The notes under the pieces are model-generated. The model was not told the origin of the DNA. It searched no databases and saw nothing but the letters and a program-made list of their open reading frames with translations. A stretch of 53,068 nt of DNA, from positions 1 to 53,068 of IMG/VR virus record IMGVR_UViG_3300037762_000317; one strand, given 5' to 3'. Both the position numbers and the translations under genes were made by a program. Source of the DNA: a virus (taxonomy: Duplodnaviria > Caudoviricetes). Shown in pieces: positions 1 to 53,068 of this stretch. How positions within the stretch are numbered: position 1 is the first letter of the stretch; every line of letters begins with the position of its first letter.

Positions 1-45
1 ATTCCGGGCCGTCCGGTTCGGTAGCTCGGTTGACCGTCCCCCCTG

Positions 46-189
46 TCATCGTCGTGTCTCGGTGAGGATGCGTTCGTATTCGGCGCGTTGTTCGGGGCTC
101 AGCTTGTGCGGGTAGGTGCGCTGCTCTTGCCGGTCGAGGCGTGTGTTGAGGTTGTCGATGGCGGCTTGCAGTTCAGCGATGGTGGTCAT
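46..189 (-). CDS. hypothetical protein (coiled-coil), last early-arm gene
   Basis: ORF MTTIAELQAAIDNLNTRL..., ATG at 189 overlaps the upstream stop (ATGA). Confidence 0.55.
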   Translation of the reverse strand: MTTIAELQAAIDNLNTRLDRQEQRTYPHKLSPEQRAEYERILTETRR

Positions 190-394
190 CGGTGAACTCG
201 CGCGCCAAGGGCTAGACCACAGAGTCGGCAGCCACCGTGCCACCTTGATGGCTTGAACTGGTGGGGGATGTCTTGTGCGTCACCCATGGTTCCGTCGATG
301 CCGACGGATTGGCGGTCTTGCTCGCCTTCGTCTTGTGGGTCCATCGGGTTCCCAGCTCGTTCACGGATTGGTCCAGTCATCGCAGTCTCCTCCT

Positions 395-589
395 TCATCG
401 TCGTATCCATGGTGCGGTCCAGTGTCGGATGGGTTGGCGTGTGACGCCGCGGTCCTGTCCACCGTTGCGGTGTAGTCGGCCGTAGTTCTGCGGTCTGGTG
501 TGCCAGTCCCACCAGGCGTAGGCGGTGAGCGCTACCACCAGCAGCAGGACGGCGACGAGGGTGGCGATGATGACTGTGTGTGCGGTCAT
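395..589 (-). CDS. small membrane protein
   Basis: MTAHTVIIATLVAVLLLVVALTAYAWW hydrophobic helix; ATGA coupling with upstream gene. Confidence 0.55.
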   Translation of the reverse strand: MTAHTVIIATLVAVLLLVVALTAYAWWDWHTRPQNYGRLHRNGGQDRGVTRQPIRHWTAPWIRR

Positions 590-894
590 AGTCCGAGCGT
601 CCTTCGCCACCACGCAGGATTGGTGCCAGTGGTCATGTTGGGTGGCTTTGGAGGGTCCTTGGGGGTGACCTTCAGCTCGATCTCGTTGACCCTGTCAGCG
701 ACGTTGCTTACCGGTGGGAATTGGTTGGTGGTCATGGCGAAGTGGTCCCAGCGGAGCGGGTTGAGGCCGGCTGCGGTGAGGATGGCCGTGACGCTGGGCA
801 GTGGTTTGTCGGCGGGTGTCTTCACGCGGAGGGTGAGGAGGTGGACGGCGATGTCTGTGCGTTGGGCTGCGTCGTCGTCGGGAAGGGGGGTCAT
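586..894 (-). CDS. hypothetical protein
   Basis: MTPLPDDDAAQRTDIAVHLLTL..., stop/start overlaps on both sides. Confidence 0.55.
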   Translation of the reverse strand: MTPLPDDDAAQRTDIAVHLLTLRVKTPADKPLPSVTAILTAAGLNPLRWDHFAMTTNQFPPVSNVADRVNEIELKVTPKDPPKPPNMTTGTNPAWWRRTLGL

Positions 895-1103
895 GGTCGG
901 TTGGGTTCGAGGATGAGGGTGGATCGGGCGGGGAGTACGTCGACTTTGACTGAGAGTATGGCGTCGGCGTCTTGGTCGATGGCGACTGCGTATTCGGTGT
1001 AGCCGTCTGGGGTTTTGTGTCTGCGTGGCGCGGCGATGGCGGGTTGTGTTGTGCCGTCTTTGTAGACGAGTGTTACCCATAGTGATTGTGGTGTGTCGGC
1101 CAT
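891..1103 (-). CDS. hypothetical protein
   Basis: MADTPQSLWVTLVYKDG..., protein-like composition, tightly packed operon. Confidence 0.6.
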   Translation of the reverse strand: MADTPQSLWVTLVYKDGTTQPAIAAPRRHKTPDGYTEYAVAIDQDADAILSVKVDVLPARSTLILEPNRP

Positions 1104-1111
1104 TGCGGGGT

Positions 1112-1570
1112 TCACCTTGTTTCTGTTTGGTCGACGAGCCGGTTCGCTCTGACCCACAGACAGCCGTCAAGATGCCGAGCCGGGTACAGAACCATGCATT
1201 CTTTGCACTTGAGGAGGCCACCGGGTCCGCGCACCCATGGATCGCTGTTGGCGAGGTCTTGGATGAGCCGCCACCGTTCGAACACGTTGGCCATCAACCG
1301 GTCCAGATCGGCGAGTGTGGCGGCGGGGCGGATGCGCTCCGAATCCGCATCACCATCGGCGGGTGGGTGGCCGTCCGGGACCGGCGCCGCAGGAGCAGGG
1401 TCGACGGGCGTCCACGACGTGATGCCGCATCGATGAGCACCGCGATGTCCAGCGGGTAGCTCACAGTGCCAGGACGGAGCGTCGACGCCAGCTAGTGCAA
1501 TGCCCCGAGCGTAAGAAGCACAGCGGGGTTCGACGGGCGTCGTTTTCGCCATGTTTGGCTGAGGGGTCAT
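1112..1570 (-). CDS. hypothetical protein with Cys/His motifs
   Basis: HCELPAGHRGAH and KCKEC...HLDGC motifs; ATGA coupling. Confidence 0.6.
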   Translation of the reverse strand: MTPQPNMAKTTPVEPRCASYARGIALAGVDAPSWHCELPAGHRGAHRCGITSWTPVDPAPAAPVPDGHPPADGDADSERIRPAATLADLDRLMANVFERWRLIQDLANSDPWVRGPGGLLKCKECMVLYPARHLDGCLWVRANRLVDQTETR

Positions 1571-1803
1571 AGGGGGTTCTCCAGGGCGGGGGGTAGGCCG
1601 ATGGTCCGCTGAGGCCCGAAAACGCCGGAGAAGTCAGATGCGCGACGTTCTCGGGGCTGTTCCGTCTCTTCAGCCTGACGCGGATTCACGGGTAGCTCCG
1701 GTGGTGCCCAGACGCCCCATTCGCATGGTGGCTTGAAGATCGGCAGCAGCGGCTCTGTCTGGTCGAAGTCGACGTCGGCGTCGCTGACGTAGACGGGTAT
1801 CAC
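1567..1803 (-). CDS. hypothetical protein
   Basis: 78-aa ORF whose stop overlaps the next start. Confidence 0.45.
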   Translation of the reverse strand: MIPVYVSDADVDFDQTEPLLPIFKPPCEWGVWAPPELPVNPRQAEETEQPRERRASDFSGVFGPQRTIGLPPALENPL

Positions 1804-1971
1804 GGGGTGGGGGTGGAGTTCCCAGTCCCGCAGGGGCTTGAGCGGCAGCTGATTGGGCTCGGTGATGTCCGAGCCGCGGGCGAAAGAGCCAGATGGCGAT
1901 GGCGGCGGTGGAAAGGGTGCCGATGAGGGTGCCGAATGCGCCGCCGACGGCGAACACCACCTGCAAATCAG

Positions 1972-2280
1972 TCATCGGCCTTTGTCCTCGGTGTACGCAC
2001 CCCGATGCGACAGCACCCGATTGAGCAGCGCTGCGCCGTCGGCGGTGAGGAAGCCACGCACGTCTGGTGTGACGTAGCGGTCGAGCGCGTCGGCGAGCCG
2101 GAACGTCAACGGCGAATAGCGGGTGCGTGCACAGTGGATAGCGGCGTTGGCCTCGTCGTCGTGCGCGAAGTGGCGGAAGCATTCCCACAGCACCTGGTCA
2201 AGCGTCATGTCTGGCACGGCGTTGTCGCCGCGTAGGTGTCCTTGGGGGCCGGTTTCGGTGGGGATGGTCATGGTGGTCAT
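1972..2280 (-). CDS. hypothetical protein
   Basis: 102-aa ORF coupled to the replication gene (ATGA). Confidence 0.6.
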   Translation of the reverse strand: MTTMTIPTETGPQGHLRGDNAVPDMTLDQVLWECFRHFAHDDEANAAIHCARTRYSPLTFRLADALDRYVTPDVRGFLTADGAALLNRVLSHRGAYTEDKGR

Positions 2281-3230
2281 GGGGTGTCCTGTTCGGTGGG
2301 GGTGAGTTGCCGGCGGATGGCTGCGACCTGTGCGGCGGTGGTTTCCGGGTCGGACGCTTCGGCTTCGAGTTTGGCGCGGTGGGCGGCGCCGTCGAACACC
2401 GGTGGGGTGGTGTCGGGGGGTGCGGGGCCGATGCCGCGCAGCCGGGCGAGGAGCGCTTTGGGGGGGTCGTGGACGCCGTGCCAGCGGCCGGAGATGGCGG
2501 CGACCAAGGTGCCGGGTTGCCAGCCGTTGGCGAGTGCTTGTTGGGTGGCGGTGTGGTGGTGGCCGTTCAACCCGGCCTTGAGTCGCTTGTGGACGTCGGG
2601 GGGCGCGTCGCCGACGACACGGTCAAGCACGCGAGTCGCGATGGTTTCGGTCTTCGGCGCAGCCGATCCCCCCGGGGCGGTAGTGCTCTGTGAGGGCTCA
2701 TCGTCGCCTGGGGGGGTAGGGGGGGTTATCCCTTCCCTTCCCTTCCCTTCCGGATAGCGCGCGCGCGCGTGCATATGGGGCTCAGTGAGTGCTCCATGAA
2801 CGCGGGATTCGGATGGGTTTTCACCGCCTTTCACACCGGAAGGCTCACTGAGTGGTGCGTGAGTAGTCGATGAGTCCTTGGGGGGTTTCGGTGAGTACTT
2901 GAACTTGTCGGGGTCGCCGTGACGCGGGTTCGACGGCCGGTTGATCCGCTGATGCTCGTTGAACCGGGGGATCACCAACACGCGGGTGCCGTCCGGCGCC
3001 GTGGCGCGTTTCACGCGGCCGGAGATAACTAACTCGGTGATGACGGCGGCCATGTCGATGTCGTCTGTCGGCGCGACTCGCAGTTTGATTTCCAGCGGGT
3101 CGTCCTCGATGACGCCGGAGTCGTCCGCGAAGTTCCACATGCCGATGTAGACGAGTCTCGCCAGGGGTGTGAGTGCGACAATTTTGGAGTCGGTCCAGAA
3201 CTCAGGTTTCACGGTTCTGATCCGCGCCAT
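2277..3230 (-). CDS. phage replication initiator (RepA/replisome organiser-like)
   Basis: N-terminus MARIRTVKPEFWTD...LVYIGMWNFADDSG...FNEHQRINRP typical of phage replisome organisers; low-complexity middle with iteron-like DNA repeats. Confidence 0.75.
   Translation of the reverse strand: MARIRTVKPEFWTDSKIVALTPLARLVYIGMWNFADDSGVIEDDPLEIKLRVAPTDDIDMAAVITELVISGRVKRATAPDGTRVLVIPRFNEHQRINRPSNPRHGDPDKFKYSPKPPKDSSTTHAPLSEPSGVKGGENPSESRVHGALTEPHMHARARYPEGKGREGITPPTPPGDDEPSQSTTAPGGSAAPKTETIATRVLDRVVGDAPPDVHKRLKAGLNGHHHTATQQALANGWQPGTLVAAISGRWHGVHDPPKALLARLRGIGPAPPDTTPPVFDGAAHRAKLEAEASDPETTAAQVAAIRRQLTPTEQDTP
2730..2896. repeat. candidate replication origin (iterons inside the initiator gene)
   Basis: GGCTCA(G/C)TGAGTG at 2779 and 2842; TGAGT at 2849, 2860, 2871 (11-bp period) and 2892; (CCCTT)n tract at about 2730-2751. 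Confidence 0.45.
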
Positions 3231-3985
3231 CAGACAACCGCTCCGAAGTTGAAAGCCTCTTGTCGCAGCCGCTGGACGGCAACAGCGCAATAGCGTTCAT
3301 CTACATCGATGCCGACCACACGGTGGCCAAGGTCCTTGGCAGCCCGCAATGTTGCGCCAGAACCCATGAACGGGTCGAGCACAGTCGATCTGGGAGGCAC
3401 GACCTGCAGCACCCACCGCATGACATCGATCGGCTTCTGCGCGATGTGATCCCGATGCTTCGACTCTGGTGCTGCGCAGGGGAACACGCCCGGTATCTGT
3501 CGCCCGAGTTCACGCCGGATTGCTGGACCATTGGTTCCCCAAACCACGTACTCAGCCTGCGAGGTGAATTGACCCGCAGCAGGTCGAGATTTGAGCGTCT
3601 TGTCCCACACCGCGACGCCGCGCCATGTCCATCCACCTGCCTGTACGGCGTCGGTCATGGTCGGCAACTGACGCCAGTCAATGAACGAGCAGAGCACTGC
3701 GCCGGGTTGTGTTGCTTTGCGTGCCGCGTTGAGCCAAAGCGTTGACCATGCAAGGAAACTGCGCTGGTCGCGGTTGTCACCAGCGAAATCCGGGCGGTAG
3801 GCGATGGTGTCGGAGTTGACGTACTTGATGGTGGTCTGCTGTGCCCTATCACCTCTGAACGCACCACCAGATGAGTAGGGCGGGTCTGTGATGACGGCAT
3901 CGATGCCACTGAGGTCGTGCAGTAAGTCAAATGCGTCGCCGTGGTAGATCGTCACGTGCTCGTCGGCGTAGTACGGCTTGGTCAC
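3230..3985 (-). CDS. DNA N6-adenine/N4-cytosine methyltransferase (beta class), orphan
   Basis: VITDPPY catalytic motif, HIAQKP, VLDPFMGSGAT SAM-binding motif. Confidence 0.92.
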   Translation of the reverse strand: MTKPYYADEHVTIYHGDAFDLLHDLSGIDAVITDPPYSSGGAFRGDRAQQTTIKYVNSDTIAYRPDFAGDNRDQRSFLAWSTLWLNAARKATQPGAVLCSFIDWRQLPTMTDAVQAGGWTWRGVAVWDKTLKSRPAAGQFTSQAEYVVWGTNGPAIRRELGRQIPGVFPCAAPESKHRDHIAQKPIDVMRWVLQVVPPRSTVLDPFMGSGATLRAAKDLGHRVVGIDVDERYCAVAVQRLRQEAFNFGAVV

Positions 3986-4218
3986 GCGCTGACCTTCTCA
4001 GGCGGCGCTGCGGGCGTGGTGCGCTCAGCAAGCCATTCACGGACTGCATGCGGGTCGTATCTGACCTTGCCTTGCTTGCCGGGGATCAGCTCGATCCAGG
4101 CGGGGCCGTAGCCGCGTTGCCGCCAGTCCCACAGAGTGCGGGTGGCGAGTCCGAGGTAGTCGGCGGTCTGTTGGCTGGTCCACAACGGCTCAGCGCCGCT
4201 TGGCGAATGGTTCTCCAT
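3982..4218 (-). CDS. MerR-like/excisionase-type HTH DNA-binding protein
   Basis: LWTSQQTADYLGLATRTLWDWRQRGYGPAWI...VRYDPHAVREWL. Confidence 0.85.
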   Translation of the reverse strand: MENHSPSGAEPLWTSQQTADYLGLATRTLWDWRQRGYGPAWIELIPGKQGKVRYDPHAVREWLAERTTPAAPPEKVSA

Positions 4219-4227
4219 GGCTGGATG

Positions 4228-4343
4228 ACCCTACCGTGCTGGCGGCCTTGCGCGCAACGCATCTACGCAACATCTGACACCGTCTGCGCCGCGTTTTCCG
4301 GTTGATGCGCCGCATGCGCGCAACGGGTGTGCGCAACACATCA
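4228..4343 (-). promoter_or_regulatory. early promoter with GTTGCG/CGCAAC operator-like repeats
   Basis: minus-strand TTGCGC-N18-TAGGGT; CGCAAC four times; shares exact 11- and 12-mers with the cro/repressor intergenic region. Confidence 0.5.
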
Positions 4344-4559
4344 CGTGGGATAGCCGAGCCGGTCGGCGAGATCTGAGCCGGCGATCTGGACGGCCCACAC
4401 CCAGTCCTGTCTGACGCGCACGTCCCGCAGGTCCGAGGACGTGTCGAGCAGGTCCAAGAGGTGTCGGGTCGCGTCCAACGCCCGCTCCAAGTGCAGCAGA
4501 CACAGGCCTCCGGTGATGGCGGGCCAGTGGGGTCCGCAGACGCGGCAGTGGTCATTCAC
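4341..4559 (-). CDS. hypothetical protein (CxxC)
   Basis: MNDHCRVCG...LCLLH. Confidence 0.55.
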   Translation of the reverse strand: MNDHCRVCGPHWPAITGGLCLLHLERALDATRHLLDLLDTSSDLRDVRVRQDWVWAVQIAGSDLADRLGYPT

Positions 4560-5832
4560 CGTCCTGCTCTACGGGCTTGTCGTCTTGCGCTTTGATCCAT
4601 GCGCGGGCCTTGGCGGCGTCCACCGGGAACGTCACCTCGCTGCCATCGGCGCGGAGTAGTCGCAGGTCGCCTTCGCCCGTGTAACCGAGCTTGACGTGCC
4701 CGGCTTTAAGCAGTTCGCATGCGACGAGCATCTGGTCGACGTCGTCGAAGAGCAGCGTGTCATCTTGGGTGGATTTCGCGCGTCCACCAGTGACCAGGAA
4801 CAGCAGGTCGTGGCGGCCGTCGTCGTCGAGGTTCGCGGCCTTGCATGCCTTGTGGATCTGCCCGCGCTGCGGCTTCGTCGCCGGGCGTGTCTGCGCGCGC
4901 GCCTCGGTCACGGTGCGCGGTTTCACGCCGGTGTTGGGGATCGGCGCTGCTGACCGCTTGGTGCGTTTGGTGCCGGCGTCCGCGCGTTGCTGCTGCGCGG
5001 CGACCTGCTCCGCGACGGTTGTTTTCGGCCACGTCGGCGCCGACTCCGGGACGGGCGTGAACGGCACCGGCTGGTCGGATGTCTTCGCTTCGAGTTGGGT
5101 GACGGTGGCGCCGCCAAGCTCGCCCGGCGCGACATGCCCGTTGACCGGGGTTCCAAGCGCACCCGCTGTGGCGTGCGCGATCGCGGCCAGCGGCAGTTTC
5201 ACGTCTAACACGGGGACGGCGAAGTCGCGGCGCGGCTGCCCCGGACGCGTGACGGTGCGCTTATCGAGTCGCAAGGTCGCTGGGAGTAGGTGGCCGCGGC
5301 CGGCGGCGGCCATGATCAGCTCGACGGAGCCGGCGAGTTCGACGGCGCCGTAGTAGCCGTGCACCTCGACGCGCCACAACCCCATCCCCTGGACCTGCGC
5401 GAGCATCACTGACAGCCGCGTCGTGGGCTTGCACTCCCGCTCGGCGGGGTCGGGGTCGCACAGGCACGGCTGGTCCGAGATCGTTTCGCGTTGACCGTCA
5501 CAGCGTTTCTGGATCCCGCCACCAACCCAAGTCTCGAACCATTGGGAGAACGCCATGTCAGTTGGAGGGACGATCACGTCGATCTGGTCGGCTTCGGTCG
5601 TGACCTGCCACTGTTGCAGCGGCCCGTTGGTCCACGCCTCCGGTTTGCCGCCGAAGAGGCGCGCGACGTGCTCGATCTTCGACCTATCGCTGCTCGTGAA
5701 CCTGAATGTGGCGAGCTTCTTCGGCCGGAACGCTGGATTGCCGTGCTTATCCGTTCCGCCAGTGGGCACCTTCTCGCCTAGGCGAATCCGGCCTGCCTCA
5801 AACATCCGTTTCTGCAATGTCAAGATCGCCAA
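4552..5832 (-). CDS. Gp3-like/recombination directionality factor-like protein (putative recombination partner of the exonuclease)
   Basis: GRIRLGEK...RPKKLATFRFTS...RCDG...CLC...CKPTTRLSVML...GLWR signature; adjacent to a PD-(D/E)XK exonuclease. Confidence 0.75.
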   Translation of the reverse strand: MAILTLQKRMFEAGRIRLGEKVPTGGTDKHGNPAFRPKKLATFRFTSSDRSKIEHVARLFGGKPEAWTNGPLQQWQVTTEADQIDVIVPPTDMAFSQWFETWVGGGIQKRCDGQRETISDQPCLCDPDPAERECKPTTRLSVMLAQVQGMGLWRVEVHGYYGAVELAGSVELIMAAAGRGHLLPATLRLDKRTVTRPGQPRRDFAVPVLDVKLPLAAIAHATAGALGTPVNGHVAPGELGGATVTQLEAKTSDQPVPFTPVPESAPTWPKTTVAEQVAAQQQRADAGTKRTKRSAAPIPNTGVKPRTVTEARAQTRPATKPQRGQIHKACKAANLDDDGRHDLLFLVTGGRAKSTQDDTLLFDDVDQMLVACELLKAGHVKLGYTGEGDLRLLRADGSEVTFPVDAAKARAWIKAQDDKPVEQDGE

Positions 5833-5833
5833 G

Positions 5834-6631
5834 TTAAGCCACCTCCCGGAGGCGTGCGACGCCGTACCAACGGTTGTGCTTACGCGCGTTGCACGAGCGA
5901 CATGCGGGCCGCAGATTGGCAGGCCAATTTGACCCGCCGAGCGATAGCGGCTTGACGTGGTCTATGCATGTCCAGGGTGCGCCGCACATCCAACACTTGT
6001 GGCCGTAGTACTCGATGCGCGCGCGGATCTCTTCTGTAGTGGCGCGGCCCGTGGCGCCCCGCTTGCGCGCTCGGTAAGCGGGACCAGTTATCAACTGCAC
6101 ATAGTGGTTGTTGCACATCCCCGCAGAACGAGATTGACGCTCGCATTGGGAGACTGAGCACTGTGTTGGGACGAACGGGATGGTGTAGTGGGGATCGCCG
6201 TATAGCTGCCATCGCCGGTAATGCATGGGACAAAAGCCCCAGCAGTCATGTTTCCTCTCGCACCCTTCGATAGTGCAGGTTTTGTGGCCATCGCGTCGTC
6301 TCAACCGCATCGCCGGGTCGCCATGACGCCGCATGCGGGTATCGTGAATCTGGCACATACCGTTGGCATCATGCGGTCGATCACATCCATCCACGGAACA
6401 GCCAGCCGGGCGGTTAGCGCGCCATCCCCGCTTGTAGTGGACCTCGCACAATGCGAGTTTCGTCGGTGGCTGTTCGCAGTCACCGGCCTTGCAGGTGGCC
6501 CCATATTCGACATAGAAGGTGCCTCCAGCGAGTGGATCGCCGTGTCGACGCCAGCGGAGGTAATGCCGGTTGCACCAGCCGCGCCTGATCCGGCCAGTTC
6601 CACTGCATCCCTCGATCCTGCAGACGCTCAC
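5834..6631 (-). CDS. HNH endonuclease with five N-terminal Cys-rich repeats (free-standing homing-endonuclease-like)
   Basis: CxxxGC...GxCxxHY...RHGDP repeats; C-terminal CWMC...[29 protein letters not shown]. Confidence 0.9.
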
Positions 6632-7509
6632 GACAACTCCAATGGCTCGGAGCTGACAACTGTTCGCGAGGTCTCAACCTGCCAGCGGAACGCTTCCAGG
6701 CAGTACAGAAACGCGGTATAGGGGCGCTCGCTGATGTCTACGACGTAGGCGTCGCAGAACTCGGTCGTGATCATGATCCCGAGCCCCGCATCCATCTGCG
6801 GAAGAGGGATAGCGTTCTGACGCTCGTGTTCCGCGAGAAGATAGTAGCGACGACGGAGCCGTTCGAACCTACGCGGCCGCCACGCAGCAGCAAAACTGCC
6901 GTGTGCATACGCTGCGAGCTGCAGTGCAATCTCGGGATAGCAGCGCTTCTTGTTGCCCTTCGCATCGAACGGTTTCTTCGAAGTCTTGTAATCTGCTGCG
7001 AACGACGTGCCATCGACGGTTAGCACGGCGTCCATTGTCCCTGCGAACCCATACTCTGGAGCAAAAACGGTCATTTCGGCAGCGGTATAGGAAGGCTGTG
7101 CTCTCTGGCACCACTCCTCGAACTGCCGCAGGTAGGGCTCAACGTCGGCGGACACATCCGGTCGCACACCGGTCAACACGTACTCCTCGCATGCCGCGTG
7201 GACGTCGGTGCCCATCTCGGTGTCGGATTTCTCTCCGGGCGCCTTCCGCCAGCGTGCGTCCCGCAGCCACTTCACAGCCGCGCATGCTTGGGCGTCGGTG
7301 TGGTCGCAGTCGGGGTGGTCGTCGGCGAGCATCCCCCGCCACGTGTTCGATTGGTTGACGGCGGCGACGGCGGTTTTCTCGCACGCCCAGTAGGTGAGCG
7401 CGGGCCGGTCCAAGGCGGACAGGATGGTCGTGACGGACCAGAGTTGCTGGTCGTTGTCGGCTGCGGCGGCGACGTCGACCGGTGGGTGTTTCTCGACGGC
7501 GGTGCTCAC
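6628..7509 (-). CDS. Cas4/RecE-like PD-(D/E)XK exonuclease
   Basis: GTDVHAACE...AEMTVF...FAGTMDAV...ADYKTS...LQLAAYA motifs. Confidence 0.85.
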
Positions 7510-7890
7510 GGGGTGTCCTTGGGGATGTGGAGTTCGATGCGGCCGTCGTCGCGGGTGTGGAGGGCGTCTTCGGCGAGCAGTTCGGGGTAATAGACGCAGA
7601 CGGCTTGGAGGATGCTGGCGGCGATGGCGAGCCGCGGTTTGGGTTCGAACACGAGCAGCAGCTCAGTCATCGGCCAGCCCCCCATGACCGTGGAAGCTCG
7701 CCCTTGATTACGTCATCCAGCTCATCGCTGCCGATTTCGCGCCAGTCGCCGGAGCCGTCGGCGTTGAAGTAGGCGTGCCAGTTGGTGCGGTAGCGCCACG
7801 GCGGCCAGAAGTGCTGGCAGATCATGATGCGGCCGACGTCGTCACGTTCGAGGAACGTGTGGCGTGTCGTGAGCTTGTGAAGGATGCCGG

Positions 7891-8661
7891 TCACCAGCGG
7901 CCTGCCCATGCTTCCGACCGCGTCATCGCGGCCACCGGCACCGGTGTAGGTTCGTGTGCTTGTTTGAGGGCTTGGCTGGCGCCGCGCGGCCACTCGTTGG
8001 GGTGTTCCTTGGAGGGTTCGAAGTGCTTAAGGGGGCCGTCGGGGTGTTTGACGGCGACGAGGACGGTGCCGCCGTGGCGGTCGCGCAAGCCGAGGACGGT
8101 CGCCCAGGTATCAAAGACTTCTTGGGGGAGTTTGGCGCCGGGGGTGATGTTGTCGAAGCGGCGGCCGTGGACAGTGGTGCCATCCTCCTTGGGTGGGAGG
8201 TGGGAGATGGTCAGCACCACCGAAGGCTCAGGGTTAGGTGGAGGTTCGGGTGCGCCGATGGCCAGCGTTGGTCGGTCGCGTTGTTCGCGTAGCCATTCGA
8301 CGGAGTCGGGGCCGCCTTCGAACGCGCCGGCCATCTCCGCGACGGTTACGCGTGCTGGTGGTGTGGTTGCGCCGAGGTCGCCCGTCACCGTCTCAGGCTC
8401 GGTTAGCCACGGCAGTTCAGGGTGCTCCTCAGGTAGCGGCAGCGTCGCGAATCCGCCGTGTATCTCAACCGTCGCGTCGCCGCGTTCGAGCCGTCGCGTC
8501 TCGTCGGGGACGTCGGTGCGCGCGTTGGCCATCGCCTGCGCCGGCGTGAGCTTCGCGTCGTCGGGGGTGCGTCGGCGGCGGTTGCTGTAGGCGGCGCCTG
8601 CGGCGAACCACAGCACCGCGAACAGGGTGAGGCCGAGGGCGATGAGGACGGGCTCAGGCAT
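7891..8661 (-). CDS. membrane-anchored hypothetical protein
   Basis: N-terminal TM helix MPEPVLIALGLTLFAVLWFAAGAAY. Confidence 0.6.
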   Translation of the reverse strand: MPEPVLIALGLTLFAVLWFAAGAAYSNRRRRTPDDAKLTPAQAMANARTDVPDETRRLERGDATVEIHGGFATLPLPEEHPELPWLTEPETVTGDLGATTPPARVTVAEMAGAFEGGPDSVEWLREQRDRPTLAIGAPEPPPNPEPSVVLTISHLPPKEDGTTVHGRRFDNITPGAKLPQEVFDTWATVLGLRDRHGGTVLVAVKHPDGPLKHFEPSKEHPNEWPRGASQALKQAHEPTPVPVAAMTRSEAWAGRW

Positions 8662-9019
8662 CTTGGTTCTCCCGCTGTTGGCGGTATGACCGTTGTCGGG
8701 CCGTGGCGGCTTCTGTACATGGACGGCAGCGGCAGCCCCAGTTGTTGTAGGTCGTGGCAAGCCCGTGTTCGGCGGCTATGGGCCGTTGGAGCCGGTTGGC
8801 CTGCTGTTCGCGCATGCAGGCCGTGTTCGCCTCACGGCAGGTCGCGCAGCGGCACAGGTAGTTCTGGTAGCCGTTGAGGCCGTGTGGGATTTCGGCGTAG
8901 GGAGTAAGGCGGGCACGCCTGTAACGCAGCTCGCGTTTGTATTCGGCGTGAACTTGTCGGCAGGCGTCGCAGCGGCAGCCACGGCGGTAGCTGAGGGGGG
9001 TGCCATGCTCGGCCGTCAT
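8654..9019 (-). CDS. protein with three HG-x-Y-xx-CRCxxC zinc-binding-like repeats
   Basis: HGTPLSYRRGCRCDAC / HGLNGYQNYLCRCATC / HGLATTYNNWGCRCRPC. Confidence 0.75.
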   Translation of the reverse strand: MTAEHGTPLSYRRGCRCDACRQVHAEYKRELRYRRARLTPYAEIPHGLNGYQNYLCRCATCREANTACMREQQANRLQRPIAAEHGLATTYNNWGCRCRPCTEAATARQRSYRQQRENQDA

Positions 9020-9268
9020 TGGTTGTCCTTGGGGCAGGTGTAGTGGTGTTTGGGGGCGCCGTTGTCACCGACGAATTGGACGGTGTTCATCGGTCGAGTC
9101 CTCTGCGTTCGAGGGTGGGTGCGGGTTGCGATTCGACCCAGCAGTCGAGGTGGGTGGGTGGCTTGCCGTTCTCGCCGCCGCGGTACAGCTGCCCGGGCAG
9201 GATCGGATTCGGGCAGGCCGCGCAGTGGAGCGCGAGCAGTTCGTTGCCCTTGTAGCGGCCGATGCCGG

Positions 9269-9550
9269 TCATGGGTGTGGTCCGTCGTTGAGTTCGATGA
9301 CCCAGCGGCCGGCGCCGGAGCGGGTGACGACGAGTTCGGCGTGGAACCCGCACGCCGCAGCCCACCGGCCAATGAGTCCCGGCTTGGGTACCCGACGGCC
9401 GTGTTCGTAGCGGCTGATTTGTCCGCACGTGTCGTAGTTGTCGCGGTCCACATACCAACCGAGCAACTTGCCGAGCTGGGACTGTGACAGGCCGGCTTGG
9501 TGGCGCATGTCGCGGAGGAGTTCGGTGAGTTCGCCGTCGAGGTCAGCCAT
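9269..9550 (-). CDS. XRE-family HTH protein
   Basis: LRDMRHQAGLSQSQLGKLLG...ISRYEHGRRVP. Confidence 0.85.
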   Translation of the reverse strand: MADLDGELTELLRDMRHQAGLSQSQLGKLLGWYVDRDNYDTCGQISRYEHGRRVPKPGLIGRWAAACGFHAELVVTRSGAGRWVIELNDGPHP

Positions 9551-9689
9551 CGCGGTCGCCAGTCTTCTCGCGGGTGTGGCGCCAGCGGTGTTCGTCCATC
9601 GCGGACAGGCGGCCGAGCGCCCACGCGAACCCGAACGTGGCGGCGGTTGACCCGGCGAGGCAGACGAGCGCCCATCCCCACCAGCTCAT
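9543..9689 (-). CDS. small membrane protein
   Basis: MSWWGWALVCLAGSTAATFGFAWALG; RBS AAGGAG upstream. Confidence 0.55.
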   Translation of the reverse strand: MSWWGWALVCLAGSTAATFGFAWALGRLSAMDEHRWRHTREKTGDRDG

Positions 9690-9895
9690 GTGTCGTCTCC
9701 TTCTTGGATGGGGAGGCCTGCGGCGAACCCGTAGCCGAGTGGTTTGCCGGTGTCGGTGGCGAGCTCTTCCGGCCAGTACCACAGGAGCCGCTGGGGTGCC
9801 TCGTCGAACCGCACGACGAGGTGGCCGTCTTTGGTCCAGGCGACGGCGGTGCCTTTCATGCCGTCGGGCCGCGTCACCCGCCACTCGGTGGCCAT
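9686..9895 (-). CDS. hypothetical protein
   Basis: MATEWRVTRPDG..., coupled start and stop. Confidence 0.55.
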   Translation of the reverse strand: MATEWRVTRPDGMKGTAVAWTKDGHLVVRFDEAPQRLLWYWPEELATDTGKPLGYGFAAGLPIQEGDDT

Positions 9896-10155
9896 CAGGC
9901 ATCCACCTCGAACAGGTGCCACACGAACGGCGGCGCGTGCGCCGTGCCGACATAGGTGCCGCCATCAGGTGCCTGGTGGCCGGTCCCGACAACCTCGAAG
10001 TGGCGGCTCTCGATCGGCGCGGCGTCGTCCACGATGGCCCAGATGCACATCGCAGCGTCCTGCCAGGCGACCTCGACGACTTGGGCGCCGCGTGGCATAC
10101 CGATCACCAGGTCGACGCGCACAAGCGGGGCTTCGTACTTCCACACGGTTCTCAT
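9895..10155 (-). CDS. conserved small phage protein
   Basis: MRTVWKYE...MPRGAQVV...IWAIVD...VVGTGH...YVGT...FVWHLFE, a recognisable widespread phage family. Confidence 0.7.
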   Translation of the reverse strand: MRTVWKYEAPLVRVDLVIGMPRGAQVVEVAWQDAAMCIWAIVDDAAPIESRHFEVVGTGHQAPDGGTYVGTAHAPPFVWHLFEVDA

Positions 10156-10379
10156 GGGTGGGTGATGAGGGTGTGGGCGAGCGCGACGCCGGTCACCGAC
10201 CCCGCGGCGAACGACAGCGTGACCCATCGGTGGCGCCACCGTCGGTACGTGTGAGGGGCGACGCGGCGGGGTTCAGCCCAGTCCGCGAACGGGTTGCCAC
10301 GCAATCGGCGCGCCACTTGCCGGCCGTACCCGCGCACGGGGAGGGGCCGTTTGTGCATCAGGTGGCGTGTGTTGAGCAT
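10152..10379 (-). CDS. small protein with C-terminal TM segment
   Basis: ATG at 10379 preceded by GGAGG; C-terminal hydrophobic stretch. Confidence 0.55.
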   Translation of the reverse strand: MLNTRHLMHKRPLPVRGYGRQVARRLRGNPFADWAEPRRVAPHTYRRWRHRWVTLSFAAGSVTGVALAHTLITHP

Positions 10380-10632
10380 CGTGCTAGCCTCCGTGGTGGT
10401 TCCTGGGTTGATGGATCCGCTTTGGGGGCGCCGGCTGCGTGGCTGGCGCCCCCTTGGGCTGTCTGGCCCCGCGCTGGCGCCGGGGGTGAGCCGGTGAGCG
10501 CGGGGGTGAGTTGAGGGCCCGCCGGGTGCGCCACCAAGAGGGGGTGCGGCGCTGTCCCTTCTGAACAAGGGACGTTCCCGGCGGGCCGTGGCCGCCAGCC
10601 GCGGGGGCTTGAGCTGACAGCCACACCTGACA
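10380..10632 (-). ncRNA. candidate structured RNA (three-way junction plus two long hairpins)
   Basis: GGCCCGCCGGG 10516-10526 pairs with CCCGGCGGGCC 10577-10587 and encloses two hairpins; further hairpins at about 10424-10453 and 10467-10505. Confidence 0.4.
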
Positions 10633-10854
10633 TCACTCGAGTCCCTCGCGGCGGCGCGCCTCGGCCAACAGGTTGTCGAATTCGGCTGGGTACCGGTCAC
10701 GTAATGCGGCGAGCGCGGCGCTGTAGGCGCGGCTGTCGACCCTTGCAGCGTTCGGGTCGCGTTTCCTCCCGGATCCGCGTGGCTGGCCGCGCGGCGGCCG
10801 TTTCATCGGTTTCATCGGCGCGGCGGGTTCAGTCTTGTCGACCCATGTGCTCAC
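10633..10854 (-). CDS. hypothetical basic protein
   Basis: GTG start overlaps the excisionase stop; ...ALAALRDRYPAEFDNLLAEARRREGL. Confidence 0.6.
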   Translation of the reverse strand: MSTWVDKTEPAAPMKPMKRPPRGQPRGSGRKRDPNAARVDSRAYSAALAALRDRYPAEFDNLLAEARRREGLE

Positions 10855-11126
10855 GCGGCACCCGCTTTGAGGAGCCATTGTTCGAGGGCGTGGCGGGGGA
10901 TGCGGATGGCGCGGCCGTGGCGGAAGTTCCCGATTTCCCCGGACCGGCATTTGGCGCGGACGGAGTCCTCGGACAACGTCAACTCGGCGGCGGCCTCGGC
11001 GACGGTCAGCATCCCGCCGTCGAGCATCGGGGTGCGGTTCTCAGCTTCGGCGGTGAGCAGTCGGGTGAGGCGGTCGATGGCGGCTTCGAGCCGCTCGACC
11101 GCCAGCTCGTTGGCGGCGGCGGTCAC
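10851..11126 (-). CDS. xis: excisionase-family HTH protein
   Basis: MLTVAEAAAELTLSEDSVRAKCRSGEIGNFRHGRAIRIPRHALEQWL. Confidence 0.8.
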   Translation of the reverse strand: MTAAANELAVERLEAAIDRLTRLLTAEAENRTPMLDGGMLTVAEAAAELTLSEDSVRAKCRSGEIGNFRHGRAIRIPRHALEQWLLKAGAA

Positions 11127-11365
11127 GACACACCCGCCTCGTCGTATTCGCGGTAATCAAGATGCGGGATTCCGGCGATGACCATCTCGCCGCAGTAGCC
11201 GCAGTGGTACTGCCCGAGCGGCGCGCCGACGAGCTGCTGCGGTTCCCACGGCCATGGGCACGGCTCACCCTCAGACGTGAGCGGACCGGTGATGTCGTCA
11301 CGGGGCAGCACGAGGTCAACCGCGTCCTTCGGCTCGATCTCGGCCCACGAACGAACTGCAGTCAT
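11123..11365 (-). CDS. hypothetical zinc-ribbon protein
   Basis: CPWPWEP...YHCGYCGEMV. Confidence 0.65.
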   Translation of the reverse strand: MTAVRSWAEIEPKDAVDLVLPRDDITGPLTSEGEPCPWPWEPQQLVGAPLGQYHCGYCGEMVIAGIPHLDYREYDEAGVS

Positions 11366-11610
11366 CAGTGGCCGCCGTGTTCGCTTGGGCACACGTGCCG
11401 CCCGGTGGTGTGGTCGTGCATGCCGTGCGTGGTCGCGTCACACGTGGGCTGGCTGGTGGGGTCTTCGCCGACCGCGTCGACGGGCACCGTGTCAGCCGGA
11501 TGCTGTTCGACAGGTTGGTCGGCGGGTTGGGCGCATCCGGTGAGGAGGGTGAGGGTGGTTGCGGCGGCGACGACGAAACGCTTCACGATGCGTCCTGTTC
11601 TGTGAGTCAT
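11365..11610 (-). CDS. putative lipoprotein
   Basis: signal peptide ending in lipobox LTG-C; ATGA-coupled to the Tas-like ORF. Confidence 0.65.
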   Translation of the reverse strand: MTHRTGRIVKRFVVAAATTLTLLTGCAQPADQPVEQHPADTVPVDAVGEDPTSQPTCDATTHGMHDHTTGRHVCPSEHGGH

Positions 11611-13085
11611 GCGGCACCCCCAGCGCGGCGAGGATGGGACTCGGATGGTCTATGGCTGGGGGTGCCGCCTCCCGACGAATGGGCAGTGGGCGTCGCGGCG
11701 TCACTGGTCGGGAGTTCTTCGCCCCCACCAGCGGAAGCCCGCTGGGTGCCGAGCGCCACATGGCCGGTGGGGGCGTCTCCCGGCGCCCCTTGTATGGGTG
11801 CCGCTACTTCGCTGGCCGGGAGGGTTCTTCGTGCTTCGCGCCACAGGTCGAGCAGGATGCGTTTGGACACGAGGCGCATGGCGCGGGCGTGCTTGTGTCC
11901 GTCGCTCAGCGGCGACCCGACCGCGGCAGGGTCACCCTTCGGGCCGCAGCGCTTGCACTCGACTGGGTGGACGGCGTCGGCGTACTTCGCGCGCCCGTCG
12001 TCGTAGACGTCGCGGTAGGGCGACCGCCGCTTGGTCGACGGCGGGCCGATCTGCTTGATGCAGGACTCGGCGACGACGTAGACGCGGGACTTGGCTTCGG
12101 TCGACCAATTCGCCCGCTGGCCGCGTGCGCGGGTCGGCGCCACCCCGACGCAAGCTATGTGGTCGTCGGTCTCCTGGTGGTCGGGGTGGCGTCCGTCATC
12201 CCCATGGTTCCCCTGGGCATCGATCCGAACGTGGGGGATGACGTGTAACCCGCAGTAGGCCCATAGCTTCGCGGGGTTCAGGCGGGTGGCGGGGTCGCCG
12301 ATCGCGGCGATAAGCCGTGCGGCCTGTTTCTCGCCGACGCCGACGTTGTCCTTCACCCACTGCGCGAGATAATGGCGGCGCATCGCCCGTTTGAGCATGA
12401 GCGTGGCGCCGTGCTCCATCGCCTGGATCTGCCCGAGCATGTCCCGCATCGCGCCGACTTCCGGGAGCCCTTCGGGGAGGCCCTTGCCGTGGGTGACGCC
12501 GTCGACCTCCCACGTGGTGGTCAGTGAGCGGATGCGGTTTTCGTGGGCGATGCGGACCTGTTCGATGTCGCCGAGCAGGTCGGCGTGGACGAGCAGCAGC
12601 GCGTCCTCCACCCCCCTGGCGCTCCCGATCTGGGCGTCGTGCGCGTCTTGGCCTTCGGGGGATGGAGGACCGCCACCGACGGAACTTGAATGGTCGTCGC
12701 TCGGTCGATGGTCGGTGGCGGCCACGACACATGCTTGGTCGTCGCGGATGGAATGGTGACCGCCACCGACGTCCGCACGTTGGGCATCCAGCAAGGTCTG
12801 GTCGGTGGCGGCCACGCTCGTTGTTTGGGCATCGACAGCTCGCTGGTGACCGCCACCAACGATGCGCCATTGGGCATCGCGCGCAGTGTGGTCGGTGGCG
12901 GCCACGGGCGGGATTTGGGTGCCGCATGTGCAATGGTGGCCGCCATCGACGCAGGGGCTTTGGGCGTCGGTGCCAGGATGGTCGATGGCGGCCACGAAAG
13001 GAACATGGGTCTCGTCTGTTGCTTGGTGACCGCCACGACCGTCCACCGACTGGATATCGCGGTCATGATGGATCGTGGCGGTCAT
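11607..13085 (-). CDS. tasA: TasA-like Nop/IS110-Tnp-domain RNA-binding protein with no nuclease domain; folded core about 12611-11830, remainder is translated guide array
   Basis: coiled coil DIEQVRIAHENRIRSL, then GVGEKQAARLIAAIGDP...LWAYCGLHV...RGQRANWS...VAESCIK...SPYRDVYD...GHKHARAMRLVSKRILLDLW; no RuvC DEDD or HNH domain; embedded dual-spacer array. Confidence 0.8.
   Translation of the reverse strand: MTATIHHDRDIQSVDGRGGHQATDETHVPFVAAIDHPGTDAQSPCVDGGHHCTCGTQIPPVAATDHTARDAQWRIVGGGHQRAVDAQTTSVAATDQTLLDAQRADVGGGHHSIRDDQACVVAATDHRPSDDHSSSVGGGPPSPEGQDAHDAQIGSARGVEDALLLVHADLLGDIEQVRIAHENRIRSLTTTWEVDGVTHGKGLPEGLPEVGAMRDMLGQIQAMEHGATLMLKRAMRRHYLAQWVKDNVGVGEKQAARLIAAIGDPATRLNPAKLWAYCGLHVIPHVRIDAQGNHGDDGRHPDHQETDDHIACVGVAPTRARGQRANWSTEAKSRVYVVAESCIKQIGPPSTKRRSPYRDVYDDGRAKYADAVHPVECKRCGPKGDPAAVGSPLSDGHKHARAMRLVSKRILLDLWREARRTLPASEVAAPIQGAPGDAPTGHVALGTQRASAGGGEELPTSDAATPTAHSSGGGTPSHRPSESHPRRAGGAA
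11611..11822 (-). ncRNA. TIGR-like array block 3: 4 stem-loop units in the 3' end of the ORF
   Basis: four CCA-N9-CGNNNCCCA-N9-CG units, each closed by its own 8-14-bp inverted repeat (11611-11668, 11669-11714, 11720-11775, 11777-11822). Confidence 0.85.
12138..12243 (-). ncRNA. TIGR-like array block 2: 2 stem-loop units inserted in frame inside the Nop domain
   Basis: CGTCATCCCCCA-cgttcggat-CGATGCCCA-ggggaacca-TGGGGATGACG and CGCCACCCCGACCA-ccaggagac-CGACGACCA-catagcttg-CGTCGGGGTGGCG. Confidence 0.8.
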
Positions 13086-13086
13086 G
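12604..13086 (-). ncRNA. TIGR-like array block 1: 10 dual-spacer units (9 at an exact 45-bp period)
   Basis: 18-nt edge repeats ending CCA, 9-nt spacer A, 9-nt loop repeat CGATGCCCA-like, 9-nt spacer B; all spacers different. Confidence 0.88.
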
Positions 13087-13549
13087 AGCGCATCACATCC
13101 TCAACAAGGCCGTCGTCGAGATCGCCGACCGTCACCGCGCCCGCCTTCGCCATCTCACCGCGAAGCCGGTCGTAGCGGTCAGCGAACGTAGAGTTCCGAG
13201 CCGCCCGCTCGCGGTACTGGTCAGCGATGAATTCAACCTCCGCAGCGGTGCAGTCGCCGAGGCGCTTCCACTGCGGCACCCACACCTGCCAGACCTTCGG
13301 GTTCGCCACATGTGGACGTGCCCGCGCGTACTTCGACTCGCCCTGCGCTGGCGCCGGTGCCACTGAGGTCCGCTGGCGTATATCAGCGAGCCGATGGCGT
13401 GCGAGCCGATGGCGTGCCGCCTCACGGACCGCCCACACGATCAACTCGTCGCGTTGGTCGTCGTTGATATTCGGCAGGACCTTCTCGGAGATCTCATCGG
13501 GTCCGACCGCCCCATCGGCGATCGCGTCATCGATCAGCTCATTAAGCAT
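13082..13549 (-). CDS. hypothetical protein directly upstream of and coupled to tasA (candidate accessory factor)
   Basis: ...WKRLGDCTAAEVEFIADQY...YDRLRGEM...VTVGDL; stop overlaps the ATG of the Tas-like ORF. Confidence 0.7.
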   Translation of the reverse strand: MLNELIDDAIADGAVGPDEISEKVLPNINDDQRDELIVWAVREAARHRLARHRLADIRQRTSVAPAPAQGESKYARARPHVANPKVWQVWVPQWKRLGDCTAAEVEFIADQYRERAARNSTFADRYDRLRGEMAKAGAVTVGDLDDGLVEDVMRS

Positions 13550-13818
13550 TACGACAGCACCTCGTAGGCCGCTTCGAGCGTGTCGGGCGGCACGGACCGA
13601 AAGCCTGGGATGTCGTCGGCGAGCACGGCGGCCCAGCCGGGGAACACATGCTCTTCGCCTTCGGCGGTATGAATGACGAGGGTGCGGCGGGTGTCGCCGA
13701 TGGTGGGCGTGAAGTCATAGGCGGCCATGCCGAGGGCGACCAGTTCGCGGAGCGCTTCACGGGTGTCGTCCCAGGTGACTGCGTGGGCTAGCAGCGGCTT
13801 GTGGCGGACGCGCATCAC
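13549..13818 (-). CDS. conserved small phage protein
   Basis: RHKPLLAHAVTW...LVIHTAEG...GFRSVPPDTLEAAYE resembles the widespread KKPV..TLEG..GE.YP..F..TYE phage family. Confidence 0.65.
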   Translation of the reverse strand: MMRVRHKPLLAHAVTWDDTREALRELVALGMAAYDFTPTIGDTRRTLVIHTAEGEEHVFPGWAAVLADDIPGFRSVPPDTLEAAYEVLS

Positions 13819-14072
13819 TGAGCCACCGCTTCGGCGTCAGGGTCGGTGAGCGCTTCCATGACCGCGTCGTCGCGGACGCCCAACGCGACGGCGATCTCGT
13901 GGCCGACGTCCCACGTCATCGGACGCGACTGGTTGATGACCAGCGACAGGGTGCTGCGGGAGATGTTCGTCTCGTCCGCGAGCTGCGTGATCGTCATGCC
14001 GCGCTCGCGGAGGAACTGGCGGATCGGCCCTTCGAGCGGCCGGTAGCGGGTTCTGTGTCGGCGGTCGTTCAT
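13815..14072 (-). CDS. Cro-like XRE HTH regulator
   Basis: LRERGMTITQLADETNISRSTLSLVINQSR; divergent from the repressor; first gene of the early arm. Confidence 0.85.
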   Translation of the reverse strand: MNDRRHRTRYRPLEGPIRQFLRERGMTITQLADETNISRSTLSLVINQSRPMTWDVGHEIAVALGVRDDAVMEALTDPDAEAVAQ

Positions 14073-14078
14073 GCGGTC

Positions 14079-14107
14079 AACGTAGCGCCGATCGCAGCGC
14101 AACGCAA
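14079..14107 (-). promoter_or_regulatory. early lytic promoter (leaderless)
   Basis: TTGCGT-N17-TACGTT then 6 nt to the cro ATG. Confidence 0.65.
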
Positions 14108-14172
14108 CACATCATCTAACGCTCAGAGCGGGTTACCCTGCGGTATCGGCTTGCCGCTGCGGAAAACGGGGG

Positions 14173-14221
14173 GTTGCGCGCATCGGAAACGTTGCGTACT
14201 GTTGCGCAGATGACCCATACT
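14173..14221 (+). promoter_or_regulatory. repressor promoter/operators
   Basis: TTGCGC-N17-TACTGT and three GTTGCG repeats (14173, 14191, 14201). Confidence 0.5.
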
Positions 14222-14231
14222 GGCAGGCAAG

Positions 14232-14570
14232 ATGCGACCACACCTCGGAGATCTGATCCGCGCCATGCGCGAAGATCGGGGTCTCAGCATGCGCGAGCTG
14301 GCACGCCGTTCCAACGTCGACATCTCGACGTTGTCGCGGTTGGAGTCACACACCCACGCGACGATGACACGGGAGAACACCTCACGAGTCGCGCAGGCCC
14401 TCGGAACGACCGTCGAGGAGGTCGAACGTCGGCTCGGTCACAACAACGACCAACCGGCCCCACGTCGCTGGCCGAGCGTGGAAGAGGTCATCGAGCGGGA
14501 CCGGGAGCTCACTGCGGTTCAGAAGGCCGCTCTGGTCGCTCACTATCGGTCGTACGTCCACAGGCGATGA
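14232..14570 (+). CDS. immunity repressor (XRE HTH)
   Basis: LGDLIRAMREDRGLSMRELARRSNVDISTLSRLE; divergent from cro, upstream of the integrase. Confidence 0.85.
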   Translation: MRPHLGDLIRAMREDRGLSMRELARRSNVDISTLSRLESHTHATMTRENTSRVAQALGTTVEEVERRLGHNNDQPAPRRWPSVEEVIERDRELTAVQKAALVAHYRSYVHRR

Positions 14571-14828
14571 CCGCCGAGGCGCCGTCCAACGCGGCCGTCG
14601 CAGCATTGAGTCGTTCGCGGTGCCATGCCAACTCGTCGCGGAGGCGGCCGTTCTCCGCCAGCCACCGGAGAACCACTATGGCGGCCGCGAGGGCGAGGTG
14701 TGTGGGGGTGGTATGCATGGTGACCCCTGGTGCGTACGAACAGGTGCGTCAGGCTGCCGTCTTTCGCCTGGTGAAAGCAAGCGGTTGACACAGTGCTGTA
14801 AAGATTTGACGGACAGTAAGGAGGGGTC

Positions 14829-15074
14829 ATGAGCGAGCAGTGGCTAAACGCTTGTGTCGGGTTGGCCAAGCTCTACTGGAACGAGTACGGCTACGGCGCG
14901 CCAAGCGAGACCGCCGACATGCACGAGGGTGACCGCACTCGCGCAAACACGACGGCTGATGAGGTCGCCGCTCTGCGCTGGTTGGAGGAACAGCCTGAGT
15001 TTCAAGAGGCGTGGGCGCGCGCTCAGGGCTTAGGGTCTTGGGCTGCGCGGATGGCCGACAGGGAGGGGTTGTGA
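14829..15074 (+). CDS. hypothetical protein
   Basis: strong RBS TAAGGAGG; 81 aa. Confidence 0.65.
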   Translation: MSEQWLNACVGLAKLYWNEYGYGAPSETADMHEGDRTRANTTADEVAALRWLEEQPEFQEAWARAQGLGSWAARMADREGL

Positions 15075-15313
15075 TGGGTGGGGGGCGTCGGGCTGCTGCG
15101 GATCGGGCGTACCACCGCTACGTGGACGCGGGTCGTCGGGCGGGGGAGGTCCGCCGCCACGCCGGCCGGATCGCCGACACCCCCTCCAAGCACCTGGAGG
15201 CATTGGGCGAGGCGGCGCTGATCGACCTGGAGGAGACGCTGCGGGTGGTGTCGGACGAGTTGGACGTCCAGGCCGACATCCGCCGCCACGGACAGCGAAG
15301 GAACAGCCGATGA
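15074..15313 (+). CDS. hypothetical protein
   Basis: TGATG coupling; helical C-terminus. Confidence 0.55.
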   Translation: MGGGRRAAADRAYHRYVDAGRRAGEVRRHAGRIADTPSKHLEALGEAALIDLEETLRVVSDELDVQADIRRHGQRRNSR

Positions 15314-15492
15314 TCGTCTCCGCTGACCGCACCGTGGTCGTGATCGGCCCCGACGAGATGGTCGCGTTCAAGGACGAGTTGATCGCCGTCTATCACATTG
15401 TTGGGAACACGAATACCCTGGTCTACAGCGGCGTGCGGGGCTTCCAGGATCTGCCGCTGTTGGCTGCGCTGGCTGATGCGTTGGATGTGTGA
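15310..15492 (+). CDS. hypothetical protein
   Basis: ATGA coupling, RBS AAGGA. Confidence 0.55.
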   Translation: MIVSADRTVVVIGPDEMVAFKDELIAVYHIVGNTNTLVYSGVRGFQDLPLLAALADALDV

Positions 15493-15496
15493 CGTG

Positions 15497-15769
15497 GTGA
15501 GCGGTCATGCCCCAATGACGGCCGGCGAACTGCGACAGGTGCTTGCGAACTATCCCGACTCCACCCGCATCGTGCTGGCGAAGGACGCTGAGGGCAACGG
15601 ATATAGCCCACTGTATGAGGTCGTCGTGGCGATGTATGCCGCTGAGACGACGTGGTCGGGCGAGTACTTCCTGCGCGAGCGGGAGCGCCTTGCGCAGGAG
15701 GATCCGGACGACTGGGATCCTGCGCCGGATGATGCGGTTGAGGCCCTGTTTCTGTGGCCGGTCAACTGA
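15497..15769 (+). CDS. conserved actinophage protein
   Basis: MTAGELRQVLANYP...VLAKDAEGNGYSPL...LFLWPVN pattern. Confidence 0.7.
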   Translation: MSGHAPMTAGELRQVLANYPDSTRIVLAKDAEGNGYSPLYEVVVAMYAAETTWSGEYFLRERERLAQEDPDDWDPAPDDAVEALFLWPVN

Positions 15770-15770
15770 C

Positions 15771-16955
15771 GTGAGTGTGCATAAGTATGTCGACGCGGGG
15801 GGCCATGCGCGGTGGCGGGTCAACTACGAGCTGCCACCCCACTCGGAAACTGGCAAGCGGCGGAAGTCCACGAAACGCGGGTTCCCGACGAAGCGTGCCG
15901 CGAAGGTGTGGGAGGACGGGTTGCGTGGGCGCATCGCGCAGGGCGACATCCCGCCGGTGCGTGAGCGACGGCAGACGGTCGGCGGCTATCTGCGCGGCTG
16001 GTATGCGGGCGTCGGCGGGAAAGAGACGTGGCGTGCGCATTGCCGCGACATGTGCGAGTGGTACGTGCTCCCGCATCTCGGGGGCTTCCCGCTCGACCAG
16101 CTCGAGCCGGAGCATGTCGACGCGTGTTACCGGCTGCTCGAGCGCGGCGGGTGGCGGCGCAGGACAGCGAAAGGCAAGCTGCGGGGCGTGGGGCCGCTGG
16201 CGCCGAAGACGGTCCGCAACGTCCACATCGTCCTGCACCGCGCCCTCGCTGTAGCGGTCGAACGGAAGCGTCTGCGCCGCAATGTGGCGAGTCTGGCGCA
16301 CCCGCCGACGCAGAAGGCCGCCAAGTCGCGGAACGCCGAGCGGGTGTGGACCCCCGAGCAGCTGCAGGCGTGGCTGGCGCACATCGCCGGCGACCGGCTA
16401 TACGGGGTGTGGTATCTCGCGATGACGACGGGGATGCGCCGCGGCGAGCTCGCCGGCCTGCACTGGGTCGACGTCGACCTTGAGTCTGGGACTGTCAGGG
16501 TGCGGTGGGAGCTGACCGTCGTGGACAACCGTCCGACGTGGGTGGACGGCGCCAAGACCACGGCGGGGGAGCGGACCGTCGACCTCGACGCGCGGACTGT
16601 GGAGGTTCTAAGGACCCATCACGCCCGTTTGTCGCAAGAAAAGCTGGCGTGCGGCCCCGCGTACCACGATGAGAACCTGGTGGTGTGTTGGGAAGACGGG
16701 ACGCTGATGCATCCGGACCGGCTGTTACGCGCCCTGTATCGGCACGCGAAGGCGCTCGATCTGCCGAGGATCAACGTGCATGGCCTACGGCATTCCTACG
16801 CGACGATCGCGCTCGACAGCGGGGAGGATCACAAGGTGGTGTCGGAGCGGTTGGGGCACGCGTCGGCGGCGACGACGATGGACGTCTACCGGCATGTGTC
16901 CGACGCGCAGCATCGAGCCGCCGCCGAACGCATAGCGAAAAGGATCACCGGATGA
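15771..16955 (+). CDS. int: tyrosine integrase
   Basis: arm-binding N-terminus (TGKRRKSTKRGFPTKRAA); catalytic TGMRRGE, KT, HGLRHS, LGH, DVYRH. Confidence 0.95.
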   Translation: MSVHKYVDAGGHARWRVNYELPPHSETGKRRKSTKRGFPTKRAAKVWEDGLRGRIAQGDIPPVRERRQTVGGYLRGWYAGVGGKETWRAHCRDMCEWYVLPHLGGFPLDQLEPEHVDACYRLLERGGWRRRTAKGKLRGVGPLAPKTVRNVHIVLHRALAVAVERKRLRRNVASLAHPPTQKAAKSRNAERVWTPEQLQAWLAHIAGDRLYGVWYLAMTTGMRRGELAGLHWVDVDLESGTVRVRWELTVVDNRPTWVDGAKTTAGERTVDLDARTVEVLRTHHARLSQEKLACGPAYHDENLVVCWEDGTLMHPDRLLRALYRHAKALDLPRINVHGLRHSYATIALDSGEDHKVVSERLGHASAATTMDVYRHVSDAQHRAAAERIAKRITG

Positions 16956-17155
16956 ACGAGGCGTTTTCGCTGTGCGACGTCTACTACTTCTGCGGCTGCT
17001 GCGGCGGCGACATCGACGTCGACGGCGACATCGAGGACTGGTGTCGCTTATGCGAGGAGCATGTGCTGTCGGAAGGCGCGTTGTGGAACCGGACGTTCTA
17101 TGCGCAATGGAAGCGCCCGTGTCCGTATCAACCGATCGAGATCGACGTTGACTGA
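16952..17155 (+). CDS. small Cys-rich hypothetical protein (cassette ORF)
   Basis: ATG overlaps the integrase TGA; FCGCCG...WCRLC. Confidence 0.65.
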   Translation: MNEAFSLCDVYYFCGCCGGDIDVDGDIEDWCRLCEEHVLSEGALWNRTFYAQWKRPCPYQPIEIDVD

Positions 17156-17167
17156 GGGACACACCGG

Positions 17168-17368
17168 ATGAAGACCGCCAAGCCGAGGGTTATCTGGGAC
17201 TGCGCGTCGTGTGGCATGCCGATCCCCGAGCACACGAAGTACCACCCGTATCTGTACTGCGTGCTCTACCGGCATTACAAGCGCGACCCAGCTGACGTAT
17301 TGCGTGAGCATGGATTTGAGCGGCGTCGGGCGGCGGCGGAGCGGACCGCCAAAAGGATAACCGGATGA
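17168..17368 (+). CDS. hypothetical protein ending in an integrase-like C-terminus (RAAAERTAKRITG)
   Basis: 66-aa ORF; last 13 aa nearly identical to the Int C-terminus. Confidence 0.65.
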   Translation: MKTAKPRVIWDCASCGMPIPEHTKYHPYLYCVLYRHYKRDPADVLREHGFERRRAAAERTAKRITG

Positions 17369-17595
17369 ACGAACATATGACGGATGAATGCCAGATCGTC
17401 TGGATGAACCGCGATGGCCAGTACGAGCGGGTGCTGGGCGACCTGGACGTCGAAGACTGGCGGCTACTGCTGCGTCTCATGCGCGAGCACTATCCCCAAC
17501 AGTTCGCCGGCGCGACCCTGCAGACTCGGGCCGATGACAAGTCACCCTGGTACGACGTCGCAATGGGGGGGAACGAAGGACCGAAGTCCACATGA
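17365..17595 (+). CDS. hypothetical protein (cassette ORF)
   Basis: start supplied by the repeat (AAAAGGA-N6-ATG). Confidence 0.65.
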   Translation: MNEHMTDECQIVWMNRDGQYERVLGDLDVEDWRLLLRLMREHYPQQFAGATLQTRADDKSPWYDVAMGGNEGPKST

Positions 17596-17638
17596 GGCGT
17601 CGGGCGGCGGTGGAGCGGACCGCCAAAAGGACCACCGG

Positions 17639-17944
17639 ATGAACGACACCGCCATCTGTCATGTGTGCGGCATGACGACCGTCATATACCGAGGTGTCGA
17701 CGGGCCAGTCCGTTGCGAGAAGCACTTCGACATCCCCGAAGACCGAAGCACGTTCAGGCCAGGTGTGCCGGTGGTCATCCGCGACGCCAGTGGTGATCAG
17801 CATCGTCGCATTGCGGCCAGCGGCGTAGTGCCCGCGTGCTGGTCTTACATCCGGAAGGTCTGGATCGAGAGCGTCGCCGATGCGGACCCGATTCCATGGC
17901 CAGCTGAGGACGTTCGTCTAGACGCTGAGCGGAGCGCTCGATGA
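17639..17944 (+). CDS. hypothetical protein (cassette ORF)
   Basis: MNDTAICHVCG..., start supplied by the repeat. Confidence 0.65.
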   Translation: MNDTAICHVCGMTTVIYRGVDGPVRCEKHFDIPEDRSTFRPGVPVVIRDASGDQHRRIAASGVVPACWSYIRKVWIESVADADPIPWPAEDVRLDAERSAR

Positions 17945-18210
17945 GCGCTGACTCGCGGGATGGGAATCAAACGGGTGAGGCGTCGGGCGGCGGCGGAGCG
18001 GACCTCCGTGAACTTCTGTCGCGCTACACCGATGCCCCACCGGAACACCGCGAGATCCGCGCCGGGCTCTTCGCCTCGCAGGTGATCAAGGACATTGGCG
18101 TGCCCTTCATTAAGGATCCGGTGCTCCCCGGCAACGCCATCGCGGTACTCAACGGCCACGGCGAAACCGTTTTCTCCGTCCTCCTCGGGGAACTCGATGA
18201 TCAGCGCTAG
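17941..18210 (+). CDS. hypothetical protein (cassette ORF)
   Basis: ATGA coupling; contains a partial repeat near its 5' end. Confidence 0.55.
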   Translation: MSADSRDGNQTGEASGGGGADLRELLSRYTDAPPEHREIRAGLFASQVIKDIGVPFIKDPVLPGNAIAVLNGHGETVFSVLLGELDDQR

Positions 18211-18293
18211 CACGGGCTCACCTACGCAACCGCGCGATTAACTCCAGCGTATGTCTACAGGCCGGCGGAGCGGACCGCCAAAAGGAACACCAC

Positions 18294-18638
18294 ATGAACG
18301 ACCACATGAACGACGCCAACGACGCCGCGCAGCGGATCCTCGACGGCCTCAACAACCACCGCACCGTCACCGCCGACATGGATCTCGACTACCCGGACGC
18401 CGGATGGGGCGAGCACGTGTCAGCCGACGACGTGCGGCTCGTCGTCGCGGCGCTGCAGACCTATCGGGAGGCGGAGCGGACCGCCAGAAGGACCCCGCCG
18501 GTCCCATGGTGGGTGTGCCCCAACGCCCTGTGTGAACACGGCGCCGTTCTGCATGACGTCTACGACATGGAGGACAGGACGCCGCGCTGCTGCGTCGATG
18601 ATTGTCCGTGCGGGTCCACCCTCACCCCGGAACCATGA
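18294..18638 (+). CDS. hypothetical protein, probable fusion across a degenerate repeat
   Basis: start supplied by the repeat; internal AERTARRT followed by a Cys-rich half. Confidence 0.6.
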   Translation: MNDHMNDANDAAQRILDGLNNHRTVTADMDLDYPDAGWGEHVSADDVRLVVAALQTYREAERTARRTPPVPWWVCPNALCEHGAVLHDVYDMEDRTPRCCVDDCPCGSTLTPEP

Positions 18639-18847
18639 ACACGACCGGCTTGCGTGATGATGAGGCGCTGATGTACGCGCGTCGCGGTAGGACCGCTCAT
18701 GTCGCGACCATCGGCGAGATCGGCGTTGGGATTCTGTGTAACGAACTCGGCGAGATTGTGTTCGGCACCGCTACTCAGGCCGAGCGCGAACACGCCGTAC
18801 GGATGCCTCTATGCAAGCGCTGCGCGCATATCGTCGCCACCAGGTGA
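18635..18847 (+). CDS. hypothetical protein (cassette ORF)
   Basis: MNTTGLRDDEALMY...PLCKRC; ATGA coupling. Confidence 0.6.
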   Translation: MNTTGLRDDEALMYARRGRTAHVATIGEIGVGILCNELGEIVFGTATQAEREHAVRMPLCKRCAHIVATR

Positions 18848-18925
18848 ACGACGTCGACGAAGCCGCCACCCGGGACACATGAGGCGTCGGGCGGCGGCGG
18901 AACGGACCGCCAAAAGGACCACCAC

Positions 18926-19114
18926 ATGAACGACCCCAGCCAGACACCTCGACCGCGATTCCTCGACAGCGACCTCGCCGCCGTCTGCCAGCGCATAGTC
19001 GACGCTGCCCAACGCATGACCTACGAACACGGCTACATCCCAGACGACTTAGAGGACGCGCTAGACGCCGCAGCCGAACTCGGCATCACACCTACCCGAG
19101 GACGACGGCGATGA
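18926..19114 (+). CDS. hypothetical protein (cassette ORF)
   Basis: start supplied by the repeat. Confidence 0.6.
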   Translation: MNDPSQTPRPRFLDSDLAAVCQRIVDAAQRMTYEHGYIPDDLEDALDAAAELGITPTRGRRR

Positions 19115-19186
19115 GTGACCCCGAGGCGCAGGACCGATTGACCGAACGCGGCCTCGCGCCGAGCGGATCGCGAAAAGGATCACCGG

Positions 19187-19393
19187 ATGAACAGAGGTCA
19201 CTGGTACTACGTCAAGTGGCAAGTCGAACTCAACGGCAGCGATATGACGCTGTATGGCTACATCCGCGCTGCGTCGACAACGGACGCGTGTCAGAAGTTC
19301 AAGGGTGAGCTGGAGCCGCGACTTCGACACATGCATCCATCCTTTAGTGAGGTGAAGGCATGGCGCCATCCTCGCTGGTTGCCCCGGTGGTGA
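19187..19393 (+). CDS. hypothetical protein (cassette ORF)
   Basis: start supplied by the last repeat copy. Confidence 0.6.
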   Translation: MNRGHWYYVKWQVELNGSDMTLYGYIRAASTTDACQKFKGELEPRLRHMHPSFSEVKAWRHPRWLPRW

Positions 19394-19488
19394 CTAGCAC
19401 AATGGTGGACGGTCACCTGCCCGCGAGCCTGAAAGAGGCTCAGTGCCGCCTAGGCAGGCAGGGGCCGTCCACCCGTTTGGCTCGCGGT

Positions 19489-19787
19489 TGGGAGTCAGAT
19501 GGGAGTCACGGCGCCCTACCAGCCCCGACCTACATATCTCCAACATATGTTGGCAGGCCGCTGACCTGCGGTTTTACCGGGTGTCGGCGCCGGGATTTGA
19601 ACCCGGAAGTCCCGAGGGACACATGGCCCTCAACCATCCGCCCCCCGTACGGTGGGGTTGCGTGGGGTTGCGTGGACACGCACAAAACCGCGCTGTTCCG
19701 GGGTTGTGGGGGGTTGCGCGCCGCTGCAGTGCCGTGGAGTCCGGTGGGCTCGCACGCCGTTGGGAGTCAAACGGGAGTCACGGGAGT
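19489..19787. other. attP: attP: core 19581-19637 matches the 3' half of a tRNA-Leu(GAG) on the minus strand; arm-type repeats YGGGAGTCA on both sides
   Basis: reverse complement ATGG-TTGAGGG-CCAT anticodon arm, long variable arm, CCGGGTTCAAATCCCGG T-arm; no D-arm or 5' half; arm repeats at 19489, 19500, 19761, 19772 and partial at 19781. Confidence 0.88.
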
Positions 19788-19801
19788 ACCGAGGAGCAGA
19801 A

Positions 19802-20155
19802 GTGAAGCGACAGTCGATCGAGCCAACCTATGACCACCAAGAGACCGGTGACCGCTATCACGTGACGTCGACCATCGACGGCCGGTCGGTGGCGTGGCGC
19901 CACCCGATCACGGACCCGTTCGTGCGACACACAGTGTGGATCGGGTGGCGCGACCTGCTGCGCGGCCTGCTCAAGCGGCGGCTTGACGTGACGGTGCTCA
20001 TCGGCGGCGACCGCGACGTCGTCGAGGACGTCATGGAGCTGAACGGCGACTACCTCGGGCCGAACTGCACCCGCCGCGACGAGTTCCACGTCAGCTTGAA
20101 CGCTTCGTTGGAGACGTTCAGCGCAGCCATCGCGGAAGAAGTAGATGAGTCGTGA
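19802..20155 (+). CDS. hypothetical protein
   Basis: GTG with RBS GAGGAG; 117 aa. Confidence 0.65.
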   Translation: MKRQSIEPTYDHQETGDRYHVTSTIDGRSVAWRHPITDPFVRHTVWIGWRDLLRGLLKRRLDVTVLIGGDRDVVEDVMELNGDYLGPNCTRRDEFHVSLNASLETFSAAIAEEVDES

Positions 20156-20280
20156 GTGTTGTGCGTGCCGTCGTCGACTGGCCCGCTGACGCGGAATGGG
20201 ACGGCGACGGACAGCCGCTGCCGGTGTGACGCGTGTCGGGCAGCGAACGCCGCCCATCAGTCTGTCGTACGCTGTCCGAC

Positions 20281-20562
20281 ATGAGTGAACAAGACGAGCC
20301 CGCCATCGAGTTCGATGTAGCCAAGCCCAAGTCGGAGGTCGTGTCCTTCCGAGTCCCCAGTGACATGCTGGACCGGTTCGAGGCCGAGGCCGAACGGCGC
20401 GGCATGAACATCAGCGAATACGTCCGCTGGGCCGCGATGAAGCACCTCGGCGAGGCGCTGGTCACGATGACTGTCACCACCGCATCGCCGATCACTGATC
20501 TCAACACGGAAGACATGATCGTCCGCGCGGTGCGCCGGGCGATGCACGGCATCCAGCCATGA
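20281..20562 (+). CDS. ribbon-helix-helix DNA-binding protein
   Basis: SEVVSFRVPSDMLDRFEAEAERRGMNISEYVRWAA. Confidence 0.8.
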   Translation: MSEQDEPAIEFDVAKPKSEVVSFRVPSDMLDRFEAEAERRGMNISEYVRWAAMKHLGEALVTMTVTTASPITDLNTEDMIVRAVRRAMHGIQP

Positions 20563-20629
20563 ACCCCGGACTAGAAGGCTGATTGGACGAGGTTCCAGCC
20601 TTGCTCCGCGACCGCCTGCAGATACGGGT

Positions 20630-20971
20630 TCAACGACTGGCGGATCTCCCACGCGCGCGCTCGTCAGTGAGGCGGTCGACGACCCGCCATCGGCACATAG
20701 CCGGGGTATGCCACTTGCCAACGGCGTGAACCGACGGGGACGTGATAGCGGTCCCCGCGTCGTCGTCGATGTCAATGTGCCATACAGGCTTGCCGGCGAG
20801 ATGGTCGCAACCGTGAGCGAGGTCGAGCATGACGGGCAGCGACGTGCGGTGCCCGTCCTTCGGGTCGATGAACGTCAGCCAGCCGATGTCGTGAGAGCCC
20901 GGCGAGCGGTCGGCAGGCGGTGTCAGCAGCGCGTCCATCGGCTGCGGGAACGGCACCTCCACATCGGTCAT
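20630..20971 (-). CDS. hypothetical protein (weakly DUF6527-like)
   Basis: ...VWHIDID...TAITSPSVHAVGKWH; family call from memory of the motif only. Confidence 0.5.
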   Translation of the reverse strand: MTDVEVPFPQPMDALLTPPADRSPGSHDIGWLTFIDPKDGHRTSLPVMLDLAHGCDHLAGKPVWHIDIDDDAGTAITSPSVHAVGKWHTPAMCRWRVVDRLTDERARGRSASR

Positions 20972-20995
20972 GGCCGGGTAGCGTACCCGCGTGTC

Positions 20996-21211
20996 ATGGC
21001 AGATCACGGCACCGCAGCGAGGTACATCCACGGCCGCTGCCGGTGTGACGCGTGTCGGGCGGCGAACGCCGCGCACAGTAGCAGGGGGCGGTTCCGCCGG
21101 TACATCCGCCAACCATTGCCCGACATGGTTGTGCATGGGTCGAATTCGACGTATGTGAACTGGGGGTGCCGCTGCCCGGAGTGCGGCGACGCCCACCGCC
21201 AAGCCCGCTAG
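20996..21211 (+). CDS. protein with two HG-x-Y-xx-CRCxxC repeats (paralog of 8654-9019)
   Basis: HGTAARYIHGRCRCDAC / HGSNSTYVNWGCRCPEC. Confidence 0.7.
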   Translation: MADHGTAARYIHGRCRCDACRAANAAHSSRGRFRRYIRQPLPDMVVHGSNSTYVNWGCRCPECGDAHRQAR

Positions 21212-21221
21212 GCTCCCAGCC

Positions 21222-21542
21222 ATGACCACCGGCACCGCGAACCTCGGAAAGACCATCACCTGCCCGTGCGGGCGCATGACCGCAGCCAACGTGCAGTACA
21301 TCGTCTGCGACCAATGCCCCCAAGGCGTGCGAGCCGACGCCGAGATGGCCCAGTTCTACGCCAACCCGGAGAACCTCAACACGCTCGGGCCGGGCATCCC
21401 AATCAAGCCGCGCCGGCTGGATCACATGATGTCGATCCGGTTTGACCCGGACCTCATCATCGCCGCGCAGGACGCCGCCAACGCCGCAGACGTCACGCTG
21501 AGCAACTTCATTCGCTCGGCGGTGCGACGCGCCCTCGGTTAG
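21222..21542 (+). CDS. ribbon-helix-helix protein with N-terminal Cys motif
   Basis: MMSIRFDPDLIIAAQDAANAADVTLSNFIRSAVRRAL. Confidence 0.7.
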   Translation: MTTGTANLGKTITCPCGRMTAANVQYIVCDQCPQGVRADAEMAQFYANPENLNTLGPGIPIKPRRLDHMMSIRFDPDLIIAAQDAANAADVTLSNFIRSAVRRALG

Positions 21543-21556
21543 CCGGCGCGCCGAGG

Positions 21557-21976
21557 TCAGGGCAGCGCGCCGGGGTCGGGTGGCGGCCGCGCCTCCAACC
21601 GCGTCCGCTTGCGGAACTCACCCAGCGACAGTATCCCTTCGCACGTCTGCGGCAGCTCGCCCAACAGGCGTTCCTCGACGCCTGTTTGGAACGCGTCGAT
21701 GCGGCGTTGCTGCACATCGGTGGTGTCGCCGTTGGCGGTGGACGCGGCGATCAGCACGTCGGTGAACACGAGTTGGTTGGCGCGGCCGGTGACGGTGCTG
21801 TTGCACACCTGCATCGCGCGGGCCGTCTGCTCCGCCTCTACGTCCTCGACGAGCTGTTGCATCAACCAGAACCCGAACGCCAGAGCCGCGACGAGCACGA
21901 TCTGCGCGAACGCGACGTTACGGATCCAGCGGCGCAGCGTCCGCGCGGGGATGATCTCGCCCTCACTGTCGGCCAT
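21557..21976 (-). CDS. membrane protein (lysis cassette)
   Basis: one TM helix followed by a helical extracellular region with two Cys. Confidence 0.65.
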   Translation of the reverse strand: MADSEGEIIPARTLRRWIRNVAFAQIVLVAALAFGFWLMQQLVEDVEAEQTARAMQVCNSTVTGRANQLVFTDVLIAASTANGDTTDVQQRRIDAFQTGVEERLLGELPQTCEGILSLGEFRKRTRLEARPPPDPGALP

Positions 21977-22063
21977 CTACAGGCCCAGCAGTTTCATGGC
22001 CAGCAGTATCGTCACGATCACCGCGATGTAGGCCACAGTGAGCCCGTACCTATGGCGGATCAT
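21977..22063 (-). CDS. 28-aa single-TM peptide (not in the ORF track)
   Basis: MIRHRYGLTVAYIAVIVTILLAMKLLGL exactly fills the gap between two membrane genes. Confidence 0.5.
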   Translation of the reverse strand: MIRHRYGLTVAYIAVIVTILLAMKLLGL

Positions 22064-22250
22064 CGTCTTGGCGGCGCGGTCGAAGGAGCTCATCGGCGCG
22101 GAGGAACGCGGGTAGTCCGAGCATGCCGCCGCACAGCACCACGAGATAGGGGTTGGGTGGGACGCCGTTGACGGTCCACGAGTACAGCATCGCGAGGTAG
22201 CCGAGGATGCCGGTGGCGAACAGCACCGTGTCTCTGAGCTGTCTGTTCAC
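22050..22250 (-). CDS. two-TM membrane protein (lysis cassette)
   Basis: LRDTVLFATGILG...YLVVLCGGMLGLPAFL. Confidence 0.7.
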   Translation of the reverse strand: MNRQLRDTVLFATGILGYLAMLYSWTVNGVPPNPYLVVLCGGMLGLPAFLRADELLRPRRQDDDPP

Positions 22251-22308
22251 GCAAGCCGTCGTCTCCCCGTCGGTGCTGTCAAGGTGACACCGGCCAGTAT
22301 CGCCGCGG

Positions 22309-23163
22309 CTACATGGGTTCGGGCGTCGGCTCCGGCGTGTCGGGGAAGTGGGCTTGCAGGAACGCCAACACCTCGCCGACGGCCATGTGCGCGCCGTGGG
22401 CGTGCTGGACAGCCCGGAAAACTCCCGTGAGTAAGTTCACAACCTCGACGTCGTGGCCCTCCAAGTTGAGGTTCGCGAAGTCGCGGCGGTTCCCCTCCTT
22501 CGCGATCTGCTGTCGCGCCGCCTTCGCCTGCTCCGACGTCTCATGCGCGAACGACTCCATCACCCGGTTCTTCGTCTGCGTCGCCAGCACCTTGACAGCA
22601 GGACTGTCAGGGTCGGACAGGACGTCTTCGATGACGCCGCGGATCTCATCCAACGTGGGCATGTCGTCCTCCACTGGCGCCCGTGTCAGGGAGCCGTCGC
22701 TGATCATGGCCCGCAGCACGTCGCCGGGGCAGCCGGTCGCTATGAACGAGCTGTGCGGCCGAATAGACGCGGCGACGTCGTCGGCCATCAACCACGCCCG
22801 CAACGCCCGGAAGTTCGCGACCTGCCCGGGGTGCGGCTGCTCGCCGGGGCCGGTCATGAACGTGCACGAGTACCACGTCGTGTTACCGCCGGGCTGCGCC
22901 GCCTGCGCCTTGTCCTTCCCGCGGCCTTCGAGGACGTAGTGGGGGCACACGCCGAACGAATAGCCGATGTCGAGCCACCCGCGGGTGTTCATGTGAAACC
23001 GTCGGGTGTCCTGCCAGTGGTCGATGCACCGGTCGTGTGAGAAGTTGGCGATGCCGGTGTCGGAGCCTTCGTAGTGGACGGCCATCCCCAGCGTGGGGTT
23101 CGCGGTTCCGGCGGCGGAGGCGGGCCAGCCGAACGCGGCGCGGCGTTGGAGTCGCAGCGCCAT
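22309..23163 (-). CDS. endolysin, N-acetylmuramoyl-L-alanine amidase (Amidase_2/PGRP-like)
   Basis: AVHY...HMNTRGWLDIGYSF...LEGRG...PHSSFIATGCPG. Confidence 0.9.
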   Translation of the reverse strand: MALRLQRRAAFGWPASAAGTANPTLGMAVHYEGSDTGIANFSHDRCIDHWQDTRRFHMNTRGWLDIGYSFGVCPHYVLEGRGKDKAQAAQPGGNTTWYSCTFMTGPGEQPHPGQVANFRALRAWLMADDVAASIRPHSSFIATGCPGDVLRAMISDGSLTRAPVEDDMPTLDEIRGVIEDVLSDPDSPAVKVLATQTKNRVMESFAHETSEQAKAARQQIAKEGNRRDFANLNLEGHDVEVVNLLTGVFRAVQHAHGAHMAVGEVLAFLQAHFPDTPEPTPEPM

Positions 23164-23342
23164 CAGTGGTCACTCCGGAACGCGGGGGGCCGTTCGTCGT
23201 CGGGCAGCGTCTCGATCCATTCGCGGGTGGCGCCTTCGACGTAGTCGTCGTCGGGGTCGAGTTCGCCTTCGCCGGGGATCTCGTCGTCTTCGGGGACGTC
23301 GACGGGGATTTCTTCGACGTCGCGGTCCAGATCAGCGTTCAT
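23163..23342 (-). CDS. small acidic protein
   Basis: TGATG coupling on both sides. Confidence 0.55.
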   Translation of the reverse strand: MNADLDRDVEEIPVDVPEDDEIPGEGELDPDDDYVEGATREWIETLPDDERPPAFRSDH

Positions 23343-23698
23343 CAGTCGGCGATGGCGATGCGGAGGATGTCCCACCCGAACAGCAACGCCAACGTCACAC
23401 ACACCGCGATGATCAGCAGCAGGATCTCGCTGGTGGCCAGCCCGGCGTCGCTGGGGTAGCGGACCTTCTCGGGCGGCGCCGCGCGGGTCTCCGACGCGGG
23501 CGTTTCGGCGGGATCCGCTCGCGTCTCGGTTTTGGCCATGCCACGGGAGATGCTGTACCCGGCGGCGGCCAGCGCGGCGGCGAGGATGCCGATGCCCTCT
23601 TGCGCGTTGATCTTGCCGAGCCCGATGAGCGCGAAGATCCCGAGGAGCGCGAGGACGCTGAGCCAGAACTCGGTCGAGTGGATGCCGTTGGACCTCAT
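23342..23698 (-). CDS. holin
   Basis: STEFWL...two TMs...GYSISRGMAK motif plus a C-terminal TM; next to the endolysin. Confidence 0.75.
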   Translation of the reverse strand: MRSNGIHSTEFWLSVLALLGIFALIGLGKINAQEGIGILAAALAAAGYSISRGMAKTETRADPAETPASETRAAPPEKVRYPSDAGLATSEILLLIIAVCVTLALLFGWDILRIAIAD

Positions 23699-23916
23699 CG
23701 CCGGGTCTCCGTCCTCGTGTTGCGTGCGGGTGTTGCGCGTCAAGTATCGCCGCTGGCGGGCGTAGGACGCGGGAACACGCGCGACAGGAAGAGAAACACC
23801 CCCCACCAGCGACGGCGCTGTGTGGGGGGCGTCGGGCCGGAGTTATAGGCTCCGGCGGGGCCGCGGACGGCCGAGTTGTGGCAGGGCGCTACATCCTTCG
23901 CAGCAGTCAGCCTACC

Positions 23917-24102
23917 TCAGTCGCACTGCGGGAGCTCGCTCACCTGTCCCGGAGGGTGACACTGGTTGGGGACCTCGTTGGGGCCGTTGTTTCCGTTGCC
24001 GTCGGAGCCGCCCGAGCCGAACGATGGGTCTGCGGCGGCGGGGCCGGCCATGAGCGCGAGGGTGGCGACGACAGCGGCGAGCAGGGTGATCAGCTTGCGC
24101 AT
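23917..24102 (-). CDS. small secreted protein
   Basis: Sec signal MRKLITLLAAVVATLALMAGPAAA then a 37-aa Gly/Asn-rich peptide with 2 Cys; RBS AAAGGA. Confidence 0.7.
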   Translation of the reverse strand: MRKLITLLAAVVATLALMAGPAAADPSFGSGGSDGNGNNGPNEVPNQCHPPGQVSELPQCD

Positions 24103-24212
24103 TGGTGAATCCTTTTCAGTGGGTGTGCTTGGAGTATCGCCGGTCGCGGCCGGTTCGACGCGTAGCTGCCGCCGCCCGGCATCTAGCATCAACAGGCGCT
24201 AAGCGGCTGGCT

Positions 24213-24533
24213 GTGCCAATCGAACGGGTCACCCATCCCCTGCTCATCGTCCTGAGCGAGCTGCTTGAACAGCCCGACGTCGAGCATCACGGCTACGCCG
24301 TCGCGAAACGCACCCATCTGACGGGCGGCAGGGTGCAGCAGCTCCTCACCCGGTTTGAAGCCGAGGGCTGGTTGACGTCGCGGCGGGAGAACATCGATCC
24401 CCATGTGGAGGGGCGGCGTCCGCGTCGGCTCTACCGGTTCACGGAGGACGGGTTGCGGGCGGCGGGCGAGTTGTTCGCGGAGCACGCGCACCGCATCTAC
24501 GACCGCCGGTCCATCAGCGATAGTCGACGCTGA
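24213..24533 (+). CDS. PadR-family winged-helix regulator
   Basis: HGYAVAKRTHLTGGRVQQLLTRFEAEGWLTSRRE...RRLYRFTEDG. Confidence 0.8.
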   Translation: MPIERVTHPLLIVLSELLEQPDVEHHGYAVAKRTHLTGGRVQQLLTRFEAEGWLTSRRENIDPHVEGRRPRRLYRFTEDGLRAAGELFAEHAHRIYDRRSISDSRR

Positions 24534-26532
24534 CGAGGATGCGGCCGCGCGCGTCTCGGCCTGGCGTGGTGTTGCCGCGTGCGTCTGTGCCGTTGCTGCT
24601 GGAGCCGCGCGCGTCGACGCCAAACAGGATCTCCCCCTGATTGAACGCCCCCACCGCCAACACCCCGTTGGTCTCGGTGGCGGTGTCGATGGGGATGACG
24701 AAGAACCCGACCAGCGTCCGCGCGACGTCGGTTTCCAGCGCGATGGGCATGATGCCTTCGGCGAAGACCGACAACGCCGCCGCCGTGTCGGCCTCCGCGG
24801 CGGCGACGACGGCGACGATTGTGTCGCCCACGGGAGTGACGGTCTGCGCTGCGTCGGTCTCCGTCGCCGGGGCGGCGGCGAGCGCGACGGCAGACGCAAC
24901 GGCTAGTGCGGCGTCGGTTTCGAGGGCGGGGTCGACCGCGATATTCGTGGCGCCGCCGGTGGAAATGGTCTGCGCCGCGTCGGATTCGGCCGCGACCCCG
25001 AGTGTCTGTGTAAACGCCAGCGATGCTGTGACGGCTTGCGCGGCGTCCGACTCGCCGGCGAGGGTGCTGGGGAGGGCGCGGCCCACATCGACCGCGAGAG
25101 ACGATTCTGCGGCGACTGGGACGCCCAAGACGGCCGATAGGGTTTGCGCGGTGTCGGTTTCGGCGGTGACGCCGAGCGCGCCGGGCGTCGACAACGCCTG
25201 CGCCGCGTCCGTCTCGCCGGCGACGTCGACGGCGAGGGTGTTCGCGAGCTGTGACGTGACCGTCTGCGCGGCGTCGGTTTCGAGTGCTGGGTCGGCGGGC
25301 TGCGACTGTGCGCCGCCGCCGCCCTGGTCGAGCGTGACCGCCTGCGCCGCGCCGGTTTCGGCGGCGAACGCGATATCGGCTGCGAGCCCAAACGTCTCCG
25401 CCGCGTCGGTCTCGTCGGCCGGTTCGGGTTGGACCGCCCATTCGTTGGTGGCTGCTGCGGTGTCGGTTTCGAGTGCTATGCCGACGGCGGTGCCGCTGGC
25501 GAACACCACCGTTTGGGGGCTGTCGGCTTCCGCGGCGATCAACAGCGTGAAGACGTGCTCGATCGGCTGCGCGGCCGTATCAACTTCGAGGGCGATGCCG
25601 ATGGTGAACGATTGGCCTCCGCCGCCGGTGTCGGCGGTGACCGGTTCTGCGGTGTCGGTTTCGGCTGCGGGGTCGACGGCGACCGCGACCCCCAACACTG
25701 ACGCGGCGTCCGTCTCGACAGGGAACGTGACAGCGATGGCTAGGACAACGACTGGGGAGACCGCGATGTCGGTTTCGTCGGCGGCGAGGACATCCAGCAG
25801 GTGTTCAACGGGGACCGCAGCGGAGTCGGTTTCGGGGGCGATGCCGATTTCGAACGACTGGGGGCTGCCGCCTCCGCCGCCGGTGTCGACCGTGACCGTC
25901 TGCGCCGCCTCAGTGGACGCCGCGATGTCGATGGGGATGCTGTAGAACAGCGTCAACCCGGCGGCGTCCGTCTCCAGCGCGGGGTCCGCGGCGACGGTTT
26001 GCGGACCGGACACCGTGATCGCAGGCGTCTGCGGGTAGGCGTCCAACGCGGTGGTGGCGTTGGACTTCCCGAGGCATCGCAGATTGATCGTGTCGCCCAA
26101 CGCCACATCGGCCGAACGGATCTGAACGGCGAACTCGACTTCGGTGTGCCCGGACGCGGCGACCGCGTGCGTGCCGGTCAGCCCGTCGGTCTCGTCGAAC
26201 GCGCCGGCGGCGAACGTGCCGGTGCCGTTGATGAGCAGGTTCGTCGTCGCGGCGGCGTCCGCCACCACGCCTGACGCGGTTGCGCGGACGACTGTGCTGG
26301 AGCCGGTGACGTTGACGTAGCCGCCGCCGTTGCGCTGATACTGCAGCTGCGGGACGAACGAGCCGGTGGCGCCGCCGGTCTCCTGTAGCTCGAACCGCAC
26401 CCGGAACGTGGTGTCGACGAGTTGACCCCAGTTGGTGTTGATCGCGGCGAGCCACCCGCCGTCGGTGTTCAACGCGGTGGTGTCGTCCCTGCCGCGGAAC
26501 GACAGCTGCGACGTCGTGAAGTGCAGCGTCAC
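24514..26532 (-). CDS. virion fibre-like protein with about 22 (A/P)xETDxA repeats
   Basis: beta-rich N-terminal domain followed by acidic Ala/Thr repeats. Confidence 0.65.
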   Translation of the reverse strand: MTLHFTTSQLSFRGRDDTTALNTDGGWLAAINTNWGQLVDTTFRVRFELQETGGATGSFVPQLQYQRNGGGYVNVTGSSTVVRATASGVVADAAATTNLLINGTGTFAAGAFDETDGLTGTHAVAASGHTEVEFAVQIRSADVALGDTINLRCLGKSNATTALDAYPQTPAITVSGPQTVAADPALETDAAGLTLFYSIPIDIAASTEAAQTVTVDTGGGGGSPQSFEIGIAPETDSAAVPVEHLLDVLAADETDIAVSPVVVLAIAVTFPVETDAASVLGVAVAVDPAAETDTAEPVTADTGGGGQSFTIGIALEVDTAAQPIEHVFTLLIAAEADSPQTVVFASGTAVGIALETDTAAATNEWAVQPEPADETDAAETFGLAADIAFAAETGAAQAVTLDQGGGGAQSQPADPALETDAAQTVTSQLANTLAVDVAGETDAAQALSTPGALGVTAETDTAQTLSAVLGVPVAAESSLAVDVGRALPSTLAGESDAAQAVTASLAFTQTLGVAAESDAAQTISTGGATNIAVDPALETDAALAVASAVALAAAPATETDAAQTVTPVGDTIVAVVAAAEADTAAALSVFAEGIMPIALETDVARTLVGFFVIPIDTATETNGVLAVGAFNQGEILFGVDARGSSSNGTDARGNTTPGRDARGRILVSVDYR

Positions 26533-26864
26533 AGCCGCGCCTCACGGTCGTCCCACGCCGACTTCGCGGGAAGCTCGGGGTCCTCGATCGCGTGCTTCAT
26601 CGCCTTCTCATACTCGCCGCGGGTCAGCGACCGGCCGAACAGCACTTTCCGCCAGCCGGGTCTGGCGAGATAGTCCCACAGCCCGAAGATGTCGCCGCCG
26701 AACCACTGCCCGGACTCCCACCAGTAGAAGTCCCGCGCCGACCAGATGAATCTGCCCACGACCGGATCGTGGACGGCGACGGCTTGGACGTTTAATGCCG
26801 GCGCGTCCTCCGGCGACCCGTCATACACCGTCCCGTCGCCGTAGTAGACGCGCCATGGGACCAT
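26529..26864 (-). CDS. hypothetical protein (aromatic-rich)
   Basis: WRVYYGDG...DFYWWESGQWFGGDIFGLWDYL; coupled to its neighbours. Confidence 0.7.
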   Translation of the reverse strand: MVPWRVYYGDGTVYDGSPEDAPALNVQAVAVHDPVVGRFIWSARDFYWWESGQWFGGDIFGLWDYLARPGWRKVLFGRSLTRGEYEKAMKHAIEDPELPAKSAWDDREARL

Positions 26865-27724
26865 CAGAAGAACCCGAGACCGATCCGCAACACCGGCGAT
26901 TCATCGACCCCGACGACCGGACGGGCCTCCTGATTCTCCACGACCGTCGCGACGGGTAGCAGCGCGAGCACCCCGCCGGCCGCGAGGTCGGTCTCGGCGG
27001 CGTGGAAGATCCCGGACGCATGGTTCAGCGTGATCGCGGCTTCGTTGACCTCGATCGCGGTCGCGACGCCGGTGAACGCGGGGTCGCCTCGGATCGCGAC
27101 GGTCGCGGCGACCGAGTCCTCCGCGGTCATCGTGAACACGCCCGGGTCTTCGGACGCGGCGTTGAGCTGGCGGGAGGCGAACGCGAACCCGGCGCCGGTG
27201 GTGGCGGTGCCGATCCGGTGTTCCGCGAAGTCGGTGTAGTTCACCGGTCCGGCGGTGACCGCGAGGTTGCCCGCGTCGTGCGCCATCACGGCGATCCACA
27301 GGGTGTCCTCCGCAGCCCACCCGGATGGGTCCAAACTAGGGGGGTTGGGGTTCGCCGACGTTGCTGTCGCCGTCAGCGCCGGCGACGCTGTGCTGCTGTG
27401 GGATCCGCCGATCGCATACACACGGGCGGCGCCGCGTTCCGACGCGCCCAATGTGACGGTGATGTTCTGCGCCGCGGCGTTCGCCGACGAGTTGATGATC
27501 TCGTGCACCGACAGGCGGCAGGCGGTGCCGTTCGCGGCTGACAGCACCTGCACCCACGACTGGCCGTCCACCGCGGCGGGCGACACCGTCGGCGCGCCGT
27601 CCCACCCGCACACCAACACCAGCCGGTCGCCAGCCGCGTGCGCGGGCACCTCGACCGTCTTCGCGGTGGCGTCGGAGTTGGTCGCGTGGACCGCCCCGAA
27701 CGCGGCAACCGACGGATATCCCAT
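26864..27724 (-). CDS. putative minor virion/adhesin protein
   Basis: Ala/Thr-rich beta protein with tandem domains; ends IGLGFF. Confidence 0.6.
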   Translation of the reverse strand: MGYPSVAAFGAVHATNSDATAKTVEVPAHAAGDRLVLVCGWDGAPTVSPAAVDGQSWVQVLSAANGTACRLSVHEIINSSANAAAQNITVTLGASERGAARVYAIGGSHSSTASPALTATATSANPNPPSLDPSGWAAEDTLWIAVMAHDAGNLAVTAGPVNYTDFAEHRIGTATTGAGFAFASRQLNAASEDPGVFTMTAEDSVAATVAIRGDPAFTGVATAIEVNEAAITLNHASGIFHAAETDLAAGGVLALLPVATVVENQEARPVVGVDESPVLRIGLGFF

Positions 27725-27727
27725 GGG

Positions 27728-28441
27728 TCAGAACCCGAGGCCGAGCGTGAACCCCGTCGCGTCCGGCGACCCGTTCACCGACGCGCCAGCGCCGAACGTC
27801 CACACATTCCCCTGCGCATCCGTGTAGCTGGTCTGGCTGCCCACGAGCTGCGTGAAATCCGGCGACGCCACCAGCGTTCCGTCGATCCCGCTGCGGATCT
27901 GCGCCTTCGCGACGTCGCCAACGAACGGCCAGTCGGCGCCGCTCTGCGCCGACCCGATCTCAACCAGCGTCGCGACGTTGCCGCGGATGTCGGTGGTCCC
28001 CGCCGACGTGAACTGCCCCCACACCGTCCAGTTCGCCGCCGACAGATCCTCCATCGTCGAGTAGTAGAACGCCACGACCTTCCCGCCGGCGCCGTCATCC
28101 ACGTCGATCGTGACGCGCAACGACAGCCACTGACCGTCGACTCCGGGGTGGCGGGTCGTGGTGACAGTCGTGAACGTGGCCGACGCCGCGTTGTACCACC
28201 GGAACCGCGACATCTGCGTCCCGGTTTGGGCATCGTCCTCGATGCCCCACTGCCACTCGCCCGTGGCGGTCCCGCTCGCAGCATGGCGTTTCGCAATGAG
28301 CCACTGCGGGTTAGGGGAAGGCGACCAATCGTCGGCCCGCGCCCTAATGCGCAGGTCCAGGTCGCCGGTGATCGACAGGCCCGCGGAGTCGGGGGTGGTC
28401 GCGATCGCGCCGGTGCCGTCGCCGTGCAGCCACGTCGCCAC
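27728..28441 (-). CDS. LamG/lectin-like minor virion protein (paralog 2)
   Basis: ATTPDSAGLSITGDLDLRI...TDAQGNVWT; ends LGLGF. Confidence 0.65.
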   Translation of the reverse strand: MATWLHGDGTGAIATTPDSAGLSITGDLDLRIRARADDWSPSPNPQWLIAKRHAASGTATGEWQWGIEDDAQTGTQMSRFRWYNAASATFTTVTTTRHPGVDGQWLSLRVTIDVDDGAGGKVVAFYYSTMEDLSAANWTVWGQFTSAGTTDIRGNVATLVEIGSAQSGADWPFVGDVAKAQIRSGIDGTLVASPDFTQLVGSQTSYTDAQGNVWTFGAGASVNGSPDATGFTLGLGF

Positions 28442-28442
28442 G

Positions 28443-29162
28443 TCAGAATCCGATCCCCACGAGAATCCCCGCCGCGTCCGGCGTGCCGCTGATCGTCACG
28501 CCGCCCGCGAACGTCCACACATTGCCCTGCGCGTCCGTGTACGACGTCTGCCCGGCGGTCAGCGCGGTGAAGTCGGGCGACCCCACCGTAGTCCCAGCGA
28601 TGCCGTTCAGGATCAGCGCCTTGGCGACCGCCCCGCCAGCCGGCATCAGGCTCGTCGTCTGCGTGTTCTGCGACCCGATCTCCACCAGGTTCGCGGCGGT
28701 CCCGCGGATGGTCGTCGTGCCCGCCGTGGTGTTCGGCGTCCCCGCGTTCGTCCACCCGGTGCTCGACGCGATGTCGTCGCCGGGGCCGCTCGCGATCTTG
28801 TACTGCCAGGTGATCACGCGGTTGCCGGAGCCATCGTCGACGTCGAAGAACACGCGATGCGCCAACCAATCGCCGTCAGCCGCAGCGCCACCAAACGTCC
28901 CGGACACGTTCGTGATACTGGTGTCGTCGGGGAACCACCGCCAGCGGGACAGCCTGGCGGCCGCATCGTTGCTCCACTGCCACTCGCCGGTAGCAGCGGC
29001 CGACGAATGCCGCTTGCACATGAACATGTACGCCACCGCCGGTGACCAGTCCGGCACCTTCGCGAGGATCCGCAAGTCGATATCGCCGACGATCGACAGA
29101 CCCGCCGAATCCGGGCAGGACGCGATCCCCGCCGTCCCGTCGGTCTCCAACCACGTCGCCAT
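28443..29162 (-). CDS. LamG/lectin-like minor virion protein (paralog 1)
   Basis: ASCPDSAGLSIVGDIDLRI...TDAQGNVWT; ends VGIGF. Confidence 0.65.
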   Translation of the reverse strand: MATWLETDGTAGIASCPDSAGLSIVGDIDLRILAKVPDWSPAVAYMFMCKRHSSAAATGEWQWSNDAAARLSRWRWFPDDTSITNVSGTFGGAAADGDWLAHRVFFDVDDGSGNRVITWQYKIASGPGDDIASSTGWTNAGTPNTTAGTTTIRGTAANLVEIGSQNTQTTSLMPAGGAVAKALILNGIAGTTVGSPDFTALTAGQTSYTDAQGNVWTFAGGVTISGTPDAAGILVGIGF

Positions 29163-30290
29163 CTATTCGACGGTCGCTGTGCCGGTGTAGTCGGACGGCT
29201 GCCAAATCGACAGGCCGGTCGCGGCGGTGTTCCGCGCCATATAGGGCGTGCCGCCACCCTGCGCTGACACCGTGTACGGGCCAACCGAGTTGTTCGACCC
29301 CTGCGGCCCGAAGAAGATCGCGTGCGGCGCATCCGGGGTCCCGTTGGCCTGGCCGCCGGTGAAATCGTGGCCCTTGAAATCGACGCTTTCTGCGTCGCAG
29401 TAGATGTGATGCCCCCACTGCGAGCCGCCGCTGTTGACGATCTCAGTCTCGCAGTCCGTGAACCGGCAGCCGATCCGCGGCGACGACGCCGACGCGTCCA
29501 CCTCCATCCGAATCAGATAGTTCGCGTTCTGCGCAAAGCTGGCTTTGAAATAGACGTCGGTGACCCAGGACCGCGCCGAGTTGATCGTCCCCGACCCCGT
29601 CCAACCGCCCGCCGTCGCCGTCTGCTTCCGCGCGTAGAACCCCTCGCGCAAAACGTCGCGGCAGACCCCGCCGATCCACTTGCTGTTCGTCCCGCCGCCA
29701 GGTAACACGAGCCCGCGGTAGCAGTTGAACATGTGCAACCCGAACATCTGATGCCAATCAGAGTTCGTCGACGAGATCCCGCGGATCTGCATCGCACAAG
29801 GGCCGGTCACCATGTTCGCGTTCGTCGCCGGCGACAGCCCGAACCCGAAGCTTTGGAACCACACGTCGTCGAACGTCAACGCCTCGCACTGCTCGACCAG
29901 GATCCCCATGTGATGCGTCGACGTCGACGTCGAGATGAGCTTGACGTTTTTTGCGCCGCCGGACCCGAAGTTGCCTTTCCACTCGAGCGCGGCGCGGCCG
30001 GTGCCGACCCCCGCGCCGACGCTGATGCGTGACGCGCGGTTCCCCGCGGCGCCGACGATGTACACCCCGGCCTTGGCGATCACCACGGGCGCGGCGGGTG
30101 TGTGGATGCCCTGCGACAACGCCACGACGCCGCCGTCCGCCCCAGAGGGCGTGGTGGGCAGCGCGTCGACGGCCGCTTGGATCGTCGCCTTCGCCGACCC
30201 CCACGTCAACCCGTCGTTGGTGTCATTGCCACCGGAGACTCTGACATACTGGACGCCGGCGATGCCGGTCTCAAGGTTGTAACGGACCAT
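29163..30290 (-). CDS. pectin-lyase-like beta-helix protein (putative depolymerase/tailspike)
   Basis: YVRVSGGNDTNDGLTWGSAKATIQAAVDAL...GGVVALSQG cap followed by Asn/Cys/Gly beta-helix-like repeats. Confidence 0.7.
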   Translation of the reverse strand: MVRYNLETGIAGVQYVRVSGGNDTNDGLTWGSAKATIQAAVDALPTTPSGADGGVVALSQGIHTPAAPVVIAKAGVYIVGAAGNRASRISVGAGVGTGRAALEWKGNFGSGGAKNVKLISTSTSTHHMGILVEQCEALTFDDVWFQSFGFGLSPATNANMVTGPCAMQIRGISSTNSDWHQMFGLHMFNCYRGLVLPGGGTNSKWIGGVCRDVLREGFYARKQTATAGGWTGSGTINSARSWVTDVYFKASFAQNANYLIRMEVDASASSPRIGCRFTDCETEIVNSGGSQWGHHIYCDAESVDFKGHDFTGGQANGTPDAPHAIFFGPQGSNNSVGPYTVSAQGGGTPYMARNTAATGLSIWQPSDYTGTATVE

Positions 30291-30613
30291 CAGGGGAACT
30301 CCACGTAGGGGTTGGCGCCATTGCCGGTGAACACAGCCGCCTCGCCGCCGTCGACCGCGACCGTGTCGTAATACGGGCGGCCGTCCTCGACGCCGAACTT
30401 CGCCGGGTCGGTCTGGACGCCCTCAACCCAATACGTGTCAGCCGACGGCGGGTCGAACCCGAGGACACCCGTGATGTTCGACATGTCCGACTCCACCGCG
30501 AATGTCAGCGTCTTCGATTGGTTCTTCGGCCGCACGCGCTGCGCGAACACATGCGGCAACGCGACGACGACCGGCCACGACCGGCCGAGAAACTCCCGCC
30601 GCGACAACCGCAT
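30290..30613 (-). CDS. hypothetical protein (start uncertain; 30613 gives a Tat-like SRREFL, an internal ATG at about 30484 has the better RBS)
   Basis: ORF track; GGAG upstream of the internal MSNITG. Confidence 0.55.
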   Translation of the reverse strand: MRLSRREFLGRSWPVVVALPHVFAQRVRPKNQSKTLTFAVESDMSNITGVLGFDPPSADTYWVEGVQTDPAKFGVEDGRPYYDTVAVDGGEAAVFTGNGANPYVEFP

Positions 30614-30621
30614 CCGATGCC

Positions 30622-31086
30622 TTACGAAGCGCGGTAGAAGTCGTTGATCTGCGCAGTAATATTTCCGCCGTTAGGCGTCACTGCAAAATCGTGGCAGGTC
30701 AGCGGGGTGACGTTCGCGTCGGTGCCCGCGGTGCTGTCGGAGTCATAGGCGATGATCAGGTCGGTCCACGCGGTGCCAACCGCCACCGACGTCCACGTCT
30801 GGTCGGGCAGGTCCAGCGGCATCCGGTCGTTGGTGTTGTCGACCGTCATCAGCCCCAGGTCGGTGTCGACCAACAGTTTCCGCGCATAGTTGGCGTTCGT
30901 GACCTCGGCGGTGTTCGCGTCCGCCTCAATCGCCGCGACAGTGGCGAGGTCCATCAGCGTCGCGTCGGTCGCAGTGGTGTTGATCGCGAGGACGATGAGC
31001 TGCGCGTTCGTGGGATCGTTCGTGTCGACCCGGTTGTACAGCTCGGCCACGCGTCCTTTCGCAATATTAAAAACAAAGTTCGCCAT
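30622..31086 (-). CDS. conserved virion structural protein
   Basis: MANFVFNIAKGRVAE...NYARK...DFAVTPNGGNIT pattern typical of phage fibre/appendage modules. Confidence 0.7.
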   Translation of the reverse strand: MANFVFNIAKGRVAELYNRVDTNDPTNAQLIVLAINTTATDATLMDLATVAAIEADANTAEVTNANYARKLLVDTDLGLMTVDNTNDRMPLDLPDQTWTSVAVGTAWTDLIIAYDSDSTAGTDANVTPLTCHDFAVTPNGGNITAQINDFYRAS

Positions 31087-31199
31087 TACGCGTCGTCCTC
31101 CGGTTGCTCGTTCTCTGGCTGCTCGTCCGCGCCGGTCACGGTGGACTTGTCACCAGCTGGTTCGACCTTGACGGCTTGGTCTGATGGCTCGTCTGACAT
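31086..31199 (-). CDS. 37-aa acidic peptide
   Basis: RBS GGGAG; TAATG coupling with the downstream gene. Confidence 0.5.
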   Translation of the reverse strand: MSDEPSDQAVKVEPAGDKSTVTGADEQPENEQPEDDA

Positions 31200-31227
31200 T
31201 GGCGCTCCCGGTTCTCGATGGGGTCGA

Positions 31228-31255
31228 CGGCATCCTACTGACATGCTGCTGACAT
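31228..31255 (-). promoter_or_regulatory. putative late promoter, copy 1
   Basis: ATGTCAGCAGCATGTCAGTAGGATGCCG; 27/28 identical to 42122-42149. Confidence 0.65.
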
Positions 31256-31281
31256 TCGGCGGTGGCGTGGACGGCGGCCAC

Positions 31282-31310
31282 TGGACTCTCGCGCTCTACC
31301 TATGTAGAGT
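31282..31310 (+). promoter_or_regulatory. leaderless promoter with palindromic operator for padR
   Basis: TGGACT-N17-TAGAGT, 6 nt before ATG; CTCTAC-N4-GTAGAG at 31294-31309. Confidence 0.65.
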
Positions 31311-31316
31311 GGAGGG

Positions 31317-31565
31317 ATGCGGAGGACTGAGGCGCAACGGCGAGTCCTGATGGCACTGCTCGCGGACCCCGACGCGCGCCACTACGGCTACGAACTCTGG
31401 AAGGCGACCGGGGTGCGCAGCGGCACGCTGTACCCGATCCTGCACCGCATGCTCAACGCGGGATGGCTGGCGGATGGGTGGGAGGAGCAGCGGGGGAAGC
31501 GTCCGCCGCGCCGCTACTACACGGTCACCGAACTCGGCCGCGCCGAAGCGAAGGGCAGGCCGTGA
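31317..31565 (+). CDS. PadR-family regulator
   Basis: HYGYELWKATGVRSGTLYPILHRMLNAGWL...RRYYTVTELG. Confidence 0.9.
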   Translation: MRRTEAQRRVLMALLADPDARHYGYELWKATGVRSGTLYPILHRMLNAGWLADGWEEQRGKRPPRRYYTVTELGRAEAKGRP

Positions 31566-31717
31566 ACGTCGTCAAGGTCGACAAAGGCGTCATCATCGTC
31601 GCCGACTACGCCGGTCTCGTCCTGTGGGAACACGCCGACGTATTGGACTTCGTCGCGAAACTGCGCGCCGTCAGTCGCGTGATCGACAACCTGGAGACTG
31701 GTGCCCCCGCGCAGTGA
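31562..31717 (+). CDS. hypothetical protein
   Basis: GTGA-coupled, VNVVKVDKGVIIVADY... Confidence 0.5.
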   Translation: MNVVKVDKGVIIVADYAGLVLWEHADVLDFVAKLRAVSRVIDNLETGAPAQ

Positions 31718-31758
31718 AGGGCTGCCGGGGGCCGGCCGACACGTTGGAGGTGTCGACA

Positions 31759-31941
31759 ATGAGCAAATTAGCAGCGGTGGCCGTCGCGGCGGGAGGGTTG
31801 GCGGCCATCTGGTGGGCAACCGTCCGCGTCTTGGACAGCGCCGACGCCTGGGCTTTCATCGACCACCCCGAACTGGACGACGACGGGGCAGACGGGGCGA
31901 CCGTCGATGAGCTACTCGACGAGGAGGTTGGTGATGCCTGA
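31759..31941 (+). CDS. small membrane protein
   Basis: RBS GGAGG; MSKLAAVAVAAGGLAAIWW. Confidence 0.55.
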   Translation: MSKLAAVAVAAGGLAAIWWATVRVLDSADAWAFIDHPELDDDGADGATVDELLDEEVGDA

Positions 31942-32260
31942 CACCTATCAGCATCACCGATTCGGGTGGCTCGCAAGCAACGAAGCATGGGACATCAAAC
32001 GCGCCGTGAGCGTCCGCGAGGTCACCACAGCGACCGGTCGACAGCTCGAAATGACGGACGGGTCGGTCAGCGACGCCGTCGCCGTGGTGCTGCGTGGCCA
32101 ACTGTGCGACGAGTCCGGCCAGCTCAGCGCAGTGTTCCTGATGCGGCGAGACCAAGCGCTCTACCTCGCGCGTCACCTTCTCTGGCAGGCGCTTCGAGTC
32201 CGGGAAGAAACGCAACCGCTGTGGCGGGTTCTTGTCGAGCGCATCACAAGACGGCGATGA
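31934..32260 (+). CDS. hypothetical protein
   Basis: RBS GAGGAGG. Confidence 0.6.
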   Translation: MPDTYQHHRFGWLASNEAWDIKRAVSVREVTTATGRQLEMTDGSVSDAVAVVLRGQLCDESGQLSAVFLMRRDQALYLARHLLWQALRVREETQPLWRVLVERITRRR

Positions 32261-32288
32261 CGGCGGCGGCGAAGTACTGGAGAACCCC

Positions 32289-32552
32289 ATGACCAGCGAC
32301 CCGAAGGTCCCGATGACCGACGCGGAAGTCGACGCGATCATCGCCGCCGACCAACCCACCGTCGTTGAAGATCGGACGTTGAACTACTGGCAGACGGAAC
32401 GACTAATGAGGTGGGCGAAAAGCCGCGGCCCCCACGACGGCATCTTCTTGGAGTTGCGGCGTTGCTCTTTCGAGTTCCATCCGGAGGGATACGACCTGTG
32501 GGAGAAACGGTTGCGGGAGGAGGCCACGGAGCTCGACATGGAGACATGGTGA
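32289..32552 (+). CDS. hypothetical protein
   Basis: RBS GGAG; MTSDPKVPMTDAEVDAII. Confidence 0.55.
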   Translation: MTSDPKVPMTDAEVDAIIAADQPTVVEDRTLNYWQTERLMRWAKSRGPHDGIFLELRRCSFEFHPEGYDLWEKRLREEATELDMETW

Positions 32553-32815
32553 GTAAGCGTCGGTTGGTGGTGTGGGTGGCCGTCCCCGTGTTGCTCGCCG
32601 CCGCCGCATGGCTGCTCACCGTCGGCGTATCACCCCAGGGGCGGGTAACCGCCATGTTGGGGGTGCCGCCGCTCACCATGACGATATGGCTGCTCACGCA
32701 GCCAGGCCAGGATCAAAGGCGGGTCAGGCGCCGAGCGCGGTCGTGTAGGTCGCGGACACCGCCACCACCCTGTAGCGCACCGCCACACCCGACGGCGGAT
32801 AATCCACGAACGTGA
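32549..32815 (+). CDS. membrane protein
   Basis: two hydrophobic segments; tail overlaps the convergent gene. Confidence 0.5.
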   Translation: MSKRRLVVWVAVPVLLAAAAWLLTVGVSPQGRVTAMLGVPPLTMTIWLLTQPGQDQRRVRRRARSCRSRTPPPPCSAPPHPTADNPRT

Positions 32816-34817
32816 CGTTCACCGGCTCGTCCACCCCGATCAGCCGGTACTCGCCGAGGTCGTCGGGGTCGACGAGGTCGGCGTTGACCGCCCGGTAGAT
32901 CCGGTTGCTGGTGGTCGCGGCGGCGCCGCCACCAGGGTTCGTCACCGCCAGGCTGACGGCACCCGCATCCACGTCGACCGTCGCGACGTAGGTGGGGGTC
33001 GCGGGCAGCGCCCAGCTGGTGGTGAACTGGTTCGTGTCCGCCGCCGACGCGATCCCCTCAAAGTTGTAGGTGATCAGCTCCGCCTTATAGGTCGTCGCAT
33101 CCGACAGCTGGAACGCGACGACGAGTTCGCGGGTGTCGGTGTCGGCGACGATCCCCGTCGAATACAACTCCTCGTTCGTCGCGTTGAGAATGCGGATGCG
33201 GTAGGCGGTCTGCTCCGTCACCGTCCACTGCACCGTCACCAGCCCGGCGGTGACGGTGTCGAGGTCGTCAGGTTCGTCCATCACCGGGTTCACCGGCGTC
33301 GACCCGACCAGCGTGAGCGCCTCGCTGTACGGCCCGAACACGATCCCGTCCGACGTGGCCGCCGTGTACACGGTCACATCCAGGTCGATGCCGTTGTTCG
33401 CCGCCGACAGCTCGAACATCCCGTCGGTGTTCGCGAAGCTCGTCTCGCCGGCCTGCCACGCGGACCCGGTGTAGTACTGGATCGCGCCGCCGTTGACCTG
33501 CCGGCGCAGCTTGATCGCGGTCAGCGGGTCGCCGTCAGCGTCAAAGTGCTCGAGCTGCATTGGGGTGGGGATCGACTGGTCGATCGGCCCGGACAGGGTC
33601 ATCCACATCGGCGCGGACGGCGGCGTGTTCCCGATCGTCAGGCTTTCGAAGCGGACCTGCCGGTTGCCCGCCGAGACAATCGAGTAGGCGAACTCGATCT
33701 TCTTCATCTTGTAGCTGCCCGGCCGCGCCGTCAGCGAGTTGCCCGACACGACGTCCGAGTTGATCTGCACCCACGACGCCCACGTCCCCGCGCTGCGGTC
33801 GAAGAACGTGTACCACGGGAACCCCGTCGTCGCGCCCGCCGCGACGATGTACGGGTCATACGTCGCGTAATCCCAACTGATCGTCAAAGCGATGATGTTG
33901 CCCAACCCGGGCGCGGGCGGCGTCCTCGTTTGGCGGGCGTTGTCCGCCGCGTTCATCTCGTGCATCAGAATCGTCGTCGGCGCGTCGTCGGGGACCACCG
34001 CCGCGCAGAAGAAGTCGCCGTCGAAACAGCTCGAGATCAACCCGGCGACCCCGTCGTCGTTCGCCATCGGCCGCTTCGTGCCGATCCCGTCATACGACCC
34101 GATCCCCTTCGCGGGGATCCGGATCATCTTGTGCCGCTCCGTCGCCTCCGGACTGAGCGACGCATACGCCAGATACACATCCCCGTTCAGGAACTGGTTG
34201 TCGTTGCCCGAGTGGCGCACGGCGCCGGTCGGCCAGCTATTGAACGACGAGCCGCCCTGCACCAGCGTCTGCGGACCCGACGTGAAACTCCGGTTGTTCG
34301 ACGCCGAATGCTTCGTGTACCGCCAATAGACGTTCTTCGACGCGACGGACATGTAGAAGAAGTGCACGCCCTCGACGCCGGAGCACACGTCGACGTCGGC
34401 GTGCAGCGAGTTGGCGGCTTCCGCGATCACCCTCGTCTTGTCGCCGTCGGTGTCGACGTCCGACCACCGCAACGTGGTGGGTGTCGAGTCGAACACGCCG
34501 CGGCGCATCCGCAACTTGAAATCCGACAGCGTCACATAGGTGACCCACAGGCATTCGTTCTGGATGCCCTTGCCGGTGTCCATCCGCATGCTCGCGCCAC
34601 TGGCGACGTCGACGTTGGAGATGCGGACGGCGGTGTCCTCCGTCCACGACGTGCCGTTGTTACTCGACCAGTAGAACCGGAGTGTGTCGTCGGAGTCCCA
34701 CAGGACGCACATCCACAGCACGTTCGTGCCGAAGCTGACGGTGCGGTCGAGCTTGCGCTGCGACGCGTACTGCAACGGCGTCGTGGTACCGGTGACGAGA
34801 ACGACGTTACTGGCCAT
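32724..34817 (-). CDS. minor tail protein (propeller-like N-terminus, Ig/FN3-like C-terminus)
   Basis: 697 aa; SSNNGTSW BNR-like motif; QTAYRIRI and VRYRVVAV FN3-like strands; position after the tape measure gene. Confidence 0.7.
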   Translation of the reverse strand: MASNVVLVTGTTTPLQYASQRKLDRTVSFGTNVLWMCVLWDSDDTLRFYWSSNNGTSWTEDTAVRISNVDVASGASMRMDTGKGIQNECLWVTYVTLSDFKLRMRRGVFDSTPTTLRWSDVDTDGDKTRVIAEAANSLHADVDVCSGVEGVHFFYMSVASKNVYWRYTKHSASNNRSFTSGPQTLVQGGSSFNSWPTGAVRHSGNDNQFLNGDVYLAYASLSPEATERHKMIRIPAKGIGSYDGIGTKRPMANDDGVAGLISSCFDGDFFCAAVVPDDAPTTILMHEMNAADNARQTRTPPAPGLGNIIALTISWDYATYDPYIVAAGATTGFPWYTFFDRSAGTWASWVQINSDVVSGNSLTARPGSYKMKKIEFAYSIVSAGNRQVRFESLTIGNTPPSAPMWMTLSGPIDQSIPTPMQLEHFDADGDPLTAIKLRRQVNGGAIQYYTGSAWQAGETSFANTDGMFELSAANNGIDLDVTVYTAATSDGIVFGPYSEALTLVGSTPVNPVMDEPDDLDTVTAGLVTVQWTVTEQTAYRIRILNATNEELYSTGIVADTDTRELVVAFQLSDATTYKAELITYNFEGIASAADTNQFTTSWALPATPTYVATVDVDAGAVSLAVTNPGGGAAATTSNRIYRAVNADLVDPDDLGEYRLIGVDEPVNVTFVDYPPSGVAVRYRVVAVSATYTTALGA

Positions 34818-34832
34818 GGGCGGATTATCGGG

Positions 34833-35606
34833 TCATGTGACGCCGTAGACCGACAAGCTCGAACCCGACAGCCACAAGCCGACCGGCAGGAACGCCCGCA
34901 CATCCGTCACCGGATCCGTCAACGTGTCGATGTACCCCCCGACCGTGATGATCTTGTTGCTCGCGGCGCCGGCCCCGATCCGCGCATACGAGTCGATCCG
35001 CACGCCCTTGATCAACCCGGACGCGGCGTAGTTCGGGATCAGCATCTCGAACGTCGACCCCGCGTTGCCCACGTCGAACTCCCACGCCACCTGCCCAGTG
35101 ATGTGCTGATCGATCAACCCGACGCCGCCCGACGCGACGATCGACGAGCGGATCCCGAAGTAGTTCGCGCTGGTGATCGCGTTCAGCCGGATCCGGACGG
35201 TCACGAACGCGGCGCCCTGGTTGTGGTTGAGTTGCCCCAACAGCCGCAGATGCCGGTACGTCCCCGGGATGCTCGACACGATCAGGTTGTCCGTGCCGCC
35301 CGTGGCCGTGCCGATGTGCACCATCGCACCCGCCGCCGCGACGACGCCGGTGTGCGCCGGATCGATCCGGCCGACGATCGTGTACGACCGCCCGTTGAAC
35401 GCCAAGCTGACCTTGTCGCCCACCGCATATTCGACCGTGTCGTTCGACCACGCCGGATGCGCCGCCGGACCCACCGCCACCGTCGTCGCCGGCACCTGGT
35501 CCGCGTCGATCGCCGTCACGATCCCATGCACCACCCGCTGCCCCTCGGTGCGGGCGATCTGCTTGCGCGAGATAGCCGCGACCCGCTCCCGACGACTCCT
35601 CCTCAC
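34833..35606 (-). CDS. minor tail protein
   Basis: RBS GAGGAG; OB-like N-terminus; SSIPGTYRHLRL...GSSLSVYGV fibre domain. Confidence 0.7.
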   Translation of the reverse strand: MRRSRRERVAAISRKQIARTEGQRVVHGIVTAIDADQVPATTVAVGPAAHPAWSNDTVEYAVGDKVSLAFNGRSYTIVGRIDPAHTGVVAAAGAMVHIGTATGGTDNLIVSSIPGTYRHLRLLGQLNHNQGAAFVTVRIRLNAITSANYFGIRSSIVASGGVGLIDQHITGQVAWEFDVGNAGSTFEMLIPNYAASGLIKGVRIDSYARIGAGAASNKIITVGGYIDTLTDPVTDVRAFLPVGLWLSGSSLSVYGVT

Positions 35607-35846
35607 AACGCGCGCTCCTCTGTCAGTAGCCTGGCAGCAGTATCCCAGCGCGGCACCCATGCGAGCGCCAACCTGGTAGCGTGGGGCATCCGGGGTCTCA
35701 TCACCCGAGGCAGCCGTCGTCTAGGTAACCAGCGGACGCGCTGGCTAACGCCGGGCGGCTCCCGACGAGACTCGATGACTTGGCTGAGGCGGACGCGCCG
35801 TATGAACGCCGGTCGAATCTCAGGGTGATGAGGCCCTGGCACCTTT

Positions 35847-36974
35847 TCAGTGGCCGCCGTGGCCGACAGTCTTGACGAGCGTGTGGTTCATCGTCATCGC
35901 GAACACGTCCATCGTCCACTCGTCCGTTAAGAACCTCGCGTCGATCCCCAAATGCGAATCGGTCACGTGCACCACGTCACGGTGATCGTGATACGGACAC
36001 AGATCCGTCTCCAACGTCAACCGTTGCTGCGCATGCATGGTTTCCGCGACGATCTTGTCGCCCTGCGCGACAAGATCCGCCTGCGTCAACGCTTCGACCC
36101 GCACCGGCTCAGCAGGGAACACTCCGCCCCGCTCCACGATCGAACACGGCCCCTCGCTGTCGTTCTGCACGGTGTAGATCCCGTCGCCCTCCGAGATCGG
36201 CGTCGCCCGATCCACCTCGTCGATGTAGAACGTCCAATGGTTCGGCGTGCTGGTGCAGTCGTCGTCGTAATCGCCCGCGCCCACCACCACACTGCTCGTG
36301 GGCGAGTCCGCGTCGTACGTCCACGACGACGGCCGCTGCCCACAATTGATGATCGGGCCGGCCACCGCCACCCCCGTCGTCGACATGGACAGGGTGTCGT
36401 AGCCGACGTTGCCCAACAGGTCGTTGATCACATCCAACGTGGACAGCTGCTCGGTGAACACCCACGTCCGCGACTCGGCCAGCAGATCCGCGTTCCGCGC
36501 CGGGTCCAACCGCACGTCGGACACGCCCCGCGAGTTGATCAGTTGCTCGACATACTCGAGCACCGTCGTCGTCCCCGCCCTGGCGGTGAACGGAGCGATC
36601 AACGGCCAGTCGATCAGATACAACAGATCGAACCCCGTCACCTGAAACTCCCTCGGATCGGCGTCGCGGTTCCGCGGCGCCCTAGTGGTAGCGAACACCC
36701 CAAGAGGAATGTCCTCGTCCATCAACCCGCTTGACGACCGGATCGTGATATACGGCGCGACCCGGTGGCGGCCCCAATGCAACTCTCTGGTGGTGGTCAT
36801 CGTGATCGAACGGTTGATCGGCTCCGACCTGGCGTAGCTGATCGACATGGCGGAGATCTGGTCGCCGAACTCGTCGAGCACCGTCCCGTCGATGTCCAAC
36901 AGGTCGCAGCGCAGCGACACCAGCTCGAGGTGCGGCGCCTCCAACAGGGCGACCCGCTCCGCATGCGACAACAC
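35847..36974 (-). CDS. minor tail/baseplate hub protein
   Basis: IPLGVF...VTGFDLLYL...INDLL pattern; second gene after the tape measure gene. Confidence 0.75.
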   Translation of the reverse strand: MLSHAERVALLEAPHLELVSLRCDLLDIDGTVLDEFGDQISAMSISYARSEPINRSITMTTTRELHWGRHRVAPYITIRSSSGLMDEDIPLGVFATTRAPRNRDADPREFQVTGFDLLYLIDWPLIAPFTARAGTTTVLEYVEQLINSRGVSDVRLDPARNADLLAESRTWVFTEQLSTLDVINDLLGNVGYDTLSMSTTGVAVAGPIINCGQRPSSWTYDADSPTSSVVVGAGDYDDDCTSTPNHWTFYIDEVDRATPISEGDGIYTVQNDSEGPCSIVERGGVFPAEPVRVEALTQADLVAQGDKIVAETMHAQQRLTLETDLCPYHDHRDVVHVTDSHLGIDARFLTDEWTMDVFAMTMNHTLVKTVGHGGH

Positions 36975-36976
36975 GG

Positions 36977-37402
36977 CTAGACCGTCACCGTCAGAGCCGG
37001 CGGCGGCGTCACCACAGCGAACGTGGCGGTGATCGATGACAGGTCAACCGCCGGGTACTCGGTGACCTGCAGCGACTTGCCCTTGAACGATCCGTACACG
37101 ACCCGCCCACGGGGGTCACGCAGCATCAGGAACTCGTTGGTGTCCACCCAGCCGGTGTTGTCGCCATTCGTCAGCGTCTCCCGGTCGGCGCGCACCACAT
37201 GGTCGAACATGAGGTCCAGAGTGCGCAGTATCCCGGGCGCGGACCGGCTGCGCACATTGCCGCGGCCGTACAACCGCTCTTCCGCTGTCCCCGATGTGGC
37301 CTCGCCGAGCTGGCGGCCCTTCAACTTCAAGTAGACGCTCAGGTCGGAGACCTTGTGTAAGAAGACGACCCGGTCGATCGTGACGGTCACAATGGTCGCC
37401 AC
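36977..37402 (-). CDS. minor tail protein (distal-tail-like)
   Basis: GTG overlapping the TMP stop; LMLRDPRGRVVYG. Confidence 0.65.
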   Translation of the reverse strand: MATIVTVTIDRVVFLHKVSDLSVYLKLKGRQLGEATSGTAEERLYGRGNVRSRSAPGILRTLDLMFDHVVRADRETLTNGDNTGWVDTNEFLMLRDPRGRVVYGSFKGKSLQVTEYPAVDLSSITATFAVVTPPPALTVTV

Positions 37403-40008
37403 TAGCGGCCTCCGCCCATCCGCAACCTGGTGTCCTCGCGGTCCTCGCGCCGGTCGATGATCACATTCACCTTCTTGTCGATGACCTCGTCGTCGCCGAT
37501 GAATACCTGCACGGTGATGCCGCCAGCGGGGATGATCGACTCGCCACGATGCACCCTGGCGAGCCCGCCGCGGGACACGTACGGAGTGCCCTCCGCGAAC
37601 GACCCGACCCGGTCGAGCATCGCCGTGCTCGCCGTCCGCGCCATCGCCCGGCCCAACCGGTCCATGAAACTGTCGCCGCCGATCCGGTCGATGATCCGGT
37701 CGATCGCCTTGCGGATCATCGCGGCGAAATCGAACGCGCTGCCCGACGCGTGCCACTTGCGGTTGAACCGCGAATCGAACGCGCCGTCAGCGGGCGGCCC
37801 CCACGCGCTCGTGCCGTGCCCCCCGCCGGCCTCAGCATTCGTCCCGTCGACCGTCGCCGCCATATGCCCAGGGTTGCCGACATACGACCCGATGTTGAAG
37901 TTCCCCCGACGCGGCGCCAGGCCGGCGACGACGCCGTTGCCCGCTGAAATCGAGGAGGTCGTGAACCGGCGGCGGAAGAACGGCGGCTTGCCCTCCCACA
38001 CATTAAGCAGCGCGCTGACCCAACCGGAGCAGTCGAAGTTCGGGCCGACGCCGCCCCACCGGTAGCTGTTGCCGTCGTACTGGCGGGCGAAGTTGGCGAC
38101 CGCGATCGGGCCGCCCGCGGCGTACTTCGGCGCCCACACCCACCCGCCGTCCGCGTAGCGGCGCGCCGGGTCCCCGCCGGTCGGCGGCTCGCGCCCCCAG
38201 CGATTCAGCTTCTCCAGCGTGGCGACGCCGATCCGGTCGACCGCCTTACGGGACAGCACGAACTCGCCGGGCGTCAACCACGCCCGGACCGTGTCGCCCA
38301 TCCCCTGGCCGCCGACCTTGCCGCCTTCGGCGAACTCCTGATCCCGCGTGCTGCGAGCACCCGTCGTGTTCCCACCCGACGTCCGCCCCAACGGCGACAG
38401 CGTCGGCCCGCCGAACGGCTTCGACACGCGGTTCCACAGGCTGATCAGCGGGTTGATCACGTTCCTGCGGATCCTGTCGAGCCCCGCGATCATCCGCGTC
38501 CGAATCGTGGCCATCCCGCTGCTCGACGCCGCCGCCATGTCCGGCCACACGCCACTCCAAACCCGCTTCAAGGCGCCGCCGAACGTGCGCCAGTCGCCGC
38601 GCTGCGCGGCCTGGAACGCGTCGCCGATGCCGGTCATCCGGTTGAGGTTCCGCTGCTCGGTCTTCGTGTTCTCGGCCCAGATGTCCCGCCAGATGATCCC
38701 GAACTTCTCACCCCACGTCAGCGTCTTGTTGCTGACGAGCCGGTGAAAATCGGCGACGTCTCCCACGCCGTCGTCGAGCTGCTGGTTCAGGATGCGGCGG
38801 TAGCGGCGCCAGGCGTCGCTGCCCTCGTCGACGCCCTCCGGCACTCGCACGCCGATGAACTTCGTGACCGCGTCCGCGTGGTCGGGGATGTGCTTCTTGC
38901 GGCCCACGTCGAGGGTGGCGAAGAAATCCTCGAACGCCGGGATCAGATCCTCCTCGATGACCGGGATGACAGTGCCGCCGACATACTCGGTCAGCTTCAT
39001 CAGCCCCTTGCGGCGCCACGTCTCGATCTTGGTCTGCGCGTTGTCATACGCCTTGTTCCCGACCTTGACCGTGTCGGTCAGCTCCTTCTGACCCTCGACG
39101 ACGTCCTTCAGGATCGGGACAGCGTTCTTGCCGAGGTCCTCGAACGGCGTGCCCATCAACGCCACACCAGCGCGGGCGCGCTCCGCTGGGTCCTCGATCC
39201 CTAGGATCCCCTCGATGATCCGCTTGGTCATCTTCCCAGCGGTCTCGCCGCCCTTCGCGAACGCCGCCTCGACCTCGCCGACGTTCAACCCGATGGCCTT
39301 CAACCCCTCCTTCGTCAGCTCCGAACCGTCGAGCGTGCGGATCCCCAGTTCCTTGACCGCGTCGCCGACCTTGTCGATCGCGTACTGGTTCGTCGCCCAC
39401 TTGCTGGTCAACGCCCCCAGAATGTTCGAGCCGTCCAACCCGACCTGCGCGAAATGGTTCGAGTACTCGTCCAACGCTTGAATGACCTCGTCGGTCGGCC
39501 CCTTCGTCTTCTGCAACGCCGTCGCGACCTGATCCATCGCGGTCTTCGCGTCCGGCGCCAACCCGTTTGTCAGCAGCTGCTGCGCGACCCGCACGATCTC
39601 GTTGAAATCCTGGTCCCACACGTCCGCCGTGGTCGCCGCCGACTCCGTGACCTTCTTCAACGCCTTGTCGGTCAGGTCCGGGAACGCCTTCATCGTCGCC
39701 GAATAGAAGCCCTGGACCTCCTCAAGCGACTCGCCCCACGCGTTGGAGTACGTGTCGCCCGCGAGCTTGCCGAGCTTGCCGGCCTCCCGCGACGTCAACC
39801 CCAGGCGGGCCTGCAGCTTGTCAACGCCGGCGTCGATGTTCAGCGCCTGGCTGATCTGCTCGCCGACCTTAGCGGCGACCCACGCGGCGCCGAACCCGGC
39901 GGCGGCCTTCGCGCCGAGGCCCTTCATCTCGTCGGCCCAGTTGTCGGCGCCCTTCTTGAGGTCGTCAAGGCCCTCCTCGACGAACTTGACCTTGATCGGG
40001 CGGGCCAC
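37402..40008 (-). CDS. tape measure protein with C-terminal NlpC/P60-like domain
   Basis: helical TMP core (DKVGDAVKELGIR, GTPFEDLG); AWLTPGEFVL; YRWGGVGPNFDCSG...GHMA. Confidence 0.9.
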   Translation of the reverse strand: MARPIKVKFVEEGLDDLKKGADNWADEMKGLGAKAAAGFGAAWVAAKVGEQISQALNIDAGVDKLQARLGLTSREAGKLGKLAGDTYSNAWGESLEEVQGFYSATMKAFPDLTDKALKKVTESAATTADVWDQDFNEIVRVAQQLLTNGLAPDAKTAMDQVATALQKTKGPTDEVIQALDEYSNHFAQVGLDGSNILGALTSKWATNQYAIDKVGDAVKELGIRTLDGSELTKEGLKAIGLNVGEVEAAFAKGGETAGKMTKRIIEGILGIEDPAERARAGVALMGTPFEDLGKNAVPILKDVVEGQKELTDTVKVGNKAYDNAQTKIETWRRKGLMKLTEYVGGTVIPVIEEDLIPAFEDFFATLDVGRKKHIPDHADAVTKFIGVRVPEGVDEGSDAWRRYRRILNQQLDDGVGDVADFHRLVSNKTLTWGEKFGIIWRDIWAENTKTEQRNLNRMTGIGDAFQAAQRGDWRTFGGALKRVWSGVWPDMAAASSSGMATIRTRMIAGLDRIRRNVINPLISLWNRVSKPFGGPTLSPLGRTSGGNTTGARSTRDQEFAEGGKVGGQGMGDTVRAWLTPGEFVLSRKAVDRIGVATLEKLNRWGREPPTGGDPARRYADGGWVWAPKYAAGGPIAVANFARQYDGNSYRWGGVGPNFDCSGWVSALLNVWEGKPPFFRRRFTTSSISAGNGVVAGLAPRRGNFNIGSYVGNPGHMAATVDGTNAEAGGGHGTSAWGPPADGAFDSRFNRKWHASGSAFDFAAMIRKAIDRIIDRIGGDSFMDRLGRAMARTASTAMLDRVGSFAEGTPYVSRGGLARVHRGESIIPAGGITVQVFIGDDEVIDKKVNVIIDRREDREDTRLRMGGGR

Positions 40009-40254
40009 TCAGCTGCCTTTCGTCCGCCGCGCCACCCGGTGCCTGCGACGCTGGTCGAACCGGGTGAGGAACGCGGTCAGCTCTTGGGGGTCGACGTCGA
40101 CCGGGCGAATGTCCTCCTCCGGTTCCTGCGACGCTGCGGCCGTCTGCTCAAGCTGGTCGAGGTCTTCGAGGAGCCCCTCGACCTCAGACAGCCACATGTG
40201 TTCCTCGAGCTCCCACGGCGCGTATCCGTAGACGCGGCGGATCAGCGGCAGCAT
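40009..40254 (-). CDS. tail assembly chaperone, downstream (T) frame
   Basis: lies in the -1 frame relative to the upstream chaperone, directly before the TMP gene. Confidence 0.6.
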   Translation of the reverse strand: MLPLIRRVYGYAPWELEEHMWLSEVEGLLEDLDQLEQTAAASQEPEEDIRPVDVDPQELTAFLTRFDQRRRHRVARRTKGS

Positions 40255-40271
40255 CGGCCGCAGCCGCCGCC

Positions 40272-40649
40272 TCAGGCTTCCGGGGCGGCGCCGTCCTCGT
40301 CGGCGGGCGGTTTGTCGAGCACGTCGCGGACGCGGACCTCCGCGGCGACGTCGACATAGCGGGTCTTGGGCTCGACGCGGCGCAACGCCAGCCACAGCAT
40401 CCCCGCGAACCCGGGCAGCTTCCCGTCGCCGACGCTGCGCCACAGATCCAACCCGGTGGTCTGCTCGAACCTCAGGTAGTCCAACGCGGTGAAGTCACGC
40501 AGGTCGACGCGGACCGTCCGGGACTTCCAGCGGATCCACCACACCGGCTGCGAATCGACATCCTCATCGGCAGGTTCGGGGGCGGCGCCGTTGAGCTGCG
40601 TCCCATCGGCGTCGATGTCGACGTCGGGGTAGTCCATCGTGTCGCTCAA
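40272..40649 (-). CDS. tail assembly chaperone (G)
   Basis: position; ends GCC CCG GAA GCC TGA with an overlapping open -1 frame. Confidence 0.65.
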   Translation of the reverse strand: MSDTMDYPDVDIDADGTQLNGAAPEPADEDVDSQPVWWIRWKSRTVRVDLRDFTALDYLRFEQTTGLDLWRSVGDGKLPGFAGMLWLALRRVEPKTRYVDVAAEVRVRDVLDKPPADEDGAAPEA

Positions 40650-40658
40650 GATCGGCTC

Positions 40659-41096
40659 CTATCCGAGGCGTGCCGTGGCGACGGCCTGATCGATGACGGT
40701 GTCCATGTCGCGGATGACGCGACGGCGGGCGCGACGCACAGCCGGGAAGAAGTAGCGGCCCTCGCGGATGAACGGCCGCGCCTCGGTGTCGCGAGGCCGC
40801 CGGCCGCCGTGGTCCAGCCACGGCACGTACGACCAGCGGTCGTCCTGGTGGCGGGACACGTAGGGGATGATCCCGTCGGCGCCCGAGCGGATCGCCGACG
40901 TGGCGTGCCCGCCCTTCGTGGGGCCGCGCGGCATCGGCCGGCGCGCGTCGTCGCGGACCGTCCTGGCCAGATCCCGCATCTTCTTGCGGGTGCGTTTCTC
41001 CAGATCCCGGTTGAATTCCCGCAGACCCCGCTGGATCTCGCGGGTGTCGACCTGCATGCGCAGCGGCGCACGCGACGCGAACGTGGCCATCACCAC
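40659..41096 (-). CDS. HK97 gp10-like tail completion protein
   Basis: basic; MPRGPTKGG...YVPWLDHGG...EGRYFFPA. Confidence 0.7.
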   Translation of the reverse strand: MVMATFASRAPLRMQVDTREIQRGLREFNRDLEKRTRKKMRDLARTVRDDARRPMPRGPTKGGHATSAIRSGADGIIPYVSRHQDDRWSYVPWLDHGGRRPRDTEARPFIREGRYFFPAVRRARRRVIRDMDTVIDQAVATARLG

Positions 41097-42094
41097 ACCG
41101 TCGTGTCGCGGGACATGTACTCGATCTTTATCGGGTTGTTCGTGCCGTCGTAGAACCCGGTGAACGGGTGCGTCATCTCGACCGGGCCGACACCGCCGAC
41201 CGCAGGGGTTTCCCCGTCGAACCGGATCTCGGGGATCGTGATCTCGACCTCCTCGAAGAACGACCCAGAGATCACCGACCCAGTGAAGTTCAGGATCAGG
41301 TTGACACCGGTGTCGGCCTCGAACAGGTCATGCAAGGTGGCGGTGAGGAACCGCGCGGTCAACGTGCCGCCGGCGGACCGGAAGTCGTTCAGCTCCGGCT
41401 CGCCCTTCAACCCCGTCGATCCCAGGAAGTACGCTTCGACGTCCAACGGGTTCGTGCCCGTCACCTCGGTCGACAGGACCTGCGCGACCGGCGTCCCCGC
41501 GATCGTGATCGCGCCGTCCTGGAACGTGAACACCCCACGGACGGGTTCGCCGAGCCCCTCGATCACGGCCGTCGACCCGCCCGACACCATGTTCTCCGCG
41601 TCGACCGACACGGTCAACCTGGGCACCTCACCAACCGCGACCGACAGCGACCATTGGGGGATCTTGCAGCCCTCCAGTACGAAGCCCTTGACGACGGTGC
41701 CGGCGCCGTCGCGGATTACCTTCTGGATGGTGATGCCCTTGTTCGTGAGCGTGCCGGTCTGGTGGGTCTGCAACCACGCCGGCGTCGCACCCTGCTGCAC
41801 GACCGTCGACGTGCCGCCGAGCGCGTGGTTGAACCAGATCCCCATCCCCTGTTTGCCGAGCGCCATGGGGATGTCACCGTTGGACGTGCGCGAGCTGATC
41901 CGCCGGTCGGCGCCGTGACGGAACGTCACCGGCCCGCCCGTGATCGAGTCGGCGGTGATGATGTTCTTCTGCAACCGCAGCGTCTCGCCGGCGAGGAACG
42001 GGAACCGGCGGGTCACCGGCACCGGCGTGCCCCACGTCGTTTCGACACCGGCCGCCAGCAGCGTCCGCAACCCTTGACCGACGGCCATGCTCAC
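41090..42094 (-). CDS. major tail (tube) protein
   Basis: GVETTWGTPV...GCKI...TPAVGG tail-tube pattern. Confidence 0.8.
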   Translation of the reverse strand: MSMAVGQGLRTLLAAGVETTWGTPVPVTRRFPFLAGETLRLQKNIITADSITGGPVTFRHGADRRISSRTSNGDIPMALGKQGMGIWFNHALGGTSTVVQQGATPAWLQTHQTGTLTNKGITIQKVIRDGAGTVVKGFVLEGCKIPQWSLSVAVGEVPRLTVSVDAENMVSGGSTAVIEGLGEPVRGVFTFQDGAITIAGTPVAQVLSTEVTGTNPLDVEAYFLGSTGLKGEPELNDFRSAGGTLTARFLTATLHDLFEADTGVNLILNFTGSVISGSFFEEVEITIPEIRFDGETPAVGGVGPVEMTHPFTGFYDGTNNPIKIEYMSRDTTVW

Positions 42095-42121
42095 AGCTCC
42101 CAGTTAGACGCAGATCGTTGG

Positions 42122-42149
42122 CGGCATCCTACTGACACGCTGCTGACAT
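42122..42149 (-). promoter_or_regulatory. putative late promoter, copy 2
   Basis: ATGTCAGCAGCGTGTCAGTAGGATGCCG upstream of the major tail gene. Confidence 0.65.
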
Positions 42150-42174
42150 CCGACGGCACCGATCCCCACCTCTA

Positions 42175-42203
42175 TTGACACCACGGGTCCACGGTGTCAT
42201 ATT
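42175..42203 (+). promoter_or_regulatory. sigma70-type promoter with inverted-repeat operator
   Basis: TTGACA-N17-CATATT; TGACACC-N10-GGTGTCA. Confidence 0.7.
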
Positions 42204-42281
42204 GGGTGGTGACCGACAAACAAGCGGCCCCGGCGGAGCGGGCATCACTCCCCGGAGCCATGAACCACCAGACAGGACCTG

Positions 42282-42962
42282 ATGATCATGACCACCCTAC
42301 AAACCCAACCCGAACAGACACCCAAACGGCGCAGCTGGTTCCTCCGTCACCCGCTGTGGACCTTCGTTCTCGTCCTCGCCGCCATCGTCGTCGTCTTCGC
42401 CGGTTCTGCTGACCCCGCAGCGGACACCACGCCTGAGCCGGCGGAGCCCGCAGCCGAACCCGCCGAACCGGTCGATGAGCCCGAGCCGGATACCGCCGCC
42501 GCAGTCGAAGAGGCCGAGGACAATTTTGAGCAGGCGCTTGAAGAAGCCGAGGATGCCGTTGAGAGAAACAAGTTCGTCAAGGCTGACTATGAGGATCTCA
42601 CGGCCCGCGAGTTCGCCAAGGTCGTCCGCGATCCCGACGCCCACGTAGGTGAGAAGATGCTGCTGTTCGGCGAGGTCTTCCAGTTCGACTCGATGACCGG
42701 CCCTGACCAATTCCTCGCGTGGGTCGACGGCGACCGCGACACCGAAGGTGAGGAGTACGGCTTCGTGTCGTATGACCACACCGCTTTCCTCACCGATGAG
42801 CAGTTGGAAAGCCAGCTCGGCGACGTCGTGGAGGGCGATCACTTCGCCGCCTACGCGACGGTGGTCGGGTCGTTCGACTATGACACGCAGATCGGCGGGT
42901 CGACCACGGCGGCTGAGTTCACGGTCGAGAAGATCAAGGTCCTACCCGCGCTGGAGGGGTGA
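42282..42962 (+). CDS. membrane-anchored extracellular protein (moron; OB-fold-like C-terminus)
   Basis: TM helix, Pro/Glu linker, VVRDPDAHVGE...GEVFQFD...YDTQIGGSTT. Confidence 0.75.
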   Translation: MIMTTLQTQPEQTPKRRSWFLRHPLWTFVLVLAAIVVVFAGSADPAADTTPEPAEPAAEPAEPVDEPEPDTAAAVEEAEDNFEQALEEAEDAVERNKFVKADYEDLTAREFAKVVRDPDAHVGEKMLLFGEVFQFDSMTGPDQFLAWVDGDRDTEGEEYGFVSYDHTAFLTDEQLESQLGDVVEGDHFAAYATVVGSFDYDTQIGGSTTAAEFTVEKIKVLPALEG

Positions 42963-42965
42963 CGC

Positions 42966-43118
42966 ATGGGCGACGATGACCGCGTGATCCTGTCCGTCCG
43001 ACTCCCCCCCGACCTGCACCGCGCCGCCAAACGCAAAATGGTCGACGACGACCAGACGTTCCAAGCGATCTTCGAGGCTGCCGTGCAGACCTACGTCAAC
43101 GGCGACACCAAACCCTGA
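42966..43118 (+). CDS. ribbon-helix-helix protein (not in the ORF track)
   Basis: MGDDDRVILSVRLPPDLHRAAKRKMVDDDQTFQAIFEAAVQTYV; RBS GGAGG. Confidence 0.75.
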   Translation: MGDDDRVILSVRLPPDLHRAAKRKMVDDDQTFQAIFEAAVQTYVNGDTKP

Positions 43119-43119
43119 C

Positions 43120-43614
43120 TCACATGATCGACGTGCAGCGGACGATGCAGGGAATCAGCATCTGATAGCCCTCGATCTCCGCCGGGTTCACACCGTATGG
43201 GTCGGCGTCGGGGTCGCCTCGCACCGCGGGGATGACCCCGGTGCCGCCCTCGACCGCTGCGACCAACGCGAAACCGTCGCCGAGCGCGCCGCTCAAGTTG
43301 CTGTTGTCACGCACGATCTCGGTCAACGTCGAGAACATGCCGCACGCCGCCGTATGAATCGTCTCGACCTCCTCATACTTCGCGCCCGGCGAGAAGTACT
43401 TGATGAGCACGTCGATGTCGTAGGTCTCCTCGAGCGCAGGCGAGTCGCGGCCGAGTTCTGCGAAGTCGATCTGCGCGTCGCGCCAACCGAGGATCGACAC
43501 GATCTTGGGGTCCTCGAACCGCGGCGGCGTGAACGTCACCTGCACATCGCTCGCGTAGGCTGCGACCGCCAGCGTCTTCAACGCGGACGTGGCCGCCGCG
43601 ACGGTCGTGGCCAC
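43120..43614 (-). CDS. putative tail terminator
   Basis: position and EETYDIDVLI motif. Confidence 0.55.
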   Translation of the reverse strand: MATTVAAATSALKTLAVAAYASDVQVTFTPPRFEDPKIVSILGWRDAQIDFAELGRDSPALEETYDIDVLIKYFSPGAKYEEVETIHTAACGMFSTLTEIVRDNSNLSGALGDGFALVAAVEGGTGVIPAVRGDPDADPYGVNPAEIEGYQMLIPCIVRCTSIM

Positions 43615-43617
43615 CGA

Positions 43618-43875
43618 TCAGCTCTCGTTGTCCTCGTCGACGGGCTGCTCGACCTCGCCGGCCGAATCATCCTCCGACGCAGACTCCGACTCGGATTCGA
43701 AGGCGGCGCGGGCCGCGGCCTTCTGCTCCAATGTGTCCGCCGCCGCGAACCGCTCCGGCCGCGCCCGCACCAACGGGTGGTTCGCCGGATACTCGTCGCC
43801 CTGCTTGACGTGGACCCGCTCGCCGCGGTGCTCGCCGTAGAACCCGTCAGTGCACATGTAAACCGTCGCAGCCAC
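43618..43875 (-). CDS. small virion-associated protein
   Basis: HPLVRARPERF...LEQKAA; RBS AAAGGA. Confidence 0.6.
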   Translation of the reverse strand: MAATVYMCTDGFYGEHRGERVHVKQGDEYPANHPLVRARPERFAAADTLEQKAAARAAFESESESASEDDSAGEVEQPVDEDNES

Positions 43876-43886
43876 TGGGCTTCCTT

Positions 43887-44711
43887 TCAGAACGAGATAT
43901 CACCGATGCGGCGATTCAACACCGCGTCGACGTCGGGGATGCCGGTGCCGCGTCCGGTGCCGGCGTAGGAGTGACGAGCGGTGCCGTATTGATTCGAGAT
44001 GATCATCTGCCGCGACGCGCCGCCCGCCCGCTTTACTTGCACGTGATCGGCGATGGCGATGATTCCGGCGTCGTACAGGACACGGTCGGGGTAGTCGTGG
44101 CCGTGCTCGTAGCTGATCTGCAGCATCCCGGGGCCGACGGTCGGGTTGACGCCGTAGGGGGTGATGATTTCGCCGGACCGCAATGGCGTCCACGTCGACG
44201 TGTCGACCGCGGCGCCGTCGAGCGTGGCGGACAAGATCTGGCGGACGTGGGGGCGGTCGAGCACCAACGGGTCGGTCGCGACCGTGCGGTAGTGGGATTG
44301 GAGGCGGTAGCTCGGGACGAACGATTGGGTGCAGTAGTTGTCGACGAGATCGTGCCACCACCAGCGGCCGTCGGCCAGGGCCGCGTCGGGGAACTTGGTC
44401 TCGTCGGCGAGACCCGAGTTGCGCAGCGTGTTGAGATCGACGTAGAACCCGCCGACGATCGGGTGGTAGGTGGTCACCGTCCCATGCGTCGCGGACACCC
44501 AGGCGGCAGTGAGGACGTCGACCTGGGCGGTGTGGGTGGTGGTGAGCACGAACGTGCGGGGATTCGTGCTCGACCCCGCCGCGGCGGTGGACGCGACGAG
44601 TACTATGCCGTCCGCGCGGGAGACCATGACGGTCACGCTGCCGGGGTCGGCCGGTGAGTCAGCGTCGAACCACTGCGCGCTGATGGTCGCCGGTGTGCCT
44701 TTGAGGATCAT
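43887..44711 (-). CDS. head-to-tail adaptor
   Basis: VDNYCTQSFVP...ISYEHG...TGIPDVDAVLNR. Confidence 0.7.
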   Translation of the reverse strand: MILKGTPATISAQWFDADSPADPGSVTVMVSRADGIVLVASTAAAGSSTNPRTFVLTTTHTAQVDVLTAAWVSATHGTVTTYHPIVGGFYVDLNTLRNSGLADETKFPDAALADGRWWWHDLVDNYCTQSFVPSYRLQSHYRTVATDPLVLDRPHVRQILSATLDGAAVDTSTWTPLRSGEIITPYGVNPTVGPGMLQISYEHGHDYPDRVLYDAGIIAIADHVQVKRAGGASRQMIISNQYGTARHSYAGTGRGTGIPDVDAVLNRRIGDISF

Positions 44712-46609
44712 CGCGGCGCTGGCCGACAGGCAAGGTAGTCCGCGGCGGCGGGTTCGGACAGTTCCCCGTCGGGATGCCACCACGTCGGCACGGTATGCAC
44801 GACCTCCCATGTGTAGTCGAGGTCGGCGAGGAGCTGCTCGAGGTCGCCGCGGGTGTAGTAGCCGTAGACGTCGTGGCATTCGATGAGCAGCACCGGCCGG
44901 TGTTCGGCGAGCAGGCCGGACATGCCGCGCAGCGCGTGGAGGTCGGCGCCTTCGACGTCGAGCTTGACCAGATCGATCCGGTCGACTGCCAACACGCTGT
45001 CCAGGGATCGTGCTGGGACTACTGTCTGCCCGGGTGCGTCTGGTGGGACGGTACGGGTCGAGCCGCCTTCCTTCTTACGGTTCGGGTCGTCGAGTGCGAG
45101 TGTCGTGTCTTCGTCCCACGCCGCGACTTCGTGGACTGTCACGTTGGTGATGTCGTTGATCGCGAGGTTCCGGCGCAGCGTCGCAGCGGTGTCAGGGTTG
45201 GCCTCAACGGCGTGAACATGGCTGGCCTTGCCGGCGAGGCGGAGGGTCCAGTGGCCGACGTGCGCGCCGACGTCGAGCAGCACGCCGCCGTCGGGCAGTA
45301 GTTCGTCGATGATCGGCGTGAGTATCGATTCGTGGCTGGAGAAGCCAAGCTGGTCGTTGTAGCCGGGTCCGCGGTCGAGCCACAGCAACCCGTCGGCCTC
45401 CCTCACCGAAGGCTTCCGTTCGGGCGGCGGGTCGGTCCGTCGCATCTCCAACGCGACCTCGAGCCGCTCGAGCGCGGGCTTCCAGAACTCGACGAGCACT
45501 CGGTCGGCGTCGTAGTCCTGCGCGAACGCCCACGCCCGCGACCGCATCCCCTCATCCCGCGCCGACTCGTAGGCCTGTTCATAGGCGTCGACGATCCCGG
45601 AGATCAACGGCCGCCGCGCCCACGCGCTTTGGCTGTCGTGCCAGAGGACTTCGCCGGGGACCTTCCACCCGGCGCCGCACAGCTCCGGCATCGCCGTCGT
45701 GTCCGTCACCACCACTGGCGTGCCGCACGCCTGCGCCTCCACGATCGGGATGCCGAACCCCTCACCCCACGACGTGTTCGTCAACACGTCAGCGGAACGG
45801 TAGACATCCGCGACCACCGTCGGGGGCAGCCCGACCTTGTAGGCGTACTGGTCGGTGAAGTGGTACGACCCGTCGGGGAAGTCCGACAGCAGATGGCGGA
45901 TGTCGACCCCATACGGCGACGTCACATCCGTGTGCAACACGAGCACGGCGTCGGAGTGGCGTCGGCGGAGCTCGCCGAACGCGACGATCTGCTCGTAGAA
46001 CGCCTTCCGGGACCCGTCCTTGCCGACGTTCGCCGCGACCATCGCGACCACGAACGCGTCCGTCGGGAGGCCGGCGCGTTCGCGGGCCTCCGCCTTGTCG
46101 CCGGGCCGGAAGATGTTCGTGTCGATCCCGTGCGGGACGTACAGCGGGTCCATCCCCGCGTCCCGCAACAGCTTCTCGCCAAACCGCGACATCGCGATCG
46201 GCGCCGCCCCGGTCCGTTCGAACCAGCCCGCCACCGGCGGCGGGACCTCCTCGTGGTCGACTGGCACCCACGCCGCGACGTTCATCTCGCGGAGCAGCGG
46301 CTGCTCGAACGTCCACACGTCGCCGAGCGTGATGATCACGCCTTTGTCGGCGACGTCGCGGAACGAATGGCCCGGCCCGCCGCCGAAATGGTCCATCGCG
46401 TGCGGGATGATGATGTCGCTGCCATATGACTTGGCGTAGGCGGGGTAGCAGGTGATCCCCTGCCACGACATCTTGAACCCCTGGACCCCGTAGTACGCGG
46501 AGATCGCGACGTCGTGACCCAACGCCTTGATTCGGGGAGTGAACGTGGCGGTCTGCTGGCCGTAACCCGAGCCAACCGCAGGATGCACCGAGTGCCACAG
46601 CACCTTCAT
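44708..46609 (-). CDS. GT-B (family 4-like) glycosyltransferase fused to an FkbM-family methyltransferase
   Basis: SGYG, VPHGID, EGFGIPIVEAQACGTPVV; then LLDVGAHVG, VEAN, LVKLDVEGAD, LLIECH. Confidence 0.92.
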   Translation of the reverse strand: MKVLWHSVHPAVGSGYGQQTATFTPRIKALGHDVAISAYYGVQGFKMSWQGITCYPAYAKSYGSDIIIPHAMDHFGGGPGHSFRDVADKGVIITLGDVWTFEQPLLREMNVAAWVPVDHEEVPPPVAGWFERTGAAPIAMSRFGEKLLRDAGMDPLYVPHGIDTNIFRPGDKAEARERAGLPTDAFVVAMVAANVGKDGSRKAFYEQIVAFGELRRRHSDAVLVLHTDVTSPYGVDIRHLLSDFPDGSYHFTDQYAYKVGLPPTVVADVYRSADVLTNTSWGEGFGIPIVEAQACGTPVVVTDTTAMPELCGAGWKVPGEVLWHDSQSAWARRPLISGIVDAYEQAYESARDEGMRSRAWAFAQDYDADRVLVEFWKPALERLEVALEMRRTDPPPERKPSVREADGLLWLDRGPGYNDQLGFSSHESILTPIIDELLPDGGVLLDVGAHVGHWTLRLAGKASHVHAVEANPDTAATLRRNLAINDITNVTVHEVAAWDEDTTLALDDPNRKKEGGSTRTVPPDAPGQTVVPARSLDSVLAVDRIDLVKLDVEGADLHALRGMSGLLAEHRPVLLIECHDVYGYYTRGDLEQLLADLDYTWEVVHTVPTWWHPDGELSEPAAADYLACRPAPR

Positions 46610-46611
46610 GA

Positions 46612-47004
46612 TCAGGCTCGGAGTCGGGTGATCAGCTCGTCCTTCGTGCCGGACACGGGCAGCCCACGGTCACGAGCGAGTTCGCGGAGGTCCGCCAGCG
46701 ACCGGTTGTCGTAAGTATCGGCGGGCTTGCCGTATGGCTTGGCGATGGCGTCGTATCCGTCTTCCGCTGGCGTGGACGACGTCGCTGTGTCGTCATCGTC
46801 GGCTGTCTCGACGGGCTCGGACTCCTCGTCGACGTCTTCGTCGTCGCCTGCGATGCCGACGAGCCCGCGTGCGGCGAGGTCGCGGAACATCGCGACCATG
46901 TTCTCGTCGTCGTCGTCGACGTCAGTTGTGGCGCCGGCCATCGCGGAGTAGACGCGGCCGTCGGCGGTGCGGGCGTTGACCTGGTCGTTCGTGGTGATTC
47001 GCAT
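46612..47004 (-). CDS. SAP/HEH-domain protein
   Basis: YDNRSLADLRELARDRGLPVSGTKDELITRL. Confidence 0.8.
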   Translation of the reverse strand: MRITTNDQVNARTADGRVYSAMAGATTDVDDDDENMVAMFRDLAARGLVGIAGDDEDVDEESEPVETADDDDTATSSTPAEDGYDAIAKPYGKPADTYDNRSLADLRELARDRGLPVSGTKDELITRLRA

Positions 47005-47040
47005 ACTGTCCTCCGGGTTCCCCTACGGATGGGCAATGTG

Positions 47041-47099
47041 GGGTCCGACCCCGGGCGCGGATTGGAGGGGGAACCATCTACGCCCGCAGGGTCGGACCC
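47041..47099 (-). terminator. long hairpin after the capsid gene (terminator or mRNA stabiliser)
   Basis: GGGTCCGACCC...GGGTCGGACCC with inner CGGGCG/CGCCCG. Confidence 0.6.
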
Positions 47100-47105
47100 G
47101 TACTG

Positions 47106-48377
47106 CTACAGCAGGTACTTCGCGAACGCCGCCGGGCGCATCACGTCGCCGCCGACACGCATCCGGAACAGGAACGCGACCAACCCCAGCTCGGCGTACC
47201 GCTCGTCGAGCCGCTGCACGGTGATCCGCTGCCGGTCCGCGATCATGTAGCCGAGGCTCGGGTCGCCGTAGATCACCGACGGGTCCACCGCCGCGGCGGA
47301 TGCGCCCATGCTGGGGAGCCCCTCGAGGGTGTAGAAGCGTTTGCCGAACAGCGTGTCCGGCTCACCCGCTCGGATCGACGGCTGCCACAGGTAGTTGCTG
47401 GTCGAGTCCTTCAGCAGCGTGATCGCCTCAGACGCATCATTGCTGGCGAAGTAGGCGCCGTTGCCGCGGTACCGGCTTGACACCCGATACTGCAACGCCT
47501 TCAGCCCGTCGCCCGTCGGCGCCGCGTTCGATCCGGTCACCGCCTGCGTGATCTGGTTCGCCGCCGACGTCGCGCGGGCTGCGAGACCCCACGGCTTCGA
47601 CACGCCGTTGCCCGCGGCGAACGCGTCGTCCTCCATCTCGGCGGCCTTCTGACCGACGATGTCCTGAATCAACGTGATCAGGTTCGCGTCGGTGTCCGCG
47701 AGCTCGTCGACGCCGACACGCGACATCGCCGTCAGGTCATGCACCTGGATCACGTCGACCGGGGTGTTCGGCACCACGTTCGCGTCGACGGTCGTGGCGG
47801 TCAGCTCAAGCTGACCCCACCCGGCGGTGGCACCCGTCAGCGACCGCAGATCCACCTTGTTCGACGTGGTCGGACGGACCGTCGGCTGCGAGCCGCGGAA
47901 CACACCGAGGTGCGGCAGCGTCTTGAAGATCGGCCCGGCGATGTCGTGCGGGACCAGAACCTCGCCGGTGGCGTCCTCGACAAGGATGGCCTTCTCCGCG
48001 ATGTCGAGCGTGTTGACCCAGTTGTCGAACGCGCCGCGCGACGTCCGCAACGCCTTCGCGAACAGCTCAACCTCCCGACGCTTCGACGCCTCAGAGAACA
48101 CGATGCCGCCGTCGACCTTCTCCGCGACAGCCTTCTCCGCGGACAACACGGACGAGGCCTGGTCGGGGGTGACCGCCCACGACTCCATCTCGTCCTGCTC
48201 GCGGGCGATGTCCGCGAGCCCCTTCAACCGCTTCGCCTCAGACAGCAGCTCCTGCATCTTGCGGGCGTGGTCGGCGGGGATCTTCGTCATGTCCGGGTAG
48301 CGGTCCTGGATGGTCCGCGCCAACGTGATGCACTGCAGCGACTTATCGACCAGATCCTTCTGGCGGGTGGTGGTCAC
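47106..48377 (-). CDS. major capsid protein (HK97 fold, N-terminal delta domain)
   Basis: GEVLVP...AFAAGNGVSKPWG...LKDSTSNYLWQP...IADRQRITVQRLDERYAELGLVAFLFRMRVGG; GTG at 48377 has the better-spaced RBS. Confidence 0.95.
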   Translation of the reverse strand: MTTTRQKDLVDKSLQCITLARTIQDRYPDMTKIPADHARKMQELLSEAKRLKGLADIAREQDEMESWAVTPDQASSVLSAEKAVAEKVDGGIVFSEASKRREVELFAKALRTSRGAFDNWVNTLDIAEKAILVEDATGEVLVPHDIAGPIFKTLPHLGVFRGSQPTVRPTTSNKVDLRSLTGATAGWGQLELTATTVDANVVPNTPVDVIQVHDLTAMSRVGVDELADTDANLITLIQDIVGQKAAEMEDDAFAAGNGVSKPWGLAARATSAANQITQAVTGSNAAPTGDGLKALQYRVSSRYRGNGAYFASNDASEAITLLKDSTSNYLWQPSIRAGEPDTLFGKRFYTLEGLPSMGASAAAVDPSVIYGDPSLGYMIADRQRITVQRLDERYAELGLVAFLFRMRVGGDVMRPAAFAKYLL

Positions 48378-49299
48378 GAGATTCACTCCTCAGTTCGGCC
48401 TCGAGGCCGTCCAATGCGGACTTCGTATCGGTCGCGTCGACCGATGAGAGCAGTCCGGCGAGTGAATCGTTCGGCTCGCCGCCGGGTGGAAGAATGTCCG
48501 GCCCGGATTCGCCGATGATTGACAATGCGTGAGCATACTTAGTCGCGACGTCTTCGCTGCCGACGTCGCCCGAATCGTCTTCTCCTTCGTCTCCCCCAGT
48601 CGAGGAACCTTCCGAATCTGCGGCGGGCGGGTCCAACACGGCGGCGTACTGGTGTTTCACGAGCAGGTCGACGGCGGCCTTCCGCGCCGTCGGCACGCGG
48701 ATCGTCAACGCCGACCGCATATCCTCCACCCACTCGTCCGGCAGGCCCGCCGTCATCGATGTCTGCGACGCCGCCTTCAACACCAACGCCGACGCGTTCG
48801 CGGGCACCGGCGTCAACCCCACGAACCACAGGCCAACCTCCTTCAGCACCCGCACGCTTTTGCCGGCGACGTCCTGGAACGCCTTCTCAAAGATTGGTCC
48901 CCAGATCGACAGGCCGTTGAGGATCCCCTCACGCGCCTTCGTGCGAGCCTCCTGCGCCTTCGCCGTCGACGAAAACCGGAACGTCGCACGCAGCCCATAC
49001 GACGTGTCCTCAGCGTCGACCAGCGCGCCGATCAACCCTTCCGCGTCGTTCTTGTGATCCAACGTCAGACCGATGACGCGGCTCGAGGACCGCCAATCCG
49101 ACAGGCTTTTGCGCAACGCGCCGTGCTGCAAAATGTCGTCCTGCTGGTCGACGACGTTGTAGACCGCCGCCCACCCCGTCAACGTCCCCGGATCAGCTTT
49201 TTCGGCGGTGTCCCACTGCACCGGCACGACCCCGCCGGCGCCGAGACGCAACAACTCAGGCTCGCGGGCGGTGGTCTTGGCGAGCATCTCGAGATTCAC
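48343..49299 (-). CDS. HK97-family prohead protease
   Basis: GWAAVYNVVDQQDD...LDH...GLSIWG...VGLTPVPAN. Confidence 0.9.
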   Translation of the reverse strand: MNLEMLAKTTAREPELLRLGAGGVVPVQWDTAEKADPGTLTGWAAVYNVVDQQDDILQHGALRKSLSDWRSSSRVIGLTLDHKNDAEGLIGALVDAEDTSYGLRATFRFSSTAKAQEARTKAREGILNGLSIWGPIFEKAFQDVAGKSVRVLKEVGLWFVGLTPVPANASALVLKAASQTSMTAGLPDEWVEDMRSALTIRVPTARKAAVDLLVKHQYAAVLDPPAADSEGSSTGGDEGEDDSGDVGSEDVATKYAHALSIIGESGPDILPPGGEPNDSLAGLLSSVDATDTKSALDGLEAELRSESRDHHPPEGSGR

Positions 49300-49303
49300 G
49301 CGT

Positions 49304-50701
49304 TCATCTCTCCATACCGGTGGCAGCCAACAAGGCGACTTCGCCTTCTGTGAGCTCGACGCCGAACTCGGCTGCGAGCAGAGTAATACTCGAAGCCACC
49401 GACTCCCCGTCACCCCCGGTGACAGGCGCGGCGATGTTGTCGGCGGGCATCGGCACCACACCCGCGCCGACCAGGAACACATCGCCGCCCGACACACGCT
49501 TCAGGCCGACGGTGTCACGGAAGTCGTTGATCGTGATCCCACCTCTGGCCAACGCGTTCGTCGCGCGTTCCCACCGGTCGGTTTCAGCCTCTTGCAACGC
49601 GCGGACCTCGCTGTTGTCCCACCGCAGGCGTATCCGCTGCCGGCCGGTGCCGGTGAACTCCGGCACCAACCGTGAGAACGCGTTATGAAACCGCCGCTGC
49701 AACGACGCTAACGCTTCGTCCCAGAACGACGTGCGAGCTTCCTTGTAGTTCGCGAACGTCGACCGGTCCAACCCGACCTTCGCGCCGACGAGAATCGGGG
49801 GGACCCCGAACACCATGCAGATATGCGACTCCGACACGCTGCGGAGATCGGGGAACTCGAGGTCCTTCAGATTGAGACCCAGGACCTTGACGTCCATCCC
49901 CTTCTGCAGAAACGCCGGCGACCCCCTGTTCGACCCGGTGAACCGCTCACGCCACTTCGCGCGCAGCCGCTCGACCAGCTCCTGGTTGATCTCCTCGGCG
50001 GTGGTCACCAGCGTCGTCGGGGTCGCGTCGTTGCGGAGCATCCGGTCGACGAAATCCGTCGCCGCGTTATCCAACGACACTGCGCGGGCGGCTGGACGCA
50101 ACGGCGGATGCCCAAAGTAACGGTCGGCGGGATTGTCGGTGTTGGGGTTCGGATATCTGACCGCGATCATGTCCGAGCGTGGGATCACAACCTGGACGTG
50201 GGGTCTCTCGGGATCCGGCCGATACACCCACGAAAACACCCTGGGGTCCCTGGCAGACGGCAACACGCCGACGAGATCGGGCCTGAGCGGCCACAACTGC
50301 GCGGGCAGCCCGTCCCGCGCCCGCTCGATCATCAGATACGTGATCCCCGCCAAATCCAGATACGTGACGGACATCTCGAACAGCTCGAACTCGCCCATCA
50401 ACGGGTTCGGCGTCTCAATCAGCTGGCGGAGCCGGTGGCCTTCGATCGGGTCGTTCGTGCCCAACGGATACACCCGCAAGACGCTCTGCGGCAGCGACTG
50501 GGCCTTCTCCGCGATACACGCATACACAAGCTCGTTGCGGGAGTAGCCGTTCCGGGCGAACGCACCATATGACCCGGACGGCTCAACCAGCCCCGACAGA
50601 TTCGAGCGGGCGCCGACCGCGGGGATGTTGATGAAGTTCTGCGTCCCATCCGGGATCGACGTGATCTGCTTCGCGACGTGAGTGCCGTCCAACCAGCCCA
50701 C
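49304..50701 (-). CDS. HK97-family portal protein
   Basis: VYACI...PNP...LWPLRPD...ICMVFGVPPILVG...TFANY...ITINDFR. Confidence 0.95.
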   Translation of the reverse strand: MGWLDGTHVAKQITSIPDGTQNFINIPAVGARSNLSGLVEPSGSYGAFARNGYSRNELVYACIAEKAQSLPQSVLRVYPLGTNDPIEGHRLRQLIETPNPLMGEFELFEMSVTYLDLAGITYLMIERARDGLPAQLWPLRPDLVGVLPSARDPRVFSWVYRPDPERPHVQVVIPRSDMIAVRYPNPNTDNPADRYFGHPPLRPAARAVSLDNAATDFVDRMLRNDATPTTLVTTAEEINQELVERLRAKWRERFTGSNRGSPAFLQKGMDVKVLGLNLKDLEFPDLRSVSESHICMVFGVPPILVGAKVGLDRSTFANYKEARTSFWDEALASLQRRFHNAFSRLVPEFTGTGRQRIRLRWDNSEVRALQEAETDRWERATNALARGGITINDFRDTVGLKRVSGGDVFLVGAGVVPMPADNIAAPVTGGDGESVASSITLLAAEFGVELTEGEVALLAATGMER

Positions 50702-50702
50702 G

Positions 50703-51029
50703 TCAAGCGCCCCAACCAGACAGCAAACTGAAGCCGATCAGTAGGCCGCCGAACACCATCACCCCGACAGCCACACCGATCTCCGCAGTCGCGCCTGCAG
50801 GGAGCGCGATTAGCCCGACGCCCATCGCGCCGCCAGCCAACGACCGCCGTGGCGCCCCCGCCAACCGCCGCCAAGCTGCCTGCGCCTGATCCCACCGATC
50901 CGATAGCCATGCCACTGAACGGTCGTCTGCCAGCCACGCGAACACGCCTGCAACCACCAGCGCCCAACCGACGCCAGCCAGCACCAACACGCCAGCGGTG
51001 AGCAGCGCGCTTGCGACCAATCGTTGCAT
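50703..51029 (-). CDS. membrane protein between terminase and portal
   Basis: 3-4 hydrophobic segments. Confidence 0.65.
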   Translation of the reverse strand: MQRLVASALLTAGVLVLAGVGWALVVAGVFAWLADDRSVAWLSDRWDQAQAAWRRLAGAPRRSLAGGAMGVGLIALPAGATAEIGVAVGVMVFGGLLIGFSLLSGWGA

Positions 51030-51033
51030 GGCA

Positions 51034-52488
51034 CTAGAAGATATCCGACGACGCGGCCGGAGCGTCCGCAGCCAACGCGACCGTCGCCGCCATCAACGGC
51101 GTCACATCCCCCGCCGACGCCGACCGCGACCACACCCAATTGTCCCCAACCGGCTTCTTCACGGCGCCCATCACCGCGGTAGTGAACGGATCCGACGCGA
51201 CATCCGACGCGCGGAACCTCACTCTGCGTTCGACGATCGCGTCGAACATCGCCCCGCACGCCTGCACCACCTCGCGGCCCGCCATCCGCTCGCATTTCTT
51301 GATCGAATCCGCCAAAACGCCCGCAGGGCCACCGAAGTCCAACGCCACCACACCGCCGTGCGTAGACGTCAACTCGTTGCAGCGGTCGACCACCCACCCC
51401 AACCCCTCACGATGATCCACCAGCTCGATCACGGCGCCGTCGGTCGCGACGATCGCCGCCGACGATCGGTCCTGCGCCACATCCAACCCGAACCGCGACC
51501 CCGCACCGGGCTTCGCCGCCGGGTCACAGACCCGGGCCCACACGTCCGGCGGGACCACAAAATCCGCTGACATCGACGGCCGGTTACCATATGCCCGCCG
51601 ATACTCCGTCGGATCCATGTCCTGACGTTCAGAACGCAACACACCCAACGTCACCGTATGCCGCCACCCCCCATCGGCCACCCCACACCGGCACGGCGGA
51701 GCTGGACACAACGCCGGCATGAACGAGAAATACGACTCCTCGTCGGCGGGGTCCCAATCATCCGGCGCGGACCACTCGAAGTACGCGATGCCGTGCCCCG
51801 AATCCTCCGCCACCGCCAACCGCCCAGCCGCGACCTTCCGGTTATAGACGGTGCTGGCGGCGGTCCCCGCCGTCGAACACCACAGCAGCTGCGCATCGTC
51901 GACCGTAACCATCGCCGGACGCAATCCCTGCTCCCGCCGATCATCCGTGTCATGCCAGATCTCGTCCAACACCGCCTGATGCAACGTCTTGGAATGTCCC
52001 GACGACGTCGACGACGACAACAACCTGATCAGCGACCCGGTCTTGAACGACACATACTCGTTGCCGATCCCCCGCGTCATCTGCACAATCAACGGCGCGA
52101 CCTTCGACCGCTCAAGCAACGGATACAGCTCGTCGAGCCACTTGTCCCGCGCGTCCTTCCCCGACTGGGCGGTGAACGCCGACCGCTGCGGATGCACCCA
52201 CCGCGGCGACAACCCCCGATCCAGCTGCCATGCCAGATTCAGCGTCGTCTTCCCCGCCTGCCGATGAATCGTCAATCCCACCTGCCGATACGCAGGACCC
52301 CCCGTCGCCGGGTCAATCTCACAACCCACATCCGCCACCATGCGCTGCCACGGCATGAACGGCTGCCCCAACGCCACCGCGATCCTCGCGAGCTCGCCCC
52401 CGAACGTCTCCCGCTCAAGCCTGCGGCGTGTCGCGAACCTCGGCGAACAACTCCTCGAGGGCGTCAGCAACGGAACCGTCGCCGTCAT
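51034..52488 (-). CDS. terL: terminase large subunit
   Basis: MPWQ, HRQAGKTT (Walker A), AVLDEIW (Walker B), STAG, FGLDV nuclease. Confidence 0.95.
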   Translation of the reverse strand: MTATVPLLTPSRSCSPRFATRRRLERETFGGELARIAVALGQPFMPWQRMVADVGCEIDPATGGPAYRQVGLTIHRQAGKTTLNLAWQLDRGLSPRWVHPQRSAFTAQSGKDARDKWLDELYPLLERSKVAPLIVQMTRGIGNEYVSFKTGSLIRLLSSSTSSGHSKTLHQAVLDEIWHDTDDRREQGLRPAMVTVDDAQLLWCSTAGTAASTVYNRKVAAGRLAVAEDSGHGIAYFEWSAPDDWDPADEESYFSFMPALCPAPPCRCGVADGGWRHTVTLGVLRSERQDMDPTEYRRAYGNRPSMSADFVVPPDVWARVCDPAAKPGAGSRFGLDVAQDRSSAAIVATDGAVIELVDHREGLGWVVDRCNELTSTHGGVVALDFGGPAGVLADSIKKCERMAGREVVQACGAMFDAIVERRVRFRASDVASDPFTTAVMGAVKKPVGDNWVWSRSASAGDVTPLMAATVALAADAPAASSDIF

Positions 52489-52672
52489 CCGATATCAGCT
52501 CCTTGACCACCACGTGATACTGCCGCCACAACGCCGCATTCGACGGATCCTTGTCCAGCGCCCGCGCCATCGACCGCGCCATCTGCATCCGCGCCGCGTC
52601 GACCTTCTCCAACCGGCCCATCCGGTCCAGCTCGGCGAGCGTCCGGCCGAGCTCGCTCGCGTTATTACCCAT
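52415..52672 (-). CDS. terS: terminase small subunit
   Basis: short helical protein overlapping the terL start. Confidence 0.7.
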   Translation of the reverse strand: MGNNASELGRTLAELDRMGRLEKVDAARMQMARSMARALDKDPSNAALWRQYHVVVKELISDDGDGSVADALEELFAEVRDTPQA

Positions 52673-52747
52673 ATCTCTTCATTCACCTTCACCTTTATTA
52701 CTTATTCTTCCATTCATTCATTAACCTTCTATCCTTCTACTTGGTTG

Positions 52748-53032
52748 CTACCATTCCTTAGAAGGTTTAATCCTCTTCGCATACCTCGCGTTCGTCCGGT
52801 GCGCCCCCACCCTGCCGCCGCGTCCATGGTTGCATGTCCCACACGCCGCTCGAAGGTTCGCCTCGTCGTACCAGGCGCCGCCGTCCTCCGGCCGGACGAT
52901 GTGATCGACCTGGCCGGCGCTCAGCTCACACCGCGGCCCGCGGATCTGACAGAGACGCCCGTCCCGCTCGAGCACCACCAGACGTACCCGCCGCCACGCA
53001 GGCGTGTTGTAAATCTGCGACTGGCTACCCAC
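52748..53032 (-). CDS. packaging-associated HNH endonuclease
   Basis: WRRVRLVVLERDGRLCQI...VDHI...NLRAACGTCNHGR. Confidence 0.9.
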   Translation of the reverse strand: MGSQSQIYNTPAWRRVRLVVLERDGRLCQIRGPRCELSAGQVDHIVRPEDGGAWYDEANLRAACGTCNHGRGGRVGAHRTNARYAKRIKPSKEW

Positions 53033-53068
53033 CGCAACCCAGAAAAATCCGGCCGTGAAAAAATGAGG

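Follow-up and report, generated by a model that had tools for sequence, protein, structure and literature searches.

Introduction

Stem-loop TIGR arrays and the TasA proteins that accompany them have been described by Faure et al. (2025, PMC12045711). The described systems closest to the present locus are BlTasA from Bifidobacterium longum and PlTasA from a Peromyscus leucopus gut contig. In the sections of the bioRxiv preprint of Xu et al. cited here (10.64898/2026.09.09.750476), BlTasA appears as a nuclease-less actinobacterial TasA whose guide units lie upstream of and inside its coding sequence, two of them in the wedge loop, and whose tigRNAs have CUU at their boundaries. The same sections describe TasA as a repressor, CCA/CG motifs, and in-frame arrays, which lie at either end (5′ or 3′) of tas genes or in their interior. 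According to them, nuclease-less Tas proteins have so far been shown only to bind DNA sequence-specifically and to repress reversibly; as open questions they name the natural targets, how guides mature, and how translation is coupled to processing. PlTasA is a solo coiled-coil and Nop protein, whose 13 stem-loop units are divided into sub-arrays about 450 nt apart, the gap being called intergenic; according to the cited parts of PMC12045711 and of Guan et al. (10.64898/2026.08.11.744272), processing of its units gives single stem-loop RNAs, and its dimer binds both DNA strands. Further points of comparison are TaTasR (9MTY) and SpTasH (9W04 and related structures), which carry RuvC or HNH nuclease domains, 36-nt units and direct edge/loop repeats, and the IS110/IS621 recombinases.

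The window considered here, that is, the whole stretch of DNA that was analyzed (53,068 bp), is the complete 53-kb genome of an uncultivated temperate actinophage. The present analysis establishes the sequence anatomy, the fold and the homology of a TIGR-TasA locus in this genome. The region is very probably a complete nuclease-less TIGR-TasA system of the stem-loop type, with 16 guide units within the tasA mRNA. It is clearly a new example of a known system and not a new kind, intragenic arrays being already described in the cited sections of 10.64898/2026.09.09.750476, and it leaves the known picture of the TIGR-Tas family unchanged. What it adds is a compact, fully intragenic stem-loop TIGR-TasA in an early leftward operon beside the immunity switch. 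The contig itself may already be listed in the supplementary tables of Xu et al. or in TIGRSafari.

Results and Discussion

Guide Units and Spacers

The minus strand carries, between positions 11607 and 13086, 16 dual-spacer units of the form CCA-N9-CG-N4-CCA-N9-CG. Each core is composed of two halves joined by a 4-nt loop; each half runs from box C through a spacer to box D, with spacer A in the first half and spacer B in the second.

13040–13071, minus strand: tigRNA unit 1 core, exact; stem of 13 bp, the 5′ arm containing the tasA start codon
12995–13026, minus strand: tigRNA unit 2 core, exact; stem of 12 bp
12950–12981, minus strand: tigRNA unit 3 core, exact; stem of 16 bp
12905–12936, minus strand: tigRNA unit 4 core, exact; stem of 14 bp
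12860–12891, minus strand: tigRNA unit 5 core, exact; stem of 14 bp
12815–12846, minus strand: tigRNA unit 6 core, exact; stem of 16 bp
12770–12801, minus strand: tigRNA unit 7 core, first box D GG instead of CG (from alignment and fold)
12725–12756, minus strand: tigRNA unit 8 core, exact; stem of 14 bp
12680–12711, minus strand: tigRNA unit 9 core, exact; stem of 14 bp; closes the 45-nt shared-arm block
12620–12651, minus strand: tigRNA unit 10 core, exact; own 14-bp stem (from the fold), interrupted by an internal loop; 3′ arm entering the first codons of the folded core
12203–12234, minus strand: tigRNA unit 11 core, second box D TG; stem of about 10 bp; within the disordered insertion at aa 285–316
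12149–12180, minus strand: tigRNA unit 12 core, exact; stem of 13 bp; also within the insertion at aa 285–316
11784–11815, minus strand: tigRNA unit 13 core, exact; stem of 7 bp; in the disordered C-terminal tail
11732–11763, minus strand: tigRNA unit 14 core, exact; stem of 12 bp
11676–11707, minus strand: tigRNA unit 15 core, exact; stem of 7 bp; weakest fold, z −0.79
11624–11655, minus strand: tigRNA unit 16 core, exact; stem of 15 bp, the 3′ arm containing both the stop codon of tasA and the start codon of the gene that follows

The exact pattern has 19 matches in the window, 14 of which are on the minus strand within 11624–13071, while 100 dinucleotide shuffles of the whole window give a mean of 0.57 and at most 2. 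The 16 minus-strand dual-spacer units reported in a preliminary description of this DNA are thus borne out. In the ungapped alignment of the 16 units, 14 have perfect boxes, and units 7 and 11 are each off by one box letter, matching the GG variant and the TG variant noted earlier (GG for the first CG in unit 7, a terminal TG in unit 11); the 16 A/B spacer pairs listed at that time had all been read correctly. The spacers are all distinct (32/32) and every one is exactly 9 nt long. Any two of them differ on average at 6.6 of 9 positions, which makes them as different within the array as random sequence, and conservation across the units is 99% in the box columns and 40% in the spacer columns. 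The dual 9-nt spacers, as well as the 9 nt that separate them (box D, 4 nt, box C), are shared with TaTasR and SpTasH. The idea that the CG boxes mark a distinct actinophage variant has to be abandoned, since CCA and CG are already the standard box motifs of TIGRFinder in its published description.

Unit 1 has a degenerate appearance, its spacer A repeating the start-codon region and its spacer B resembling an arm.

Terminal Stems and the Shared-Arm Block

Every unit is closed by a terminal stem of 7–16 bp with compensatory changes, and all 16 units form this stem when folded singly. The stem cells are paired at 89.6%, compared to 56.6% in shuffles, a level that none of the 500 shuffles reaches. 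Changes on both sides are seen in 12 of the 12 stem pairs, and slid controls are paired at 29–62%. A simplified re-implementation of the published TIGRFinder criteria for stem-loop arrays, with no indels in the stems, finds 13 valid units with stems of 7–16 bp, every one of them with CCA/CG boxes and located on the minus strand in the tasA ORF, along with one overlapping spurious pair. The three remaining units qualify once a single box variant or an internal loop is allowed, and other box combinations on either strand never give more than three valid units under the same criteria. The inverted flanks that close the units go unmentioned in the preliminary description.

The test for a dual-repeat array, with direct edge/loop repeats and 36-nt units, is negative for this locus: the 13-nt segments between units alternate in orientation and the period is 45 nt. 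The earlier assignment to a TIGR-type dual-spacer array is thus right as to the dual spacers and wrong as to the edge/loop dual-repeat type, the array being of the published stem-loop type. TaTasR and SpTasH differ in the same respect, the present units having long closing stems. A CUU at the stem base or in the linker is reported as a frequent, though not defining, mark of processing boundaries in other stem-loop tigRNAs, among them those of BlTasA according to the cited sections of the preprint. It is not seen here; CTT occurs in only 1 of the 32 flanks of 20 nt, and that occurrence lies inside a neighboring spacer. A search of Rfam gives nothing at or above the gathering score. A match to a microRNA hairpin model at 13023–13088 on both strands (27 and 24 bits versus 90) was discarded, as it is merely the hairpin of unit 1.

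Units 1–9 form a block with a 45-nt period (15 codons), in which 13-nt arms common to neighboring units are alternately inverted and build stems of 12–16 bp. Because neighbors share arms, the full stems of adjacent units of the block are mutually exclusive. Such sharing of arms by nine units at a 45-nt period distinguishes the locus from BlTasA as the latter is described in the cited sections. It is doubtful, in our estimate, that this 5′ block is a true hybrid of the stem-loop and dual-repeat array types with coupling of maturation to translation. Were it a hybrid, each transcript might give rise to every other guide only, one set at the expense of the other; alternatively, the arms might be cut midway as in dual-repeat arrays, which would make the block an evolutionary intermediate between both TIGR types. 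The hybrid reading further holds that, since the array fills the ORF, with the tasA start in the first stem and the start of the next gene in the last, guide maturation and both translations would be physically coupled; guide maturation, TasA translation and downstream translation would then constitute an autoregulatory circuit. The shared-arm block in any case offers a simple test case for stem-loop guide maturation.

The tasA Reading Frame and Its Product

The whole array lies in frame inside a single ORF, which also encodes the protein.

11607–13085, minus strand: tasA ORF, 492 aa; its ATG overlaps the upstream stop (ATGA) and its TGA overlaps the downstream ATG (ATGA)
12235–12638, minus strand: TasA core part 1, about aa 150–284; coiled-coil hairpin (helices 156–189 and 208–237) and first C-terminal helices
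11826–12137, minus strand: TasA core part 2, about aa 317–420; remainder of the Nop-type RNA-binding domain

The earlier picture of a protein separate from the array is therefore to be corrected, all 16 units being in frame inside tasA: 10 units occupy the 5′ 465 nt, 2 lie in the disordered insertion and 4 in the 3′ tail. The placement of the array within one ORF that has ATGA overlaps to both neighbors had not been remarked upon before. Judged by the description of BlTasA in the cited sections of 10.64898/2026.09.09.750476, its two wedge-loop units correspond to units 11 and 12 here, which lie in the equivalent insertion at aa 285–316, and this insertion is probably the wedge loop. In the present case, all 16 units are intragenic, four of them in the 3′ tail, and intergenic space is lacking. 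Compared with PlTasA, as presented in the cited parts of PMC12045711 and 10.64898/2026.08.11.744272, the protein is likewise a solo coiled-coil and Nop protein, whereas the units are embedded in frame, and the host lineage and the GC content differ.

The confidently folded core of TasA comprises about aa 150–285 and 320–425, with pLDDT >90 in both parts. Part 1 (GC3 0.90) is aligned to residues 141–215 of TasR 9MTY, and part 2 (GC3 0.885) to residues 218–298 of TasR and 189–284 of TasH. The array-bearing segments (residues 6–143, the insertion at aa 285–316 and the C-terminal tail) are predicted to be disordered. The 155 N-terminal and about 70 C-terminal array-bearing residues may or may not be translated, other reading frames being open there too and GC3 resembling that of non-coding sequence. 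The family profile matches the solved Tas proteins with E 8.4e-21 for TasR 9MTY and E 9.9e-10 for TasH, the Nop-type domain and the coiled coil being homologous. The Foldseek comparison with Tas, Nop5 and IS110 structures proposed in the preliminary description places TasR and TasH at all ranks from 1 to 10 (E 2.6e-7 to 2.7e-5), followed by IS621 at E 1.5e-2. The matches to Nop5/Prp31 are weak, with E 2.4 or worse, and an identity as Nop5/Nop56/58 of a box C/D sRNP was rejected on these grounds. Pfam detects only PF02371, the IS110 C-terminal family (aa 248–284, E 1.9e-4), and no RuvC or HNH nuclease domain, unlike in TaTasR and SpTasH. The claim of a Nop/IS110-type protein that lacks a nuclease is well supported by these results, and the coiled coil claimed with it is recovered as the predicted hairpin of core part 1.

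The same hairpin forms the interface of the modeled homodimer (residues 158–188 and 209–234), which scores 0.74, the best of three controls scoring 0.00. Of 30 proteins whose solved structures pair one chain with itself, 20 reach the mark used for this test, as does 1 of 23 with a single-chain structure; the homodimer runs agree in at least 80% of the contacts, and the pLDDT of the partner is at least 78. TasA is thus predicted to contain a coiled-coil dimerization scaffold, although the predictor may be reproducing the Tas dimers already solved.

The PF02371 match raises the question of whether the locus is instead a mobile element inside the phage, a transposase of the IS110 family accompanied by a non-coding RNA that resembles a bridge RNA. 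Such a reading would agree with the IS621 fold match and with the label "transposase" carried by public phage annotations and by PHROG 4285, which the tasA product matches with E 1.3e-74 over aa 154–422, and the IS110/IS621 recombinases do share the RNA-binding C-terminal domain. Nevertheless, Pfam detects no DEDD/RuvC-like catalytic domain, the N-terminal 143 residues consist of array sequence predicted to be disordered, the Tas structures match far better than IS621, and the gene is packed in its operon by the ATGA overlaps, with neither element ends nor a bridge-RNA architecture. We consider a transposase hardly credible.

In core part 2, H373, C377, C380 and H397 are invariant; this H-C-C-H insertion belongs to the clade of the present TasA and is not alignable to TasH. 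Altogether, a set of 50 homologues has 53 invariant residues in the core. This bears on whether the system is decaying, with an intact protein and an array that is a relic devoid of functional guides. Pointing in that direction are the degenerate look of unit 1, the two units with a variant box D, the weak fold of unit 15, and the lack of targets in the phage genome and in 583 kb of related loci. Fourteen units with perfect boxes, 32 spacers of exactly 9 nt, stems maintained by compensatory change and the invariant core residues speak against it, and we regard an inactive system as very unlikely.

Relatives in Actinobacteria and Actinophages

The same protein family together with such units is found at 91 actinobacterial and actinophage loci, 64 from IMG/VR and 27 from prokaryotes. 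The 64 IMG/VR loci have 356 units on the tas strand versus 44 on the opposite one, with at least one unit in 62 of them; of the 356 tas-strand units, 282 have the boxes CCA/CG/CCA/CG and 288 a loop of 4 nt. The 27 prokaryote loci, nearly all from Actinomycetota, have 144 units versus 20. No close relative of the phage itself turned up in the collections searched: scanning IMG/VR with the single protein returned just 2 loci (42–43% identity), and no isolated phage was matched when 25 kb of the window were compared by megablast.

Members of the family in isolated phages are gp72 of Mycobacterium phage Bob3, gp21 of Omega and gp059 of Gordonia phage BENtherdunthat, which are annotated as "transposase", "HTH DNA binding" or "hypothetical" and have about 37–43% identity to the protein of the window. 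Bob3 has 3 CCA-N9-CG units on the same strand, Omega 8 and BENtherdunthat 11. The units of Bob3 and Omega are intergenic, with separate arms and a spacing of about 57–66 nt, whereas those of the window are in frame.

These relatives help to assess a quite different explanation, namely that the periodic sequence is a mere tandem peptide repeat of a disordered tail, with a period of 15 or 30 residues and no RNA function. The array is indeed in frame throughout, 45 nt equal 15 codons, 14 of the 16 units have a common codon phase, and gene callers extend the ORFs of relatives across such segments. However, the conservation is at the nucleotide level, with nearly invariant boxes and spacers that are about random, and the stem pairing persists through two-sided changes. 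GC3 falls from 0.89–0.90 in the core to 0.67–0.68 in the array segments, which are without the coding GC3 signal. In addition, the same units are intergenic in Bob3 and Omega, and the strand bias among the relatives is strong. A peptide repeat is accordingly an extremely improbable explanation.

In mycobacteriophages of cluster A, the relatives retain stems at corresponding positions and have different spacers. A further lead came from mycobacteriophage D29, for which the cited part of PMC5712189 (2017) reports a small RNA from the 63-64 region; it was dropped, the D29 stretch examined having neither an annotated tasA-type gene nor a unit. The occurrence of the family in genetically tractable mycobacteriophages (cluster A, Omega) and in Gordonia phages, under the labels "transposase" or "HTH protein", makes the open TIGR-Tas questions testable in Mycobacterium smegmatis with existing phages.

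Genome Context and Possible Role

The tasA gene lies next to the lysogeny module. Among sequencing runs listed as containing this DNA, the only one is a DNA run, which may be the source of the contig.

13815–14102, minus strand: cro-like HTH gene, first of the leftward operon
13549–13818 and 13082–13549, leftward operon: two small genes between the cro-like gene and tasA
14232–14570, plus strand: divergent HTH repressor-like gene
15543–16955, plus strand: tyrosine integrase, beyond the repressor-like gene
10851–11126: excisionase-like gene

The order of cro-like gene, two small genes and tasA is the one given in the preliminary description. A scan of 11000–14400 for sigma-70 promoters and terminators gave no minus-strand site, and since the host is actinobacterial the scan is uninformative.

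By homology with characterized TasA proteins, the TasA mRNA would carry all 16 guide units, which would be cut out of the transcript, and a dimer of TasA would bind each excised unit. At an 18-bp DNA site, one spacer would pair with one strand and the other spacer with the opposite strand, and the bound complex would block transcription or another DNA transaction without cutting. We infer promoter, expression, processing, binding and targets, just as we do the role, which may be to silence DNA of the host or of competitors early in infection.

The same TIGR-TasA system could do a job other than transcriptional silencing, its RNA-guided bending or binding of DNA serving integration or excision, partition, replication control or the superinfection exclusion of related phages. 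We deem this unlikely but a serious contender, given that tasA adjoins the integrase, repressor-like, cro-like and excisionase-like genes, that roles in aiding integrases and roles linked to ParB are raised in the Discussion of PMC12045711, in the part cited here, and that no host or self target was found in the own genome or in 583 kb of related loci. On the other hand, DNA binding and reversible repression are the only functions shown for nuclease-less Tas proteins in the cited sections of 10.64898/2026.09.09.750476, and no spacer pair matches the own DNA of the phage, for example attP or the origin region.

The search for 18-mer targets that had been suggested earlier did not yield any in the phage genome or in related tas loci. 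In collections of tens to hundreds of gigabases, an 18-mer match has to be expected by chance alone. It covered composite sites of the forms revcomp(A)+B and B+revcomp(A), both orders with gaps of 0–2, for the 16 units (unit 11 one base out of register), and gave no 18-bp site at 0 or 1 mismatch in the phage genome. Similarly, 451 distinct spacer pairs from 537 units have no exact match in 583 kb of related tas loci, where ten re-paired controls give 0–1. At 2 mismatches there are two self-hits, both within the array, and at 3 mismatches the phage genome has 8 self-sites, compared to 5.2 ± 2.3 in 30 shuffled-spacer controls.

tasA Gene and Unit Array

The results support the assignment of tasA and its units to the published stem-loop TIGR-TasA family, in line with the preliminary description, which had read them as an RNA-guided system with a dual-spacer guide array. 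In this complete 53,068-bp IMG/VR virus record (G+C 64–70%), the region 11607–13086 of the minus strand is a single ORF of 492 codons (11607–13085). An ATGA overlap joins tasA to each neighbor: its ATG shares this tetranucleotide with the stop codon of the preceding gene, and its TGA shares one with the ATG of the following gene. All 16 units are intragenic, with no intergenic DNA on either side of the gene, and are arranged as follows:

13071 down to 12711, minus strand: units 1–9, with a 45-nt period and 13 nt between cores
12651, minus strand: unit 10, with its own stem, the 3′ arm overlapping the opening codons of the folded core
12234 and 12180, minus strand: units 11 and 12, mid-gene
11815–11655, minus strand: units 13–16, at the 3′ end of the gene, with separate arms

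The pattern CCA-N9-CG-N4-CCA-N9-CG has 19 matches in the window, 14 of which are on the minus strand within 11624–13071, compared to 0.57 expected in the whole window. With two one-letter variants outside the exact matches (GG as the first box D of unit 7, TG as the second box D of unit 11), this confirms the array of 16 units, and an ungapped alignment shows that all 16 spacer pairs had been read correctly. The box columns are 99% conserved, and the 32 spacers are all distinct, differing from one another about as random 9-mers do.

Within 13060–13087 (minus strand), spacer A of unit 1 is a copy of the 9 nt, located 19 nt upstream, that span the start codon of tasA, and spacer B matches the repeated arm at 8 of 9 nt. 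Unit 1 thus has the look of a degenerate terminal unit; it accounts for the one two-mismatch “self-target” at 13050.

The tasA start codon lies within the first arm of unit 1, and the last arm of unit 16 holds both the tasA stop codon and the start codon of the next gene. The latter, an 81-aa ORF (11365–11610, minus strand) directly downstream that begins in the 3′ arm of unit 16, has a signal-peptide-like start, an L-L-T-G-C lipobox-like motif, and no PHROG match. Judging from these sequence features, its product may be a lipoprotein.

Stems and Shared Arms

Inverted flanks, absent from the preliminary description, surround every unit. We re-implemented the published stem-loop criteria without indels (box C as CCA, CGA, CTA, or CAA; box D as TG or CG; no more than 15 bp between paired intervals; a minimum stem of 5 bp) and obtained 13 valid units with stems of 7–16 bp, as well as a spurious overlapping pair; every one of them is CCA/CG and lies in the tasA ORF. 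The other box combinations give at most three matches each on either strand of the window.

In the 16-unit ungapped alignment, 89.6% of the cells of a 12-bp closing helix are paired. Column shuffles give 56.6%, with none of 500 reaching the observed value, and sliding the partner gives 29–62%. Each of the 12 helix pairs is changed on both sides, those changes in the 5′ block not being independent events, because a repeat alternating with its inverse generates many of them. The stem sequences of the internal and 3′ units are unrelated. Folded singly, all 16 units form a terminal stem around the 32-nt core, with z values from −0.8 to −6.5.

The 13-nt inter-core segment of units 1–9 is one sequence alternating with its reverse complement, and the 3′ arm of one unit is therefore the 5′ arm of the next. 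In the minimum-energy fold of the whole nine-unit block, only part of the unit stems are formed simultaneously. The alternately inverted shared arms and the 45-nt period are a local difference from the known systems and give the block the look of a dual-repeat array with an orientation-flipping edge repeat. Among the adjacent unit spacings no longer than 80 nt in the 91 related loci (n = 248), the mode is 57–63 nt, with three below 50 nt and none at 45 nt. On visual inspection, two short-spacing loci show separate arms in the resolved adjacencies, the 41-nt spacing of one related locus (L085) falling outside these.

TIGR-Tas systems were defined by Faure et al. (2025, PMC12045711), who describe the arrays as dual repeats or tandem stem-loops, occurring in phages and CPR bacteria. 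Xu et al. (bioRxiv 10.64898/2026.09.09.750476) report 2,559 stem-loop arrays as well as arrays with overlapping stems, list CCA and CG among the array-finding motifs, and describe a wedge loop in Bifidobacterium longum TasA that overlaps two tigRNA coding regions. The suggestion that a CG box D marks a new variant must consequently be withdrawn; both this box and the intragenic position of units are already known, and the architectural peculiarity is modest. Unlike stem-loop arrays reported with CUU at processing boundaries, the flanks of the units in the window lack this motif.

Rfam gave weak matches to a microRNA precursor model at 13023–13088 on both strands, scoring 27 and 24 bits where the gathering score is 90. 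This assignment was rejected, as the matches simply mirror the unit 1 hairpin.

TasA Protein

The only Pfam match of the 492-aa protein is PF02371, the IS110-family C-terminal domain (aa 248–284, E = 1.9e-4); no RuvC or HNH domain is found by Pfam, consistent with the nuclease-less character originally ascribed to it. PHROG 4285, labeled “transposase”, matches aa 154–422 (E = 1.3e-74). A database search with aa 155–420 gave 1,353 proteins at E ≤ 0.001 among 3,372 candidates, the best homologues being 57–60% identical and including Streptomyces and Kitasatospora proteins. The family alignment, composed of the query and 49 of the 120 listed matches, has 53 invariant residues in its core, with highly variable N- and C-terminal extensions and one highly variable internal insertion. 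Its profile matches the solved TasR (9MTY) with E = 8.4e-21 and TasH with E = 9.9e-10.

In the AlphaFold2 model, pLDDT exceeds 90 at about aa 150–285 and 320–425 and falls below 50 at aa 6–143, 289–314, and 441–492. Units 1–10, 11–12, and 13–16, respectively, encode these three disordered stretches. The Nop-type fold proposed earlier is borne out by Foldseek against the PDB, where ranks 1–10 are all TasR or TasH (E = 2.6e-7 to 2.7e-5), followed by IS621 and ISCro4 (E of about 2e-2) and then weakly by Nop5, Nop56/58, and Prp31. A homodimer model passes with a score of 0.74 (best of three controls, 0.00), a mark reached by 20 of 30 solved same-chain pairs and 1 of 23 solved single chains. The runs share at least 80% of contacts with a partner pLDDT of at least 78, and the predicted interface is formed by both coiled-coil helices. 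Because Tas dimers have been solved, the pass indicates likeness and may reflect the predictor's prior exposure to those structures.

Residues H373, C377, C380, and H397 (11895–11969, minus strand) are invariant in 50 homologues. The model places them in an inserted segment that contains short strands. The insertion cannot be aligned to TasH, which has no cysteines at the aligned positions. This H-C-C-H set distinguishes the clade from TasH and may form a zinc-binding knuckle found only in the actinobacterial clade.

One homologous protein from the database search (P0059, 402 aa), 65% identical over 41% of the query, carries the Pfam HNH domains PF01844 and PF14279, so this TasA clade has a TasH-like form with a nuclease among its near relatives.

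Coding and RNA Constraint

GC3 is 0.89–0.90 in both parts of the TasA core (0.82–0.92 in other genes of the phage), but drops to 0.68 for the N-terminal block and 0.67 for the C-terminal tail. Since the 5′ block is open in other reading frames as well, the open frame alone is no proof that the array parts are translated. One codon phase is common to 14 of the 16 units. The sequence of the array segments is shaped at the RNA level.

In 89 related loci, the tas frame is open in the upstream direction for a median of 201 bp (126 and 54 bp for the other frames) and for at least 300 bp in 35 loci (13 and 16 for the others), and 187 of 265 upstream units lie within the open tas frame, figures that are approximate owing to variable tblastn match starts.

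Relatives

The protein family and these units co-occur widely. The 64 IMG/VR loci found with the alignment carry 356 units on the tas strand versus 44 on the opposite one; 62 have at least one unit and 54 at least three. The boxes are CCA/CG/CCA/CG in 282 of the 356 units, and the loop is 4 nt in 288. In 27 prokaryote-genome loci, 144 units compare with 20 on the other strand, and 24 loci have at least three. These are nearly all from Actinomycetota, with two metagenome bins labeled as other phyla, and the genera include Kitasatospora, Streptomyces, Actinomadura, Parafrankia, Mycobacterium, Gordonia, Microbacterium, Nocardia, and Tsukamurella. Three loci of isolated phages have the following units:

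Bob3 gp72 (L002): 3 units upstream, intergenic
Omega gp21 (L003): 8 units
Gordonia phage BENtherdunthat gp059 (L004): 11 units, several within the ORF

The public records annotate these homologues as “helix-turn-helix DNA binding domain protein”, “transposase”, or “hypothetical protein”, and the surrounding units lack annotation.

Spacer variability was assessed on relatives, as the collections searched contain no phage close to this one. In 11 cluster A mycobacteriophage loci, the stems are kept at corresponding positions and the spacer pairs differ between phages, some pairs being common to subsets. This is the opposite of the protein-level spacer conservation that would have spoken against a guide array, and looks like cassette-like spacer turnover in tractable Mycobacterium smegmatis phages. 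In the cluster A IMG/VR records L040–L051, the units showing these retained stems and different spacer pairs lie at about 2170–2560 of each locus.

In Mycobacterium phage D29 (L098), the stretch 39500–46000 contains neither an annotated tasA-type gene nor a tigRNA unit, and a 614-bp gap follows gene 70, where relatives carry a tasA-type gene. This loss may accompany the known deletion of the repressor region in D29.

Our literature searches gave no discussion of these systems in mycobacteriophages other than Faure et al., who cite a mycobacteriophage review; supplementary tables may list such systems.

Possible Mechanism, Host, and Targets

The genes of this neighborhood are

13815–14102: cro-like gene, operon start, divergent from the repressor-like gene
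14232–14570: repressor-like gene
15543–16955: integrase

The operon starting at the cro-like gene would transcribe tasA as its fourth gene, and the units would be released from the tasA-bearing transcript. Each TasA dimer would load one unit. At an 18-bp site, spacer A would pair with one DNA strand and spacer B with the other, and transcription or some other DNA transaction would be blocked by the bound complex. The anatomy, fold, and homology of the system are observed here, while the later steps we infer from characterized relatives: Xu et al. (10.64898/2026.09.09.750476) describe TasA as a reversible, guide-dependent transcriptional repressor, and Guan et al. (bioRxiv 10.64898/2026.08.11.744272) present cryo-EM structures of a stem-loop TasA dimer on DNA.

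Units 11 and 12 are mid-coding, and a transcript processed there therefore cannot encode full-length TasA. Guide production and TasA synthesis would thus have to compete, plausibly as feedback.

No spacer targets are found in the phage's own genome or in related loci, which fits, without showing it, host or competitor DNA as the target. The terminase relatives, from actinophages only (about 32% identity), together with the family distribution and G+C content, point to an actinobacterial host.

In the structural-gene region, a 633-aa ORF (44708–46609, minus strand) combines a glycosyltransferase match (aa 1–375) with a methyltransferase match (aa 435–581).

Follow-up and report, generated by a model that had tools for sequence, protein, structure and literature searches.

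The locus described here raises the question whether an array of guide units can lie wholly inside the open reading frame of its own effector gene and be translated as part of that gene, while the same nucleotides also furnish guide RNAs. The window (the whole stretch of DNA analysed, 53,068 nt) is a temperate actinobacteriophage-like contig, and the gene concerned, tasA, is located on its minus strand.

The tasA frame and its guide units

The tasA ORF (11607..13085, minus strand) comprises 492 codons, from ATG 13085-13083 to TGA 11609-11607; its product matches PHROG 4285 over aa 154-422 and has a predicted TasR/TasH fold. As stated in the original prediction, the frame contains no internal stop and is joined to a neighbouring gene at either end by an ATGA shared between a start and a stop codon: at the 5' end it links the tasA start with the stop of the preceding ORF (13082..13085, minus), at the 3' end the tasA stop with the start of the following one (11607..11610, minus; from the sequence). 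The upstream ORF (13082..13549, minus, 155 aa) belongs to PHROG 4604, a family of unknown function, and is a recurrent neighbour of tasA: a relative was found on the same strand upstream of tasA in 27 of 100 representative loci. A ParB-like identity for this gene, as in the tasParB operons reported in the part of Faure et al. (Science 2025, PMC12045711) used here, was rejected for want of Pfam support. The downstream ORF (11365..11610, minus, 81 aa) matched no family, and by eye its N-terminus resembles a lipoprotein signal. The leftward gene string containing tasA is headed by a Cro/C1-type HTH gene (13815..14102, minus). No sigma-70 promoter or intrinsic terminator was detected on the minus strand between 11000 and 14400, a result of little weight since the consensus fits actinobacteria poorly.

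An alternative GTG start (V159; 12609..12611, minus), likewise foreseen, is present in the 3' arm GGGGGGTGGAGGAC of the last block-1 hairpin and is buried in a 14-bp hairpin arm. A short form of TasA initiated at GTG 12611, alone or alongside the long form, is possible, because a stretch upstream of the codon that looks purine-rich by eye (GGGAG) precedes it and the first helix of the AlphaFold2 model begins at aa 156.

The expectation of 32 variable spacers, all within the gene, was borne out. The ORF holds 16 hairpin units with two 9-nt spacers each, ten at the 5' end, two internal and four at the 3' end, and no convincing unit was found elsewhere in the window. A unit consists of a variable stem of 8-17 bp closing a 30-nt loop, which reads, with the closing stem pair counted, CCA-N9-CG, a 4-nt linker and CCA-N9-CG. 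The strict form (stem of at least 8 bp, 30-nt loop) is shown by 15 of the 16 units; the remaining one, the last of block 1 (12670-12603), has the same core within a 40-nt loop. All 15 strict units of the minus strand fall within the tasA ORF, against 0-3 per window (both strands) in 20 shuffles, and the hairpin units are thus far beyond chance.

Block 1 (12603..13084, minus; fold z -5.9) contains ten units coding aa 1-161. Nine of them have 30-nt loops, a 45-nt period and common 15-nt arms in alternating inversion, the first (13084-13027) being degenerate-looking; the use of one arm sequence in alternating orientation departs from the variable closing palindromes. Block 2 (12136..12243, minus) consists of two units (12243-12194 and 12193-12136) coding about aa 281-317, and block 3 (11609..11822, minus; z -3.9) of four tandem hairpins (11822-11777, 11775-11720, 11714-11669 and 11670-11609; reading phases 2, 0, 2 and 0) coding about aa 422-492. 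The six stems of blocks 2 and 3 all differ (8-16 bp). The regular 45-bp unit of the original prediction therefore holds as the period of block 1 and is missing from blocks 2 and 3, the unit length being 45 nt in the former and 46-62 nt elsewhere. The further claim that every unit is read in one phase failed: 14 of the 16 share a phase, and units 11822-11777 and 11714-11669 are read in another.

Paired short spacers (8-12 nt is the range for the class) with box-like motifs, in units closed by variable palindromes, place the array with the stem-loop TIGR arrays. It lacks the organisation of the dual-repeat class, in which conserved edge and loop repeats alternate around 9-nt spacers in a 36-nt unit. 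Block 1 resembles that class only in its reused edge sequence and conserved centre; unlike there, its edge repeat is inverted at every second occurrence and folds into stems. A search of the window for spacer targets, which covered either tandem geometry with 0-2 nt between the spacers and allowed at most 2 of 18 positions to mismatch, returned only two artefacts within the array, and Rfam (E up to 1) gave chance hairpin matches alone, far below gathering scores.

The folded core of TasA

Predicted structure and sequence comparison identify the folded core as that of a Tas protein lacking a nuclease (TasA). With phmmer it matched TaTasR (9MTY, so identified in the consulted part of Xu et al., bioRxiv 10.64898/2026.09.09.750476, September 2026) at E 1.7e-6. 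The ten best Foldseek matches are TasR or TasH chains (E 6.5e-7 to 2.6e-4, probability 1.00), followed by IS621 recombinases and then, weakly, by Nop5. The AlphaFold2 core has pLDDT >90 and is divided in two. The first part of the Nop-domain core (about aa 156-288; 12222..12620, minus) contains coiled-coil helices and an HhH-like 'GVGEKQ' region and aligns with TaTasR 141-213; the second (about aa 316-430; 11796..12140, minus) aligns with TaTasR 220-294. Block 2 falls in the gap between these two aligned stretches, and the gap sits in the wedge G210-K230 as defined in the same part of Xu et al., so that its two units code a wedge-loop insertion of the Nop domain. The three array-coded segments are predicted to be disordered, with pLDDT <50 for most of aa 1-151, for aa 289-315 and for aa 434-492.

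TaTasR and SpTasH (9W03, 9W04), the best structural and sequence matches, have in common with TasA the Nop-domain fold with coiled coil and wedge; they differ in possessing RuvC or HNH nuclease domains of their own and in relying on dual-repeat tigRNAs of 36 nt, whose arrays lie outside the gene. Pfam revealed no nuclease domain (HNH or RuvC) in TasA, its sole domain match being Transposase_20 (aa 248-284), a weak similarity at 22.2 bits against a cut-off of 21.3. PHROG and RefSeq label the protein 'transposase'. An IS110-family transposase was considered and rejected: Pfam (E up to 1) detected no DEDD (RuvC-like) N-terminal domain and no N-terminal domain is folded, the N-terminus being array-coded and predicted to be disordered. 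The likeness to the IS110 family is confined to the weak C-terminal Transposase_20 similarity and to IS621 as a more distant structural match.

The open frame in the window and in relatives

The open frame does not reach significance when the window is judged by itself. Between 13064 and 12612 the other two frames of the strand (1 and 2) contain no stop either. When the spacer letters were shuffled 20,000 times, block 1 remained free of stops in 26%, 24% and 20% of trials (frames 0, 1 and 2) and the whole tasA ORF in 10%. The core has a GC3 of 0.83, compared with 0.68 for block 1 and 0.60 for the final 130 nt, and the spacers of relatives have a GC3 of 0.56 compared with 0.83 in the core; the array-coded parts are therefore without codon optimisation. 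The peptide they encode is not conserved in sequence and is predicted to be disordered.

A selected frame, which the original prediction had proposed for the passage of ribosomes, emerges in the relatives, although in the window itself it lies within chance. A megablast of 11300-13600 against the phage collection, in which near-identical records may be absent, gave no match. Among public sequencing runs, a single DNA data set, a sediment metagenome that is possibly the source, was listed as holding the sequence, and no RNA data set was. Among 74 non-redundant loci, defined as relatives with at least two upstream units, the tasA frame is stop-free in 54 and the other two frames in 18 and 17 (29.7 expected, P 3e-12); with loci sharing a unit merged, the counts are 52, 17 and 17 of 72. 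Where identity is 45% or more, 38 of 42 relatives are stop-free, with 0.11 stops per 100 codons in the tasA frame versus 1.13 and 2.02 in the others, a depletion of 10- to 18-fold specific to that frame. The units of open upstream arrays are distributed over the three reading phases as 115/2/138, so that the avoided phase holds 2 of 255, internal units, which are necessarily translated, as 124/0/1 and those of 3' ORF tails as 14/0/2. Arrays with in-frame stops show 28/26/18, and units beyond the stop codon 13/9/16. By these counts one phase is avoided only where units sit in open frames, and all ten block-1 units of the window are in an allowed phase. At codon position 1, spacers of open arrays have T at 0.136 and G at 0.383, compared with 0.23 and 0.24 in arrays with stops. 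An ATGA or GTGA start overlapping the stop of an upstream ORF (at least 60 codons), the layout seen in the window, was found in 45 of the 54 open relatives and lies in most of these about 11-26 nt before the first unit. Selection keeping the tasA frame open is supported at the level of sequence.

The comparison of homologous loci suggested with the original prediction had a divided outcome: the frame is kept in 54 of the 74, yet in the other 20 the upstream array carries in-frame stops, and array translation is therefore not needed family-wide. Downstream of tasA, 44 of 66 units (29 loci, the four of the window included) are not wholly within the ORF, and gp71 of Mycobacterium phage Kanely is annotated in a short form, with its units in a 338-nt gap. 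For these reasons, arrays of tasA relatives appear to work untranslated too.

The unit itself is conserved at the nucleotide level, CCA-N9-CG occurring twice per unit in 594 units from 101 representative loci (window included), a motif that is in part imposed by the detector, which is motif-anchored and requires C at loop position 1 and CCA near positions 17-23. The relatives have 467 distinct 5' arms among 557 units, each pairing with its own 3' arm. Their unit spacing has a median of 59 nt, and 133 of 308 spacings are multiples of 3. CTT near the base of the 5' arm was seen in 157 of 557 units of the representative loci and in 42 of 557 in a control stretch; it is enriched, not general.

Competing readings and known systems

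The reading considered probable is that the locus is a stem-loop TIGR-TasA system in which all guide units stand in the effector's own frame and are translated, and the transcript is cut to tigRNAs. Were the locus transcribed and processed in this way, the start codon actually used would be ATG 13085, coupled to the stop of the upstream gene. Ribosomes would traverse ten units, then the Nop-domain core with its wedge loop coded by two units, then four more units, and would leave the message at the codon with which the following gene starts; disordered tails and a disordered loop without conserved peptide sequence would be the products of the array-coded stretches. This transcript, or a second copy, would be cut into tigRNAs that load TasA, and the TasA-tigRNA complex would carry out RNA-guided DNA binding without cleavage; guide excision may be coupled to translation. 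The frame would be kept open chiefly because the effector start lies upstream of the array, where no TasA would be made once a spacer acquired a stop or frameshift.

Block 1 might instead be an untranslated leader array, with TasA made from GTG 12611 or nearby, only blocks 2 and 3 translated, and the open frame and ATGA due to chance. This agrees with the three frames open over block 1 (and the 26% of shuffles that are open), with the low GC3 there (0.68), with a folded protein that begins at aa 156, and with the non-coding upstream arrays of 20 of 74 relatives and of Kanely as annotated. It is nevertheless unlikely, given that 38 of 42 closer relatives (at least 45% identity) keep the frame open, stops being 10- to 18-fold rarer there than in the other two, that an ATGA or GTGA start precedes the array in 45 of 54 open relatives, that the ten block-1 units are all in an allowed phase, and that GTG 12611 is concealed in a 14-bp hairpin arm. 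That the repeat is an ordinary protein tandem repeat, a low-complexity tail selected as peptide with incidental hairpins, is scarcely credible. A 45-nt period divisible by 3 and the recurrence of the peptides VAATD/VGGGH and the DAQ type fit such a repeat; the reading is contradicted by nucleotide-level conservation of CCA-N9-CG twice per unit between pairing arms of differing sequence, by units read in two phases or present in stop-bearing stretches and past the stop codon, and by the spacing in relatives (median 59 nt, multiples of 3 in only 133 of 308).

Translation of the array could also have a function of its own, either shielding a long structured leader from Rho-dependent polarity, along the lines of the original prediction, or making TasA synthesis respond to guide excision, with each transcript giving protein or guides. 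From start to stop the ORF is filled with units, both its ends overlap neighbour genes, the admittedly weak sigma-70-type scan of the minus strand (11000-14400) showed no promoter- or terminator-like site, and the available text of Xu et al. raises a possible connection of tigRNA maturation with Tas translation. The same text leaves separate internal promoters possible, relatives have untranslated arrays at the same operon position, and the simpler account, in which a start upstream makes stops lethal to TasA, covers all signatures found; a function of this kind is accordingly regarded as doubtful. Equally tentative is the view that dual coding is obligate, rather than an accident of packing, and has a grammar of its own, with units confined to two of three phases, spacers filtered for harmless codons, each transcript serving as protein or as guides, and block 1 an intermediate. 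Under this view the avoided phase would frame CCA, CGA and CCA, giving Pro- and Arg-rich peptides and A-ending codons, the filter would be seen in the loss of T at codon position 1, the protein-to-guide ratio would be set in cis per tasA transcript, and block 1, with its 45-nt period and shared arms, would stand as a compacted intermediate of the stem-loop and dual-repeat types.

The translated stem-loop array, as preferred above, is a layout of known kind, since in-frame intragenic stem-loop TIGR arrays are already described by Xu et al., in the part of the preprint consulted; among the papers found, tigRNA together with 'intragenic' occurred only there. In that description the intragenic units lie, as is predicted here, in disordered regions of a TasA without nuclease domain, and those of BlTasA from Bifidobacterium longum lie in the wedge loop, like block 2. 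The window differs, as far as BlTasA can be compared by description, in having all 16 units in the ORF and none convincing outside, and block 1 differs in its shared, alternately inverted arms and 45-nt period. The conserved CUU at the stem base, given by Xu et al. as a processing mark, is not readily apparent here, and in the representative loci its counterpart CTT is enriched without being general. The frame-specific stop statistics, the phase rule and the start-overlap count do not appear in the portion of their text seen. The nuclease-less TasA of a Peromyscus leucopus gut contig is accompanied by 13 stem-loop units in three subarrays, according to the consulted part of Faure et al. These units resemble those of the window in their two spacers, box-like motifs and variable closing palindrome, and are processed to single-hairpin RNAs; they come from another organism and clade, and their subarrays are split by an intergenic region and are not described there as coding.

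The core of gp50 of Gordonia phage Spooky (MK937597.1) is 45.5% identical to that of TasA. It is annotated in the long form as a single CDS of 419 aa, a hypothetical protein, has 4-nt overlaps with both neighbours, carries about 7 units in an N-terminal extension and belongs to a gene string after cro. Unlike in the window, each unit has its own stem and the spacing is about 55-60 nt; the motif detector picked up none in the wedge or the C-terminal tail of gp50.

Guide RNAs that double as effector codons would place two selective demands on the same nucleotides and so limit the spacers that can be carried, and the shared nucleotides would physically tie guide production to effector translation. 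Stop loss by frame, a forbidden phase and a conserved overlapping start turn in-frame arrays into a testable claim of translation. For annotation of these actinophages, disordered N-terminal, wedge-loop and C-terminal stretches of genes labelled 'hypothetical protein' or 'transposase' can be TIGR arrays. Some phages in culture, of Gordonia terrae and of Mycobacterium smegmatis, carry relatives, and experiments are therefore feasible.

The tasA frame and its units

The tasA ORF lies on the - strand at 11607..13085 and has 492 codons without an internal stop. Its ATG overlaps the stop of a 155-codon upstream ORF (ATGA, 13082-13085) and its TGA overlaps the start of an 81-codon downstream ORF (ATGA, 11607-11610), as the original prediction described. 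A repeat search of the window revealed a 90-nt tandem period, made up of two successive 45-nt units whose arms are oppositely oriented, and many inverted pairs with exactly 30-nt separation. A motif-anchored hairpin scan of the window located 15 - strand TIGR units, each a hairpin with two 9-nt spacers, all within 11609 to 13084, and one weak 6-bp match on the + strand (9654-9697); the same scan gave 0-3 matches in each of 20 shuffles that kept the composition of the window. At 12670-12603 a sixteenth unit carries the same core within a 40-nt loop, and the resulting count of 16 units agrees with the 32 spacers predicted. Block 1 (12603..13084) contains 10 units at the 5' end of tasA (aa 1-161), block 2 (12136..12243) two internal units (about aa 281-317) and block 3 (11609..11822) the remaining four, at the 3' end (about aa 422-492). 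The regular 45-nt unit length that had been claimed applies to block 1 and not to blocks 2 and 3. With phase 0 defined as the C of the loop-initial CA at codon position 1, phase 0 is used by 14 units and phase 2 by two (11822-11777 and 11714-11669), phase 1 being absent, so that the single phase predicted for all units holds for 14 of the 16.

The consensus of 594 units from relatives is a stem-closing C, CA, N9, CG, a 4-nt linker (about A-Y-R-C), CCA, N9 and C; the 3' arm begins with the G that comes next. The unit is internally two-fold (CCA-N9-CG twice). Among 557 units 467 distinct 5' arms were counted, the arms being paired though their sequences differ. The window array fits the stem-loop TIGR class of Faure et al. 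2025 (PMC12045711). Folding gives block 3 as a tandem row of four hairpins (z -3.9), and the fold of block 1 is far superior to those of shuffled sequence (z -5.9). In block 1 one 15-nt sequence recurs with alternating orientation and neighbouring hairpins share arms, which overlap by 12-17 nt at a period of 45 nt. In relatives each unit has its own stem and a short linker, with a median spacing of 59 nt; a spacing of 47 nt or less occurs in only 7 of 308 cases. Only some block 1 units can form simultaneously in the minimum-free-energy fold. Cuts in the middle of the shared arms would leave each block 1 unit a stem of 7-8 bp, similar to the 8-bp stems of block 3; such putative mid-arm cutting would resemble the mid-repeat cutting known from dual-repeat arrays.

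Frames 1 and 2 of the - strand are also stop-free within block 1, with sole stops at its 5' edge (13084 and 13065), and one + strand frame across the block is likewise open. Of 20,000 random rearrangements of the spacer letters, 26%, 24% and 20% left block 1 open in the three frames, and 10% left the whole tasA ORF open. In the window alone the open frame is no more than chance, and the selected frame of the original prediction is not distinguishable from this null (26% of shuffles open). GC3 falls from 0.83 in the core to 0.68 in block 1 and 0.60 over the last 130 nt; by codon position the GC of the array segments does not look like coding sequence.

The encoded protein and its neighbours

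Residues 154-422 of the window protein match PHROG 4285 ('transposase'). In the Pfam search the match to Transposase_20 was only marginal, and no nuclease domain was found in the protein. phmmer against the PDB returned a single entry, 9MTY (E 1.7e-6), identified as TaTasR by Xu et al. (bioRxiv 10.64898/2026.09.09.750476, September 2026). The AlphaFold2 model, with 59 aligned sequences as input, has a confident core, with pLDDT above 90 over most of aa 156-288 and 316-430; pLDDT stays under 50 in most of aa 1-151, in 289-315 and in 434-492, and these low-pLDDT stretches are the three array-coded segments. TasR and TasH chains take the first ten places among the Foldseek matches (E 6.5e-7 to 2.6e-4); IS621 recombinases come next, and after them Nop5 and Prp31 match weakly. 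The sequence and Foldseek matches to Tas proteins, without a nuclease domain, identify the protein as TasA, a Tas protein that lacks a nuclease. The two TaTasR-aligned stretches are separated by a gap (between residues 213 and 220) that falls inside the wedge loop, given as G210-K230 by Xu et al.; therefore block 2 codes for a wedge-loop insertion.

The gene lies within a leftward gene string headed by a cro-like gene of a temperate phage, and the 'early operon' label of the original prediction is a reasonable inference from the gene order, which Gordonia phage Spooky matches. A Cro/C1-type HTH gene (13815-14102, -) is divergent from an HTH repressor-like gene (14232-14570, +), followed by an integrase (15543-16955, +); the stretch 13815-16955 is a temperate-phage immunity region. 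Two small ORFs lie between the Cro/C1-type gene and tasA. The 155-aa upstream ORF (13082-13549, -) belongs to PHROG 4604, whose function is not annotated, and had no match in a Pfam search. Its relatives stand directly upstream of tasA on the same strand in 27 of 100 representative loci, and it may be a partner gene of tasA. The 81-aa downstream ORF (11365-11610, -) had no match in family searches; its start, MTHRTGRIVKRFVVAAATTLTLLTGC, resembles by eye a lipoprotein signal with a lipobox.

Frame, phase and spacers among relatives

A word-indexed protein search gave 1,369 relatives at E up to 1e-5, the best 120 of which are 273-503 aa long. Among the relatives listed, the N-terminal extension before the core ranges from 5 to 182 aa (median 75), and a variable insertion occurs at the position of block 2. 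One close relative (P0065; 65% identity across 42% of the query sequence) has HNH Pfam domains PF01844 and PF14279 and, judged by these domains, is a TasH-like fusion inside an otherwise TasA clade. In total 164 loci were fetched, from viral contigs (5 and 51), genome contigs (25), metagenome contigs (80) and annotated phage regions (3). With the window counted, 150 sequences included the N-terminal portion of the core, and clustering of cores at 85% identity gave 101 representatives, 75 of them (74 without the window) with a chain of at least two upstream units. The unit detector demanded the first C and one CCA and left the remaining conserved positions free; it was tuned to 29-32-nt loops and the motif of the window clade, which makes the unit counts for distant relatives minimum values. 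Stops were counted from the first unit up to the core, frame 0 being the tasA frame, and the stop and phase tests were drawn from one common set of loci.

Frames 0, 1 and 2 are stop-free in 54, 18 and 17 of the 74 loci, whereas frames exchangeable within each locus would give 29.7 in frame 0 (P 3e-12); after merging loci with a common unit the numbers are 52, 17 and 17 of 72 groups. The arrays are effectively independent, because 352 distinct spacer pairs occur in 355 units. Frame 0 is stop-free in 38 of the 42 loci whose cores have 45% identity or more, with 0.11, 1.13 and 2.02 stops per 100 codons in frames 0, 1 and 2. The 32 more distant loci (16 stop-free in frame 0; 1.26, 1.43 and 1.76) are a mix of coding and non-coding arrays. 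Since many relatives have untranslated arrays, translation is unnecessary for array function as such.

In open arrays (no stop in frame 0) the upstream units fall in phases 0, 1 and 2 in the numbers 115, 2 and 138, and in loci with an in-frame stop 28, 26 and 18. Internal units, which are necessarily translated, give 124, 0 and 1, being mutually non-independent at one orthologous site; those within 3' ORF tails give 14, 0 and 2, and those past a stop codon 13, 9 and 16. Every window unit obeys this phase rule. Sorting by stops does not account for this distribution, since reading in phase 1 would bring a stop into only 34% of units. Phase 1 would place the fixed CCA, CGA and CCA in frame, giving Pro/Arg-rich peptides from A-ending codons, which are rare in high-GC actinobacteria. 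At codon position 1 the spacers of open arrays are depleted in T (0.136) and enriched in G (0.383), while arrays with stops are flat (T 0.23, G 0.24); spacer GC3 in relatives is low (0.56). By a rough estimate the position-1 bias exceeds the effect of stop-codon removal alone, which suggests that the coded residues constrain spacer retention in open arrays.

Start codons, translation and published records

In 45 of the 54 open relatives, an in-frame ATG or GTG shares ATGA or GTGA with the TGA stop of an ORF of 60 codons or more; in most of the 45 this start precedes the first unit by about 11-26 nt. Of the remaining nine, two are short contigs that lack an upstream ORF, four have no in-frame start ahead of the first unit, two show other arrangements, and in one the frame runs off the contig end. 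The frame preservation proposed for homologous loci is borne out in the upstream arrays of close relatives, where stops and frameshifts are rare and frame, phase and start are kept. Translation from 13085 through all three blocks is quite probable in the window phage, and blocks 2 and 3 are translated whatever start is used, because they lie inside or downstream of the core with no intervening stop. In the simplest mechanism the sole efficient tasA start codon would lie upstream of the array, coupled to the preceding gene; a stop codon in a spacer would then abolish TasA, and the array-coded peptide would be tolerated as a disordered appendage. As proposed, ribosomes moving through the array may prevent polarity, and excision of guides may act back on TasA.

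Xu et al. describe intragenic units in disordered regions, extended disordered N-termini in many TasA clades and, from small-RNA sequencing of B. longum TasA, tigRNAs (processed guide RNAs) within the wedge-loop coding sequence. They raise a possible link between tigRNA maturation and Tas translation and state that processing of the tas transcript and internal promoters are not yet distinguishable; therefore the phenomenon and the coupling idea are already published. The main-text passages of that preprint on intragenic units contain no selection statistics, forbidden phase or position-1 bias, no conserved overlapping start or shared-arm 45-nt array, and no locus having all 16 units in the ORF. 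Among the papers listed in the literature search, tigRNA together with 'intragenic' occurs only in this preprint.

Relatives of the window TasA occur in 83 Mycobacterium phage records. The curated records are split between a long form, gp50 of Gordonia phage Spooky, and a short form, gp71 of Mycobacterium phage Kanely. Spooky gp50 is 419 aa long, with 4-nt overlaps at both ends and about 7 units in its extension. A second group of three units (832-1004 of locus L031) lies about 600 nt upstream of gp50 and overlaps both gene 48, at its 3' end, and the gap after it. In Kanely 4 units lie in the annotated 338-nt gap before gp71 (1657-1995 of locus L032); upstream of the core the tasA frame stays open over 390 nt, with no in-frame start codon ahead of the first unit. 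In prophiFSAT01-1 (locus L033) two units (1777-1830 and 1838-1891) lie within gene 26 (1765-1989), which is annotated as a 74-aa 'hypothetical protein' and immediately precedes the tasA homologue. Between the start of the first of these units and the core, 3 stops interrupt the tasA frame, and gene 26 may be a spurious call or an array read in another frame.

Follow-up and report, generated by a model that had tools for sequence, protein, structure and literature searches.

The window considered here, that is, the whole stretch of DNA that was analysed (53,068 b), is one complete viral record. On its minus strand lies a long open reading frame (ORF; 492 codons and a stop, 11607..13085) that holds an array of hairpin units at the 5' end, the core of a TasA protein, two units within the wedge of this core, and four units at the 3' end. 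The ORF overlaps both of its neighbors by an ATGA: its start ATG shares this sequence with the stop of the gene upstream, and its own stop shares it with the ATG of the gene downstream. The core (11829..12611, minus strand) comprises 261 aa that make up a coiled coil and a Nop/C-terminal domain, without a nuclease domain, and the 158 residues ahead of it are the array in translation. The surroundings include an excisionase-like gene (10851-11126, minus strand), two divergent genes for HTH regulators (13815-14102, minus strand, and 14232-14570, plus strand), and an integrase gene (15543-16955, plus strand). This is a temperate-phage setting, with tas located in the leftward early operon, and the phage that carries the ORF is a temperate actinobacterial phage. 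A scan of the minus strand between 11400 and 14300 for the sigma-70 consensus, a weak guide to actinobacterial promoters, detected no internal promoter.

Identity of the protein

Upon comparison of the ORF with Pfam at E ≤ 1, a single match was obtained, to Transposase_20 (E 1.9e-4; aa 248-284, model positions 8-44 of 87), which ends at the wedge insert; at the same threshold, there was no match to HNH or RuvC nuclease domains or to DEDD_Tnp_IS110. In PHROGs, aa 154-422 matched phrog_4285, labelled 'transposase', with an E value of 1.3e-74. A profile that combined the 261-aa core with five homologues from phages, when searched against the PDB, matched TIGR-TasR (9MTY, the TasR RNP of Faure et al. 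2025, PMC12045711) with an E value of 1.4e-18 and TasH with an E value of 1.1e-7, and IS621 stayed above the E ≤ 1 threshold in this sequence search. The AlphaFold2 model of the core, built from an 84-row alignment, had a mean pLDDT of 92.7, and Foldseek comparison of this model with the PDB placed 9MTY at the top (E 4e-8, TM 0.60-0.63), followed by TasH, then by IS621 (8WT9/8WT6, E 1e-3 to 4e-3) and, at the end, by Nop5 entries (E ~1-2, TM ~0.3).

Two other identities were considered and rejected, namely, an IS110-family transposase, given the lack of a DEDD_Tnp_IS110 match at E ≤ 1, and a box C/D snoRNP protein of the Nop5/Nop56/58 kind, given that the Nop5 folds were matched only at the E and TM values above. 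Since no nuclease domain was found, the gene product is TasA; thus, ORF 11607-13085 encodes a nuclease-less TIGR-associated protein (TasA) of the stem-loop TIGR type. This identity corrects the labels 'transposase' and 'hypothetical protein' in some records of Mycobacterium and Gordonia phages.

Guide units in three places of one reading frame

The guide units of the ORF are on the coding strand and fall into three groups: approximately ten precede the core at the 5' end, four follow it at the 3' end, and two lie midway through the Nop/C-terminal domain. The 5' array (12611..13082, minus strand) has a 45-nt period and is entirely in the tas reading frame. It includes five strong hairpin units (13029-13082, 12939-12992, 12849-12902, 12759-12812, and 12669-12722), a weaker unit (12611-12662) and, between the strong units, four interleaved loops with the same loop motif; each 45-nt period consists of a 15-nt arm, which alternates with its complement, and the subsequent 30 nt of the form CA-N9-CG(A/G)NNNCCA-N9-C. 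The four 3' units (11777-11822, 11721-11774, 11669-11714, and 11613-11666, minus strand) likewise lie within the open frame and extend up to the stop codon. In the whole window, 15 loops fit the pattern CA-N9-CG....CCA-N9-C/T.

In the middle of the domain, the ORF encodes LWAYCGLHV, then IPHVRIDAQGNHGDDGRHPDHQETDDHIACVGV, and then APTRARGQRANW, and this region harbors two hairpins on the minus strand. Wedge unit 1 (12192..12245) has a perfect 10-bp stem (12243-12234 with 12203-12194) and 30 nt between the arms; its loop, CA-CGTTCGGAT-CGATGCCCA-GGGGAACCA-T, ends with T rather than C and reads in frame as HVRIDAQGNH. Wedge unit 2 (12138..12191) has a perfect 12-bp stem (12191-12180 with 12149-12138), again with 30 nt between the arms; its loop, CA-CCAGGAGAC-CGACGACCA-CATAGCTTG-C, reads in frame as HQETDDHIAC, and its 3' arm codes for the VGVA of the conserved GVAP. 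The stems differ between the two wedge units and the 5' array, and the loop plan is common to both.

The location of these units in the protein can be judged from two kinds of evidence. In the profile alignment, the motif WAYAGY(S/G)V corresponds to residues 206-213 of 9MTY, and GVAPKRxRG...NW corresponds to residue 216 onward. With both flanks thus aligned, the insert falls between residues 213 and 216 of 9MTY and, hence, inside the wedge, which is defined as G210-K230 of TaTasR in the methods of a recent preprint (bioRxiv 10.64898/2026.09.09.750476). In the AlphaFold2 model, the wedge hairpin has strands 125-128 (IPHV) and 154-157 (CVGV) as its base; the 25 residues between them are a block with pLDDT of 56-64, whereas the rest of the protein is at or above 90. 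The insert is therefore predicted to be a disordered loop of 25 residues at the tip of the wedge beta-hairpin in the Nop/C-terminal domain and, in this position, appears to be tolerated by the protein.

Hairpins of this geometry are confined to this locus. Nine perfect hairpins in the 53,068 b combine a loop of precisely 30 nt with a stem of at least 8 bp, and all nine are within 11611-12995, compared with a mean of 1.7 and a maximum of 6 in 100 dinucleotide shuffles; with stems of at least 10 bp, seven were observed versus a shuffle mean of 0.18. When the sense-strand RNA of positions 12130-12250 was folded, both hairpins formed, at -53.5 kcal/mol (z -2.89), and 2 of the 200 shuffles were as stable. 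The sole hit in Rfam was a miRNA model at the first array hairpin, far below threshold (26.8 bits versus a gathering score of 90). Tandem matches to the 15 spacer pairs in the phage's own genome, outside the locus (both orders, gaps of 0-2, up to 3 mismatches), numbered 5, compared with a mean of 4.8 for scrambled spacers, and no target emerged from this search.

The relationship of the wedge hairpins to the arrays was assessed with a covariance model, R1, built from 120 units located outside the tas core in the loci of other phages, none of them from this window. With filters off, R1 matched the window at 12 sites (E ≤ 3.5e-4), every one of them on the minus strand and within 11613-13082, and the best match elsewhere in the 53-kb window reached only E 0.024. 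Wedge unit 2 (12138-12191) scored 43.6 bits (E 6.1e-8), and wedge unit 1 (12192-12245) scored weakly, at 29.4 bits (E 1.3e-4); the ten further matches share this strand, some being at the 5' end of the ORF and the others at its 3' end. Across 271 units from 51 related loci, the loop consensus is C1 A2, N9, CGAYRCCCA, N9, C30, with 235 loops beginning with CA. This consensus matches the published description of stem-loop tigRNAs, which have two spacers of 8-12 nt, a centre of mostly 9 nt, and variable palindromic stems. The guide units of the phage ORF have a stem of approximately 10-15 bp and a 30-nt loop in which two 9-nt spacers surround a conserved 9-nt centre.

All 12 stem pairs covary, with a score of 0.855 versus 0.195 upon shuffling and at most 0.18 with slid partners; only units with 6 of 8 Watson-Crick pairs had been admitted here and for R1, a choice that raises the paired percentage artificially but not the hits in the window. 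In the first ten stem positions of 209 motif-defined units, G.U pairs outnumber A.C pairs by 83 to 27, which indicates that the folded RNA is that of the coding (sense) strand. Among sequencing runs that contain this sequence, a search listed a single one of DNA, which may be the source sample, and none of RNA. The preliminary description of this DNA had placed at 12138-12243 two guide units with perfect stems of 10 bp and 12 bp, inserted in frame into a loop of the Nop domain, and had expected structure prediction to show a disordered surface loop. The coordinates and the stems were recovered, each stem with a 30-nt loop, the 9MTY alignment and the AlphaFold2 model place the units in the wedge loop, the low pLDDT between two strands agrees with disorder, and the match to a model derived from array units of other phages bears out the guide-unit assignment. 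Thus, the wedge hairpins belong to the RNA family of the arrays beside tas genes.

A separate observation concerns the reading phase. In 27 of the 28 motif-defined wedge units, the loop is in phase 0 (CAN = His/Gln), giving [HQ]xxxD[AT][HQ]xxx. Among all units within the tas open frame, 84 are in phase 0, 43 in phase 2, and a single one in phase 1 (22/19/15 outside the frame); the avoided phase would place A at third codon positions. Judging from the phase bias and the ATGA overlaps, the tails encoded by the arrays do seem to be translated, in agreement with what the preprint (bioRxiv 10.64898/2026.09.09.750476) states for such loci.

Variation of the wedge loop among relatives

The gene was detected by tblastn in 90 phage records (83 of Mycobacterium, 5 of Gordonia, and one each of Arthrobacter and Rhodococcus), and a protein search returned 1,595 proteins at E ≤ 1e-5, Streptomyces and Kitasatospora entries included. 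In a seven-way alignment, the insert is missing from the Mycobacterium phages Jerm2, Euphoria, Scowl, and prophiFSAT01-1, and the Gordonia phages Spooky and BENtherdunthat have an insert of similar length, the sequence of which is unrelated except for the final VGVAP. Loop length, taken as the stretch from anchor W.Y.G to anchor G...NW, was then measured in 52 loci and the window, 53 sequences in total. The loop has 9-13 aa in 26 sequences, 28-29 aa in two, 42-55 aa in 16, with the window among them, and 64-69 aa in three; the anchors are absent from the remaining 6.

The DNA of the inserts was scanned for hairpins in 24 loci; L012, the sequence of which is the same as L003, and the majority of the loci without an insert were left out. 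Both loci with loops of 28-29 aa contain one hairpin; 12 of the 15 loci with 42-55 aa contain two, with one found at the scan threshold in L002, L011, and L048; and all three loci with 64-69 aa contain three. Three of the four short-loop loci contain none, and in the fourth, L047, the scan gave a single hit of 7 bp, the 32-nt loop of which is devoid of the motif. The stems of the scanned insert hairpins are 8-15 bp long, and the loops, which carry the motif, are nearly always of 30 nt. Both anchors are present in 116 of the 120 closest proteins, with inserts of 20-107 aa: 71 of these are of 46 aa, 12 of 62-70, two of 81-82, one of 90, and one of 107. The peptide signature [HQ]xxx[DE][ATPSD][HQ] was tried as a measure of unit number and dropped because it tracked length only loosely in the homologues known as proteins. 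Alignment with homologues had been suggested as a check on whether the number of units varies, and the DNA loci do display 0, 1, 2, or 3 units; conservation of the insert at the amino acid level and at fixed length, which would have spoken against the units, was not seen, as both sequence and length vary among the homologues.

The history of this variation was traced on a midpoint-rooted FastTree phylogeny that was calculated for 163 rows from the residues flanking the insert. At least 33 changes among the five length classes have to be assumed on this tree, a number that is inflated by weak branches. Well-supported neighbors nevertheless differ in length (given in brackets): L014 (29) adjoins the L011 group (48) with a support of 99, P0105 (43) adjoins L009 (28) with a support of 95, and P0104 (107) adjoins P0114 (47), also with a support of 95. 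The commonest state is two units; zero-unit forms occur several times within groups of two-unit forms, so that some of them may be losses, the midpoint root giving no direction of change. Because the length classes are scattered over the tree, the sequence data support the notion that unit number changes at this internal wedge site and not solely at the ends of arrays.

The spacers differ as well. BENtherdunthat (L003) and L020 encode flanking protein that is 94% identical; at the DNA level, identity is approximately 80% for the core and 69% for the insert. Unit 1 has the same stems and centre in both, and its spacers differ at 5-6 of 9 positions each. Over 815 pairs of units within the same locus, 13.3 of the 18 spacer positions differ on average, with a minimum of 7. 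Recent duplication as a source of units was therefore rejected, there being no fresh duplicates among the 815 pairs. Of the earlier proposal that units can be added within the gene by an acquisition or duplication mechanism, a change of unit number at an internal site is supported, be it by gain or by loss, and none of the unit pairs points to a recent duplication.

A more far-reaching reading of these data, which we offer as speculation and regard as rather unlikely, is that the wedge loop is a second, protein-embedded growth point of the array. Units would be repeatedly gained and lost there (from 0 to ~6 units, with at least tens of changes across 163 relatives) in a site-directed manner that leaves no duplicate spacers, maybe by means of the stems or of Tas, an IS110 relative. 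Since excision of the wedge guides would destroy the tas message, each transcript would then yield either protein or wedge guides, and, if this were true, a feedback between the effector and the supply of guides would be built into the locus. In any case, the relatives form a series of natural variants at a single, fixed codon position. Since close relatives differ in their spacers and by whole units, guide turnover can be traced on the protein tree, and the cost of dual coding, for an RNA hairpin and a peptide, is measurable in the clade of actinobacterial phage TasA.

Probable mode of action and known systems

The hairpin family, the strand, the position in the protein, and the variation of unit number and spacers among homologues are direct observations. 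As to function, we consider it quite probable that this is a stem-loop TIGR TasA locus, with guide units at both ends and in the wedge loop of a single open frame, and that these units guide TasA to DNA, where the protein blocks transcription, the guide function being extrapolated from published work on TasA, that of Bifidobacterium longum included, and on dead TasR; TasA is described as an RNA-guided repressor in the preprint (bioRxiv 10.64898/2026.09.09.750476). At the wedge, the mRNA would fold into two guide hairpins and the peptide would form a disordered loop. The units would be cut from a transcript that contains tas or from an internally started one, and the excised units would be loaded on a TasA dimer. 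The loaded TasA would be guided to DNA sites that are matched by the two spacers on opposite strands, and its action at the target would be to block transcription rather than to cleave.

Alternatively, the wedge hairpins could be former guide units that now act in cis on the tas mRNA, for example, by causing a ribosome pause, by providing an entry point for an RNase, or by binding TasA and thereby controlling how much of it is made. An autoregulatory role of this kind is plausible inasmuch as excision from the middle of the message would destroy the mRNA; a link between maturation and translation has been raised in the preprint (bioRxiv 10.64898/2026.09.09.750476), and wedge unit 1 matches R1 more weakly. 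However, distant homologues retain the loop motif and the precise 30-nt geometry, with spacers as varied as those of the arrays, which is what one would expect of working guides, and the intragenic units of the Bifidobacterium longum TasA were recovered from the RNP by small-RNA-seq, according to the same preprint. We thus deem a purely cis-acting role unlikely. Still less can be said for selection of the insert as protein, that is, as a longer wedge, the [HQ]xxxD[AT][HQ] repeats of which would contact RNA or DNA, with the hairpins as a by-product of the origin of the insert. The single phase shared by 27 of the 28 wedge units and the avoidance of phase 1 by the in-frame units do imply some constraint at the coding level, but the stems covary so as to keep pairing while the encoded residues change, the loop is predicted to be disordered, and many homologues, 83 mycobacteriophage records among them, do without the insert, so that this explanation seems very improbable. 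Finally, a high G+C content lifts the background of short stems, and chance palindromes in G+C-rich coding DNA have to be considered for this reason; with seven hairpins versus 0.18 per shuffled window, all of them at the locus, and with the independent matches to R1, this explanation is refuted and we give it next to no credence.

The reading of the wedge hairpins as working guides is in line with what has been described elsewhere. Stem-loop tigRNAs located inside a gene have already been reported by Xu et al. (September 2026, bioRxiv 10.64898/2026.09.09.750476) and, according to an Extended Data legend in that preprint, the wedge loop of B. longum TasA (BlTasA) overlaps two tigRNA coding regions; the phage locus is, accordingly, a further example of a described arrangement. 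Like BlTasA as it is described there, the phage protein is a nuclease-less TasA with an actinobacterial host, its units are found both upstream of and within the coding sequence, and the wedge units leave the reading frame intact and encode a disordered peptide. As compared with the published description of BlTasA, rather than with its sequence, the phage ORF differs in the four additional in-frame units at its 3' end, in the strictly 45-nt, interleaved 5' array, and in the CUU motif at the stem base, linked to processing in the preprint, which is not evident beside the two wedge units. What may be added here is the stepwise variation of unit number at one site, scattered over the tree, with a fixed reading phase and without duplicate spacers, some of which may already be contained in the preprint. 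The discussion of the preprint notes that no adaptation machinery is known for TIGR arrays and treats spacer gain as an open question; for the gain of TIGR units and spacers, the actinobacterial phage TasA clade offers a compact series.

The TIGR-Tas systems and the stem-loop type of array were defined by Faure et al. 2025 in Science (PMC12045711), where the TasA of a Peromyscus leucopus gut contig is described as having 13 stem-loops, the array being processed to single-hairpin RNAs that are bound by TasA. The phage units resemble these in the pair of 8-12-nt spacers, the box C/D-like flanks, and the variable palindromic closing stems; in contrast to the phage locus, the P. leucopus sub-arrays are split by intergenic DNA, and the account given in PMC12045711 describes no units in the Nop domain. 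With TaTasR (9MTY), which belongs to the dual-repeat TIGR-TasR type, phage TasA shares the coiled coil and the Nop/CTD fold. The wedge loop of TaTasR keeps the two DNA strands apart at the spacer duplexes; unlike phage TasA, this protein carries a RuvC nuclease domain and uses dual-repeat guides of 36 nt, and its wedge (G210-K230) is short, without an insert. The relationship extends to the bridge-RNA recombinases of the IS110/IS621 group, which have a related C-terminal domain (Transposase_20, E 1.9e-4; Foldseek 8WT9/8WT6), as reflected in the 'transposase' label on some homologues in GenBank and PHROG. Unlike these recombinases, phage TasA shows no detected DEDD/RuvC domain and no bridge RNA, and its gene occupies a fixed place in phage genomes. 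The beta-sheet that bears the catalytic Ser in IS110, as described in PMC11213020, corresponds to the wedge that bears the guide units in phage TasA.

Guide hairpins in the open reading frame

The 5' array of the tas gene, which encodes the nuclease-less TIGR-associated protein TasA, occupies positions 12611-13082 (minus strand) and follows a strict 45-nt period in which a 15-nt arm alternates, from one period to the next, with its own complement. Hence, every 30-nt guide loop is bracketed by complementary arms, and adjacent hairpins are mutually exclusive. Since the motif is present in all nine or ten loops of this array, release of all of them would require folding of the transcript in two alternative registers.

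When the window and 52 related tas loci (L002-L053) are considered together, only one of the 128 guide units that lie inside a tas open frame has its loop in phase 1 (phase 0, 84; phase 2, 43). Outside the tas frame, all three phases are used (22, 15 and 19 units in phases 0, 1 and 2, respectively). In the avoided phase, the third base of these codons would be A (xCA, CGA, CCA).

Two further in-frame hairpins, the wedge units, reside in a loop of the Nop domain. In the last wedge unit, the 3' arm (window 12138-12149; 2053-2065 in L002; 2056-2068 in L003, Gordonia phage BENtherdunthat) encodes the conserved (V)GVAP, where the chain re-enters the Nop fold, so that protein conservation fixes one arm of this hairpin; the 5' arm is its obligate complement (..HPD.. 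/ ..TPT..).

Ends of the tas frame

The tas frame (minus strand) is linked to both neighboring genes by ATGA overlaps: at 13082-13085 its start codon overlaps the stop codon of its upstream neighbor (13082-13549), and at 11607-11610 its stop codon overlaps the start codon of its downstream neighbor (11365-11610), the product of which has a lipoprotein-like N-terminus (...LLTGC). These overlaps suggest translation of both array-encoded tails, at the N- and at the C-terminus, and coupling of tas translation to that of the upstream and downstream genes.

Homologues and distant hairpins

Homologues were found in GenBank records of cluster-A-like Mycobacterium phages (e.g. Euphoria gp70 and Jerm2 gp72) and of Gordonia phages, under labels as diverse as transposase, hypothetical protein, and DNA binding or helix-turn-helix DNA binding domain protein. 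In the mycobacteriophages, the gene is preceded by a gap of ~335 nt that contains approximately three guide hairpins. In several relatives, additional guide hairpins lie far from tas, within or between neighboring genes and downstream of tas (L003, 80-553; L045, 3344-3706; L010, 3443-3544; L015, 3345-3552).

Spacer flanks

Across an alignment of 120 units from other loci (A3), both spacers have identical flanks, C-CA before and C-G after, and 110 of these units possess a C-G closing pair. Flanks and closing pair together yield a pseudo-symmetric CCA-N9-CG, twice per unit. The box C/D letters of PateTasR, given as CUU/UG in a preprint on stem-loop tigRNAs inside tas genes (Xu et al., bioRxiv 10.64898/2026.09.09.750476), are unlike the CCA-N9-CG of the phage units described here.

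What the first reader, a model, noticed from the sequence alone, without database searches (positions are those of the whole stretch)
16913..19393. Cassette-like chain of small ORFs punctuated by copies of the integrase's own 3' end, between int and attP
Seen: int ends ...RAAAERIAKRITG* (GCCGCCGAACGCATAGCGAAAAGGATCACCGGATGA). Seven further copies recur over 2.3 kb. Each full copy supplies AAAAGGA plus ATGAAC, so six unrelated ORFs start MN(E/D/R) directly from a repeat. Most copies contain a GGCGG...CCGCC hairpin just before the RBS. attP lies about 2.6 kb from int. Established: attP usually abuts int, and integrons use a tyrosine recombinase with repeat-delimited cassettes. Inference: this is a gene-accretion platform where the int 3' end acts as a portable recombination site plus translation start, driven by Int or by phage homologous recombination. 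Recombination between copies would swap cassettes while leaving the Int C-terminus nearly unchanged.
Basis: partly seen in the sequence, partly recalled or inferred. Interest (0 to 1): 0.78.

Follow-up and report, generated by a model that had tools for sequence, protein, structure and literature searches.

The report
Integrase-tail repeats between phage gene cassettes
In an uncultured temperate phage of high-GC bacteria, copies of the last ~50 bases of the integrase gene separate nine tiny genes of unknown function and sit where related phages carry other genes or another gene order, so they look like homology patches for gene shuffling, not an integron-like site.

Summary
The window is a complete 53-kb uncultured actinophage-like genome. 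Eight + strand copies of a 30-60-nt sequence lie only between int and the putative attP. Six carry AAAAGGA-N7-ATGAAC and start an ORF with MN. There are two subfamilies: I-type (the int tail and c8) and T-type (c2-c7). All 13 close Int homologues read keep the tail ...RITG, so the tail is native to Int and the copies derive from int 3' ends. I and T differ mainly at third codon positions; T copies differ from each other at all positions. T therefore came from another int allele and now drifts as non-coding DNA. The nine ORFs are unrelated ORFans. Where relatives could be compared, homology breaks at or near the repeat. Phage G001 shares only int, one T copy and attP. A 1505-nt contig has o3-T-o2 where the window has o2-T-o3-T-o4. 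A third contig holds the o6 core without T flanks. The repeat does not resemble the attP core, Int is phage-type, and unrelated repeats flank other insertions in the same island. Best reading: a stop-SD-start linker that serves as a short homology patch for unequal homologous recombination, as T4 PeSLs do. Int-catalysed capture is unsupported. New variant of a known kind; interest moderate.

The parts
14232..14570 (+). HTH (XRE/Cro-C1 type) repressor-like gene that opens the + strand lysogeny island; a Cro-like HTH gene lies divergently at 13815-14102 (-)
   Evidence: Pfam HTH_31 E 8.7e-12 and HTH_3 2e-9; divergent ORF HTH_26 9e-8
15777..16955 (+). Tyrosine integrase (start GTG 15771 or 15777); its last 13 codons are repeat copy c1
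   Evidence: Pfam Phage_integrase 5e-19 and Arm-DNA-bind_4 1.7e-8; 13 homologues of 61-81% identity
16913..16959 (+). c1, I-type copy: the int tail HRAAAERIAKRITG*. Its TGA overlaps the ATG of o1 (ATGA).
16952..17155 (+). o1, 67 aa, Cys-rich ORFan (MNE...)
17162..17172 (+). Remnant of a repeat 3' end (CACCGGATGAA) at the o2 start
   Evidence: one of 6 matches, 0.24 expected
17168..17368 (+). o2, 66 aa ORFan; its last 16 residues (ERRRAAAERTAKRITG) are copy c2 read in frame
17320..17372 (+). c2, T-type copy; ATGA overlap into o3
17365..17595 (+). o3, 76 aa ORFan (MNE...)
17592..17646 (+). c3, T-type copy. It reads as a 16-codon mini-ORF (17592-17642, MRRRAAVERTAKRTTG*) with ATGA overlaps to o3 on one side and o4 on the other.
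17639..17944 (+). o4, 101 aa ORFan (MND...)
17941..18210 (+). o5, 89 aa ORFan; contains decayed copy c4 in another frame
17976..18007 (+). c4, T-type 5' half only (no RBS, no start)
   Evidence: (family D4)
18263..18303 (+). c5, T-type 3' two-thirds, intergenic, no start codon in the tail frame; followed by a 12-nt tandem duplication of its end (18285-18314)
18294..18638 (+). o6, 114 aa. It looks like a fusion of two units (o6a, o6b) joined in frame through copy c6.
18467..18494 (+). c6, T-type core, in frame inside o6 (..REAERTARRT..); RBS and start lost
   Evidence: (family D3)
18635..18847 (+). o7, 70 aa ORFan (MNT...), ATGA overlap with o6
18879..18934 (+). c7, T-type copy. It reads as a mini-ORF (18879-18929), preceded by a 12-codon ORF (18844-18882) that overlaps the o7 stop (GTGA).
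18926..19114 (+). o8, 62 aa ORFan (MND...)
   Evidence: weak phrog_16431 E 0.01
19157..19192 (+). c8, I-type copy, 33 of 36 identical to c1; no start codon in the tail frame
   Evidence: (91.7%)
19187..19393 (+). o9, 68 aa ORFan (MNR...)
19489..19780 (+). Putative attP: two direct pairs of GGGAGTCA sites (19489-19508, 19761-19780) around a tRNA-3'-end-like core (about 19575-19650)
   Evidence: 2 exact, 0.06 expected; conserved in G001. attB not found.

Best explanation
The repeat is a portable gene-boundary linker that began as the last ~15 codons of an integrase gene plus the first two codons of the gene behind it. In about 55 nt it carries a stop for the upstream ORF (RTGA at its 5' edge, or the TGA at its 3' edge for ORFs that enter in the tail frame), a good Shine-Dalgarno sequence (AAAGGA, 7 nt before the start), and ATGAAC. 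Any ORF placed behind it is therefore expressed within the repressor-int operon of the prophage. Because the same 30-60 nt recur at each boundary and in related phages, they act as short homology patches. Unequal homologous recombination between copies, within a genome or between co-infecting or resident relatives, then adds, deletes and reorders small moron-like ORFs between int and attP. This recombination may be helped by the phage's own exonuclease-based system. Shown here: the origin of the repeat from int, its anatomy, and the coincidence of homology breakpoints with the repeat. Inferred: that recombination at the repeat produced these differences, and that it is homology-driven and not Int-driven. 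The tail peptide or mini-ORF itself is probably a relic and not a product under selection.
For: (1) Origin. All 13 close Int homologues end ...AAE(R/Q)(I/A)A(K/R)RITG, and more distant ones keep AAE..A.AI.G (20 sequences read). c1 and c2 differ at 9 sites, 8 of them third codon positions (p 0.001). Over 10 T-T pairs the summed differences by codon position are 14/21/8. T therefore diverged as part of a functional int allele and now evolves without peptide constraint. (2) Restriction. All copies lie on the + strand in 16.9-19.2 kb. The repeat occurs only in the phages that carry this int: G001 has 2 copies, and 0 of 5 structural-gene relatives have any. Of those five, 0 have a close homologue of this int; 2 gave only weak ~60-aa matches. 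(3) Breakpoints. Between int and attP, the window and G001 (int 76% aa) share only int, the T copy (51 of 54 nt) and attP; all ORFs differ. Protein P0123 (1505-nt contig) is the alternative-frame reading of an o3 3' end plus a T copy (residues 1-38), followed by an o2 homologue (89%) with a T tail. The o3 homologue P0125 lies on a contig of the same length. That gives o3-T-o2 there against o2-T-o3-T-o4 here. P0130 (57 aa) lies on a 5138-nt contig, the same length as the contig of Int homologue P0002. It matches only the o6a core (44 of 49) and has other ends in place of the c5-derived MND start and the c6 tail. (4) Generality. Other repeats flank insertions in the same island. A 72-78-nt copy of the attP right arm occurs 3-4 times in G001 around a methylase block and other genes. 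A 40-nt repeat (20214-20253 and 21033-21072, 97.5%) brackets an RHH gene in the window. (5) Means and opportunity. The phage encodes a PD-(D/E)XK exonuclease. A G001-like phage co-occurs with the window phage in run X1, shown by joints 16955>17593 and 17646>19480 at depth 17-21.
Against: Only one relative is available as DNA. The other two are inferred from protein calls and matching contig lengths. No recombinant, deletion variant or circle was seen; the runs are held as contigs, which drop rare variants. The patches are short (30-59 nt) and 75-97% alike. No single-strand annealing protein was identified (the neighbouring 289-aa ORF has no PHROG or Pfam hit). Strong conservation of the T copy between the two phages could reflect a translational or regulatory role alone, and short blast hits are biased towards high identity. 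The frame and mini-ORF pattern is also what a GC-rich relic would show by chance.
Confidence: 0.55

Rival explanations
1. Expression element first. The repeat is kept because it is a translation-initiation or coupling module, comparable to the start-associated sequences of Cluster K mycobacteriophages. Ribosomes that end on the upstream ORF or mini-ORF restart at the overlapping ATG. Recombination at the repeat is incidental.
For: AAAGGA sits 7 nt before ATG in 6 copies. ATGA or GTGA overlaps chain int>o1, o2>o3, o3>mini>o4, o4>o5, o6>o7 and o7>mini>mini>o8. In G001, int overlaps a 38-codon ORF that runs in the tail frame into the next ATGA. The T copy is among the best-conserved stretches between the two phages.
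Against: The repeat is confined to one 2.3-kb interval and is not used by other genes. Differences within T are not codon-like. c5 and c8 have no start in the tail frame. No stable or covarying RNA structure was found and Rfam gave nothing. 4-nt overlaps are common throughout this genome. This reading does not explain why homology with relatives ends at the repeat.
Confidence: 0.2
2. Passive scars. The copies are leftovers of a few illegitimate or unequal crossovers between phages or tandem prophages with related int genes. They have no present role in expression beyond the RBS and none in recombination.
For: c4, c5 and c6 are truncated or decayed. T derives from a foreign int allele. c1 and c8 (33 of 36 identical) bracket the whole o1-o8 block like the flanks of a single insertion.
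Against: Four T copies (c2, c3, c7, G001 c2) stay 92-97% alike across two genomes whose int genes are 79% alike. The same T unit flanks different ORFs in three genomes, and the order changes at it.
Confidence: 0.15
3. Integron-like platform. Int, or another site-specific recombinase, recognises the repeat as a recombination site and inserts or excises cassettes.
For: Cassette-like layout next to a tyrosine recombinase gene. A 5-bp inverted repeat with a 6-nt spacer is present in most T copies.
Against: Int is phage-type with an arm-binding domain. Integron-integrase models score 48.8 and 35.1 bits against cut-offs of 265 and 435. The repeat is not like the attP core. The inverted repeat is absent from I-type copies, including the int tail itself. 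The other insertions in the island are flanked by unrelated repeats.
Confidence: 0.04
4. Assembly artefact. The array is a chimera of strains joined at the repeats by a short-read assembler.
For: The window is a metagenome contig. A related phage is present in the same run. Logan contigs break at c2 (17328).
Against: An independent Logan contig covers 17328-19749 (c2 through c8 and attP) with 0 differences. Two soil runs from other studies hold near-identical pieces of o4, o5 and o7. The exact o4-o9 proteins occur in both JGI and Logan assemblies. No two copies share an exact run of 31 nt. The stretch 16861-17328 is not shown bridged by an identical contig in the rows printed.
Confidence: 0.04

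Closest known systems
PeSL regulatory cassettes of T4-type phages (Arbiol et al. 2010, PMC2839356; abstract read)
   Same: Short conserved regulatory units recur between small non-essential ORFan genes in a variable region. Insertions, deletions and replacements between close relatives have their ends in the units, and the proposed mechanism is homologous recombination between units.
   Different: PeSLs are an early promoter plus a terminator stem-loop in a lytic myovirus, and mini-circles were shown physically. Here the unit is a stop-RBS-start linker derived from an integrase coding end in the lysogeny operon of a temperate phage. No promoter-like site was found and the one terminator-like site (18711-18729) lies outside the repeat copies. 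No circles were observed.
Start-associated sequences (SAS/ESAS) of Cluster K mycobacteriophages (Pope et al. 2011, PMC3203893; passages read)
   Same: An asymmetric repeat in one orientation lies a few bases before start codons, contains the Shine-Dalgarno core, is mostly followed by ATG, and precedes genes of different families. Some copies overlap the upstream stop. About half of SAS have an upstream inverted repeat that does not behave as an RNA hairpin.
   Different: SAS are 13 bp with another consensus, number 11-19 per genome, and are spread over the whole non-structural half. They are not derived from a coding end and were not linked to rearrangement breakpoints. Here 8 copies of up to 59 nt lie within 2.3 kb.
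Integron attC / attI cassette arrays
   Same: A tyrosine recombinase gene is followed by a one-directional array of short, mostly promoterless ORFs delimited by a recurring element.
   Different: There is no IntI-type integrase, no attC-like folded site, and no similarity of the repeat to the recombinase's own core site. The element lies at the 5' end of each ORF and supplies its start.
Conserved boundary or linker sequences proposed for module exchange in lambdoid phages
   Same: Short conserved sequences at gene boundaries are taken as preferred crossover points that create mosaic genomes.
   Different: Those sequences are single junctions shared between genomes. They are not a tandemly recurring unit inside one genome, and none is derived from int.

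Membership tests
Integron | IntI-type integron integrase | tested here: not met
   NCBIfam TIGR02249 scores 48.8 bits (cut-off 265) and NF011946 35.1 bits (cut-off 435), over the catalytic C-terminus only. Pfam gives Phage_integrase plus Arm-DNA-bind_4.
Integron | attC-type sites: imperfect inverted repeats that fold into a recombinogenic hairpin, related to the site the integrase cuts | tested here: not met
   The copies have at most a 5-bp inverted repeat, absent from c1, c4 and c8. Fold z-scores are -1.1 to +1.7. There is no similarity to the attP core.
Integron | Integrase-dependent excision and insertion of cassettes | not testable with these tools
   This needs an experiment. Contig-level read data showed no circles.
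PeSL-type mobile regulatory cassettes | Unit made of a sigma-70-like promoter and a terminator stem-loop | tested here: not met
   The simple scan of 13.5-21.5 kb found 0 promoter-like sites and 1 terminator-like site (18711-18729), which lies outside the repeat copies. The scan does not cover actinobacterial promoter types well.
PeSL-type mobile regulatory cassettes | Differences between close relatives begin and end in the units | tested here: met
   G001; P0123/P0125; P0130. That is three comparisons, two of them at protein level only.
PeSL-type mobile regulatory cassettes | Circular molecules formed by exchange between neighbouring units | not testable with these tools
   Only contigs were available for the runs.
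SAS/ESAS of Cluster K mycobacteriophages | 13-bp consensus GGGATAGGAGCCC 3-7 bp before starts | tested here: not met
   The repeat consensus from alignment A3 is different. Only the general layout (SD-containing, 7 nt before ATG) is shared. The consensus was taken from the paper.
SAS/ESAS of Cluster K mycobacteriophages | Copies dispersed before many genes of the non-structural half | tested here: not met
   All copies lie within 16.9-19.2 kb.
TIGR array (considered because the phage encodes a Tas protein) | Units of stem or edge repeat, spacer A, loop repeat, spacer B, next to or inside tas | tested here: not met
   The stem motif of the phage's own array occurs at <=2 mismatches in the array region only at 12711-12995, at 45-nt steps. 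Four unrelated <=2-mismatch hits lie elsewhere, and none lies in the int-tail repeats.

The most novel reading that the evidence does not exclude
The int-tail linkers are a dedicated cassette-exchange device: a homologous-recombination counterpart of an integron built into the lysogeny operon of a prophage. Each linker would be both the expression signal and the designated crossover site. Exchange between neighbouring linkers would release one-linker circles that can re-enter any related prophage at its int tail without damaging Int, so that a population of related prophages shares a pool of small, possibly defence or counter-defence, ORFs.
Probability: 0.12. Interest if true: 0.8.

Novelty: new variant of a known kind. 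Interest (0 to 1): 0.5.

Why it matters
Where and how temperate phages pick up small accessory genes is usually inferred from mosaic joints that leave no trace. Here the joints are marked by a recognisable unit whose origin (an integrase coding end) and history can be read from codon-position patterns: one foreign allele that was then copied. The array and its relatives therefore give a small, testable model for short-homology gene shuffling at the int-attP end of prophages, which is where lysogenic-conversion and defence genes tend to accumulate. The result also shows that a cassette layout beside a tyrosine recombinase does not by itself indicate an integron. The case rests on very few genomes, so it is a lead and not a general rule.

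Tried and rejected
- RNA structure: folds of 9 copies are no better than shuffles. Rfam found 0 matches at E<=1 in 14.0-21.5 kb.
- Expression: no RNA holder was listed among the public runs.
- More relatives by DNA: the exact core found only G001 in viral contigs and 4 unrelated single hits in genome contigs. A degenerate core in metagenome contigs gave 63 single hits. The 5' half of the repeat in viral contigs gave 3 chance hits. The back-translated tail gave only G001.
- Relatives by Int: alignments A1 and A4 found only G001 in viral contigs. A1 found none in genome contigs.
Host and attB therefore remain unknown (0 hits).
- Relatives by a structural-region protein: 10 IMG/VR records were examined. 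0 of 10 have a close homologue of this int (2 gave weak ~60-aa matches), and 0 of the 5 tested for the repeat have it.
- A protein search for T copies read in the downstream frame found nothing scorable. o2 has no homologue outside its 90% cluster.
- Cassette function: no Pfam, PHROG (one weak hit, E 0.01) or PADLOC family. The Atlas gave only unnamed look-alikes for o4. No DNA match in cultured phages.
- Paralogy of the ORFs: none.
- Link to the phage's TIGR-Tas system: half-spacers give exact 9-10-mer hits at about the chance rate (7 among 16). The single match to the repeat's RBS comes from an atypical first segment. The array stem motif is absent from the repeats. Rejected.
- An arm-site-like string before c4 has 4 mismatches to the arm pair and was not reported at <=3. 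Left as a curiosity.
Supplementary files of the papers were not consulted.

Full report
**What the window is.** The window is a whole IMG/VR virus record of 53,068 bp, rated complete, with about 66% G+C. It has no close cultured relative. Megablast and blastn of the region found nothing among 50,697 phage records. Its integrase and terminase are only about 32% identical to those of actinobacteriophages. Most genes lie on the - strand. A + strand island at 14.2-21.5 kb opens with an XRE-type repressor-like gene facing a Cro-like gene. It continues through the tyrosine integrase (15777-16955; Phage_integrase plus arm-binding domain), nine small ORFs and a putative attP. The finding therefore lies in the lysogeny operon, at what would be one end of the prophage.

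**The observation.** It holds. Eight copies of a 30-60-nt sequence lie on the + strand between 16913 and 19192, and none lies elsewhere in the genome. The core 19-mer gives 6 hits at <=3 mismatches against 0 in 100 shuffles. The RBS-start part gives 6 hits against 0. Its last 11 nt also appear at the o2 start. Six ORFs begin MN(E/D/R) at a copy's ATGAAC. The nine ORFs have coding-type GC3 and are the same gene calls that public pipelines made. They are unrelated to each other and hit no Pfam or PADLOC family, with one weak PHROG hit (E 0.01) among them. The attP call rests on two exact pairs of GGGAGTCA sites around a tRNA-3'-end-like stretch and on conservation in a relative. No attB could be found (later scans unanswered).

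**Where the repeat comes from.** The protein search gave 13 Int homologues of 61-81% identity. I read these and 7 more distant ones. All 13 end ...AAE(R/Q)(I/A)A(K/R)RITG, and the distant ones keep AAE..A.AI.G. The tail is thus a native, conserved part of Int, and the other copies are derived from int 3' ends. The copies fall into two types.
- I-type is the resident tail c1, the G001 int tail and c8 (ERIAKRITG).
- T-type is c2-c7 and the second G001 copy (ERTAKRTTG).
- I and T differ mainly at third codon positions (c1 vs c2: 8 of 9 differences, p 0.001). These pairs are not independent.
- T copies differ from one another at all positions (14/21/8 summed over 10 pairs).

The simplest reading is that T was once the end of a different, functional int allele. 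It was carried in together with the gene behind it and has since been copied as non-coding DNA. This also means that the 16-codon mini-ORFs at c3 and c7 and the tail on o2 show no sign of being selected as peptides.

**Anatomy.** A full T unit reads RTGA, about 30 nt, AAAAGGA, 7 nt, ATGAAC. An upstream ORF that enters in one frame stops at the 5' TGA (o3 at c3). In the second frame it gains the 16-residue tail and stops at the ATGA (o2 at c2; the 38-codon ORF behind int in G001). In the third frame it would fuse to the next gene. The unit thus works as a stop-RBS-start linker, and chains of 4-nt overlaps run through much of the array. Such overlaps are common all over this genome, and open frames are expected in GC-rich DNA. 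I therefore do not count the chain as evidence for obligatory coupling.

**Relatives.** One related genome is available as DNA: G001 (56,382 bp; Int 76% identical).
- G001 has the int tail and one T copy, and its attP lies 0.55 kb from int.
- Between int and attP the two phages share only int, the T copy (51 of 54 nt) and attP. All ORFs differ.
- A G001-like phage is present in the same run as the window phage. It shows as joints 16955>17593 and 17646>19480 at depth 17-21, and its 224-aa protein lies on a Logan contig of 2398 nt.

Two further relatives can be read only through their proteins.
- P0123 (103 aa, 1505-nt contig) consists of two parts. The first is the other-frame translation of an o3 3' end plus a T copy. 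The second is an o2 homologue with a T tail. The o3 homologue P0125 is on a contig of the same length. That phage therefore has o3-T-o2 where the window has o2-T-o3-T-o4.
- P0130 (57 aa) lies on a 5138-nt contig, the length also recorded for Int homologue P0002. It matches only the core of o6a, with other sequence in place of the c5-derived start and the c6 tail.

In all three comparisons homology ends at, or within about ten bases of, a copy.

The repeat goes with this int type. Ten IMG/VR records related through a protein encoded in the structural-gene region were examined. 0 of 10 have a close homologue of this int (2 gave weak ~60-aa matches), and 0 of the 5 tested for the repeat have it.

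**Which mechanism.** Nothing points to Int acting on the repeat.
- The repeat is no more like the attP core than shuffled versions are.
- Int is far below the integron-integrase thresholds.
- The short inverted repeat is absent from I-type copies.
- The same island shows the same signature, an insert bracketed by a duplicated boundary, with unrelated sequences. A 72-78-nt copy of the attP right arm with its RBS and start occurs 3-4 times in G001 around extra genes. A 40-nt repeat brackets an RHH gene in the window.
- c1 and c8 (33 of 36 identical) bracket the whole o1-o8 block in the same way.

This is what unequal homologous exchange, or re-entry of a one-repeat circle, would leave. It is how PeSL cassettes are thought to shuffle ORFans in T4-type phages (abstract). 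The phage encodes a PD-(D/E)XK exonuclease; no annealing protein was identified. I put this reading at 0.55. A mainly translational role (SAS-like; passages) gets 0.2, passive scars 0.15, Int-driven capture 0.04 and assembly artefact 0.04. The first three shade into each other.

**Limits.** Only one relative was seen as DNA. The gene-order case rests on protein calls and matching contig lengths. The public runs are held as contigs, which cannot show rare rearrangements. No RNA data were available.

**Verdict.** This is a real and tidy feature. It is best described as a new variant of the short conserved boundary units that mediate modular shuffling in phages. Two things are unusual: the unit is derived from an integrase coding end, and it doubles as the stop-RBS-start linker of a moron array. 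Interest is moderate (0.5). It would be higher if population data showed active exchange or circles.

Noticed in passing
window 11607-13087 (- strand): The phage carries a TIGR-Tas system. The 492-aa ORF hits NCBIfam NF052498 'TIGR-Tas system RNA-guided endonuclease' (E 3e-60, 203.8 bits, cut-off 100, residues 166-419) and phrog_4285. Its first ~140 codons overlap a 90-nt-period array (12668-13087). In the array, complementary 15-17-nt stems alternate every 45 nt, around variable 9-10-nt segments and a conserved GATGCCCAA-like centre. This fits the stem-loop TIGR arrays described inside the 5' end of tas genes (preprint 10.64898/2026.09.09.750476, sections read). G001 has no DNA match here. 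Half-spacers gave only chance-level matches in the window.
   Followed up: partly
L012 7970-8065 and 9519-9600; L081 15515-15600 and 15830-15860 (- strand); window 19700-19785: A second boundary repeat is the right arm of the putative attP: a GGGAGTCA pair followed by an RBS and ATGAGTGA. It recurs 3-4 times in G001 in front of different genes (a 76-aa ORF plus a DNA methylase, a Cys-rich 224-aa protein, a small ORF, and the p10 homologue). The window has one copy. Either arm-type Int sites were duplicated by insertions, or the motif is a regulatory site and not an arm site.
   Followed up: partly
window 20214-20253 and 21033-21072: A 40-nt direct repeat (97.5%) lies inside copies of a CRCxxC-motif coding sequence and brackets a ribbon-helix-helix (CopG-like) gene (20233-20562). 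It looks like an insertion that duplicated its target. A contig in run X1 shows a 'goes back 787' joint here.
   Followed up: partly
window 18285-18314: A 12-nt tandem duplication of the repeat's end (ACCACATGAACG twice) gives o6 the start MNDHMND. It may be a footprint of a staggered join at the start codon.
   Followed up: no
window 17960-17978: Just before copy c4 lies TGGGAATCAAACGGGTGA, which resembles the arm-site pair TGGGAGTCAAACGGGAGTCA (4 mismatches, so below the threshold used). It may be a remnant of an attP arm inside the array.
   Followed up: no
window 44708-46609 (- strand): A 633-aa protein is 82% identical in G001 and has many relatives in IMG/VR: 419 of 532 candidate stretches were confirmed. 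It was useful as a marker for this phage group. Its function was not tested here.
   Followed up: no
window 15000-21000 in runs X1-X3: Near-identical short contigs of o4, o5 and o7 occur in two soil metagenomes from other studies. A G001-like relative co-occurs with the window phage in the sediment run.
   Followed up: partly
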